From a virus (Duplodnaviria > Caudoviricetes), in the IMG/VR virus record IMGVR_UViG_3300032246_001520, positions 1-41,024 of that record: a stretch of 41,024 nt of DNA; one strand, written 5' to 3'. The notes beneath the pieces were generated by a model. The model was not told the origin of the DNA and did no database searches. It worked only from the letters and a program-made list of their open reading frames with translations. The position numbers were made by a program, and so were the translations under genes. Position 1 is the first letter of the stretch, and each line of letters opens with the position of its first letter. Shown here one piece after another: positions 1 to 41,024 of the stretch.

Positions 1-2
1 AG

Positions 3-233
3 CGTAGTGGCTGAAGCAAACAACGTGGTTGTGTAAAACACAACGCTAGTGATAATCGCGCCAGCAGGAATAGCACCAAGTGAACCAGTCAACCCAGCAA
101 TCTGTGCGGCGGTAAGGTTGGTTGCTTGACCAACTGAGGTGGCGCCCATGTTACGCACTGTACCAGCAGTTGTGCCGGTTGTGTTTTTAACAGTACCAAG
201 TAGCCAAGGGCCTAAATGTGTAGCGAAACCCAT
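3..233 (-). CDS. Putative virion structural protein (3' end outside window)
   Basis: Not in ORF track. ATG at 233 after AAGGA RBS; open to window edge: MGFATHLGPWLLGTVKNTTGTTAGTVRNMG...; Thr/Gly/Ala-rich; lies directly downstream of the capsid gene. Confidence 0.75.
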   Translation of the reverse strand, partial: MGFATHLGPWLLGTVKNTTGTTAGTVRNMGATSVGQATNLTAAQIAGLTGSLGAIPAGAIITSVVFYTTTLFASATT

Positions 234-240
234 GATTGAG

Positions 241-312
241 TCCTTTATGCAAAAGTTCACTTACCATCGTTGCATCGTCTGCTGGGGCAGTTGGTAAGTA
301 TCGAATTCCCAG
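241..312 (-). ncRNA. Candidate double-pseudoknot 5' leader RNA abutting the RBS of the 233 gene
   Basis: Complementary pairs read by eye on the minus strand: CUGGG/CCCAG, ACUUACCA/UGGUAAGU, CUG/CAG and AUGCAA/UUGCAU, in interleaved order. Confidence 0.55.
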
Positions 313-346
313 ATATGAACAATAATAACTTAAAACAAATTAAAAG

Positions 347-377
347 AAAATAAAAAAGAGGGCCGAAGCCCCCTTTT
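347..377 (-). terminator. Rho-independent terminator after the major capsid gene
   Basis: Minus strand GGGGGC-TTCG-GCCCTC followed by TTTTTTATTTT (UUCG tetraloop). Confidence 0.85.
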
Positions 378-388
378 CTACGACCTAC

Positions 389-1297
389 TTAAGCACCGGC
401 AGAGCCGTACATGCCAAGCGGATCAGACCAGCCGAACGAATAACGCTCGCGAGCCTTGTAACGGACGTTGCCAGTGTCAAAATCGCCGTCCATAGAATTC
501 TGGAGGGGGATACGGACAAAGTGCTTCATGCCGTTAGGAACATCAGTCGTTAAGAACCAAGCATTGGTGTCGGTCAAGAAGTGGTTAATTGCGTAACCTT
601 CTGGAATCGAACCGTTGTTTTTCAAAGCGTTGATGTCGTTGTCAGTTGTACCAACACGCAGTTCAGTTTCGAGCAAACGAGTTGCAACGAACTGGAGTGA
701 TGGAGGAACAACCAACTTCTTGGGCTTAGCAGCAATCAACAGACCGCGTTCATCAGTCCATGCAGCGATTTGAATAACGGCAGCTTCCAAAGAAGTTTCG
801 TTAAGATCAGCAGGAGTTGATGGAATGTTGCTGTTGGTGCCACCAGAAACCAAGGGGTGTGATGCGCTGAACAAAGGTTGACCATCACCGCCGTTATAGC
901 CGGAAGTGAAGCCGTTGTTCAGAACAGCAGCAGCCTTAACTTGCTTGGTATATGCCATACCGCGAGCCAGAGCTTTCGTATAACGACCTGAGAGCGAGTC
1001 ATACAGGTTGTCTTCGATTGCTTCTTCAGTCAAGCTGAAGCCCAAAGCGATGGTTTCATGGTTGTATCGAGCAGTCCAAGCTTCCTGTGCGTTGTCAAAA
1101 GCAATCGCAGCGCCTTCCGACTTAACGGGGGCGGCTGAAAAGCCTGACAGCTTGGTTTCTTCTTCGAACGAACGCTCAGAGGTCTCTGTTTCGTAAACCT
1201 CTTTGTGTTCTTCACCATAACGAGCGTACTCAAGACCGAACAATGCGTTCAATCCGGGGAGCAGCTCTTTCAGTAGTTGTGCGCGTGAAATAGCCAT
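389..1297 (-). CDS. Major capsid protein (HK97 fold, Mu gpT-like)
   Basis: 302 aa, MAISRAQLLKELLPGLNALFG...PKKLVVPP...DFDTGNVRYKARERYSFGWSD; AAGGAG RBS; followed by a terminator. Confidence 0.92.
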   Translation of the reverse strand: MAISRAQLLKELLPGLNALFGLEYARYGEEHKEVYETETSERSFEEETKLSGFSAAPVKSEGAAIAFDNAQEAWTARYNHETIALGFSLTEEAIEDNLYDSLSGRYTKALARGMAYTKQVKAAAVLNNGFTSGYNGGDGQPLFSASHPLVSGGTNSNIPSTPADLNETSLEAAVIQIAAWTDERGLLIAAKPKKLVVPPSLQFVATRLLETELRVGTTDNDINALKNNGSIPEGYAINHFLTDTNAWFLTTDVPNGMKHFVRIPLQNSMDGDFDTGNVRYKARERYSFGWSDPLGMYGSAGA

Positions 1298-1308
1298 TTA
1301 AATGCTCC

Positions 1309-1950
1309 TTATACGCCGACAGCGTTGTAGTACGAATGATAGCCAAAGTTAAACTTGACAATCACTTCGGGATAGACGAGGTTGCCGCTAGACACATAAG
1401 CTGTGTCAGGAACCAAGTCCACGATTCGCATTGGCAATGAAGTCAATGTACCAGCACTATAAATGCCAATAGCAGAGTCGCCGGTGTTGGTTGAACCTGT
1501 GTTCAAAACCAAAACGCAGTTTTCGCCAAGGGCAGTTTGTTGCACGGGTGCAATAACTAAGCCAGTGCCGTTGGCTGTAGAGCCAACGCTTGCAACTTTG
1601 TAAAGCGTGTCTGGATCGTCGTTAATATAAGCCACGGCGTCAGTAATGCCAGAAGAAGCACCGGGCCAGTATTGAGCGTACACTTTTTGCTTAGTGTATG
1701 GGCTTGTATATGAACAACCTAAAAACACACCAACAACGCCTGCAACAGCAGAGGATTGACCAGCTAAAGTCGAAACAATAACCGTACCAGTCGAAGTCAA
1801 CTGAACAACATCACCATTAAAAATAGCGGTGTTGTAGTTAACCGAAGAAGTGGTAATGGGTAAAGTACGAGTTGAGCCAGCAAACACCTGCCCACCGATC
1901 AAATTGATCGGATCAAGCCCGTAAGGGGCCGAAACGGTAGGATAAGCCAT
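1309..1950 (-). CDS. Putative capsid accessory/decoration protein
   Basis: 213 aa with PYGLxP, IFNGDVV and GVFLGCSYT motifs; immediately upstream of the capsid gene; GGAG RBS. Confidence 0.65.
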   Translation of the reverse strand: MAYPTVSAPYGLDPINLIGGQVFAGSTRTLPITTSSVNYNTAIFNGDVVQLTSTGTVIVSTLAGQSSAVAGVVGVFLGCSYTSPYTKQKVYAQYWPGASSGITDAVAYINDDPDTLYKVASVGSTANGTGLVIAPVQQTALGENCVLVLNTGSTNTGDSAIGIYSAGTLTSLPMRIVDLVPDTAYVSSGNLVYPEVIVKFNFGYHSYYNAVGV

Positions 1951-1970
1951 TTAGAACTCCATAATTAAAT

Positions 1971-2423
1971 TTAAGAACTTTTTATGCCTACGCTCGTCGA
2001 TGATTTCCGCTCTTTAAAAATTGGCATCCTCGAATCGCTTTGGCGCATAAGCGTGTTGTCTACAGCATCCGTCTGAGCTTGTGTTTGACCTGCGTAATAC
2101 GAATTACGCTGCTCAACAAACTCAACAGGTGTTTTGCAAAGCAACAAACCGCCGATCTCGATGTTGTCTTTAAAACGACTTGTCGGATCAACTAACAGTT
2201 GAAACTGCGGTTGCTCTTCAATACGCACTGGCTCCCAGCCTTCTCTGAGTTTGGCAGAAAGGTTACGGGGGTCTGCTTTTTCAAAAGAAGCTACCCTAAT
2301 CCATCGATATGCAAATCCAGCTTGTTTGTCTGGCTCTGGGAGTAGTTCAGCGGGTGCCCACTGCTGGGGGCGCTCTTTGGTTACTCGGGTTTGCATCTCT
2401 CTTGTAATCTTTGCATCTGACAT
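1971..2423 (-). CDS. Conserved phage head-module protein, function unknown
   Basis: 150 aa with YRWIR, REGWEPV and IGGLLLCK motifs; between scaffold and capsid genes. Confidence 0.7.
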   Translation of the reverse strand: MSDAKITREMQTRVTKERPQQWAPAELLPEPDKQAGFAYRWIRVASFEKADPRNLSAKLREGWEPVRIEEQPQFQLLVDPTSRFKDNIEIGGLLLCKTPVEFVEQRNSYYAGQTQAQTDAVDNTLMRQSDSRMPIFKERKSSTSVGIKSS

Positions 2424-2424
2424 T

Positions 2425-3381
2425 TTAGTTCTCCAGTTTTAAAACTTCACGTACATAATGTTCAGGCGTAATGCCTAGCTTTTTAATAAAAGCAGCTTGG
2501 GTTTGCGTTAACCGTATCTTTTTTGAGGACGTGGTGCGCGTTGCCGGAGCTACAACATTAGGTGATTTTTGTTTCGCGGGCGGTGTACTTGTAACCTCTC
2601 GCTCTGGTTCACCAAAATTCTCAGCAAATCTTTTCCGCATTGTCTTGTCCAAGACGGAATAATACTCATCAGACCCAATTGATACGCCGTTGCGTTTAAG
2701 CTTTTCATGTAAGCCAAGTGCCGCAGCGGTCATCTCTTCATCCCGACCAAACCAAGGATTGCGCTCTTGCCACGCTAATGCCCTATTGTCAGGAGGAGGG
2801 GGCTGTTGTTGAGTTTGTACTCGATAATTTTCTTCCTGTAAAGGGGGTATTTTGAAGTTCTCTACCCGATCCATATCCATTGTGAGCTTGGTGATCTTCT
2901 TTTGAGCAGCCATTTGCTTCTCAAAATCACCCTCATCATAAGCTTCGCGAGCTTCTCGCTCGGCTGCTTCGAGTTTTAACTCAGTGGTACTCTTTACGGC
3001 ATTAACATACTCCTGCTGACCATTAGCAAGCATGTCTTTAATGCGCTTGTTTTCAGCAATTAAACGCTGAGTTGCCGCTAATGCTTCTTGTTGCTCACGA
3101 TAAGCAGCTTCTTTAGCCCGGCGTTCGTCGTGCCAAACCTTTTTAAGCTGTTTAAACTTTGTGCGCACATCATCTGAGTACTCTTCCAGCTCGTCTTTAT
3201 CAAGTTGTTCGACGATTTCCCGGGGCATTGGCTCACGCCCACGGTCTTCTTGGGGCGTATCATCTTCGATTTCAATTTTTACGTTGTTATCGTCTTCAAA
3301 TTCAATGTCAAATTCCATTTTTTCAGCTTTTGGCGGGCTTTCATCCGGAAATTTGAACTCTTCTTTCTCAAAATTAGCCAT
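2425..3381 (-). CDS. Putative capsid scaffolding protein
   Basis: 318 aa; acidic N-terminus, coiled-coil core, W..RNPWFG motif, C-terminal LGITPEHY; position between portal and capsid genes. Confidence 0.75.
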   Translation of the reverse strand: MANFEKEEFKFPDESPPKAEKMEFDIEFEDDNNVKIEIEDDTPQEDRGREPMPREIVEQLDKDELEEYSDDVRTKFKQLKKVWHDERRAKEAAYREQQEALAATQRLIAENKRIKDMLANGQQEYVNAVKSTTELKLEAAEREAREAYDEGDFEKQMAAQKKITKLTMDMDRVENFKIPPLQEENYRVQTQQQPPPPDNRALAWQERNPWFGRDEEMTAAALGLHEKLKRNGVSIGSDEYYSVLDKTMRKRFAENFGEPEREVTSTPPAKQKSPNVVAPATRTTSSKKIRLTQTQAAFIKKLGITPEHYVREVLKLEN

Positions 3382-3392
3382 GATGTGGCTCC

Positions 3393-3809
3393 TTATGCTC
3401 GTTTAATGCCGCGTGGGTCTTGAACCACTGCTTCAACAGTGTCGTCGTTGATCATTCTGAACTCACGCCCATGAATAATTAACCTTGTGCCAGCGTTTGG
3501 TCTGACAATGACAAAATCACCTTGTTTGCACCACGGCCCAGTTGGGAATTTCTCTGGGTCTTTATAGCAATCAGGCCCCATGTTGACCACAAACAACACC
3601 GTAGCGAGGCGTTCTTCAAAATTAACGGTTGAATCCGCCTTTAAAAGACCGCTTTCATACTCCCTATCAACTTCTGGGATAGCGCACAAAATGCGATAAC
3701 CAGAAGGTGTGGGAAGTTGTTGAGCTTTTTCATCGTCTGTGGCTTCTGATCTATACATGCCTACTATTTCTGGATTGTCGGGGTTTGAGCCGATCAAAAT
3801 CTCAGTCAT
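3393..3809 (-). CDS. groES: GroES/Cpn10-like co-chaperonin
   Basis: PSGYRILC...SGLL...VVNMGPDCY...GDFV...G.EFRMINDDTVEAVV. Start at 3809 (MTEI) preferred over 3815 because of GGAGAG spacing. Confidence 0.85.
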   Translation of the reverse strand: MTEILIGSNPDNPEIVGMYRSEATDDEKAQQLPTPSGYRILCAIPEVDREYESGLLKADSTVNFEERLATVLFVVNMGPDCYKDPEKFPTGPWCKQGDFVIVRPNAGTRLIIHGREFRMINDDTVEAVVQDPRGIKRA

Positions 3810-3990
3810 CTGCACTCTCCATGCGTTGTTTAAGGTCTATGGCATAACCCCGGGCGGTAAGAAGACCTTTAATCTCCCCGCTCAGTCTTTTGTAATCCTC
3901 AATAGAGTCAGCTTTTCCGTCACTGACATATTCCCGGACTTGATTGACCTTCTCATCAATTTCTTTAATCAGAACCTCAAAAGCATCCAT
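3802..3990 (-). CDS. Hypothetical head-module protein
   Basis: 62 aa, EDYKRLSGEIKGL motif; overlaps both neighbours, implying translational coupling. Confidence 0.7.
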   Translation of the reverse strand: MDAFEVLIKEIDEKVNQVREYVSDGKADSIEDYKRLSGEIKGLLTARGYAIDLKQRMESADD

Positions 3991-6491
3991 TACTTAGCCT
4001 TTTTGTCAGGTGCGTGTATGTTTGATACATGCGAAGCAACTCGCTCTGTTACATCTTTGTGGTGCATTGCAACATCAGCACCAACCTTCAACCCCGTTAA
4101 TAATTTCTCGGCGTTTAAATCTTGGATGTCTTTTTGGGCTTTGGCACCGATTTGGATGCCGGCGATTTTGGCTTGACTTGCAATACGCTGGCGCTCGACG
4201 TCGATTTGCTGGGCCTTGGCTTGAGCGTCGGCTCTGTCTTTGGCAACCTTCCTATCGATCTCTGCCTTTTTAAGTTGGAGTTCGGCTTGCTGGAGCTGGA
4301 CGAGAGGATCTTGGGCTTGTTGCTGAGCCTGCTGCTGCTGGGCTTGGGCGGTGTTTTGGGCAAGGACTCGTTGTGCGGCTTGAGCCAAAAGCGGAGCCAG
4401 CCTTGCTTCAACTTCAGGAGCCATGTTGTTAATTTCACCATTTTCATTTTCCTGTGGAGGTAGGTTCATTCCAAGTTGCTGTTCAATGGCAACGCGGTAG
4501 CCATAACCCAAGTGCTCAGCAATGTGCGCTTGCATTGCAGATTGAAGTGCTTGGGCTTGAGGGGATTGACCGACTATTGCCACAACCTTTGGGTCTTTCA
4601 TTGCAGAGGTGTGAACAATAATGTGCGCTTCATGATCTTGGTAGGCAAAGGCTTTAACTGGCTTGCCCATTAAAACGCATTGATTTTCCGTGACCGGGTC
4701 TTGCGGTTTTTGATCTTCGGCTAACGGAACAAGCTTATTAGCATCTTTAATGCCAAGTACATCTAACATCTGGCGGTGCAATAAGGGCATGTTATAAAAC
4801 TGCGGGCTGGTCTGAGCCAGTTGTAAAACTGCCTGATACTGAACAATCTTTTGTGCCATTGTTGCAGCATTAGGGTCTGATACAGGAATTACATCAACGT
4901 CTTTGTAATCCTGTTTTCTTGCCCGGCGGTTGCCTTCTTCTGGCTCATACTCATACTCATCCGGGGCGTTTTCAGCCATGATGTTTTTAATGAGTTTTAA
5001 TTCCTGCTTAAGCGAGAAATGTATTCTGGCTTGAACTGCTGACATCACCTTCAGGGTGCGTTCTAGGATAGCAAGTGTTGTTCCAACAGGGGCTTGTGCT
5101 GACATGTCAGATACTTGAATGTCGGCGGTGTTGGCAAAATTACGACCATCTTGAATAATTTGATTTAAAAGACCAATCAGCACTTGGCTTGGTTCTTTGT
5201 ATGGCAATGGCAATATGTTGTCGCGCATTACGCCGGAAGCAATGTCCACATCCCGGAATTCACCGGGTGCGATAGGTGTATCGTCGCCCTTGATTCTCAT
5301 GCCCTTGGTCTTAAACCCACCCGGCAAGTTAGCCAATGTTCCGGCATCTACCAGCTGGCGGATTAAAGCTGTGCCCGATTTTGCATAGGCACCAATCAAA
5401 TGGATTAAACCAAAACAATAAAACCCAAATCCGGGAATGTACCCATAATGAACAAAATGCTGACGCTTTAAAAATAAATCATCATTTGGCTTCCAGTTCC
5501 TTCGAATAGCCAGAATCTTTGATGAACCTTTTTCAATGGTCACCACATAAGGAAGTGCAATTCCTGTATCTTTACCTTCTTCATCGGTATGCTCAAAACC
5601 CGGAAGATCAAGATTGCAATGCATTTCAAGAATCTTGAATCGATCATCTGCTGTTGCTCTAAAGCCCAGCTTCTCAGCAATCTTCTTTTCTACTTCATCG
5701 AGCATATTGACCGGGTCACCCAGATCAATATCAAGATAAAACCCAGCCACTTGAAGCTTACGCAATTCATTTTCAGTTTTGCGCATAACATGCGTAACAC
5801 GCTCGGCAGATTCAAGATCAGATGAACCATAAGGCACAACAACATCTTCTGCTGGTACAAATATTGCCACCTGACGACCCAGAGAAGGGTCTTCATAAAC
5901 CTTTTTAAAGGCATTACCAGCTAAACCCAAACCCCAGATCATTCGTTCTGTTTCCGGGCGGTATTCAGGCATTTTTTCTGTCAACTCATAGTTCATGTCT
6001 TCCTGAACTCGCTGAGCAGAATTTTTCTTTTCTTGGGTTTCTTTGCCAATAATTTTGGTTTTTACTGGCCCCATTGCCGGGAATATTGAAGTTATTGTCT
6101 CTGCTTGGAACCTTACTAATGATTCAGCTAATAGAGGATGATAAATACCACAAGCACCTTCCCAAGGCTCAGCCCGCTCTTCAATCTTCAAACCAAGAAG
6201 TTCAAGTCCATCTACATAGGTTTGAATCCAGTCTTTACGAGACGATATGTCGTCATCAAAATCTGCAATCAACTCAGAAGCTAGTGTGGCAAGTTGTTGG
6301 TCGTTTAAACTTTCAGCTAAGTTTTCTGAGAATGTGTCATCATCCTCGGTTGGCATGATGTCAATCTCAAGCCCGCCCATGCTAATGCTGACTGACTCGG
6401 GGTCTTCAATTTCAATTTCAATAGGCATCTCTTCTTGCGCCAGTTGTTCAATGCCGATTGGTGCTTGGTATAGTGCTTTGTCGATAGCCAT
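3990..6491 (-). CDS. Portal protein
   Basis: 833 aa directly after TerL; PWEGACGIYHPLL, GFGFYCFGLIH, RQLVDAGTLANLPGG, PLPYKEPS motifs; long Gln-rich C-terminal coiled coil as in podovirus portals. Confidence 0.88.
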   Translation of the reverse strand: MAIDKALYQAPIGIEQLAQEEMPIEIEIEDPESVSISMGGLEIDIMPTEDDDTFSENLAESLNDQQLATLASELIADFDDDISSRKDWIQTYVDGLELLGLKIEERAEPWEGACGIYHPLLAESLVRFQAETITSIFPAMGPVKTKIIGKETQEKKNSAQRVQEDMNYELTEKMPEYRPETERMIWGLGLAGNAFKKVYEDPSLGRQVAIFVPAEDVVVPYGSSDLESAERVTHVMRKTENELRKLQVAGFYLDIDLGDPVNMLDEVEKKIAEKLGFRATADDRFKILEMHCNLDLPGFEHTDEEGKDTGIALPYVVTIEKGSSKILAIRRNWKPNDDLFLKRQHFVHYGYIPGFGFYCFGLIHLIGAYAKSGTALIRQLVDAGTLANLPGGFKTKGMRIKGDDTPIAPGEFRDVDIASGVMRDNILPLPYKEPSQVLIGLLNQIIQDGRNFANTADIQVSDMSAQAPVGTTLAILERTLKVMSAVQARIHFSLKQELKLIKNIMAENAPDEYEYEPEEGNRRARKQDYKDVDVIPVSDPNAATMAQKIVQYQAVLQLAQTSPQFYNMPLLHRQMLDVLGIKDANKLVPLAEDQKPQDPVTENQCVLMGKPVKAFAYQDHEAHIIVHTSAMKDPKVVAIVGQSPQAQALQSAMQAHIAEHLGYGYRVAIEQQLGMNLPPQENENGEINNMAPEVEARLAPLLAQAAQRVLAQNTAQAQQQQAQQQAQDPLVQLQQAELQLKKAEIDRKVAKDRADAQAKAQQIDVERQRIASQAKIAGIQIGAKAQKDIQDLNAEKLLTGLKVGADVAMHHKDVTERVASHVSNIHAPDKKAK

Positions 6492-6499
6492 AGTGTTTC

Positions 6500-8002
6500 T
6501 CAGTAGTACGCGGTTTTGCGTTTAAACATCGGTTCATCTGGCTCATCTGATTCAAGCCGAATAAAACCACCTTGTCGAAATCTCAACAACGCCTGACTAG
6601 TTGAATCCACCAAGTCATCATGCTCACCGTTAGGAAATGATGCGCACTCCTCCATGACTTCTTCAGCCCATCTTGTATCTGGGCACCATACATATCCTGA
6701 TGCAAATAAATCAGATATAGCGTTTACACGGGCTATCTTATCAGAACCCTTGTTTGGCGTGTACTCTGATAAAGGCACACCGATCTGCCTAAGTTCGTAA
6801 ATTAATGGCGCACCGGCGGCTTTTTTCTCAATAATCAGCGTATCAGGATCAAATTCCTTGTAAAGCTCATAAGCCTTTCTTTTAAGCTCTGGGAACTCCA
6901 TTCGAGCTTTAAAGGCATCAATCAGCATAATATTTGGCACTTCCATGCCTTCGCCATTGTCAACATAGAAAACACCCCATGTTGTGCAGGCAGAATAATC
7001 AGAACGGCTATTTTTCTCAAAAGCCGTGTCCCACGACTGGATAATGTACTCACAGAAAGGTGCGCGGTCATGATCCCATATCTTCCACATGTCGCGTTTT
7101 ATAATCGCGCCTTCTTCTGAGGTTGGGTTTTGCTGATACTGGGCTTCCCACTTACCAACCGCAATTTCAGCCTTAATGGCTTCAAGTTCCTTTTGAGACC
7201 AAAACTCAGGCCATAAGGGATTGCCTGACGGCAGTAGTGCGGGGAATTCAATCACTTCCCATTCATCGCCTTCGCGCTTAACAGAATTATTAATAATCTG
7301 CCCGGTTAAGTCTCTCTTAGACCAGCGCGTCATTACAACAATAATCGCACCGCCCGGCTGTAAACGCTGTCGAGGGCCAGAACCATACCATTCATACACC
7401 CGGTCATAGACTTCAGGATTCCCCTGCATTGCCTCTTGTTCACTGTGCGGGTCATCAATAATCAAAAGATCAGCACCCTTACCTGTTACAGCACCTCCAA
7501 CACCTATAGCAAAATAATCACCGCCTTTGCTCGTATTCCATCTTCCAGCAGCTTTCGAATCACTTGAAAGCTTGGTTGGGAATATCTCTTGGTAGTCTGG
7601 ACTATTTACAAGGTTTCTAACCTTACGACCAAAACCAACAGCTAATTCTGCGGTGTGCGCAGTTTGAATAATCTTTTTTTCCGGGTACTTACCTAAGAAC
7701 CATGCGGGGAGTAGATAAGAAGCAAATTCAGACTTAGTGTGCCGGGGTGGCATGTTAATAATTAACCGCTTCAAATCCCCAGAGGCAACCCGTTCAAAAG
7801 CATCAGCCATAATCTTGTGATGCCTTCCGGGAATAAAAGCAGACCACATCTGGTTTACAAATGGCAGGAAATTATCCCTGCATCTTTCAACTTTATCTGC
7901 TCTTAACAGCTTATGTATCTTATCGACTTCAGGGGAATTGCTAGGCAATACATCAAGCAGTTTGATGTACTTAGCAACCTCATCCCTCGTTAATAAGCTC
8001 AT
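6500..8002 (-). CDS. terL: Terminase large subunit
   Basis: Walker A-like MPPRHTKS, Walker B LLIIDDP, VMTRW coupling motif, nuclease residues SWDTA and FPNGEHDDLVDS. Confidence 0.96.
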   Translation of the reverse strand: MSLLTRDEVAKYIKLLDVLPSNSPEVDKIHKLLRADKVERCRDNFLPFVNQMWSAFIPGRHHKIMADAFERVASGDLKRLIINMPPRHTKSEFASYLLPAWFLGKYPEKKIIQTAHTAELAVGFGRKVRNLVNSPDYQEIFPTKLSSDSKAAGRWNTSKGGDYFAIGVGGAVTGKGADLLIIDDPHSEQEAMQGNPEVYDRVYEWYGSGPRQRLQPGGAIIVVMTRWSKRDLTGQIINNSVKREGDEWEVIEFPALLPSGNPLWPEFWSQKELEAIKAEIAVGKWEAQYQQNPTSEEGAIIKRDMWKIWDHDRAPFCEYIIQSWDTAFEKNSRSDYSACTTWGVFYVDNGEGMEVPNIMLIDAFKARMEFPELKRKAYELYKEFDPDTLIIEKKAAGAPLIYELRQIGVPLSEYTPNKGSDKIARVNAISDLFASGYVWCPDTRWAEEVMEECASFPNGEHDDLVDSTSQALLRFRQGGFIRLESDEPDEPMFKRKTAYY

Positions 8003-8229
8003 AGGTCATTAATCTCATTTACAGACTGATCACTTAACTTAATCGACCTTACGAGGTGCGGTTGAATCTTTATGTGCCCCTCTTTACGCAGTTTATGCAC
8101 AAGCCTGTGAATATTCGATTTACTTTTCATTCCAAGCCCATGTGCAATATTGATGTAAGAAGGTGGATAACCCTTAATCTTTATGTACATCTCAATAAAA
8201 TCAAGAACCAATTTCTGTTTCGGCGTCAT
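7999..8229 (-). CDS. LexA-like DNA-binding-domain-only protein
   Basis: MTPKQKLVLDFI...GYPPSYINIAHGLGMKSKSNIHRLVHKLRKEGHI matches the LexA winged-HTH pattern; no peptidase domain; ATGA overlap with terL. Confidence 0.8.
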   Translation of the reverse strand: MTPKQKLVLDFIEMYIKIKGYPPSYINIAHGLGMKSKSNIHRLVHKLRKEGHIKIQPHLVRSIKLSDQSVNEINDL

Positions 8230-8470
8230 ATGCAAACTCTTCATAAAACACAGGGGTCTTCTTTCCTACATACGAACCCTTAATATTGAAATCAAAATAC
8301 TCATAAGCCTCTTCAAGTTCCATCTCTTCACTTAGCTTATTAACTATCTTCTCAGTACTGTATAAAACTACAGCCTCATCGTCTCTAACGGTAATTCCTA
8401 AGATGCAATCATCATAGCCGTCAGCAAATAAAAGATCAGGAACAATCTTGGCAAGTTTTTCTCGTTGCAT
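8201..8470 (-). CDS. Conserved phage hypothetical protein
   Basis: ADGYDDCILG...EAYEYFDFNIKGSYVGKKTP; likely start MQREK at 8470. Confidence 0.7.
   Translation of the reverse strand: MQREKLAKIVPDLLFADGYDDCILGITVRDDEAVVLYSTEKIVNKLSEEMELEEAYEYFDFNIKGSYVGKKTPVFYEEFAYDAETEIGS
8358..8373. promoter_or_regulatory. CTG-N10-CAG SOS-box-like site
   Basis: TA-CTGTATAAAACTACAG matches the E. coli/betaproteobacterial LexA box; lies inside a CDS about 130 bp upstream of the LexA-like gene. Confidence 0.35.
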
Positions 8471-8648
8471 ATATACCCCGGGTAGAACAAAACAGAAACG
8501 TTCGTGGGGGTATTCTACACAACGTTTAAACAGAGTCAACTAAAACTTCAATAGGGGGTGGGGGCGAACGTTCGTATTGAGTAAGGGTGGGTAATTGAAT
8601 GTGTGGATCATAGTGTAGTGTGGACTGGGCATGAAGCGGCTAAAACCC

Positions 8649-8668
8649 GGGGGTCGGGGTGGGTGGGG
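8649..8668 (+). other. G-quadruplex-capable G tract downstream of terS
   Basis: GGGGG-TC-GGGG-T-GGG-T-GGGG; more G runs at about 8554-8590. Confidence 0.5.
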
Positions 8669-8749
8669 TTGACCACAGGCAAAACGATGACCGGACACCC
8701 CTGAAGGCGTTTAAACACCTGACCAGTTCCTAAGAAGGGGCAAGTTGCC

Positions 8750-9364
8750 TCAGTGCTTAGTCGCACCGTCTAGTAGTGCTAGATGCGTCTCAAGCTCGCG
8801 CTTCAATTGATCTGCGCTCACTTCCTCGACCTTAGATTCCACCTTGTCGACGAACATCCCAACGGCTTTGCCCATAAGCTCAAGCGCTTTAAGCTTCGAT
8901 GACTCACTCTTCATCTCTCGGCTGTGCGCGAGTAGCTCTGTCATTATGTGTCGACGTGTGGCTATGCTGTCGTTTACGATGCTTTCCTCGGTGCGTGACA
9001 GACTGACGTCAAGCAGACTCTGCACTTTTGGATTGCGCATCAGTCGGTTCGCATCTACAGCACTCGTACCCATCCGATCAGTTGTGACGTTGTAAGCTTT
9101 CCTGTAAGCCTCAGTCGCGCTGATGCCCTGAGTGACGATAAGATTTACAAATAGTCGTTGCTTTGCTGTAAGTCTTCCTTTCTTATTGTCTTTAACACCA
9201 TAGACCTTACCTGTCTTTGTGCGTCTGTCTGATAAGGATTCAACCGATGCTCGCAGTTGCTCGCCAGTCATCTCGGGCGCTTCAAAAACGAAAGCATTAC
9301 CATCGGCAGACCCTTTCATTTTTAGACCGTCATCCAGACCTTCGAAGTCGTCCACATCCAACAT
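8750..9364 (-). CDS. terS: Terminase small subunit
   Basis: LTAKQRLFV...ATEAYRKAY...ANRLMRNPKV...ALELMGKAVGMF, the classic TerS HTH pattern; upstream of terL. Confidence 0.88.
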   Translation of the reverse strand: MLDVDDFEGLDDGLKMKGSADGNAFVFEAPEMTGEQLRASVESLSDRRTKTGKVYGVKDNKKGRLTAKQRLFVNLIVTQGISATEAYRKAYNVTTDRMGTSAVDANRLMRNPKVQSLLDVSLSRTEESIVNDSIATRRHIMTELLAHSREMKSESSKLKALELMGKAVGMFVDKVESKVEEVSADQLKRELETHLALLDGATKH

Positions 9365-9534
9365 GTCACTGCCCCTAGCGTTTAAACATCTTAAGCCTCG
9401 CTGGTCTGACGCGTTATGTCAAGTGTTGTTCGCTGGTAGTTCACTGCCTCACCACATGAGACAGCGTTTAAACGGCTTTTAATTATTCGATTTTCTTGCA
9501 TAACCCTTTCAATTTACTTTGTTGACTTCCTGAG

Positions 9535-9554
9535 TTATCCACAAGTTATCCACA
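9535..9554 (+). promoter_or_regulatory. Two tandem perfect DnaA boxes
   Basis: TTATCCACA at 9535-9543 and 9546-9554 (11-bp period). Confidence 0.75.
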
Positions 9555-9659
9555 GGACACATAGGGTTTACCCTTGTATAAAAAAAATGAGTAGGCAAGG
9601 GGTAAGTATCAACTTCCGAGATCGGCGCTTGTAGACCCCTTAAAACGCGTTTAAACCGC

Positions 9660-9690
9660 ATGTAAATAAAAACAGTGGTTATTTATACAG
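9660..9690. promoter_or_regulatory. Two abutting one-mismatch SOS-box-like sites
   Basis: ATGTAAATAAAAACAG (9660-9675) and GTGGTTATTTATACAG (9675-9690; reverse complement CTGTATAAATAACCAC). Confidence 0.5.
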
Positions 9691-9699
9691 TACTTAGCC

Positions 9700-9708
9700 T
9701 GTGGATAA
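9700..9708 (-). promoter_or_regulatory. Perfect DnaA box, inverted
   Basis: TGTGGATAA, the reverse complement of TTATCCACA. Confidence 0.7.
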
Positions 9709-9797
9709 CTTTACCGTTCGCACCACATAACAGATAAAAACCCCCTATGTATGTAGCTTGAGGGCACATAGTGATAGTGTTGTTTAAACATCACCAC

Positions 9798-9827
9798 TTG
9801 CGCTTTGTGTTTAAACATGTTGAAATT
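9798..9827 (+). promoter_or_regulatory. Possible sigma70 early promoter overlapped by GTTTAAAC sites
   Basis: TTGCGC, 17-18 bp spacer, TGAAAT/GAAATT; GTTTAAAC at 9782 and within the spacer at 9809. The -10 match is weak. Confidence 0.35.
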
Positions 9828-9849
9828 CAATCTCAGTACAGCAGGGTTC

Positions 9850-10030
9850 TAGGTCAAACATCCAAGACCGCCCACATGGTTCCTAGCCGCCGAGGTCTAG
9901 GTAGTGCAGAGCAGGGATTGCTACCCTGCAAGAGCATCGAGTCACCTGCCAAAGGGCGTGTCGATCCCGACTATCCAAGGGGTCAATCGCTACCGGCAAG
10001 GCACGAGACAGTCGCAACCACTGACTGCTT
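9850..10030 (+). ncRNA. Candidate highly structured early leader RNA
   Basis: Stems GGTC/GACC, CCTAG/CTAGG; GGTAGTG(9900)/CGCTACC(9988) enclosing GCAGGG/CCCTGC, ATCGA/TCGAT and GAC/GTC; then CAGTC/GACTG. Confidence 0.45.
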
Positions 10031-10040
10031 AGATTAGTGC

Positions 10041-10088
10041 GAGAGTAACCCGACAGGGTTTTATGAGAACCCTGTCTGATTCACTTTC
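10041..10088 (+). repeat. Structured intergenic hairpin, copy 1
   Basis: GAGAG...GACAGGGTT-TTATGAG-AACCCTGTC-TGAT...CTTTC directly upstream of an RBS. Confidence 0.8.
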
Positions 10089-10109
10089 AACCAACTGGAG
10101 ATCGACTTT

Positions 10110-10283
10110 ATGAATAAATTATCTATACCACCATTCACTGAACGTCAAGCAAACTTAATGCTGGACGCACTGAGAGCGGCACTGCCAGCCATCGAGGACA
10201 AGAGCGAACGCAACGCACTGCGCTCGATCATGATCAATATTAAAGAGGCTCAATACGCCGAGTACTCGAAGACCAAAAAATGA
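10110..10283 (+). CDS. First early gene, 57-aa hypothetical protein
   Basis: Not in ORF track. CCAACTGGAG RBS; MNKLSIPPFTERQANLMLDALRAALPAIEDKSERNALRSIMINIKEAQYAEYSKTKK. Confidence 0.75.
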   Translation: MNKLSIPPFTERQANLMLDALRAALPAIEDKSERNALRSIMINIKEAQYAEYSKTKK

Positions 10284-10290
10284 CCAATTA

Positions 10291-10338
10291 GAGAGTTAAC
10301 CGGCAGGGCTTTATGAGAGCCCTGCCTGATTACCTTTC
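10291..10338 (+). repeat. Structured intergenic hairpin, copy 2
   Basis: GAGAG...GGCAGGGCT-TTATGAG-AGCCCTGCC-TGAT...CTTTC; two compensatory pair changes relative to copy 1. Confidence 0.8.
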
Positions 10339-10359
10339 AATCAACCAATGAGGCTTACT

Positions 10360-10926
10360 ATGCACCCAACCCGCGAGGCTTTTTTAAATGCCGCAGTTGC
10401 TGAACTGCGCCCCCTCTTCGATGCTTTCGAGCACCCACTGCCTGCAAAAATCCGTGTCACTTGCGGTTTTCCTTCCCAGAAAGTGCGCACATTGAACCGT
10501 GCCATCGGTGAGTGCTGGTCTGATCGCGCTTCAACTGACGCGCACTTTGAAATCATGATTAGCCCTGTCGAGGCTGACCCTTACGAAGTTTTTGGCATTC
10601 TTGTGCACGAGCTTTGCCATGCGGCAACGGACGGGGATGGTCATAAAGGGCGCTTCCCTGCCCTGATTCGCAAGCTTTGGCTGGAGGGCAAGCCAACAGC
10701 AACTACTATCGGCACGGCTTTTAGAGTGAACTTCGCTCAGATTATTGACAGTCTGGGTGATTACCCTCACGCCGCCTTAAATGTTCAGGCTTTGCGCAAG
10801 GTTCAGGGCACGAGAATGCTTAAGGCTTCTTGCCCTGCCTGCAAGTACACAATTCGACTGACCCAGAAGTGGGCAGACCTAGGCTTACCCCAATGCCCTG
10901 TTGACGGGCACCAACTTTCACTCTGA
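10360..10926 (+). CDS. SprT-like zinc metalloprotease with C-terminal Zn ribbon
   Basis: LVHELCHA...GH (HExxH), CPAC...CPVD; start moved to ATG 10360 after GAGGCTTA. Confidence 0.8.
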   Translation: MHPTREAFLNAAVAELRPLFDAFEHPLPAKIRVTCGFPSQKVRTLNRAIGECWSDRASTDAHFEIMISPVEADPYEVFGILVHELCHAATDGDGHKGRFPALIRKLWLEGKPTATTIGTAFRVNFAQIIDSLGDYPHAALNVQALRKVQGTRMLKASCPACKYTIRLTQKWADLGLPQCPVDGHQLSL

Positions 10927-10934
10927 GGCTTACC

Positions 10935-12401
10935 ATGAATAGCATACAAAAAGAGCTTGCACTTGTATCACTCGACAAACTGAATGCCGCGCTTGCGGTG
11001 CACGGTGCCCAGCAGGACTCAAAAGCTGACTCGTTGAAAATGGTTGCGATGCTGATTGACGGCGGCAAAATGACTCTGGATGACGTGCATAACGCACAAC
11101 CAACACCTGCCTCTAGAATCTCAAGCGCACCAATTGACAGCGCGACAAAGGCGCAAATTGCCGGTGTGGTTTCAGAAGTTGCATCGGCAGTTGAACAGGT
11201 ATCGACCGTCAAAAACTTAGTAGTGACAGCGCTTGAAACGCTCAACCATCGCACTGCGCAAGATGCAACAGCGCTTGAAAAACTGAGCCGGTCTCTCACT
11301 GCGAAGGTTGATTCAATGCAGGCGGTTGACTACAGTAAGGTATCTGCTGAGATCAGGGCGCAAGTTGCCGCAATCATTGAGCCGTTTAAACGGTCTGCCT
11401 CGCCAGAGGTGTTGGCTGAGATTGCCGCCGCGATGCCTGTCACTGAGCGCCGGCTGGCGCGTGATGTTTTCGACGGAGATCTCTTTTACGACATCGATGG
11501 GGAGCATGTGGACTTTTCAGATTTTCAAGTGGAAGTTTGGAATGACCCTGACGCGCCGCTTGTGTCTGCCGACTATGTGTTCAACCACAAGCACCTGCAC
11601 CAGACCCTGATTGCTCTGGACAGTGCCCTGCCAGACAATATCTGGCTCGCTGGCGAGCGCGGAACCGGTAAGACTGAGTACGTTACACAGATTGCCGCTC
11701 GTCTTAAGCGCAAGCTTGTGCGTGTTAATTTTGACGAGGCTATCGAACGCGCCGATTTTATAGGTGGTAACTCTATCGAAGCGGGTTCGGTTGTCTGGAA
11801 GGCTGGCGTGATTACACAGGCAATCCAACATGCAGGTGCAATCATCATTCTGGACGAGGTTGGCTTCGCTCGCGCCCAGTCAATCGCGGTGTTGCATTCT
11901 CTCTGCGAGCCTTCGCCTCACCGTGCCTTAGTGGTGTCGGAAACTGGTCAGAGAATCCCTGTCGCCCCGCACGTTGTTTTTTTTGGCGCGGACAACTCCA
12001 ACGGTCATGGCGATACCACCGGTAATTTTGCTGGTGTGCGCGATCAGAACACGGCTTTTCTTGACCGGTTCGGGTTTACCCTGCGCTTTGAGTATCTGCC
12101 CTTCAATCAGGAAGCCTCGCTGATTAGCAAGCGCACCAGCCTGCCTTTGCCTGCCGCCGAGGTGTTGGTTGCCTTTGCGAATGTGGCTCGCGAGAGGGCG
12201 CGTATGGGCACTCTGACCCAGCCACCAAGCCTGCGCCAGTTGTTTGCTTGGGCAAGGGCGGTACGCAAGGGCGCACCCGTCAAGATGGCTTTCGAGAATG
12301 CCATTGTCAACAAATTTCCGGCTGACTGCGCCGCTGAGCTTGCGGGTGTCTTCGCCGCAACAGTAGACGTCAACCATTTTAAAAATCAACTGAGAGGATA
12401 A
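10935..12401 (+). CDS. MoxR/CobS/CbbQ-like AAA+ ATPase
   Basis: Walker A GERGTGKT, Walker B IILDE, Arg finger AFLDRF, SLRQL; N-terminal coiled coil. Confidence 0.88.
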   Translation: MNSIQKELALVSLDKLNAALAVHGAQQDSKADSLKMVAMLIDGGKMTLDDVHNAQPTPASRISSAPIDSATKAQIAGVVSEVASAVEQVSTVKNLVVTALETLNHRTAQDATALEKLSRSLTAKVDSMQAVDYSKVSAEIRAQVAAIIEPFKRSASPEVLAEIAAAMPVTERRLARDVFDGDLFYDIDGEHVDFSDFQVEVWNDPDAPLVSADYVFNHKHLHQTLIALDSALPDNIWLAGERGTGKTEYVTQIAARLKRKLVRVNFDEAIERADFIGGNSIEAGSVVWKAGVITQAIQHAGAIIILDEVGFARAQSIAVLHSLCEPSPHRALVVSETGQRIPVAPHVVFFGADNSNGHGDTTGNFAGVRDQNTAFLDRFGFTLRFEYLPFNQEASLISKRTSLPLPAAEVLVAFANVARERARMGTLTQPPSLRQLFAWARAVRKGAPVKMAFENAIVNKFPADCAAELAGVFAATVDVNHFKNQLRG

Positions 12402-12402
12402 T

Positions 12403-13317
12403 ATGGAAGCAATAAACGCAAAGCGCGGGGTCAGCGCAACCTTAGAGCGCGTGTTTCAAGCCTCTGGCAACAAGTTCGGCACACTCAATATTCTGTGGGC
12501 GGGTAGCACCGCCGGCATTTCATCGAAGCGCACGAATCGCGGCTTAGATGCGACTGTATTCTTTCCCACCGTTGACGATCAGTCAAAAGTCAGCCCCGCG
12601 CTTTTCGCCAATCTGATCGGGTTCGCGCTTCATGAACTGGGTCACGCATGGTTCACCGACAATGACTTTTGGGACAAAGCGCGTGAAAACCACGGGAAGT
12701 TTGTGTCTGACCTGATCAACGGTCTGGAAGACCCCCGCATAGAAAAGCGCGTGATTGAATCTGGCTATGCGCCGAACAGCAAAATACTTTTCGAGACCCT
12801 GATTAATTCGATGCTCGACAAGGGCGGTATGCCAGACCCTGATGACTATGCAAACATCCCGTATATGCTCGCGGTAGAGGGCAGGCGTTTAAACGGCTAC
12901 CCAATCAACGTGCCGACAGTTCTTACTGATAAGTGCCCGTGGCGCGATGACCTAGTCTGGGCGCTTGAAGAGGCTCGCGAGGCGGTAAACACAAAAACCA
13001 TCGTTGACATCGCAGTGAATCTCTACAAGCGCTTGAGTAAGGAAAATAAAACGTCCGACAACAAGCCCAGCCCTGACGCGAAGCCTGAAGGCAAACAAGA
13101 AGGCAAACAAGAAGGCAAACAAGAAGGCAAGCCTGACGGTAAGCCTAACGGTAAGTCTGAAAATAAGCATGGCGAGAATAAGGGTAGAGAGCCGCGCAAG
13201 GTTGAACCAACTGCCTTTATTGAGGAAGAGCTAAAGGGTCATAGCACACAGGAAGAACGCACCAATCCGTTCCCCGCAGTGCAAAAACCAAACATCGTTA
13301 AATTCGACTTTTACTAA
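12403..13317 (+). CDS. CobT-N-like HExxH metallopeptidase-type protein
   Basis: ALHELGHAWFT...INGLEDPRIE, followed by a low-complexity GKQE/GKPD linker. Confidence 0.7.
   Translation: MEAINAKRGVSATLERVFQASGNKFGTLNILWAGSTAGISSKRTNRGLDATVFFPTVDDQSKVSPALFANLIGFALHELGHAWFTDNDFWDKARENHGKFVSDLINGLEDPRIEKRVIESGYAPNSKILFETLINSMLDKGGMPDPDDYANIPYMLAVEGRRLNGYPINVPTVLTDKCPWRDDLVWALEEAREAVNTKTIVDIAVNLYKRLSKENKTSDNKPSPDAKPEGKQEGKQEGKQEGKPDGKPNGKSENKHGENKGREPRKVEPTAFIEEELKGHSTQEERTNPFPAVQKPNIVKFDFY
13087..13130 (+). repeat. 12-bp coding tandem repeat (EGKQ)n
   Basis: GAAGGCAAACAA x3 plus GAAGGCAA; degenerate GKPD/GKPN copies follow. Confidence 0.9.
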
Positions 13318-13326
13318 GAGATCATC

Positions 13327-14130
13327 ATGGAATTAGATAAACACACATGCAATGAGGCTTACTTGCAATACTACAATCTGGCGCCGGCTGGTTTGGGTGC
13401 AACCAAAGCCGCACTATCAAAGCTGTTGCGCTCTATCGATCTGGTCGGCTGGTCAACACACGAAGAGACTGGGCGTGTTGACAGACGCGCTTTGACCCGC
13501 TTTGCCACGGGTAGCACTGCGGTATTCTCGCGCCGCGCACATGTTGAAGCTGAGACATCAGCGGTTTCAGTGCTGATCGATTGCTCTGGTTCGATGGCAG
13601 GTCAACTTATCCAGACCGCCGCAGAGGTAACGATTCAACTCTCGCGGTTGCTTGATCAGGCTAAAGTGCCCTTCAAAGTGACAGGCTTTTCGGGTGGCGG
13701 GTCTGCCACTCGTATGGATGGCAGTGGCGCGAACGAAAAAGATACTTACGTGCGAACTGAGCGCGTTAACTTTTTCCCGTTCAAGACTTGGGCAGAACCA
13801 ATGCGCAAAGCTTCAACAAAGCTTGGGGCGATTCGATTTTGTGCAGGCTCATCTACTCCGGACTTCAGCGCACTCAGTCTGACCATCGATGACATCGCGG
13901 CACAACCCCAAACACGCAAGATTATTTTCTTGTTGACCGATGCAGATGGTTATAGCGCAGAACAAATGGAGTTTTTGCAAAGCAGGGCTGAACGCGCCGG
14001 TGTGATTATCATTGCAGTTGGCATCGGCACAACGGCAGTCAAGATGTTCAAACATCATGCAACAGTCAACAAGGTTGAAGACCTTGGGTCAAAAGCTTTT
14101 GGTAGTCTTCTTAAAACAGTGAGGAAATAA
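13327..14130 (+). CDS. von Willebrand factor A (CobT-C-like) domain protein
   Basis: GRVDRRAL, MIDAS motif IDCSGSM, STPD, LLTDAD, AVGIG. Confidence 0.85.
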   Translation: MELDKHTCNEAYLQYYNLAPAGLGATKAALSKLLRSIDLVGWSTHEETGRVDRRALTRFATGSTAVFSRRAHVEAETSAVSVLIDCSGSMAGQLIQTAAEVTIQLSRLLDQAKVPFKVTGFSGGGSATRMDGSGANEKDTYVRTERVNFFPFKTWAEPMRKASTKLGAIRFCAGSSTPDFSALSLTIDDIAAQPQTRKIIFLLTDADGYSAEQMEFLQSRAERAGVIIIAVGIGTTAVKMFKHHATVNKVEDLGSKAFGSLLKTVRK

Positions 14131-14342
14131 TGGACGAACAGTTTGAACACGACATTAATCTTGTTAGAGATATCATCGCGCCGATGGAAGTTGATAACGC
14201 AATACCAATACTAACAACCCTACTCGCAATGCTTGCGGTAGGGGCAGGCGAACCGAAAGATAAAGTACTAGCGTATGTCGTTAGTACGATCTTGCATCAG
14301 TATGAGATTTGCAGAACACCAGATGATGTAACACTTCAATAA
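14130..14342 (+). CDS. Hypothetical early protein
   Basis: 70 aa; GAGGA RBS; overlaps the upstream stop. Confidence 0.7.
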   Translation: MDEQFEHDINLVRDIIAPMEVDNAIPILTTLLAMLAVGAGEPKDKVLAYVVSTILHQYEICRTPDDVTLQ

Positions 14343-14367
14343 CCCGTTTAAACAGTGAGGCTTAATC

Positions 14368-14658
14368 ATGTCGTATACAGTTGCAGTGTTGTTAACTGAC
14401 CGTGCCTTTGGCGGTCACGAAGAAGGCGGTTGGTATTTTGACTATGGATACCGCGTAAGCTTGTCAGAAGCGCCCCAGAGGCGTTTTAAAACCCTAGCTA
14501 AGGCTCAGGGTTACCTTTCTAAATTAGAGGCTGTAATCGCCCGTATTAATGATGGGCGCTATCCTGTAAGTAGTGTTTTATCAGATGGCATTTACCGTGC
14601 TTTTATTTTTAATTCTAAGGTCAAGGGTTATCCCGACACCATTCCCCGTTACGAGTGA
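14368..14658 (+). CDS. Conserved phage early protein
   Basis: DRAFGGHEEGGWYFDYG...SSVLSDG...P.YE; GAGGCTTA RBS. Confidence 0.75.
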   Translation: MSYTVAVLLTDRAFGGHEEGGWYFDYGYRVSLSEAPQRRFKTLAKAQGYLSKLEAVIARINDGRYPVSSVLSDGIYRAFIFNSKVKGYPDTIPRYE

Positions 14659-14666
14659 GGCTTATT

Positions 14667-14906
14667 ATGCAAGTGCTAAAACCAAACACCTATGTACCCC
14701 AAGATCAGCAGTTTCAAATGATGCAGATAACAGAAAAACAGCTTGATGCTGTTGAGTGGGCTTTGCGCCTCGCCCAGTGGGCGATAGATGATCAAGAGCC
14801 ATCCGATCAACGCACTAGTGATCAAGAGGATATCACTGACGCATACAAGGCAATAGCTGATGTCAGATTTTTACATGAGCAATTGACGGGGGGTTCTGAT
14901 GAGTGA
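14667..14906 (+). CDS. Hypothetical early protein
   Basis: Start moved to ATG 14667 after GAGGCTTATT. Confidence 0.7.
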   Translation: MQVLKPNTYVPQDQQFQMMQITEKQLDAVEWALRLAQWAIDDQEPSDQRTSDQEDITDAYKAIADVRFLHEQLTGGSDE

Positions 14907-14992
14907 AGACCTTAAAACATCTTGTGAAATGAAGGTCATTAATTTTGAATTGAACAGCAACAAGACCCCATTACGAGTGAAAAAGGACTGAT

Positions 14993-15193
14993 ATGAAATA
15001 CAAACGCGTATGGGTTGAGGGTCATTGGAATGACACTAAAGAACCCTTTTTTGCACAGTGCCAGATCGGCATGAAAATACCGCCCGATGATGATGACGTG
15101 TTTTATTTTTTTGATTGGAACGAGACGTTGGTCGGCAACAAGGGTGACTTTACTGTCACTAAACATTTACCAATTTTTTATTGCGAGCTTTGA
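14993..15193 (+). CDS. Hypothetical early protein
   Basis: 66 aa; AAGGA RBS; DDDDVFYFFD motif. Confidence 0.7.
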   Translation: MKYKRVWVEGHWNDTKEPFFAQCQIGMKIPPDDDDVFYFFDWNETLVGNKGDFTVTKHLPIFYCEL

Positions 15194-15194
15194 T

Positions 15195-15482
15195 ATGGAC
15201 AATAAACGCATAGTGGATTTTTTACGCAACTCAGAAAAAGAGTTTTTGATTGAACAGCTACTGGGGTTCGCCCCCACCTCGGCGCTTATGAAAATGTTGC
15301 CTGAGCGCTTCATTGTAGATAAGTGGTACACCTCAGATGTACAACAGATGCGAGATGACCTGACAGATGATCAGGCTTGGGAAGTGCTGACGCATGTAAA
15401 GAGATGGCACGATGCCAGTGTTGGTATTAACTGGGATGTGATCGAATCAGCCGCTGATGAACTTTTCCCGAGGAAATCATGA
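15195..15482 (+). CDS. Hypothetical early protein
   Basis: Start MDNKR at 15195; W..DV..R.DLTDDQA.EVL...HDA..GINWD.I pattern. Confidence 0.7.
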   Translation: MDNKRIVDFLRNSEKEFLIEQLLGFAPTSALMKMLPERFIVDKWYTSDVQQMRDDLTDDQAWEVLTHVKRWHDASVGINWDVIESAADELFPRKS

Positions 15483-15568
15483 GCAAACTAGACTGGCTTG
15501 GTTTCGCGCTTTACATCGCGGTCGCCCTGTTTTTTATTGATTGGATTATTGATATCGTTATTTCCTGA
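15479..15568 (+). CDS. 29-aa membrane peptide
   Basis: Not in track. GAGGA RBS, ATGA overlap; MSKLDWLGFALYIAVALFFIDWIIDIVIS. Confidence 0.55.
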   Translation: MSKLDWLGFALYIAVALFFIDWIIDIVIS

Positions 15569-15573
15569 CCAGT

Positions 15574-15609
15574 TCCCCCCTTCCCGCTTGGGTTGGGGGG
15601 ATTTTTTTT
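15574..15609 (+). terminator. Rho-independent terminator closing the early operon
   Basis: TCCCCCC...GGGGGGA stem followed by T8. Confidence 0.85.
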
Positions 15610-15659
15610 GCCTGCGCAAATTGCTCAGCGTTTAAACGGTCTGATGCATCAGAAGCAAT

Positions 15660-17339
15660 TTAGAAATCATCGAAAATTTCAAAATATGAACCGGTGATTT
15701 TGTTGTACCCAAGCTTGGTCTCGCCCTGAGTTCCTACCCACCGGTAACGGCACTTCCACACTGCGACTTCTACGTCGTTATGCTTTGTGCGATGAATGGT
15801 CATGCCATTGTCTGCCTTTGCCCACCACGCCATCGATCCTGAAATTGCCATACCATCAGGGCGGGGCAAGTCCATCCCAGATCGAGTGATCTTAGCGGGA
15901 TGCGCTACAAACCACACATGCACTCCGTACATCTTTGCAAAGGCTTGAACACGCGTCAACATGCTTGAAATGAACTCTGTTTCAGAGGTCTGGCTCTTGT
16001 TGTCAATATAGTTATAGGGGTCAACAACCAAACCCCGAATGCCCATGCGAGCCACTGCAACCGCCGCACGTTCCAAAATAGATTCTATGGTCGAAGGCTC
16101 GACGGTCTCAGAGTCCAAAAACATAAAATGTTCTTCAACCCATTTAAACGCTTTGTCTTTTTCATCTTGGGTCATGCGTTCTGTGCCTTCAAAAAATCTT
16201 TTACCGCTGTAAAGTTCCATTAACCGGCTGATATGGATTTCGGGCTGATTCTCGAAGGAGCACAAAGCAAATTTCCAATCATGTGTTCTGCCCAGATTAA
16301 CCATAAGCTGGTCAACAAAATTTGATTTGCCTGAGCTTGGGTATCCAGTCACAATAGTTAACTGACCTTGTGCGACAGTGTAGATTTGATCGACGTTGGA
16401 ATAACCGGTCGAGGTGCCTTTCCCGGTTCCTTTACCCCATAGGTCGTTTAAACGGTCTGTGAACTTACTGGCGGATGATAATCCTGCAACTGGATAAGGC
16501 TCAGCACGGGCAATAATGTCTTTGACCTCGTCTGCGCCCTTATCTAGAAAAGCTTCGTTCAAATCCTTGTAATTGAATTTAGCCACCCTGCAACGGTCTT
16601 TGCCTATTCTTCGTGCGAGTTCTTCTGCGAGTGCCTGACCTGCTGAGTCGGTGTCTGTTGCAATGACCACATGGGGTGCGGATTTAAGGATCTCGTTTGC
16701 TGACCAGACAAAAGCAAACTTTCGGTCTTCTGATGCATCGATCTTACCGTCAACAACTTTCATCGGTGCGCCTGAAGGGACAGACAAAACATTCGGTATG
16801 CCTGCTTCCATTAGAGTCAGGGCGTCGATCTCGCCCTCAACGATCACCACTGGAAGGGCGGTGTCGATTCGATCAATCCCAAAAAAGTCCTGTGCCCCAC
16901 CCTGATCTTGAGTAAAGTCCTTGGATTCAATGCTTCTGTATTTAGCTGAAGTAAGTACGCCGTTCTTGTAATAAGGAAATGCGACGGCGTCTGTGATCTT
17001 GTTTAAACGGGCAAAGTATTTCTCTGCCGCAAAAACCTGTGCATTCTGTGCGGTTTCCTGAGAGATGCCTCGGTTCTTTAAGAATTCAATGTGCTTGGGT
17101 TGAAGTGCGTTCATTGCTATGGGTTTCATCATTGGAATCACATTATTCTTCTTTGTGTTGGGGTTAAAGGGCAGTAAGCCGTGCGCGGTACAGTGATGAC
17201 AGTGCCACACCCAGCCCTTATCGCCACGAGTTACCACGCAGTCTTTTTGATTGTGTTTTTTTCGCTCGTGCGAGCATTCCGGACAGGGAATCCTCCCTGA
17301 GTCACCCCGCAGGTGACTGATAGATTCTGCAACGTTCAT
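15660..17339 (-). CDS. Twinkle/T7 gp4-like primase-helicase
   Basis: Zn finger CPEC...CHHC, TOPRIM IVEGEIDAL and DTD, SF4 helicase GYPSSGKS, VVDP, VAHP. Confidence 0.93.
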   Translation of the reverse strand: MNVAESISHLRGDSGRIPCPECSHERKKHNQKDCVVTRGDKGWVWHCHHCTAHGLLPFNPNTKKNNVIPMMKPIAMNALQPKHIEFLKNRGISQETAQNAQVFAAEKYFARLNKITDAVAFPYYKNGVLTSAKYRSIESKDFTQDQGGAQDFFGIDRIDTALPVVIVEGEIDALTLMEAGIPNVLSVPSGAPMKVVDGKIDASEDRKFAFVWSANEILKSAPHVVIATDTDSAGQALAEELARRIGKDRCRVAKFNYKDLNEAFLDKGADEVKDIIARAEPYPVAGLSSASKFTDRLNDLWGKGTGKGTSTGYSNVDQIYTVAQGQLTIVTGYPSSGKSNFVDQLMVNLGRTHDWKFALCSFENQPEIHISRLMELYSGKRFFEGTERMTQDEKDKAFKWVEEHFMFLDSETVEPSTIESILERAAVAVARMGIRGLVVDPYNYIDNKSQTSETEFISSMLTRVQAFAKMYGVHVWFVAHPAKITRSGMDLPRPDGMAISGSMAWWAKADNGMTIHRTKHNDVEVAVWKCRYRWVGTQGETKLGYNKITGSYFEIFDDF

Positions 17340-17352
17340 TAAGCCTCCCGCA

Positions 17353-17631
17353 CTACTTCTTTTTAGGTTTATTTATTTTCACAGACCGGTCTGAATTTCG
17401 GCTGAAAGATCGATTCGCGCTTGGCGATTTCAGCTTTAAGTTCTTTGGTGCGTTTGTTCCTCCTTTTGAAAGCGGCACGACATGGTCTATGTCTTTGCCT
17501 GATCTGTCAACGCCCTTGGCGTCCATTGCGTATCGTGCGCGTTCTCTTGCATTTCGGGAAGGCTGTTCGCCACGGGCTTTTTGAAGCGCGTACTCGCGCT
17601 TATACGGTCTTGGTTTGTTGACGTAGGGCAT
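17353..17631 (-). CDS. Small HNH endonuclease-like protein
   Basis: DIDHVVPLSKGGTNAPKNL...N; basic. Confidence 0.8.
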   Translation of the reverse strand: MPYVNKPRPYKREYALQKARGEQPSRNARERARYAMDAKGVDRSGKDIDHVVPLSKGGTNAPKNLKLKSPSANRSFSRNSDRSVKINKPKKK

Positions 17632-17839
17632 TCTGTTCCTCGATCCTCGATGCGTCCATTTTTTCTGTGATCCAGAACCCTTTGCTGTTCTTGGACATTC
17701 CTATTTCCAGCATCTCGTCAACGTTTAAACAACGCCTGTGACCGTGGTAGTCGCCTGTTCGGTGCATGTCAAAGCCCGAATTAGAATTGAAGTATTGCTT
17801 ACATCCTTGGCACTGATTTCGATTGCCGGTAAGTTCCAT
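17600..17839 (-). CDS. FDXHR-type zinc-binding phage protein
   Basis: CQGC...F...GFDMHR...RRC...KGFW; GAGGCTTA RBS. Confidence 0.75.
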   Translation of the reverse strand: MELTGNRNQCQGCKQYFNSNSGFDMHRTGDYHGHRRCLNVDEMLEIGMSKNSKGFWITEKMDASRIEEQNALRQQTKTV

Positions 17840-18171
17840 ATTAAGCCTCTAAAAAGTTAATGTAAACCCATGAATCAAACGCACATGCTGTTTACAAATA
17901 CAAAAAAACTTCAGGGTTACAGCAAGAACCTTTCTGGGGACTATAAAGACCATTTACAGCCCCTTCGGGAACAATAAAACCTCACCCGTATAGACGGGTC
18001 AAACCAATTTCTTGGCGATGCTCTCGTTTATCTAAGCTAATCTTTCGATCTGGGTTTTACACAGGCTGTTAAGACCTCTTGCCCCATTCGCTACGTTTAT
18101 CTGTATCTGTCGCATCCACATTTACAAGGGGTGGGTTATGCCCCCGTTTCACCAGTCCGTAACAGCAAACA

Positions 18172-18266
18172 AAAAGCCCTGTTAAGGAGGCTTTAGGCTT
18201 GGTTGCCACTTACAGCAGACACCAGATTGTCTTACTGTAGCTTTGACGAAGCCGCCTTAACAGGGC
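18172..18266 (-). ncRNA. C4-like (P1 c4 / P4 CI type) antisense RNA
   Basis: Closing stem GCCCUGUUAAGG-C-GGCUU / AAGCC-U-CCUUAACAGGGC plus U tail; internal hairpins with loops AUCUGG and AACCAA; complementary boxes found upstream and downstream. Confidence 0.7.
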
Positions 18267-18321
18267 GTTCTATTCGTTATCTGGAACTACTGATGGGTTA
18301 CCAAGCCATCAGATGGTTCAC

Positions 18322-18349
18322 ATAATAAACGAATTTAAAATATTTGCAA
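18322..18349 (-). promoter_or_regulatory. Sigma70 promoter for the C4-like RNA/primase operon
   Basis: Minus strand TTGCAA-16 bp-TATTAT. Confidence 0.65.
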
Positions 18350-18556
18350 CTACTCTATATTCAATTGCTCACCATCACGAACCATTTCAACTGGTACGCC
18401 AGAGGTCAGATGTTCAATCAGGTCATCTTGTGTTGCCACTCTGACGGTGAACATGCTATTTGCAACGTGATTCAAAGCCTGCGAACGAATGCTTGCTTTG
18501 ACCAAACGCACCTTACTATCAGGTGTGCCAATTAAATAAACTCTTTGATTTGCCAC
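18350..18556 (-). CDS. Conserved small phage protein
   Basis: RVYLIG...RLVKASIRSQALNHVA...VRVATQDDL; GTG start at 18556 after CAACTGGGGA preferred over TTG at 18577. Confidence 0.7.
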   Translation of the reverse strand: MANQRVYLIGTPDSKVRLVKASIRSQALNHVANSMFTVRVATQDDLIEHLTSGVPVEMVRDGEQLNIE

Positions 18557-18735
18557 AATTTCCCCAGTTGATTCCAACGAAACAGGTTTACTATCCTCTT
18601 GCTTGCAATCAAGTGTCTAGAATTGACCGCTTTCCGCTTTGGACAAGGTAAGGCTTGTACATCGCCCTGCGAGCCTGCTCGTTGGAAGAATTATTATAAC
18701 ACGAACGTTCGCTGTCTATCGTTTAAACAGTGGTT

Positions 18736-18775
18736 CTTATTGGCACTTATTGATGCTTATTGATACGTGTTGATA
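18736..18775 (+). repeat. Four tandem 10-bp direct repeats
   Basis: CTTATTGGCA CTTATTGATG CTTATTGATA CGTGTTGATA. Confidence 0.8.
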
Positions 18776-18777
18776 TG

Positions 18778-18806
18778 TACACAAACGAACGTATGTGGAC
18801 TATAAT
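18778..18806 (+). promoter_or_regulatory. Promoter of the candidate small RNA
   Basis: Perfect TATAAT at 18801-18806; weak -35 TACACA 17 bp upstream; no plus-strand ORF before the terminator. Confidence 0.6.
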
Positions 18807-18811
18807 ATACG

Positions 18812-18890
18812 AACTCGACAGAAATAAGCCTCCAGTTGGGTAACGACTTTCAGGGTCGGTAAAGCCTCCTACACGGAGGCTTTATTTTTT
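18812..18890 (+). ncRNA. Candidate anti-Shine-Dalgarno small RNA
   Basis: Promoter, then seed AAAUAAGCCUCCAGUUGG, hairpin CGAC/GUCG, then terminator AAAGCCUCC-UACAC-GGAGGCUUU-AUUUUUU. Confidence 0.65.
18861..18890 (+). terminator. Rho-independent terminator
   Basis: 9-bp stem AAAGCCTCC/GGAGGCTTT with a T6 tail on the plus strand; overlaps the rusA stop codon. Confidence 0.8.
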
Positions 18891-19235
18891 CTGCACCATA
18901 ATTTCTGTGCGTGGGTTTTCTTTATCAAGACCCCAGTAAATATGCTTTTCTTTTACCTGTCGGTCGTTTAGGTAAGTCACGCCCTGCAACAGGTCAAGTA
19001 TCAGGCTTTCATCAAGGTCAGGTCTTCGCGATGCATAGTAAATACGCATAATTACCACCACATCTTCTGTGAACGGTTCGTATCCTAGCTGCGCGGTTTG
19101 CTGTTTAAACGCATCGGTATAAGTCAAGGCTTTTTCTGATTTGATCAGCCTAGACAAGCCGCCAAACCTAACTAATCTTCGACTATTACTCTTTGATGCA
19201 GGCTCGCCTAAAATAGTTAACGAAAGCGCTTGCAT
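18882..19235 (-). CDS. rusA: RusA-like Holliday junction resolvase
   Basis: GEPASKSN...RRPDLDES.ILDLLQG..Y.NDRQV...NPRTEI. Confidence 0.85.
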   Translation of the reverse strand: MQALSLTILGEPASKSNSRRLVRFGGLSRLIKSEKALTYTDAFKQQTAQLGYEPFTEDVVVIMRIYYASRRPDLDESLILDLLQGVTYLNDRQVKEKHIYWGLDKENPRTEIMVQKK

Positions 19236-19258
19236 TATTATTTTCCTTTTGCTATTAT
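19230..19258 (+). promoter_or_regulatory. Sigma70 promoter of the recombination operon
   Basis: TTGCAT-17 bp-TATTAT with extended -10 TGn. Confidence 0.75.
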
Positions 19259-19282
19259 TTAATTTCCTAACGGAGGCTTAAA

Positions 19283-20170
19283 ATGGAAATCACTAATATA
19301 CACGGGTTGCCCGAAACCCTCGTTGCCGCCTGTAAACTTAACAACTACAGCAAAGGCAAGTCCGACTACTCGGTGACTGAGATTATGTCACCCCCGCGCA
19401 TTCAGCGCTTGCGCCAAGCTCATTATAAAGACATGAAACAAGATGTCGTTGACATGTTGTGGTCGGTCATGGGCACTGCCATACACACCATGATGGAGCG
19501 TACCGATCTCAAAGGTCACACCAAAGAAGAGCGTATTTACTATGAGATCGACGGGGTTGTTCTGTCCGGCGCAATTGATTTGCAGACCGAAAAAGACGGC
19601 TCAGTTGAGATCACCGACTACAAGTTCACCTCTGCGTGGGCACTGCGAGCCGACAAGATAGAGTGGATACAGCAACAAAATATCTATGCTTGGCTTATTC
19701 ACAAGACTTCTGGCAAAAAGATTCATGGTTTGCGCATTTGCGCAATTATCAGGGACTGGTCTCGCCGTGAGGCAATGAACAATCCCAACTACCCACAAGG
19801 AAACGCGCAGATTGTGCATATCCCGCTTTGGGACTTTGATAAGACGGAAGCTTATGTGCGTGAGCGTTTAGAGCTTCACCGTTTAGCCAAGGTTCAGGCT
19901 GACTGGGGCGAAGAATTGCCTTTATGCACTGACGATGATCGCTGGGTGCGCGAGACCAAATATGCAGTGAAAAAGGAAGGGCGCAAGACGGCTGTGCGGG
20001 TTTTTGACACAGAAGACGAGGCGCAGGCTTTATTGGCTGAGATGCCACCCAAAGATAAAGGTTTTATTGAAATCCGCGCAGGAGAACCTGTACGGTGCAC
20101 CGGCAACTTCTGTGGGGTTGCTAAGTGGTGCTCACAATTTAAACAGGAGAATGAAAATGGTATGGACTAA
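19283..20170 (+). CDS. PD-(D/E)XK exonuclease (Cas4/RecB-like)
   Basis: GTAIH, E...LSGAID...ITDYK, QQNIY; C-terminal Cys cluster RC..FC....C.Q. Confidence 0.82.
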   Translation: MEITNIHGLPETLVAACKLNNYSKGKSDYSVTEIMSPPRIQRLRQAHYKDMKQDVVDMLWSVMGTAIHTMMERTDLKGHTKEERIYYEIDGVVLSGAIDLQTEKDGSVEITDYKFTSAWALRADKIEWIQQQNIYAWLIHKTSGKKIHGLRICAIIRDWSRREAMNNPNYPQGNAQIVHIPLWDFDKTEAYVRERLELHRLAKVQADWGEELPLCTDDDRWVRETKYAVKKEGRKTAVRVFDTEDEAQALLAEMPPKDKGFIEIRAGEPVRCTGNFCGVAKWCSQFKQENENGMD

Positions 20171-20498
20171 AGTGATTTTGCCTTTGGCGAGAAACACTGA
20201 CCCCGAAACTTCTTTTGAAGCGGCGCGGGATGCATCATTCAAAGCTTCAGCGCACCGAATGCTTGCCCTTCAGGCGTTGAGCCAAGGGGCAATGACGGAT
20301 TTTGAATTAGCTGATGTGACTAGGCTTCAGCAGAACAGTATTGGCAAGCGCCGCAAGGACTGCCAAGACGCTGGCTTAGTCACAGTATTAAAGGACTCGG
20401 ATGGCAACAACGTAAAGCGCCCCGCACCCTCTGGGAGCAAAGCTTTGGTTTGGACGCTAACTGAGAAAGGCAAGAAGTTTTTACAGGAGCAGTTATGA
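20157..20498 (+). CDS. Winged-helix DNA-binding protein
   Basis: ARNTDPETS...MTDFELA...KRRKDC..AGLV...SG..ALVW; start at ATG 20157 after AGGAG. Confidence 0.65.
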   Translation: MVWTKVILPLARNTDPETSFEAARDASFKASAHRMLALQALSQGAMTDFELADVTRLQQNSIGKRRKDCQDAGLVTVLKDSDGNNVKRPAPSGSKALVWTLTEKGKKFLQEQL

Positions 20499-21154
20499 AT
20501 ATTTATGGAAAACTACAGCTATCCCGAAGTAAGTTTTTGCAGACTGACATTAAAAAGTCTGGCAAAAATAAATTTGCAGGTTATGAGTACTTTGAATTAG
20601 GTGATTTTATCCCTGCAATTAATACAATTTTTACGGAAATTGGTTTGTGCGGGGTGGTGAGATTTACCCCTGAAGTGGCGTCATTGACAGTTTATGACGT
20701 TGAAAGTGATTCAGCTATCGAGTTTACAAGCCCGATGGTTTTTGCCAATAACCCAAAAGGTCAGGCAATTCAAGATCTAGGCAGTACACATACTTATTTG
20801 CGTCGCTACTTATGGCTGATGGCAATGGAAATTGTTGAGCATGATGCTGTGGATGCCGCCGCACCTATTGATGCACCACGCAAAGCAGAACCAAAGGAGA
20901 TGCCGCGCAAAGAAGAACCAAAGCAAGAAATAAAAGCTGATCCTAAGCCCGCAGGAGCCTCTGATGATCAAAAGCTTTTTGTAGACAAGCTGATTGAATG
21001 GGCGGCTGTTCAGACCAACCCCAAAGAATTGATCAGTGCTTGGCAAGCAAACCAGAAGCAAATTGACGAACTTAAAGTTTCAGACCCTGAGCTGTTTAAA
21101 CATCTTAAAACCTGCTTTAGCGAATTAAAAGCTAAGGTAACAACCAAGGAGTAG
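20495..21154 (+). CDS. erf: ERF-family single-strand annealing recombinase
   Basis: KSGKNKFAGYEYFELGDF...QDLGSTHTYLRRY...D.VD. Confidence 0.88.
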   Translation: MNIYGKLQLSRSKFLQTDIKKSGKNKFAGYEYFELGDFIPAINTIFTEIGLCGVVRFTPEVASLTVYDVESDSAIEFTSPMVFANNPKGQAIQDLGSTHTYLRRYLWLMAMEIVEHDAVDAAAPIDAPRKAEPKEMPRKEEPKQEIKADPKPAGASDDQKLFVDKLIEWAAVQTNPKELISAWQANQKQIDELKVSDPELFKHLKTCFSELKAKVTTKE

Positions 21155-21157
21155 TGC

Positions 21158-21445
21158 ATGGATTACGACAAACCTTATGAAGTGCCGCCAAATTCTGGCT
21201 CGCTGTTTCAAAACAAAAGCAAGGCTAAGGAAAATTCACCTGATTACAGCGGTGAGGTTCTCATCGATGTCAAAACGCTTGTTGTTGAAAATGGCGTTGC
21301 AAAGATGCGTTTGGCGGGATGGAAAAAAAACTCTAAATCTGGGTCAACGTTCCTTTCCCTTAAGATCAGCCCACCAATGCCCCAAAAGGCTTCGCGCCCC
21401 CGCGCAGATAGCTTTGAGGACATGGAAGATGACGTGCCGTTCTGA
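21158..21445 (+). CDS. Putative ssDNA-binding protein (DUF736-like)
   Basis: GSLF.N...PDYSG...AGWKK...FLSLKI; acidic C-terminal tail EDDVPF. Confidence 0.78.
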   Translation: MDYDKPYEVPPNSGSLFQNKSKAKENSPDYSGEVLIDVKTLVVENGVAKMRLAGWKKNSKSGSTFLSLKISPPMPQKASRPRADSFEDMEDDVPF

Positions 21446-21879
21446 TGGGAGCCACAATGCAAAACGATGAAGGGGTTCCCCACTTCGAAGCGATTAAAGT
21501 TGCCTTGAAGCAAGACTCATCCGGCTTTGTATTGACCTTGAGAATACACCCCGATGAAATCAACGAAGAAATTATGCGTGATTTTGTCGGGTCTCGTTAC
21601 GCAGTTGCAATGGCTAGGATCAACGACGATGAAACAGCCACGCACTACGAAAACAGGGTCAAGAAAGCAGGGATGCTTTGCCGCACACGCGAGTTCCAAG
21701 TTTGGCTTAATGAGCTGGGTCACATAGAGGGCAAGACAGAGGAAGAAGCTATCGACGCGCTATATGAGATTTGCGGGATTAGCTCAAGAACCGAACTCAA
21801 TGGGAAATCGGGTGCCAAGGAAAGATTCGACAACATGGTGAATGAATATGAACAATGGAAGAACAGTGAACCGTTCTAA
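21445..21879 (+). CDS. Conserved phage hypothetical protein
   Basis: FEAIKVALKQ...AGMLCR...CGISSRTEL; coupled to the upstream gene. Confidence 0.7.
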   Translation: MGATMQNDEGVPHFEAIKVALKQDSSGFVLTLRIHPDEINEEIMRDFVGSRYAVAMARINDDETATHYENRVKKAGMLCRTREFQVWLNELGHIEGKTEEEAIDALYEICGISSRTELNGKSGAKERFDNMVNEYEQWKNSEPF

Positions 21880-22180
21880 CAAACCAAAACTTAAAGCCGT
21901 CATGATTTACCTAGACCCTTTCGAGGCCGCAAGGCTATCTGAATATGCTGACAAGGAATGCACCTCTGCGTCAAAGATCGCACGAGAGGGAATTCAAATG
22001 CGTATGCGAGACAAGTTTGACCAGTACGTGACCGGGTTCAATGACGGTTTAAACGAGGCGCTGCGCGTTGCAGCAACCTCAAAAGGGGGGCAGATGATGT
22101 TTCCCTCGGGCAAGTCTTTTTCTCAGCTGGTTTGTGAGGATATTGAAAAGCTTAAAAAACGAAATAAGGTGGATTCATGA
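21842..22180 (+). CDS. Hypothetical protein, possible ribbon-helix-helix N-terminus
   Basis: VMIYLD...RL..YA......SKIAREGI; exact start uncertain. Confidence 0.6.
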   Translation: MNMNNGRTVNRSNKPKLKAVMIYLDPFEAARLSEYADKECTSASKIAREGIQMRMRDKFDQYVTGFNDGLNEALRVAATSKGGQMMFPSGKSFSQLVCEDIEKLKKRNKVDS

Positions 22181-22371
22181 ATGATGAAGACCTAAGAGAT
22201 TTATTTGCTGCATTTGCAATGATCTCCAAGGCATGGATTCCTCCAAATATTGAAGACCATGCAAAAAACTGCTACCTCCTAGCAGACGCAATGATTGAAG
22301 CAAAGCATCAAAAAGATTTGCCCGACGAGGGCATTGTCAGTGTAGTTAATAAGTTTAAACAAGAGGCTTAA
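22177..22371 (+). CDS. Conserved small phage protein
   Basis: LRDLFAAFAM...AKNCYLLADAMIEA. Confidence 0.72.
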   Translation: MNDEDLRDLFAAFAMISKAWIPPNIEDHAKNCYLLADAMIEAKHQKDLPDEGIVSVVNKFKQEA

Positions 22372-22373
22372 TT

Positions 22374-22739
22374 ATGGAAGCAATACAACTGAAGGCTGTC
22401 GAAAAGGCTGTTGATCTGTTAAAGGCGGCAGGCGTTAAATTCTATATTGATTTTTGTGATGGGCACGTTATTAATCACGGTGATTTAATTATTCAGCAAG
22501 AACTTCCACCAACCGGTCGCAAGGGTCTCACTGCACCTTATGGTTTTTTTGCTCAATTTTTAATTGAAGCAGGCATAGAGAATGTCAAAGTTAATGAGGT
22601 GCTTATTATTGATCCTAAAGAGCACCCTGTTCAACGAATTCGTGGCATGGCGGCTTCATACGGAAGCAAGCACTGGGGCAATGGCTCGTACATTACAACC
22701 GTTGAAAATGGAAAGGCTCAAATTTTAAGGATTAAATAA
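22374..22739 (+). CDS. Hypothetical protein
   Basis: 121 aa; GAGGCTTA RBS; WGNGSYIT...ILRI. Confidence 0.72.
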   Translation: MEAIQLKAVEKAVDLLKAAGVKFYIDFCDGHVINHGDLIIQQELPPTGRKGLTAPYGFFAQFLIEAGIENVKVNEVLIIDPKEHPVQRIRGMAASYGSKHWGNGSYITTVENGKAQILRIK

Positions 22740-22888
22740 TGGAATCTTTTTTGACCGCTAAAGACTCAACATTTAAGTACAACCCAGTTACGGATGTTCA
22801 GGCTGTCTGGAAAAAATATGGCTGGGAACCGCCGTCTTCGTACCGCAATGACTATCTGTTTAAACAAAATAGGGAGATGCTTGCGTGA
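22739..22888 (+). CDS. 49-aa hypothetical protein
   Basis: Not in track. AAGGA RBS; MESFLTAKDSTFKYNPVTDVQAVWKKYGWEPPS... Confidence 0.65.
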   Translation: MESFLTAKDSTFKYNPVTDVQAVWKKYGWEPPSSYRNDYLFKQNREMLA

Positions 22889-23022
22889 AATATCTTATTG
22901 GGCTATTTATATTTGCTACAGCTCATGCGGATTGCACAACCCAGACCGTCGTAAAAGAAGGTCGGGTTGTTATTTGCACAACATGCTGTGATTCAGGAAA
23001 TTGCACAACCATCTGTAACTAA
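22885..23022 (+). CDS. Secreted six-cysteine mini-protein
   Basis: Not in track. GGGAG RBS, GTGA overlap; MKYLIGLFIFATAHA then DCTTQTVVKEGRVVICTTCCDSGNCTTICN. Confidence 0.7.
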   Translation: MKYLIGLFIFATAHADCTTQTVVKEGRVVICTTCCDSGNCTTICN

Positions 23023-23031
23023 GGGGGCAAT

Positions 23032-23250
23032 ATGAAATATGACGCAATTGACGCTGAGATTGAAAAGCTTCATCGGCGGCTTAAAAGCATTAACAACAGA
23101 CTAAGCGAGATGGGCAATGAAAAGCGCCCAATGTCAATCGAGCCAATGTCGCCAGAATATTTTGCAGACAACAATAAGAAGTTTGACGATGAGTATGAGG
23201 TTAATTTTGGTCGCAGACCGCTTGGCACGGAGGGTCGCAATGAGAGTTGA
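23032..23250 (+). CDS. Hypothetical protein
   Basis: 72 aa; AGGGGG RBS. Confidence 0.65.
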   Translation: MKYDAIDAEIEKLHRRLKSINNRLSEMGNEKRPMSIEPMSPEYFADNNKKFDDEYEVNFGRRPLGTEGRNES

Positions 23251-23371
23251 ACTCTATTTATTTGGCACATGGTGTGCCGTAATCTTAATTTACAAGTGGT
23301 GGCTATATGGTCAAGAAAAAAAATATATCAGAGACACTGAGCAACAAAAATGGGACGCAGCCCGTCACTAA
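23240..23371 (+). CDS. Small membrane protein
   Basis: GGAGG RBS; MRVELYLFGTWCAVILIYKWWLY... Confidence 0.55.
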   Translation: MRVELYLFGTWCAVILIYKWWLYGQEKKYIRDTEQQKWDAARH

Positions 23372-23466
23372 ACCGTTTAAACCTTTTACGCTGGCAGCTG
23401 CCATACGCCGACGATCCTCTATCGAAAGCGCACCAAGCTTAATTGGTGGTGTGCGTAGGAATAATG

Positions 23467-23646
23467 ATGAACAAGAAATATTGCACAGGTTGCCAACAAA
23501 TAAAGAGCCTCGAAGGAGGTCAAAAGCTTAAGCGAGGGCGAATAATCCGCTGGATGTGCGCAGTTTGTATTGATAAGAAAAGCCCGTCGATTTATGCAAA
23601 AAAAATCCCGGAAGAATCAACGTTTAAACAGGCTGATCATGACTGA
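23467..23646 (+). CDS. Small zinc-finger protein
   Basis: KYCTGCQ...RWMCAVC; AGGA RBS. Confidence 0.6.
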   Translation: MNKKYCTGCQQIKSLEGGQKLKRGRIIRWMCAVCIDKKSPSIYAKKIPEESTFKQADHD

Positions 23647-23848
23647 AGATGAAGAGTTTGAAATCCTTGAAGCAAGAATTGCCGCACAGGAACGAGCAAA
23701 GATTGTCGAAGAGTATATGCACCGTGCTGTATTAGAAGCGCAACGGTTTGTTGAAAATAATCAAGCTGATCTTGGGATATTCACTTTACGCAAAGCGTTT
23801 GAGGTTGGGTACCGCTTAGGCTGGGCACATGCAAAGGAAGAGCGATGA
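23639..23848 (+). CDS. Hypothetical protein
   Basis: Start MTEDEEF; overlaps both neighbours. Confidence 0.6.
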   Translation: MTEDEEFEILEARIAAQERAKIVEEYMHRAVLEAQRFVENNQADLGIFTLRKAFEVGYRLGWAHAKEER

Positions 23849-24045
23849 ACAACACACAACGAATATTACGCGCATTGGAATGCGGGTTTTTTATGACGCA
23901 TCAAGAGCAAGAAGAAGCCGCTGATTTAATCCGCACATTAATGTATGAAAACGACAGGATGAAGGCAAGAATCATTGAGGCACTAAAACACTTGCAACTT
24001 GGCACAGAACTTGACGTAAACCAAGCGATAAAGGATTTGAAATGA
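23845..24045 (+). CDS. Hypothetical protein
   Basis: EAADLIRTL motif; ATGA overlaps. Confidence 0.6.
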   Translation: MNNTQRILRALECGFFMTHQEQEEAADLIRTLMYENDRMKARIIEALKHLQLGTELDVNQAIKDLK

Positions 24046-24242
24046 GCAATTTTGGGAATGCGCCTATTAAAAACGGGGGTATGCAGGTTAGTTACGGGCA
24101 CCCAGAAGGGTATGTGTATATAAAACCACAGATTAGTACGATATACATTGAGCGCCGTGTACCAGTCGAGCTTGAAGATGATGTGCATAAGTTGATTGAC
24201 GATTGGTTGAAATCAAAAGGCTTTGACCCGAGGATTATATGA
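24042..24242 (+). CDS. Hypothetical protein
   Basis: 66 aa; AAGGA RBS; ATGA overlaps. Confidence 0.6.
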   Translation: MSNFGNAPIKNGGMQVSYGHPEGYVYIKPQISTIYIERRVPVELEDDVHKLIDDWLKSKGFDPRII

Positions 24243-24463
24243 ACGAACGAACTAAAGAGTTGGCTGAACAAGCGGGCGTGATTAGCGGCTTTAAAGACCT
24301 ACACCCTAACATAATTAAATTTGCAGAGTTAGTCCGGCAAGATGAACGTGAAGCTAATGCAAAGTTTCTCGATGACTTTGCCAAGACCCAAATGGTTCCT
24401 GTGAAAGATACATGGCGCATGGGTGTGATGGCAGCGGCTAATGCCGTGAGGGATAAAAAATGA
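24239..24463 (+). CDS. Modular small protein (MNERxKELAEQAG type), copy 1
   Basis: MNERTKELAEQAG...KFAELVRQDEREA. Confidence 0.7.
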   Translation: MNERTKELAEQAGVISGFKDLHPNIIKFAELVRQDEREANAKFLDDFAKTQMVPVKDTWRMGVMAAANAVRDKK

Positions 24464-24771
24464 ACGAGCGAATTAAAGAACTTGCTGAACAAGCGGGGTT
24501 TCATATTGCTAAAGCATTTAACGGTATTGGATGGTTATGGTGTAGTGATGAGTATCCAATTGACGAGGAACTTGAACGCTTTGCCGAGCTAGTGCGGCAG
24601 GACGAAGCAAAAGCCTGCGCCGAGCACTACCTTGGCATTATGCGTGATGCGGTTGAGCAGGCCGTGCTGAAAGAACGTGAGGCTTGTGCGAAGGTGTGTG
24701 ATGACTGGCTTGTTGGGCGTGATGACATTTGCGAGGTAGCTAAAGCAATCAGAGCAAGGGGTAAAGAATGA
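24460..24771 (+). CDS. Modular small protein (MNERxKELAEQAG type), copy 2
   Basis: MNERIKELAEQAG...RFAELVRQDE...EREACAKVC...AIRARG. Confidence 0.7.
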   Translation: MNERIKELAEQAGFHIAKAFNGIGWLWCSDEYPIDEELERFAELVRQDEAKACAEHYLGIMRDAVEQAVLKEREACAKVCDDWLVGRDDICEVAKAIRARGKE

Positions 24772-24983
24772 AAATTAACCAACCTATATTTGATTTACCT
24801 ATCTGCGATGTCTGCAATAAACCTGTTGAGTACATGGATGCTCGCAATGATATAAATTTTGATGCTCGCATATTCAGGGTGAGGTGCCATGGTGAAACGC
24901 AAGAAGTTGCGCTTAGTGCCTTGACAATGCTTGATTGTGAAATAACCCCAGCACGAGCTTTTGTTAAAGAGAGATTGTTATGA
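24768..24983 (+). CDS. Small Cys/His protein
   Basis: PICDVCNKPV...RCHG. Confidence 0.62.
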   Translation: MKINQPIFDLPICDVCNKPVEYMDARNDINFDARIFRVRCHGETQEVALSALTMLDCEITPARAFVKERLL

Positions 24984-25402
24984 ACCGTGAAATCCTACAG
25001 CAAGCGTTGGAAGATATTTGTGGAGCAAAATTATGCGAAATAAATTCAATGAGTAGCAGACACGAAATGATACGCTTAATGGATAACGCCATTGCAATAC
25101 TTAAAGCAGAGTTAGCCAAGCCTGAGCAAAATAAGCCTTTGAGATTATCACCGATGTACGAATATGGGCATATATATGATTCTGCACAACCTGAGCAAGA
25201 AATAATGCACATGAACACAGGCAGGCGACTGTCGGGCGCTAAAAATCCGTGGGTAGGGCTGACGGATGAGGAGATTGTTGGTTTATATCGCCAAATTGCA
25301 GATTGTAAAGAGTGGGCTATTGGCGGTCTTACACACGCTCTGCCTTTTGCCCATGCAATCGAAGCCAAATTAAGGAGTAAGAACGGTGACTCCACTCGTT
25401 AA
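24980..25402 (+). CDS. Modular hypothetical protein
   Basis: LQQALE...LAKPEQ...WVGLTDEEI...FAHAIEAKLRSKN. Confidence 0.68.
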   Translation: MNREILQQALEDICGAKLCEINSMSSRHEMIRLMDNAIAILKAELAKPEQNKPLRLSPMYEYGHIYDSAQPEQEIMHMNTGRRLSGAKNPWVGLTDEEIVGLYRQIADCKEWAIGGLTHALPFAHAIEAKLRSKNGDSTR

Positions 25403-26066
25403 GGAAATGGTCAAGCTAGTATCTATTGCCAATCTTGACCCGACAGAGATGCATTGGTTCGACGTTACTGGCGCAATTAAAGATTACATTGGTTGCGATC
25501 AGCGCAAGTACCTGTTGCATCCAGCACCGTATAAAAACATGGTGCTATGCGGTCGCACGACAGCAGGCGATTTTATGGTGTCTGTATTGGTTGACCAAGC
25601 CGCTACGATTGTAACGGGTTGGATTATTAAGCCAAACGGGTATAAAGTGCTTGGTTCATTTCTAATTGCTGAGCAAAATGGCGAGCCAAAAGTTGGTGAT
25701 GTTGATAAGCCAATAGACCCTCAAGACCGTTCAATGATGTGTGCAATTGTGGCAATGTTTTATGCGTCACTGGATATGGAAACGCAAGCGTATGTACCAA
25801 CGCCACATAAAGCAAATGTAAGCCGAGCCAAGCGTGGTTTAAAGCCTTTGTATGACTGGCATACAGTCGTGGTTAAGCCATCAAAGCCTAAGCAGGAGCA
25901 TAAAGGCGGCACACACGCAAGTCCACGCAGGCACCAAGCCAGAGGTCACTGGCGCACATACAAATCAGGCAAGCGAGGATGGGTGAAAGAGTGTTGGCGT
26001 GGCGATGCTAGTAAAGGTACTATTTTTAAAGACTACCAACTAAAGGAAAAAAACAGTGCAACCTAA
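25386..26066 (+). CDS. Hypothetical protein with basic H..RGHWR C-terminal motif
   Basis: GGTHASPRRHQARGHWR...WVKECWRGD; AAGGAG RBS, GTG start. Confidence 0.72.
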   Translation: MTPLVKEMVKLVSIANLDPTEMHWFDVTGAIKDYIGCDQRKYLLHPAPYKNMVLCGRTTAGDFMVSVLVDQAATIVTGWIIKPNGYKVLGSFLIAEQNGEPKVGDVDKPIDPQDRSMMCAIVAMFYASLDMETQAYVPTPHKANVSRAKRGLKPLYDWHTVVVKPSKPKQEHKGGTHASPRRHQARGHWRTYKSGKRGWVKECWRGDASKGTIFKDYQLKEKNSAT

Positions 26067-26274
26067 AACTAAAGCCCCGCTGTACCGACAGACTGTACCG
26101 CAAGAAGACCAAGGTAAAGTAATAACCAGTAGGTATTACAGCGTAAACCCCGAGACGCATCACTTAGGCATAATGCTGAACCCGTATTACAAAGAGTGCA
26201 ACATCCGCATTGATTGGGGTGTTGACGGTGGAATTTATAAAGTGGAGTGGCAAAACATGGAAAAGAAAGCATGA
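26056..26274 (+). CDS. Hypothetical protein
   Basis: AAGGA RBS, GTG start; fits the operon. Confidence 0.55.
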   Translation: MQPKTKAPLYRQTVPQEDQGKVITSRYYSVNPETHHLGIMLNPYYKECNIRIDWGVDGGIYKVEWQNMEKKA

Positions 26275-26456
26275 AAAGAGATGAACTATTCCGGCAATGG
26301 TACGATGCTCGTCTGGGCACCAAATCAGAAGGTTTTGCTTATGATGTTTGGTGTGCGGCATGGAAAGCGCACGAATCACTGTTTAATGAAGACGAGATTG
26401 AGCGTGACCGTTTAAACAGAGAGCAACTCCTTGCAGCACTTCATGCAACAAGATGA
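26271..26456 (+). CDS. Hypothetical protein
   Basis: MKRDELFRQWY...VWCAAW; ATGA overlaps. Confidence 0.6.
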   Translation: MKRDELFRQWYDARLGTKSEGFAYDVWCAAWKAHESLFNEDEIERDRLNREQLLAALHATR

Positions 26457-26716
26457 ATAAAGAACAGAGAAAACATTATGATAAATTGGCGCAATTGGGT
26501 TGCATTTTGTGTAGACACTTGGGATACGGCATATCGCCATGTGAGATGCACCACATACGCCACGCTGGCAAAAGAGATAACGCTCCGGTTATTGGACTGT
26601 GCCCTGAGCATCATCGTGGTAATACTGGAGTTCATGGAATGGGTCGCAAAGCTTTTGCAAGATGCTATGGCGTATCTGAAGAAGATCTGCTGGAACAAAC
26701 TAAAGAACTAATATGA
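26453..26716 (+). CDS. Ref-like (P1 recombination enhancement) HNH nuclease
   Basis: LGCILC...CEMHHIR...IGLCPEHHRG..GVHG.G. Confidence 0.78.
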   Translation: MNKEQRKHYDKLAQLGCILCRHLGYGISPCEMHHIRHAGKRDNAPVIGLCPEHHRGNTGVHGMGRKAFARCYGVSEEDLLEQTKELI

Positions 26717-26859
26717 AGATTTGCGTTAAATGCGGAAAATCTTTCCCGGAAAAAGACATGGTGCCCCGGATTAGAAAAGGGAAACGGATCGGGTCTGAGT
26801 GTTTAAACTGTCACAACAAAAGAACCGAACCCCTTTTTCAACGCAAGCCAGCAGACTGA
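26713..26859 (+). CDS. 48-aa zinc-finger protein
   Basis: Not in track. MKICVKCGK...SECLNCH; ATGA overlap; 3' end overlaps the convergent large gene. Confidence 0.55.
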   Translation: MKICVKCGKSFPEKDMVPRIRKGKRIGSECLNCHNKRTEPLFQRKPAD

Positions 26860-29800
26860 GCCAACTTAACCCCTTGCTGTGCGTACTGATTGTAGTATTG
26901 GGTTAGTTTATTGATTTCATCACGGCGCTGTTCTGCCGTTAACCCTGCACCATTTTCTTTGTAATAATTAATCTGCGCCCTGATCTTGGTCATGCCTTCC
27001 ATGACTTTTCTTAAAGATGGTTCAACAGCCATTTGCTTGCGGTTTTCCACATCCTCCATATACTCCTGAGCATCTTTTAATAAACCCTTCTTTTTCATAT
27101 CATTGAAGGCACTAACCGTTTCACGGGCTGAGTGCTCAATCTTATAAAAATCAGATACAGCCTTGCTCATATTCGGGTCTGTTAGGAAAGGCTTCATGAC
27201 TTGCATTTGCTCAAAGTTTTTAGCGGGAGGCTCTTTACCCTCTGCGGCGTAAATCACAGAATCCATCATGCCAGTCGAGAAGGTTCCAAGCTCAGCGAAG
27301 TAACCCTGAATCAGATGATCAATTTTTGCAGGTGAAAGGTTTAAACTGTCTAAGCCCATCGCGCTCAACATTTTTGCTGTTTCAGAAGCTCTTGCGCCGC
27401 GTTTTGCCACCGGTAAAGCTTGATCGCTCATTCCCTCTATGGGATTGCCAGTGAAGAATGAATGGTTTGATACCGCTTCAATCAATGGCTTGGTTGCCTG
27501 AGAGAGGATAATGCCACCACCCGGCAAGTTTTGGATAAGACCAGATTTGTAAGATGCAATAACCTCTTTGCCCGTTGCAGAGCCAAACAAGTAGCGAACC
27601 GCAACTTCTGGAATAGTCTTAAATAAGAAACCAACTTCAAATGGCACAGCAACTTTAATAAATCCTTTATCAGTAGGACTTGGAATTAGCCAGTTGTTGT
27701 CTTTAACATAGTCAGGAATCTCTTCATAATCCTCATCGCCTTGAAGCATCATTGCGTAAACGGTGGCAAGCGTAACCATCATCATGGCACGTCGTTTAAA
27801 CTGCGCTTGAGCTTCCTGTTTTTCTTTTCCAGACAATCCATAACCCGTTGCGGCGCGATAAACAGTGTCGAGAGATGTGATTGCCGCCGAGAAGAACGGA
27901 ATCATGTGCCGTAGCTGATTCAGGGTATTGCTATTCCCATGAACAGAGAAGTTGATAGACTCACGCGCTTTAAACACCCCGTAGTTAATTGCTTGTTCTG
28001 GGGTCATGTTTTGTTTTAACCCTGCCGCTCTAGCCTTCTTAAATATCTCAACGCGAGTTGCGGCATCAGACGCCTCATGGATTTGCATGAGCTTATGGAA
28101 CATGGCTTGCATCTTACTTGGGCTGGCTTTTTCTTTACCAACCTCATTTAAGAACTGCTGCATAGACTGGGTGCTGTCATACTGACCAATTACACCATGA
28201 CGAGCCAGTATCTTCGCCTCTTCTGAGTTATTTCTTAATACCTCAATGAAGCCCCGTGCGGCATGAAATGGGGTAACTGTGGTGTTGGTGACAATCGCGG
28301 CGTGTAATGGATCGCGCACCAGCTGCTTAAGCCAGAACATAGGGTTTAACAACGCACCAATACGCAATGTCTTAGTTAACCCCGACGCAATCTTCATGAT
28401 TGGATTGAGTTCATAGCTCATCATTTGGAATGCCGCGACATCATTTGGATTCTCAACAATGGCACCAATGATCTTTCCGTTTTCCTTATAGCGAAGATTT
28501 ATTCTGACATCATTAGGATTTTTTGCTAACTCAGCAAAGCCACTTCCAAGGCTCATCAATTGCTCAATAGCCACTTTTTTGGTTTGGTTCTCATAAGCTG
28601 CCGCGACAGTAGCCGCATAATGCTTATCAAGGTTTTCCCAGATGTTGCGCTCGTCTAGTGCGCCTTTTAATTCATAGCCCTTTTCAACCGACTTAGCACT
28701 CTTTCCTAGTGCGTGGAAGATCGAGTCTCCTAGGTCTTCGCGTGACTTGTACAAGGGCACATAGCTTTTGTTCTTGCGGAACTGGTCAGCTTGTTCTTTG
28801 CTGATGTTGCCAACCGATTCGGACAAGTTGATCAGCGACTCATTAACTTCGCGCCAGATGTTTAAAATTTCATTAACCTGTGGCACCTGCGCAAGCTGTT
28901 GATGCGCCCACGCAATCGCTTCAGGCGTGACTTGAAGCTCCCTGTTCTTGTGCTTGGGGTCGGTCTTTCTCTTTTGAATATCTTCTGCAATAATCTCTTC
29001 GCCCCGTAAGATACGTGCAATTTCAGCCATGTACTGGCGACCAGAGATTGTTTGACCATTTGGCTTTCTAGCGAGGACATTTGGATGCTTATCAAGCGCG
29101 TCAGCTAGTACCATCGTTCTGGCTAAGTTTGCTTTGCTTTCCTTAACCACTAAAGAACCGTCACTGTTCACAACAATGTGCCCAGATAACAGACCATTCT
29201 TAATTAAGTTAATGGCTTGAGCCTTGGCATGATTCAACATGTCGGCGCGAAGGGTGCCATTCATATTGAACTGGGGTAATGTTGCTAAGCGTTTAGACAA
29301 ACCTGAGCTTGGGTCAATAAAAGCAATGCGGGCTTTTTCCCAGAAATCGCTACTCTTGTAGCCATTAATAATAGCTTCACCAACTGCGCTAATTTGTTGA
29401 CCGGCAGTCTGCTGTTTGCCTAGCTTAGTGATTAAAGGCTTATTGGCATAGCTGTAGCGAATGTCTTTTGACTCGCGACTAAACGCGCCAGTGTTGCCAA
29501 TGGCTGATTTAATCTGATTAGGATCGTAAACGGCTAGGTTTTTATACCCACCTTCCTTTATGTAAAAACTATCAAAACCGGCATTCTTAATAGCTTCTTG
29601 TGTTTTCCTGTCTTCTATAGTCCCCCAATCACCAAAAGCAATGTCTTCTTTATCACTAGGGGATATATCAAGCGCACTTACGTGCTTTGGATTTTCATAG
29701 TCAAATGGGTTTTCTGCTCTGACGTACACAGGCATAACGTTGCCATGCGAAGGCAACATAGCTGTAAGAACCTCTCGCATTTCTTCATCAACCGCAGCAG

Positions 29801-32800
29801 GCTGAAGCTGAAAGATTTCATTTGGCGAATTCTTTATGAAGTCCCGCACCTCTTTCTCTTCATTTTTGGAAAGAGTGCCTTTTTGTTTTGCCAAGGCAAG
29901 AGATTTTCTAAGTACGTCAACTTTTTGTTTTTCAGACATGCCGTTGAACAATTCTCTAACCATATAGTTTTCACTGCCGGACGCGAATCCTTCAGCGAAT
30001 CTTGGGCTATCTGTAACAAAGATTGCACCCGCCTGTTGAGGGCGAAACTCAGTAATATCCCGTGCAGTGCCGTGGTACATCACCTTCGGTGAGCCGTCAG
30101 GGTTTGTAATCTTGCTTTTGCCAAACCACTGTTTAAACGCAGGAGTTGCTGGAGCCTTTAACGAGTATTTGGTACTTTTACCGCTTGAACTGACCACCTG
30201 TCCTGATGGCTTGTTTTCGCCTCGATATCTGCCAACTGCCGCTTTAACATGTTCACTGACGGGCTGTCCAAACCATGCTTTGCTTCCAACCGCTTGATTG
30301 AATCCTTGATGTTTTGCACCAATGTACTCATTATAATTTTCCTTTCCAATAACAATAGTATCGTAATCCACCAGTGCGGCATGTGCGACATTAGGCTGCT
30401 GAGCTACTTCAGCAACAATTTCCGCAAGCAGATCGCGCTTTTCTTCTAAAACCTTTTTGAGTTCCTCTGGATTGGTTAATTGATCGCGTAGACCTTCATC
30501 CCAACGCATTGATATTTCTGGTGAATATTGAAGTCTAACACCGATAAATGCATTGGCTTGGTCTTTTGATCGCGGATCAACTGCTAAAGTAAATCCATCT
30601 TGACCTTTGTCTGTAAACCGCTTAAGTATTGGAAGAACAGCATTGAAATCTTGTTCTGTGCGGAAATAAACTTCAGCGCCCGGTCTAGCATTCTCGCTCT
30701 CTTCGTTTGGAGCCAACGCCCTAGATATGAAAAAGTCGTATTGATTTTCTTTTTTTGACGTGTTTGCAAGAATTGAAATAATAGGTGATGGATCAAACTT
30801 ACCTTTTTCAGCAACCCATTCCGTATCAAAAGAGTTCTCAACAGTATTTCCGTAAAGACCTTTGGTTTCCTTTGATTTAAACGCGATGACAGATTTATCT
30901 AGACCTAAGATGTCAATGATCTGGCTTTTTGCTGAATAAACAGCTTCAATTCCCGGGGCAACGTCACCTTGTTGGACAGAGTGCCCAGCTATATACCGAT
31001 CTACTGGACTATGTTCAAGATTTTCTTCAAATGAACCACCCTCACCCAAAACGGAAGTCCAGTTTTTCTTAGTCCACAATTCTTTTTCTGCAAACCAAGC
31101 TATTGCTTGCAAATCTGGTGGACTTACATTAAAGCCTTTTTTCTTTAAATCTTGAGAAACCTTATCCAACACTGCTGCGCCAAAACCAAACTCACCTGTA
31201 ACCGCAGTGGCATTGGCATTCCATTGACCAGATACACCCTGTTCTGCGGGTGGCGGTATTCGTTTAAACGACCCTTTGCTTGCGGCATCTGCGGCGCGTC
31301 GCAACATCCTAGCAGCCCATACGTCGATGGTTGCCATGTTTGATTGACCAATAAGGTTTAATGCAAAATTACGAGCTTTTGGGGCTTGCCCGGGAACAAT
31401 GGCTCGCCACATATCAGCAAGTGCAAGCATAGCATTGGTGGAATTCATGCCATAAAGCTTCCCGCTTATCTGGCGAATTTTATCTTGCGCCGGATACTTG
31501 GATACTTGCCCATTATTAGCCAAGTACTTATCAAACTTTTTCATTTCCTCATCAAAATCACCGCGAACAAATCTTTTCATTACATCCATTGAAAAACGGA
31601 AGTTTGTATCAACCGGTGTATTTGGGCTTGTGGCACCCAATAAGTCAGAAAGCAAATCACCAAAGGAACCATATTCGGAACGTAATTTTTGAGCAACGCC
31701 CTTGTACCAAGATTGGTGCGCAATAATTTTTTTTGCGGTTTCATCGCCAGCTTTGGCTCTTCTATATATACCAATAATTAACTTTGAGAACTGACCGGCA
31801 ACCTTATTTAGCCACTCCTGATCAACTTTAGATGGTGCTTTTTTTGCCCCGGGTGGCGCGGCATAGCCGTATGGAGTGGCTTGATATTTTGGCTTTTCGG
31901 TGCCGGGTATTGGATTGCCTTTGTCATCTAATTTTTGTTCAATACCTATTGCAGTTAAAGCAGACCAACCTAAAGAAGCTGGGAACCGTTTTTTTGTTTC
32001 CTTAATATTTTTAACAATTAAGTTGGTTTGCTCTTCCGTGAGATTTAATCTAGAAGCGTCAGCAAGAACCCTTTCCATTTCTACTTCTGTAAGGTTTACT
32101 TTTTTTGCAAGCTTGCGTTGCTCTCGTTCCACATCAAGTTTGTATTTATTTTCATTTAACGAAAATTTGCGATTAGAAGCCGACTCGCTTACTGGCTTAT
32201 ACTCACCCTCTTCTATTTTTTGGAAGATATCCTCTGGCGAGGTAAAACCCTCACCCCGGAATGCGCGAGCAATCGCTGCAAACAAGTTGTTTAAACGGTG
32301 CATGAGGTTTGCAATGAAACCTGCTGGCGGTTTTGTTTGGGTGTAATACCTAAACGCTTCAGCAATAGCTTCTTCTTGCATGTACTGGTCAAAACCTTCC
32401 ATATTGCCGTTTTCGGCTAGGTATTGGTTTTTGTACAACTGCTGCATTTCAGGACTATAAAACTGATTGATCCACTGGTCTTGTGCTTTCTTAGACAGTA
32501 TCTTCCATTCAGCATCCGTAAACGCACCCATCGCCTTTAAGGCATGGATAGTCTCATGGCGCAACACACCCAGCGGGTTTTCTGCTGTCAGTGCGATAGT
32601 GATAAGGTTTTGCGAATAAGCGCCGTCTGCCTTGCCATCATCAATACTATGAGCCAGACGCAACCCAACGCCCTCAAGACCAAACTTCTTCATTGCAGGC
32701 AAAAGTACAGAACGAATCTTTGACAGCTTGCCTTTGACATCTGGGTTGTACCCAATCCCGCTCATGTCCCACAAGCGTTGCGCCGACCCTTCTAGACCCT

Positions 32801-34970
32801 GCTTGGTGGTAATTCCTTTGTTTATCTCTGGGTTTGCGCGAGAAGCAAGTTCTTGTTCAGCCAATACGCCATAACGCTTTGCAAGTAAACCGCGCTGATA
32901 CGGGGCAGACTCAACGGTGCGCTTGAGAATATCATCGTCTTGTTTGGTAATGCCATAACGTTCTGCTTGATATTGGTCATCGAACTTAGCAACCGGCTCA
33001 TCGTTCTCGTAATAAACATATTGTTCGGCAGTTGTTCCATCTGGCTGTTTAAACATCTGGCGTCGAATATCCATCCCGCCGGGCAACGGCGGAACATTTT
33101 CTGCTGGTTTAAACGCAGGAACTAACTTCTCTTCGCCATTGACCTTAACTTTTTGGTCAACCTGCTCAATATGTCCATCTCGAATGGCTTGCCTGAGAAT
33201 GCGATCAGCATCCCAGTCATTCTTTAAGTTTGTGAAGTCTTTGATTTCTTCAAGTAAGGCTTGCCTACCAAGTGGCTTTCCTCCAACGTCTTCAAATCCA
33301 AACTTAAGTCCGTTGATGGCTTTGTTATATTGCTCCGGCGTGTAATGCGTAGCATTTGATATATCAGGCGGTAAGATTTGTTTTTCATTAAACGCCTCGA
33401 CTTGGTTAAGCGCCTTTAATGCGGCAAAGCGCTGTGGGTAAGACATGCTCTTTAAATCTTCTGCCCCAGTCGCACGACGCAAGAAATCTCTAAACCCGAC
33501 GGTGCTTGAGTCAATATTCTTTTCTTCAGCGGCTTTTGTTACTTCACTCGGGGTAACCTTCTCGCCTTGATATCCTGTCTGAGCCGCGACAATACTTTCA
33601 ATTACCCCTTTACCGGGGCTAACAGCAGCAACATCCTCAATGGAAAATTGCTGACCAAGCTTAGGCATCCCCATATCAGCACGTAGCTGATTTAAGTTTT
33701 TAATTTGCTCTGGGTTGAACTGGCTTTGATTCAATGTGCCCAAAGGATTAAGCAACATTGGGTGGATATCAGGCTGTTTAAACTCTTCGCCGGGCTTCCC
33801 AAGCATCAATGTGCCGGGTGCTTTTGTTTCGGTTTCTTCGACTTGTTCAACTTGCGGTGGGGGCGGTGCAAGTTCTTCTTGCTGTTTGGCTCTCAATCCA
33901 CCGACCGTACCGGGCAATACCGACATACCAAATGCGGCGGCGGCTGTATTGATGTAATTCTCAATTGCCTTTTTGTCTGTTAAAGGCAAGTTGGAACCAT
34001 ACAATTCCATCGCACTCTGCAAGACTTCAGGAGGAACTTCTTTAGCGCCCGTAACAAGAACGTTCTTGGTCACGTTCATCAACATGTTTTTGGTTGGTGC
34101 TGCAAGACCATCCAGAGCGTTTAAACCAATCTTGTTAGCTAGGTAATCTGCACCGGCATGGATAACAGCTGCCGGGACAACATGACCCAAATCTATATCG
34201 CGAGCAGTTAATCCTTGCTCTTGGGCTGTTTGAACGGCTTGGCTTGTCACCTCTCCAGCGCCGTGTACAGCAGCTTGACCTACCATCCCGGCTGTACTAC
34301 CAATGGCTTTCTTAGCCTGAGATTCAGCAATTGCTTTAACTTCATCGCTGACAACCTTTTTGGCTTCAGCTTCGATAAAGGCTTCTGCCGCGTCCTTGCC
34401 CCGCTCACGCAGTACAACTTCTGCCGCTTCTTTAATGCCCTTTTTAATAAGCTGTTTACTAACCAATCCGGTTAAACCACCGCCAACGCTACCGGCACCG
34501 GGCAATATTGCACTGCCTAACGCTGCACCGCCAACTGATGTTGCAATTGTCTCAAGCACGTTCGCCGCGCCAGAACCCATTTGATATGGAAGCCAATCAG
34601 TGATGACCGTCCCAATGCCCTTATCCCATGCATTTAAAAACTCATCGGTGGGTTTGCTTATTTTTTGCTGTGCAGCATTAGCTTCGGCAATATTCTTTGC
34701 ACCATGCTCAATAAGGTATTTAGATACATCACCTTCGCCTAAAAGCTTTTCGGCACCAACCCCTAATAGGGTTTGGGCGCCGCCAAACACTTCTTGCGTG
34801 GCTGGGAGGTAAGACTTGAAGCCCCGAACAAGATCACCTTGTTCTGGCTCCGGCGGCTTAGGCTGGTAGTTTTGTGCCGCAAAGGCAAGAATGTCACGCT
34901 CTGAAGCCCCCTCGGGAGCTTCAACTTTAATTATCTGCCCGTCCGGGGTGTTGACTTCATGAATTGGCAT
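26838..34970 (-). CDS. Large polyvalent internal virion protein (metallopeptidase, glycosylase-like, ADP-ribosyltransferase, LPD38-like domains)
   Basis: LRHETIHAL; ATSPNTPV...PKARNFALNL...TIDVW...LQAIAW; FKQWFGKSKI...MYHGT...VMPVYV...PNQIKSA.GN.G.F; C-terminal PDYVKDNNW...PFEVG...FTGNPI...KIDHLIQGY. Confidence 0.82.
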   Translation of the reverse strand: MPIHEVNTPDGQIIKVEAPEGASERDILAFAAQNYQPKPPEPEQGDLVRGFKSYLPATQEVFGGAQTLLGVGAEKLLGEGDVSKYLIEHGAKNIAEANAAQQKISKPTDEFLNAWDKGIGTVITDWLPYQMGSGAANVLETIATSVGGAALGSAILPGAGSVGGGLTGLVSKQLIKKGIKEAAEVVLRERGKDAAEAFIEAEAKKVVSDEVKAIAESQAKKAIGSTAGMVGQAAVHGAGEVTSQAVQTAQEQGLTARDIDLGHVVPAAVIHAGADYLANKIGLNALDGLAAPTKNMLMNVTKNVLVTGAKEVPPEVLQSAMELYGSNLPLTDKKAIENYINTAAAAFGMSVLPGTVGGLRAKQQEELAPPPPQVEQVEETETKAPGTLMLGKPGEEFKQPDIHPMLLNPLGTLNQSQFNPEQIKNLNQLRADMGMPKLGQQFSIEDVAAVSPGKGVIESIVAAQTGYQGEKVTPSEVTKAAEEKNIDSSTVGFRDFLRRATGAEDLKSMSYPQRFAALKALNQVEAFNEKQILPPDISNATHYTPEQYNKAINGLKFGFEDVGGKPLGRQALLEEIKDFTNLKNDWDADRILRQAIRDGHIEQVDQKVKVNGEEKLVPAFKPAENVPPLPGGMDIRRQMFKQPDGTTAEQYVYYENDEPVAKFDDQYQAERYGITKQDDDILKRTVESAPYQRGLLAKRYGVLAEQELASRANPEINKGITTKQGLEGSAQRLWDMSGIGYNPDVKGKLSKIRSVLLPAMKKFGLEGVGLRLAHSIDDGKADGAYSQNLITIALTAENPLGVLRHETIHALKAMGAFTDAEWKILSKKAQDQWINQFYSPEMQQLYKNQYLAENGNMEGFDQYMQEEAIAEAFRYYTQTKPPAGFIANLMHRLNNLFAAIARAFRGEGFTSPEDIFQKIEEGEYKPVSESASNRKFSLNENKYKLDVEREQRKLAKKVNLTEVEMERVLADASRLNLTEEQTNLIVKNIKETKKRFPASLGWSALTAIGIEQKLDDKGNPIPGTEKPKYQATPYGYAAPPGAKKAPSKVDQEWLNKVAGQFSKLIIGIYRRAKAGDETAKKIIAHQSWYKGVAQKLRSEYGSFGDLLSDLLGATSPNTPVDTNFRFSMDVMKRFVRGDFDEEMKKFDKYLANNGQVSKYPAQDKIRQISGKLYGMNSTNAMLALADMWRAIVPGQAPKARNFALNLIGQSNMATIDVWAARMLRRAADAASKGSFKRIPPPAEQGVSGQWNANATAVTGEFGFGAAVLDKVSQDLKKKGFNVSPPDLQAIAWFAEKELWTKKNWTSVLGEGGSFEENLEHSPVDRYIAGHSVQQGDVAPGIEAVYSAKSQIIDILGLDKSVIAFKSKETKGLYGNTVENSFDTEWVAEKGKFDPSPIISILANTSKKENQYDFFISRALAPNEESENARPGAEVYFRTEQDFNAVLPILKRFTDKGQDGFTLAVDPRSKDQANAFIGVRLQYSPEISMRWDEGLRDQLTNPEELKKVLEEKRDLLAEIVAEVAQQPNVAHAALVDYDTIVIGKENYNEYIGAKHQGFNQAVGSKAWFGQPVSEHVKAAVGRYRGENKPSGQVVSSSGKSTKYSLKAPATPAFKQWFGKSKITNPDGSPKVMYHGTARDITEFRPQQAGAIFVTDSPRFAEGFASGSENYMVRELFNGMSEKQKVDVLRKSLALAKQKGTLSKNEEKEVRDFIKNSPNEIFQLQPAAVDEEMREVLTAMLPSHGNVMPVYVRAENPFDYENPKHVSALDISPSDKEDIAFGDWGTIEDRKTQEAIKNAGFDSFYIKEGGYKNLAVYDPNQIKSAIGNTGAFSRESKDIRYSYANKPLITKLGKQQTAGQQISAVGEAIINGYKSSDFWEKARIAFIDPSSGLSKRLATLPQFNMNGTLRADMLNHAKAQAINLIKNGLLSGHIVVNSDGSLVVKESKANLARTMVLADALDKHPNVLARKPNGQTISGRQYMAEIARILRGEEIIAEDIQKRKTDPKHKNRELQVTPEAIAWAHQQLAQVPQVNEILNIWREVNESLINLSESVGNISKEQADQFRKNKSYVPLYKSREDLGDSIFHALGKSAKSVEKGYELKGALDERNIWENLDKHYAATVAAAYENQTKKVAIEQLMSLGSGFAELAKNPNDVRINLRYKENGKIIGAIVENPNDVAAFQMMSYELNPIMKIASGLTKTLRIGALLNPMFWLKQLVRDPLHAAIVTNTTVTPFHAARGFIEVLRNNSEEAKILARHGVIGQYDSTQSMQQFLNEVGKEKASPSKMQAMFHKLMQIHEASDAATRVEIFKKARAAGLKQNMTPEQAINYGVFKARESINFSVHGNSNTLNQLRHMIPFFSAAITSLDTVYRAATGYGLSGKEKQEAQAQFKRRAMMMVTLATVYAMMLQGDEDYEEIPDYVKDNNWLIPSPTDKGFIKVAVPFEVGFLFKTIPEVAVRYLFGSATGKEVIASYKSGLIQNLPGGGIILSQATKPLIEAVSNHSFFTGNPIEGMSDQALPVAKRGARASETAKMLSAMGLDSLNLSPAKIDHLIQGYFAELGTFSTGMMDSVIYAAEGKEPPAKNFEQMQVMKPFLTDPNMSKAVSDFYKIEHSARETVSAFNDMKKKGLLKDAQEYMEDVENRKQMAVEPSLRKVMEGMTKIRAQINYYKENGAGLTAEQRRDEINKLTQYYNQYAQQGVKLAQSAGLR

Positions 34971-34979
34971 AACAATCCT

Positions 34980-37124
34980 TTACTTGACCAGACTAAACCT
35001 TTCAAAAGCATTTGCACCGTAGTCGGGAGCTTCGTAATCAAAACCAAATCTTTTTTGCCATAACGGGCCAAGCGCTTTATGTAGCTGGTTTAAACGAGGA
35101 TCGCTTGCCAACTGACGCGCTGTTTCTCGGTTGATTTTAGCTTGAATCTCGCCAGTCATTGGCGCTAATGGGTCTATCTTTAATGCTTTAAGAACGTTAT
35201 CTCTAATCTTGTTTTCACGGTTTTCAATTGTCTTTTCTAGGGCTGCATGGGTTTGCTCTTCCAGTTTTTCTTTACCAAGCAAATCTGCCGCTCCATAGCG
35301 ACTCTTCATTAAATCTTGTTGGGCGCGTCGGTCTTCACCCATTTCCTTATAACGCTGGGCTGTAATAGCCCCTTTCATCAAAGCTGCCTCTTCTGCGGCA
35401 CGTTGTTTAGCAGATGCACCATAATGAGCAACACCCATAGACCCACCCTGACCGATATTAGCCAGTGCGTTAGGTGATGTACCTGACATCATTCCAAGAC
35501 CTGCCTGCAAAAGCGCCATGTATTTGTCTTCTTGCTTTTGCTTCTTAAGGTCTTCCCGACCTTGCCTGAAATAATCCATAAACTCATCGTAAGATGTGCG
35601 AGCAGGCGCGGTAGGTTGAGTTTCGGTCGGTGCTGTCTTTTTCTCGGTTAAGTCGAGCGTTTTAACTTCGCTAGGCTGCACTGTGTTTTCTTTATTTGCC
35701 GGTTCAATAAAACTACCAGACCCAGCAATACCCCTATTAAACTCTTCTTGCTGTGGTGTAACAATACCCCTTCCACTTTCATCCTCAAGCAATGGACTGT
35801 ATGGAATATTTAACTCAGTAAGGTTTACGTTTTGTTCTGGGATAAAGCTTCTTTTCGCTGGAACCAAAGCCGGTGGAGCGGCGTTTGATGCCCCTCTCTG
35901 GCGACGAGTTACCAATGCCGCACCGGCGGGTGTTTCAAACTTAGAGAACGGAACATCTTCCACCCTTGGTGTCATTGCCATACTAGTGTTGCTGTACCCG
36001 GCATAAGGCTGAGCACCACCCAGATGATCCCTCATCCATTGCTGAAAAGCATTGGGATTGTCGATTTTTAATCTCTCAAGATCTTCTGGACTCATTGTGC
36101 TGCCAGCAAGCGGGTCATCAATCGGATATGAGGTGGCAACATCGTTTACACCACCTTTATAAAAATGAGCAATACTACCACCAGCTAAATTAGTGATTCC
36201 GCCTTCAGCCATATTGGCTACATGGATAGCCCTAAGTTTATTGCCATATGCGGGGTCGGTTGCATAGCCCGTTTTGCCCTGCATAGCAATTGCTTGTTCT
36301 GGACTTTCAGCGCCAAGCACTCCTTCGTAACGCTTATTGCCCTGCAAGAAACGAAGATAATCTGAAACAGAATCACCCATGCCACCATAGGTTCTGAAGC
36401 TTTCATTGGCTTCGACCATTTTCCCGGTGGCTGGATCAAATTCTTGGGTGCGTTGTTTGTTATCGCCGCCTTTGATACCAAAGAAATTATTCCCGCCAGC
36501 CAAATGCTTGCCATAACCCGTTTCAAGGACTGACTGAGCCGCCCCCAAACGAGCAATTGCTTCTGGATTCTTTAGGCCGGCAGCTTCTGCTTTGTCTTTT
36601 AAGGTCGTGTAAACAGCCTTGTAAAATTCTTTGCCTTCGGGCAATACAGCTTTAATTCCCTCGCTAGTCGCACCTTCTTTAATTCCTTCTTTAGTGGGGC
36701 GAATACCATGCTCAACATTTGGTGTGCGATTAACAGGCATTGCTTCCAAGGAGGCTTCGAACATAGCACGATCAGAAGCTAGATTATTCTGATGCTCTGC
36801 CTCGTCTTGCTGTTCCATGTAATCTTCGTAGTCTTCATCATCATAAGCTCCACCTTCGGCAAACGCAACAATGCCGCCGTCGTTGTAGCCTTGCACGGGA
36901 AGATTGCTTGGAACTTGGTCAATCCCACTTGCGCGAGCCATAATCTCATCTGCAATAGGCGGCTCTTTGGGTGCCTGAGCCATTTGACGCTGTTGCTTCA
37001 TCTTGTCTTGAAGCATTGGAACGCCTATGTAAGCAGGAATAGAACCGCTCTGAATAGCTTGTTGAAGCTGTCTTACATCGAGCTTGTCAGCGTCAGCAAT
37101 TCGACCAAGTGTACTTGTAATCAT
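34980..37124 (-). CDS. Internal/ejected virion protein with GH73 (FlgJ-like) glucosaminidase domain
   Basis: AAQSVLETGYG...NNFFGIKG...FRTY...GYATDPAYGNKL. Confidence 0.85.
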   Translation of the reverse strand: MITSTLGRIADADKLDVRQLQQAIQSGSIPAYIGVPMLQDKMKQQRQMAQAPKEPPIADEIMARASGIDQVPSNLPVQGYNDGGIVAFAEGGAYDDEDYEDYMEQQDEAEHQNNLASDRAMFEASLEAMPVNRTPNVEHGIRPTKEGIKEGATSEGIKAVLPEGKEFYKAVYTTLKDKAEAAGLKNPEAIARLGAAQSVLETGYGKHLAGGNNFFGIKGGDNKQRTQEFDPATGKMVEANESFRTYGGMGDSVSDYLRFLQGNKRYEGVLGAESPEQAIAMQGKTGYATDPAYGNKLRAIHVANMAEGGITNLAGGSIAHFYKGGVNDVATSYPIDDPLAGSTMSPEDLERLKIDNPNAFQQWMRDHLGGAQPYAGYSNTSMAMTPRVEDVPFSKFETPAGAALVTRRQRGASNAAPPALVPAKRSFIPEQNVNLTELNIPYSPLLEDESGRGIVTPQQEEFNRGIAGSGSFIEPANKENTVQPSEVKTLDLTEKKTAPTETQPTAPARTSYDEFMDYFRQGREDLKKQKQEDKYMALLQAGLGMMSGTSPNALANIGQGGSMGVAHYGASAKQRAAEEAALMKGAITAQRYKEMGEDRRAQQDLMKSRYGAADLLGKEKLEEQTHAALEKTIENRENKIRDNVLKALKIDPLAPMTGEIQAKINRETARQLASDPRLNQLHKALGPLWQKRFGFDYEAPDYGANAFERFSLVK

Positions 37125-38569
37125 GATTTGTCCTTCATGGCGTTGTAAATGCCAAGTGTGTCTAATCCATCGCCTTCCCGCATTACCCCGCCGTCTTTGG
37201 CATTAGCCATTTTATACATACCATAGGCACCCATGCCAGCAGTTCCTAAGCCCGCCAATTGAGAAACCATACTAGGGTTTTGATACATAGATTGTGCGGT
37301 ATTTGATAATGGCAATCCTTGGTATATGCCCTGCATAAAGCTTAATTGCTTGTAAGGGTAATTTAACTGATCCAAGTACTGCTGATATGCGGTGTTTAAA
37401 CCTTGTTGCTGTAACTGTTGCTGTTGCTGCCCAGCCTGTAACATGGCTTGATTAGCCGCTTGTTCTTGACCAAACTGAGTTTGACCCAAAGCCCCAAGAG
37501 TTGATGCGGCAGTGCCTGTTGACCCAAGCCCTTGCAATCCATATTGACCTGCGCCGGTAGCGGCATTAACACCAGATATACCCAGCTGCGCACCTTGCAT
37601 TCCTTGTGCGGTTCCAGCTAATTGCCTATCAACACCTTGTAAACCAGTTTGTGCGCCTTGGATACCTGTGAGGTAGTTTTGATTGGCATTCTGAAGTCCA
37701 GCCAAACCAACATTTGCACCTTGCATACCAAGTTGTGCGGCAGCTTGCATGTTTTGGTTGGCGGTGTTGTAGGCTTGGTTATAAGCGTTACCAACTAATT
37801 GGTTTTGTGCCAACATTCGATTCTGCTGGTTTAAACCCTGCATTAACGCTTCGCGACTGCCACCAAAAGCACCCTTACTTGTAGCCGCTCCTTGCTCAGC
37901 TGCGCCCTGCATACCATATTGTTGATTAAGAAGCTGTTGCGCAGGCGCTAAGCTTGCTTGTAAATATGGGTTCATATAAGCTTGAACCGCAGCAGGATTG
38001 GTTGCGTTTTGTCCGTAAGCCAAGCCTTGTTGCATACCCAATATGCCAGTGCCAATGTTTTGCCCGGCTAATCCTGCGCCTTGAGAACCGTACCCGGCAC
38101 CCATTGAACCGTAACGACCACCGCCCTCAATACCTAATTGCTGCCCCTGCAAACCAGATTGCTGACCTTGAGCACCATATCCCAAAGCAGCATTTTGAAG
38201 TGCGATTGAATTGTTATAGGCATTAAGACCACCCTGACCTACTTCAGATGCTAGGTTAGATGCTTCGGAAAGTTGAGGTGCTATTTGTTGACCAGCAATA
38301 TTTTGGAAAGCTTGCGTTTGCATTGGGGTAAACCCTGCAAGTTGCTGTCCTTGATATGGCGTATAGGGATTCTTGTTTACATCGGTCAGCGCTTGGGCTT
38401 GACCCAATGTGCTTTCCACATATGGCTGCGCATATGCTGGGATGCTTACTTGATTGACGGTGGATTGAGTAGGTGTAGAGTTACTACCTCCACCTTGGGG
38501 CTTAATGCTGCCGTTAGGTAGTCGTTTAAACGCTTCTTCAGGAAGCATGTCAAAATGGTTGTATTTCAT
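37121..38569 (-). CDS. Putative DNA ejection/pilot protein
   Basis: Gly/Gln/Ala-rich; GGG near N-terminus, PYQGQQLA, YMNPY, GAFGGSR; hydrophobic C-terminal segment. Confidence 0.7.
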   Translation of the reverse strand: MKYNHFDMLPEEAFKRLPNGSIKPQGGGSNSTPTQSTVNQVSIPAYAQPYVESTLGQAQALTDVNKNPYTPYQGQQLAGFTPMQTQAFQNIAGQQIAPQLSEASNLASEVGQGGLNAYNNSIALQNAALGYGAQGQQSGLQGQQLGIEGGGRYGSMGAGYGSQGAGLAGQNIGTGILGMQQGLAYGQNATNPAAVQAYMNPYLQASLAPAQQLLNQQYGMQGAAEQGAATSKGAFGGSREALMQGLNQQNRMLAQNQLVGNAYNQAYNTANQNMQAAAQLGMQGANVGLAGLQNANQNYLTGIQGAQTGLQGVDRQLAGTAQGMQGAQLGISGVNAATGAGQYGLQGLGSTGTAASTLGALGQTQFGQEQAANQAMLQAGQQQQQLQQQGLNTAYQQYLDQLNYPYKQLSFMQGIYQGLPLSNTAQSMYQNPSMVSQLAGLGTAGMGAYGMYKMANAKDGGVMREGDGLDTLGIYNAMKDKS

Positions 38570-38979
38570 ATCTGCACCCCAACAATCCGGTATTTATCTG
38601 TGAATCCAAAACGAGTCCACAGACGGGCAACGGCATCATTTACCGCACCTTCTATGGCTGTAGCGCCAAAACTCTTTAATATGGCGCACATCTGCTGAAA
38701 CGTACCGGGGTTAGTAATTAAACGACCGCCGATGTAAGTAATAAAAGCTACCCGATGATTTGGGCGGTTTGAGAAATTAACGGTGGCTGCACCTTTAACG
38801 TCTCTGTCTTCATTCGAAGCAACCAGCAAAAGCCATTGCCCTGTAGTAACTAAGGTGCGAACCTGATCAATGGTGTAATCCGATTCACCTTCCTGCTGAT
38901 CAATCGCGGCGTTGATAAAGCCTTCGACCTGAGACCATACTTGATTTACAAATTCAACAGGAACGTGCTGGACGTTCAT
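38566..38979 (-). CDS. Putative GNAT-fold virion assembly protein
   Basis: 137 aa; AFITYIGG...GA..IEG...VARLW.RFGF; sits between internal protein genes. Confidence 0.5.
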   Translation of the reverse strand: MNVQHVPVEFVNQVWSQVEGFINAAIDQQEGESDYTIDQVRTLVTTGQWLLLVASNEDRDVKGAATVNFSNRPNHRVAFITYIGGRLITNPGTFQQMCAILKSFGATAIEGAVNDAVARLWTRFGFTDKYRIVGVQI

Positions 38980-40463
38980 GCTGGTAAATATTGATCTGAG
39001 CGAGAATTAACCGCCACATTATCTTTGCCAATTGTTTTTTTACGGTTTGCTTGGATTCTGTCCATCATCGCATATAACCGTTTCGCGCCAGCGTCGGTAG
39101 ATCCATTTCCCAGTTCAGAAACAATACGAGCAGGAACCACAAACTCACCATCAGCAAGGCGAGCAGGCTGTTTATGACCAATTTGCGCAGGAATATCATC
39201 ACTCACTCCATCACCGGGGCCTTTCAACAAACGCCCGCCATCTGAATAGCTACCAAGATTATATTGATTGCCCATTACCCCACCATTGGCGGCTTGGGTT
39301 GGATTGTAGTTTTTGGAAGGATTCATTGTGTTCCAGTCGCGCATCACCTGATACATACTGTTTTGAGTTGGGTCGTATGTTTTTTGCACTAAATCAGGCA
39401 ATCCCGAAGGAACATCTGTTCCGTACATCTGGCGATAGGCTTGCCCAATATTTTGAGCATTAATATCAGAGCCGTTATAGTTTTTCAACGACCCAATTCC
39501 GGGCGCTGTGGTCAAAGCAGGATTGACAGGCACCAGAGGAACTGCTCGCGGTGTAAACGCCGCAGGAGCTGAATTGGCAATATATTCCTGATGCGCTCGT
39601 TGTGCCAGCATATTGTTGTAATCAATAACATCTTGGCTTGGTTTGCGATCAGGTGCTGTGTACGTAGTTGCACCTGTTGCGGGCAATGTGTCACCGCCTT
39701 CAGCCATACGCACAACCTCTTGACCCGTCATGGGGTTGGTTTTTGCGTCGTAATCGGCGTCAACCACTTGTGCGCTAGTGGGTAGTTGGGATGGCGTTGC
39801 GTATTGAGTGTGATCCATCTGCGACATTGGGTACATAGGATTTTGACCTAAGTTGCCGCCATTAGCTAACCCTGCAATGCCACCATCCGCTAGTTTTTGA
39901 ATAGAACCCGGAGTATATGACTGATTAAAATAAGGACTTCCTGAACCTGTGTAACCGGGGTTCATGTTTTGATTGTATGTGTATGGTCGGATGGAGCCTT
40001 GATCTATTTGCTGTTGCGTCTGCCCAGACGGAGCCATACCACCTGCTAAAGCCGATGCGCCTAATTGAAACTTATGCTCACCCAAGTACTTCATTGGGTC
40101 TTCTTTTAACGCATCAAAACCCGGTGCGACACTTTGATTAACAGGTGTTTGCATTAATTGATTTGCTTGGAGCGTATCCAATCCACCTTGAGTAACAGGA
40201 GTGGCTGCACCAATTGAGCCTTCCGTCATTCCGGGCAAGCCAGCCTCAAAAGCATTTACAGAATTAGCTGCAATCCCCGCATCGCTTAACCCACCAGCAA
40301 GCGCACTGGTTCCAGCTCCTGCACCAGCCAATGATCCAATGCCGCCAGTGACTGCTCCGGTTACGCCACCCAGCAAAGCACCCTGAAGAATATCTTTATG
40401 CTGCAAAGCAGCAGAGCCAGCACCGACTGCCGCACCAAGAGCCAAACCCATCATAATAGGCAT
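38976..40463 (-). CDS. Putative internal/ejected virion protein
   Basis: Gly-zipper hydrophobic N-terminus; C-terminal GPGDGVSDDIPA...ARLADGEFVVPA motif of the kind also seen in tape-measure proteins. Confidence 0.72.
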   Translation of the reverse strand: MPIMMGLALGAAVGAGSAALQHKDILQGALLGGVTGAVTGGIGSLAGAGAGTSALAGGLSDAGIAANSVNAFEAGLPGMTEGSIGAATPVTQGGLDTLQANQLMQTPVNQSVAPGFDALKEDPMKYLGEHKFQLGASALAGGMAPSGQTQQQIDQGSIRPYTYNQNMNPGYTGSGSPYFNQSYTPGSIQKLADGGIAGLANGGNLGQNPMYPMSQMDHTQYATPSQLPTSAQVVDADYDAKTNPMTGQEVVRMAEGGDTLPATGATTYTAPDRKPSQDVIDYNNMLAQRAHQEYIANSAPAAFTPRAVPLVPVNPALTTAPGIGSLKNYNGSDINAQNIGQAYRQMYGTDVPSGLPDLVQKTYDPTQNSMYQVMRDWNTMNPSKNYNPTQAANGGVMGNQYNLGSYSDGGRLLKGPGDGVSDDIPAQIGHKQPARLADGEFVVPARIVSELGNGSTDAGAKRLYAMMDRIQANRKKTIGKDNVAVNSRSDQYLPA

Positions 40464-40465
40464 AA

Positions 40466-40825
40466 TTAAGCCCCTTCCATTATTTCGGGCGACTCAAGTC
40501 CAGTGCCCCTTAGGTTGTGTAAACAGCAAAAAACTACATCATCTGTCAGTGCTTTAAACGAATGTTGCTTTCCGGCTGAAACCTTAATAATTGCTGGGGC
40601 TGTGTAAACGCCCATTAATTCCCCGTTCTGCCAGCTTTCTACTTTGCCCCGCGAAACTATCGTAATATGATCGTGCGTGTGAACATGTTGGGCAGCAATG
40701 CTTTCAGCTTTTTTCATAGAATAAGCCCTGACCCAGATGTCATCAACTTCCGCGAATTCAATGTATTCGTGGTCAACAGGGACGTACTTCGGGTCTTGTT
40801 TTAGGGCTTCAATATCCATGAGCAC
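40466..40825 (-). CDS. Cupin-fold protein
   Basis: QHVHTHDH...RGKV...AGKQHSFKAL...CLH; start may be 40819 after the GAGG RBS. Confidence 0.75.
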   Translation of the reverse strand: MLMDIEALKQDPKYVPVDHEYIEFAEVDDIWVRAYSMKKAESIAAQHVHTHDHITIVSRGKVESWQNGELMGVYTAPAIIKVSAGKQHSFKALTDDVVFCCLHNLRGTGLESPEIMEGA

Positions 40826-40852
40826 CTCGTTTAAACGGTTTTTCCAATATTA

Positions 40853-41023
40853 TCATGGGTATAGCGCTGATACAAAGGTTGATGTTAAGATAATTGATGA
40901 AGACGCAGGGCGTACTGGGGCTGTTCCGGGTGGGTATGTTGCGCACACCGTATTACCTGTGTCAGAAGCAACCAAAAGTTGTATGTAATCCCCAGCGTTC
41001 AACGGCAAAACGATATTCCAAGA
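40853..41023 (-). CDS. C-terminus of a putative tail fibre/spike protein (C1q/TNF-like)
   Basis: Not in track; runs in from the window edge: SWNIVLPLNAGDYIQLLVASD...P..PASSSIILT.TFVSALYP then stop. Confidence 0.6.
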   Translation of the reverse strand, partial: SWNIVLPLNAGDYIQLLVASDTGNTVCATYPPGTAPVRPASSSIILTSTFVSALYP

Positions 41024-41024
41024 A

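Follow-up and report, generated by a model that had tools for sequence, protein, structure and literature searches.

A candidate small RNA whose seed changes together with the ribosome-binding motif of early genes in a family of uncultured phages

The window analyzed here, a stretch of 41,024 nucleotides that makes up one entire phage contig (estimated to be ~66% complete), carries next to a RusA-like resolvase gene a predicted RNA of ~80 nt, the loop of which is exactly complementary to an extended ribosome-binding motif, GAGGCTTA, placed on the phage's own early replication and recombination genes at eight start sites spanning three operons (Table 1). Judged from the comparison of related phages, in which the seed of the RNA and the start sites change together, the unit is a real, conserved, and co-evolving element. 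We consider it quite likely that the RNA represses early sites of its own type by antisense pairing, when a timing role and the exclusion of kin are taken together, and we propose that, on balance, it probably acts in trans as a timer or negative feedback that shuts off the early replication genes as a group.

Near-complete relatives of this phage measure 56 to 64 kb. The minus strand of the window carries the structural and packaging genes, and positions 10110 to 26859 form an early/middle block, in which the primase-helicase operon runs leftward and the RusA gene diverges from an exonuclease-Erf-SSB operon. Based on RusA scans, which gave an estimate of ~1,300 viral and ~2,700 metagenome stretches, the family is large and uncultured; the MAG bins of relatives, binning being weak host evidence, are betaproteobacterial (n = 2) and archaeal (n = 1). 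In a set of 17 genomes consisting of the window and 16 near-complete relatives, one encodes a tyrosine integrase and none encodes a serine recombinase, ParA, or a CI-type peptidase, and by gene content the family looks lytic and mostly devoid of integrases. No antirepressor was found among the 57 proteins of the window, itself ~66% complete.

Table 1. Positions of the predicted RNA unit, of its convergent neighbor, and of the start sites that match its seed
Feature	Position in window	Strand	Basis or support
Sigma70-type promoter; −35 TACACA (18778-18783), 17-nt spacer, −10 TATAAT (18801-18806)	18778..18806	+	Sequence
Predicted small RNA, ~80 nt, three hairpins	18812..18892	+	5′ end placed from the −10 box
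5′ stem-loop presenting the seed; arms 18813-18819 and 18835-18841	18813..18841	+	Predicted fold
Seed UAAGCCUCC, complement of GGAGGCUUA	18825..18833	+	Near-invariant core in alignment A2; covaries with own start sites
Small second hairpin	18844..18858	+	Fold; GAC..GGUC-like hairpin in most clade members
Intrinsic terminator and U-tail; stem 18860-18884, T-run 18885-18892	18860..18892	+	Overlaps the opposite-strand RusA stop codon
RusA-like resolvase gene; convergent neighbor, positional marker, nontarget	18882..19235	−	0/28 RusA starts match at 8 nt
Core target site, primase-helicase (17339-15660)	17340..17347	−	21/23 orthologues match own RNA at ≥8 nt
Core target site, AAA+ ATPase, CobS/MoxR-like (10935)	10925..10932	+	14/15 orthologues; Pfam AAA_5 and CbbQ_C
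Core target site, PD-(D/E)XK exonuclease (19283), first gene of the recombination operon	19273..19280	+	18/27 orthologues at 8 nt; 23/27 at 7 nt
Site before 10360 (SprT-like, weak Pfam match)	10350..10357	+	3/13 orthologues
Site before 14368	14357..14364	+	1/3 orthologues
Site before 14667, 10-nt match	14657..14664	+	Sequence match
Site before 17839 (zinc-binding domain protein)	17842..17849	−	1/6 orthologues
Site before 22374	22363..22370	+	2/2 orthologues

Among 80 relatives chosen by RusA protein alone, 72 carry a unit of the same build immediately past the RusA stop codon, consisting of a −10 box followed by a short body and by a terminator on the plus strand. When loci from an exonuclease scan and from a pattern scan, the latter selected for the motif, are added, the unit is found in 94 of 105 RusA-bearing loci; 7 lack a terminator (2 of them at a contig edge), L007 (no unit), L020 and L027 (truncated), and L127 (another hairpin) were dropped, and four loci were re-pointed by hand to a nearer hairpin. 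A held-out set of 80 metagenome loci, 5 of which were too short, yielded the unit in 59 of the 75 usable loci by script and in 4 more by model. The 75 distinct unit bodies have a median length of 75 nt, and a −10 hexamer (TATAAT, TAAACT, TACACT, TACAAT, or TATACT) stands in position in 61 of the 75, some of these assignments being possibly due to chance as the unit finder takes the best TAnnnT; in the window's clade, 17 of 27 units have a −35 box with at least 4 of 6 matching bases. A run of the CUCC, UCCU, or CCCC type is present in 74 of the 75 bodies, AGCCUCC in 28, and CAGUUG in 30, and the window's body is the only one to contain both of the latter motifs. In a quick tree of the 75 rows, the AGCC(U/C)CC units form one supported clade that includes the window, with the exception of L139, which was left out of the clade analyses. 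Of the 52 matches of the pattern scan, those adjacent to RusA were kept and the rest were treated as chance. A scan with the exact 15-mer first proposed as the seed was discarded, its 57 matches lying nearly all in unrelated contexts and those in L020 and L027 being the exonuclease start site of a relative. Model R1, which covers the window's clade only, had no match in the cultured phages Pag-Yong1 (first 50 of 65 kb) and HTVC023P (first 30 of 61 kb); in Pag-Yong1, RusA is directly followed by a gene.

The unit is present in a single copy in the window (model R1), and the predicted RNA folds with a z score of −4.0. Its promoter and intrinsic terminator enclose no ORF of at least 40 amino acids on the plus strand, which at the sequence level is the arrangement of a trans-acting small RNA that occludes ribosome-binding sites, and its predicted fold presents an unpaired pyrimidine-rich seed, as in RNAs of the RsaE type. 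The predicted unpaired probabilities are 0.94 to 0.98 for UAAGC and 0.31 to 0.88 for CUCC, with a median of 0.77 for the seed across 27 members of the window's clade, and the CUCC run of the other clade reaches 0.96. The initial annotation had placed the −10 box, the seed, the hairpin, and the terminator as we find them, but its 15-nt seed is not single-stranded throughout: GUUGGGU (18835-18841), with an unpaired probability of at most 0.09, is predicted to pair with 18813-18819. As a consequence, the ~11 targets that it had attributed to one continuous seed are reduced to 8 well-supported sites. The 5′ stem was tested by arm swaps since MAFFT with RNAalifold recovered terminator pairs only; the native arms fold better than 90% of the chimeras in 16 of 28 clade members, and in several other clade members the stem is weak or absent. 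Of note, in the UGAGCC units L121, L142, L184, and L186 the second hairpin also has a CUCC-rich loop, possibly a second anti-Shine-Dalgarno site.

The window contains 13 copies of GAGGCTTA against 1.4 expected, making it the most enriched 8-mer apart from GTTTAAAC and overlapping words. Eight copies are early-gene start sites, and, as previously reported for the eight named genes, all stand 0 to 3 nt upstream of the ATG; one copy is the seed, one precedes a 4-codon ORF, and three are intragenic in coding sequence. Of the 37 early starts, 8 are preceded by the motif, compared with none of the 18 late starts (P = 0.04), and chance alone would place ~0.009 copies in the 55-nt gap that holds the seed, even if the density is taken as observed. 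A plain duplex ranking of the 55 starts of the window placed four of the eight sites at ranks 1 to 4 and the other four at ranks 11 to 18. The copy before the 4-codon ORF (9392-9399, minus strand) lies just ahead of the terS start and may represent a ninth site or translational coupling.

The initial annotation anticipated that the seed and the enriched motif would covary in related phages, and they do. With start windows called blind to the RNA and windows overlapping the unit removed, the natural seed variants define four genome types (the window's, UUAGCC, UGAGCC, and UAAGCCCC), and the seed/site pairs of the window's clade are UAAGCC with GAGGCTTA, UUAGCC with GAGGCTA, and UGAGCC with GAGGCTCA. 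In pooled tables uncorrected for kinship, the 14 genomes with seed UAAGCCUCC have 38 starts with GAGGCTTA, 7 with GAGGCTA, and 0 with GAGGCTCA; these numbers are 0, 13, and 0 in the 8 genomes with seed UUAGCCUCC and 0, 1, and 9 in the 5 genomes with seed UGAGCCUCC, and the one genome with seed UAAGCCCCC has 3 starts with GGGGCTTA and 1 with GAGGCTTA. Outside the clade, GAGGCTTA occurs in 0 of 1,602 start windows from 46 genomes. The held-out replication gave 10/1/0, 0/5/0, and 0/0/1 from 4, 4, and 1 loci, respectively, one locus sharing the RNA of L118. At the orthologous primase, ATPase, and exonuclease starts, the site varies in step with the cognate seed, and 0 of 25 Erf starts match their own RNA at 8 nt or more. 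A tree of RusA plus exonuclease implies 7 seed changes and 6 primase-site changes, and a primase tree implies 5 of each; the independent pairs are concordant in 2 of 2 and 3 of 3 cases, numbers that are both too small to reach significance (P = 0.5 and 0.25). The clearest cases are L077 and L195, in which the hairpin and terminator of the subclade are kept and the seed and three start sites changed together; L183, L196, and L067 have imperfect pairs. A like pattern with other seeds is seen in the other clade (e.g., L153, L171, and L128), some rows of which include self-matches. Several distant start regions are complementary to the RNA and kept so by compensatory change, as expected of an RsaE-like small RNA. 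In L020, L027, and L118, the gene that diverges from RusA has a start site complementary, without a mismatch over 15 nt, to the seed plus arm of the window; the RNA of L118 itself has a different arm from the window's, and the main exonuclease match of this locus begins at a distance of ~800 nt from RusA, which points to an insertion within the gene.

The additional matches described at 10110, 12403, and 18556 (minus strand) are present as written, but the second class of ribosome-binding site (CAACTG) built on them is unsupported, and we rejected it: 11 of 965 start windows carry it where the RNA contains CAGTTG, compared with 13 of 1,577 where it does not (P = 0.53), and no association was seen between the base following the seed and the one preceding GGAGGCT (P = 0.29). 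The half of the 15-mer matching CAACTG is unsupported as a seed because it forms a stem arm. In the 12403 family, 5 of 16 orthologues match their own RNA at 8 nt or more, and the window's 12403 is not among them. The L118 orthologue of 18556 bears the main motif, and the window's 18556 may be a target by alternative pairing. The CAGUUG of the other clade (mostly GCAGUUG; 30 of 75 bodies, e.g., L133, L140, and L168) stands before or after the pyrimidine seed, and no enrichment of own targets was found for GCAGTTG at phage starts.

Over 17 genomes, in which early and late genes were assigned by position and strand, not by expression, 68 of 674 early starts match the cognate RNA at 8 nt or more, compared with 5 of 685 late starts. 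The bias persists when GGAG/GAGG starts only are considered (61 of 398 early and 5 of 314 late), showing that stronger Shine-Dalgarno sites are not the explanation. At 7 nt, late starts match their cognate RNA in 2.5% and noncognate RNAs in 6.0% of cases (P = 1e-4), an avoidance as expected if late genes must escape the RNA. The cognate RNA outperformed dinucleotide shuffles (P < 0.05) in 11 of the 17 genomes; the remaining 6, all from the other clade, have 0 to 1 matches and did not exceed the shuffles.

Several other motifs were noticed around the unit. By far the most over-represented 8-mer of the window is GTTTAAAC (82 counts on both strands versus 4.5 expected; 41 sites), which is common in relatives (L001 to L007) and which in the other clade often supplies the −10 box TAAACT of the unit. 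The palindrome CGAACGTTCG is found at 8565, upstream of the operon of a LexA-domain gene (8229-7999, minus strand), and at 18702, in the facing leftward promoter, and a half site lies at 18786 in the spacer of the RNA promoter. In 9 of 27 clade members, GAACG occurs at most 45 nt away from the −10 box, compared with 1 of 48 other units and a background of 9%, and this palindrome, as a candidate operator, hints at transcriptional control of the unit. A second candidate operator, the palindrome GCTCA-N4-6-TGAGC at most 150 nt upstream of the −10 box, is found in 8 of 47 other-clade units (including L134, L145, L161, L168, L169, L170, and L187) and in 0 of 28 units of the window's clade. Four TTG(A/G)-type repeats, with a spacing of ~10 bp, lie at 18739-18779 in the region that separates the two divergent promoters. 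Upstream of the primase operon lies a strongly folded leader (18150-18330, minus strand; z = −6.0) with a terminator-like long stem at its end, compensatory changes in L003 (9270-9440, minus strand), and no Rfam match, a candidate attenuator.

Our current working hypothesis is that host sigma70 polymerase likely makes the RNA and that the RNA would pair with the target sites and block their translation as a group. By analogy with known small RNAs, pairing over the Shine-Dalgarno sequence and the spacer would exclude the 30S subunit, and specificity would be conferred by the stretch separating the Shine-Dalgarno core from the start codon, whose bases are not read by the 16S tail; given that a duplex of 8 to 10 bp is short, Hfq may be needed. 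In what is the weakest step of the scheme, the RNA would accumulate from entry and with genome copy number and would thereby act as a timer or negative feedback. Synthesis of the primase-helicase, the exonuclease, and the ATPase would then end, freeing ribosomes for the motif-avoiding late genes. Of the two purposes initially put forward, early shut-off fits better than a lysogeny repressor, given the near absence of integrase and the lack of serine recombinase, ParA, and CI-type peptidase in the 17 genomes, and we favor a timer or negative feedback because the family looks lytic.

The same pairing and repression could instead serve to exclude kin, in that an incoming phage of like motif would have its replication genes silenced by the resident's RNA, or to maintain a carrier state in starved cells, the seed/ribosome-binding-site pairs defining immunity groups. 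The repeated joint switches of one seed and several sites suggest diversifying selection, the targets are what an incoming genome needs first, and the c4 sequence underlies the heteroimmunity of P1 and P7 (accessible text of PMC12197685). We nevertheless regard this purpose as rather unlikely, since the gene content gives no sign of a stable prophage state, since variants only 1 to 2 bases apart and the common AGCCUCC make cross-repression likely, and since drift via wobble intermediates also yields covariation.

It is improbable that the RNA is mainly an anti-Shine-Dalgarno sponge directed against host mRNAs, with the phage matches being secondary. Such a role would account for the pyrimidine run of nearly all bodies and for the seeds of the other clade, which match the common AGGAGA-type site in genomes several of which have few targets of their own, but the bases beyond the Shine-Dalgarno core covary with the phage sites, and the motif is missing from late genes, which are read by the same ribosomes.

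A reading in which a protein (a RegA-, RegB-, or CsrA-like or a DNA-binding regulator) recognizes GAGGCTTA, the locus being a minus-strand decoy or an extra site, also appears improbable to us. In its decoy form, read-through from the RusA 3′ end would display the motif in a loop. G-U oppositions outnumber A-C oppositions by 27 to 3, which favors the plus strand, and both the −10 box and the T-run face plus, although the design of the finder accounts in part for the direction of the T-run. When the 5′ stem is folded on its own, the minus strand has a slight advantage in 17 of 28 members and the plus strand in 9 (22 versus 4 with a shorter open loop setting), and the folding energies of the whole unit fail to distinguish between the strands (42 of 75; P = 0.10), but in the window the stem forms on plus only (−5.8 versus 0 kcal/mol). 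The evidence is mixed for the 5′ stem and, as far as sequence features go, favors plus for the unit as a whole. In decoys of the CsrB/RsmZ type, the transcribed strand exposes multiple sense GGA motifs in loops, whereas here the plus strand is the complement and there is one looped motif, on the minus strand. Protein-bound sites would also change in concert, and T4 RegB cuts GGAG in early start regions (accessible text of PMC3014915), but the locus is one copy and no array, and a candidate protein was not found among the annotated proteins of the window.

That the unit is a functionless by-product, namely, a terminator beside an inverted or decayed copy of a repeated ribosome-binding module spread by recombination, seems very improbable. 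Copying between sites may happen, as suggested by the L118 and L020 exonuclease starts with their perfect complement of the window's seed plus arm, and a minus-strand ATG or GTG lies within 12 nt of the seed in 11 of 27 clade members. However, the ORFs that follow have 2 to 77 codons with no shared length, 16 of the 27 members, the window included, have none, and no minus-strand ORF beneath the seed is conserved across the clade, which argues against the decayed ribosome-binding site of a lost minus-strand gene that the initial annotation had considered; moreover, the fixed place and direction, the compensated stem, and the avoidance by late genes would not be expected of a by-product. The least probable reading is that the RNA activates its targets by opening or stabilizing the start region or by delivering them to ribosomes, for although an RNA with a sigma70 promoter would be made early alongside its targets and phage small RNAs can activate, as PreS does on dnaN (accessible text of 10.1101/2024.10.31.621285), the match covers the Shine-Dalgarno sequence and spacer 0 to 3 nt from the start codon, and in the available accounts of RsaE and c4, pairing at this place prevents initiation. 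The unit overlaps just the RusA stop codon and does not correspond to a cis-encoded antisense RNA of the sar or OOP type.

To our knowledge, the group-wise shut-off of early translation in phages is the work of proteins (T4 RegB and RegA), and the antisense repressors known from phages have a single target gene. The closest functional analogue is indeed the T4 pair of the RegB endonuclease and the RegA repressor, which shuts off early mRNAs as a group at their start regions and eases the early-to-late transition (accessible text of PMC3014915); these proteins cut or bind, whereas recognition here would be by RNA base-pairing. The c4 RNA of phages P1 and P7 (RF01695), of 77 bases according to a reference title in PMC8546580, is likewise a phage-encoded trans-acting RNA of similar size, with looped complementary sequences that cover a ribosome-binding site and a tie to P1/P7 heteroimmunity (accessible text of PMC12197685). 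In contrast to c4, which controls one antirepressor transcript of a temperate phage, the unit matches eight scattered start sites in three operons, has its own terminator, and belongs to a mostly integrase-free family. In the window and 7 relatives, no Rfam 15 family matched at gathering score, RF01695 (c4) and c4-a1b1 included (0 matches), and RF01695 is not among the 6 weak Rfam matches at E values up to 10. By its sequence, the unit is one that would work like a C-rich-loop small RNA or c4 but is not a c4 member. In Staphylococcus, the unpaired C-rich motif of RsaE binds several mRNAs and prevents formation of the initiation complex (accessible text of PMC2790875); unlike those of this bacterial RNA, which are generic Shine-Dalgarno sites, the targets here carry a private extension that changes with the seed, both being in one phage genome. 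Other phage RNAs steer development, namely, P22 sar, lambda OOP, and aQ (PMC12197685) and lambda PreS and VP882 VpdS (10.1101/2024.10.31.621285); as described in the accessible text of these sources, the first three have a single phage gene each as their target, PreS is directed mainly at host mRNAs and VpdS at those of both host and phage, and none is described there as matching a shared phage ribosome-binding motif. Our literature search, which took in the accessible text of PMC8546580, PMC2864571, and PMC10690425 and covered supplements and subscription papers incompletely, found no phage RNA matched to a shared, co-evolving early ribosome-binding site, in line with the initial view that the arrangement is undescribed. 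Short motifs gave no match in 4 of the 6 supplementary text files of PMC10690425, and the motif could be among the candidates of that study.

An RNA that addresses a self-made regulon via a co-evolving ribosome-site code would constitute a new layer of phage developmental control. The natural seed/site variants are ready-made cognate and noncognate pairs, which makes the idea testable in E. coli reporters without the phage, and such pairs could serve as compact orthogonal translation switches. More tentatively, and as a speculation that we hold to be possible, the replication genes may bear a private translation address to which one RNA is the key, address and key being repeatedly rewritten together because the RNA also silences co-infecting kin. 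If true, this would amount to RNA-defined exclusion groups, without a repressor protein or a prophage state, in a widespread and apparently lytic family.
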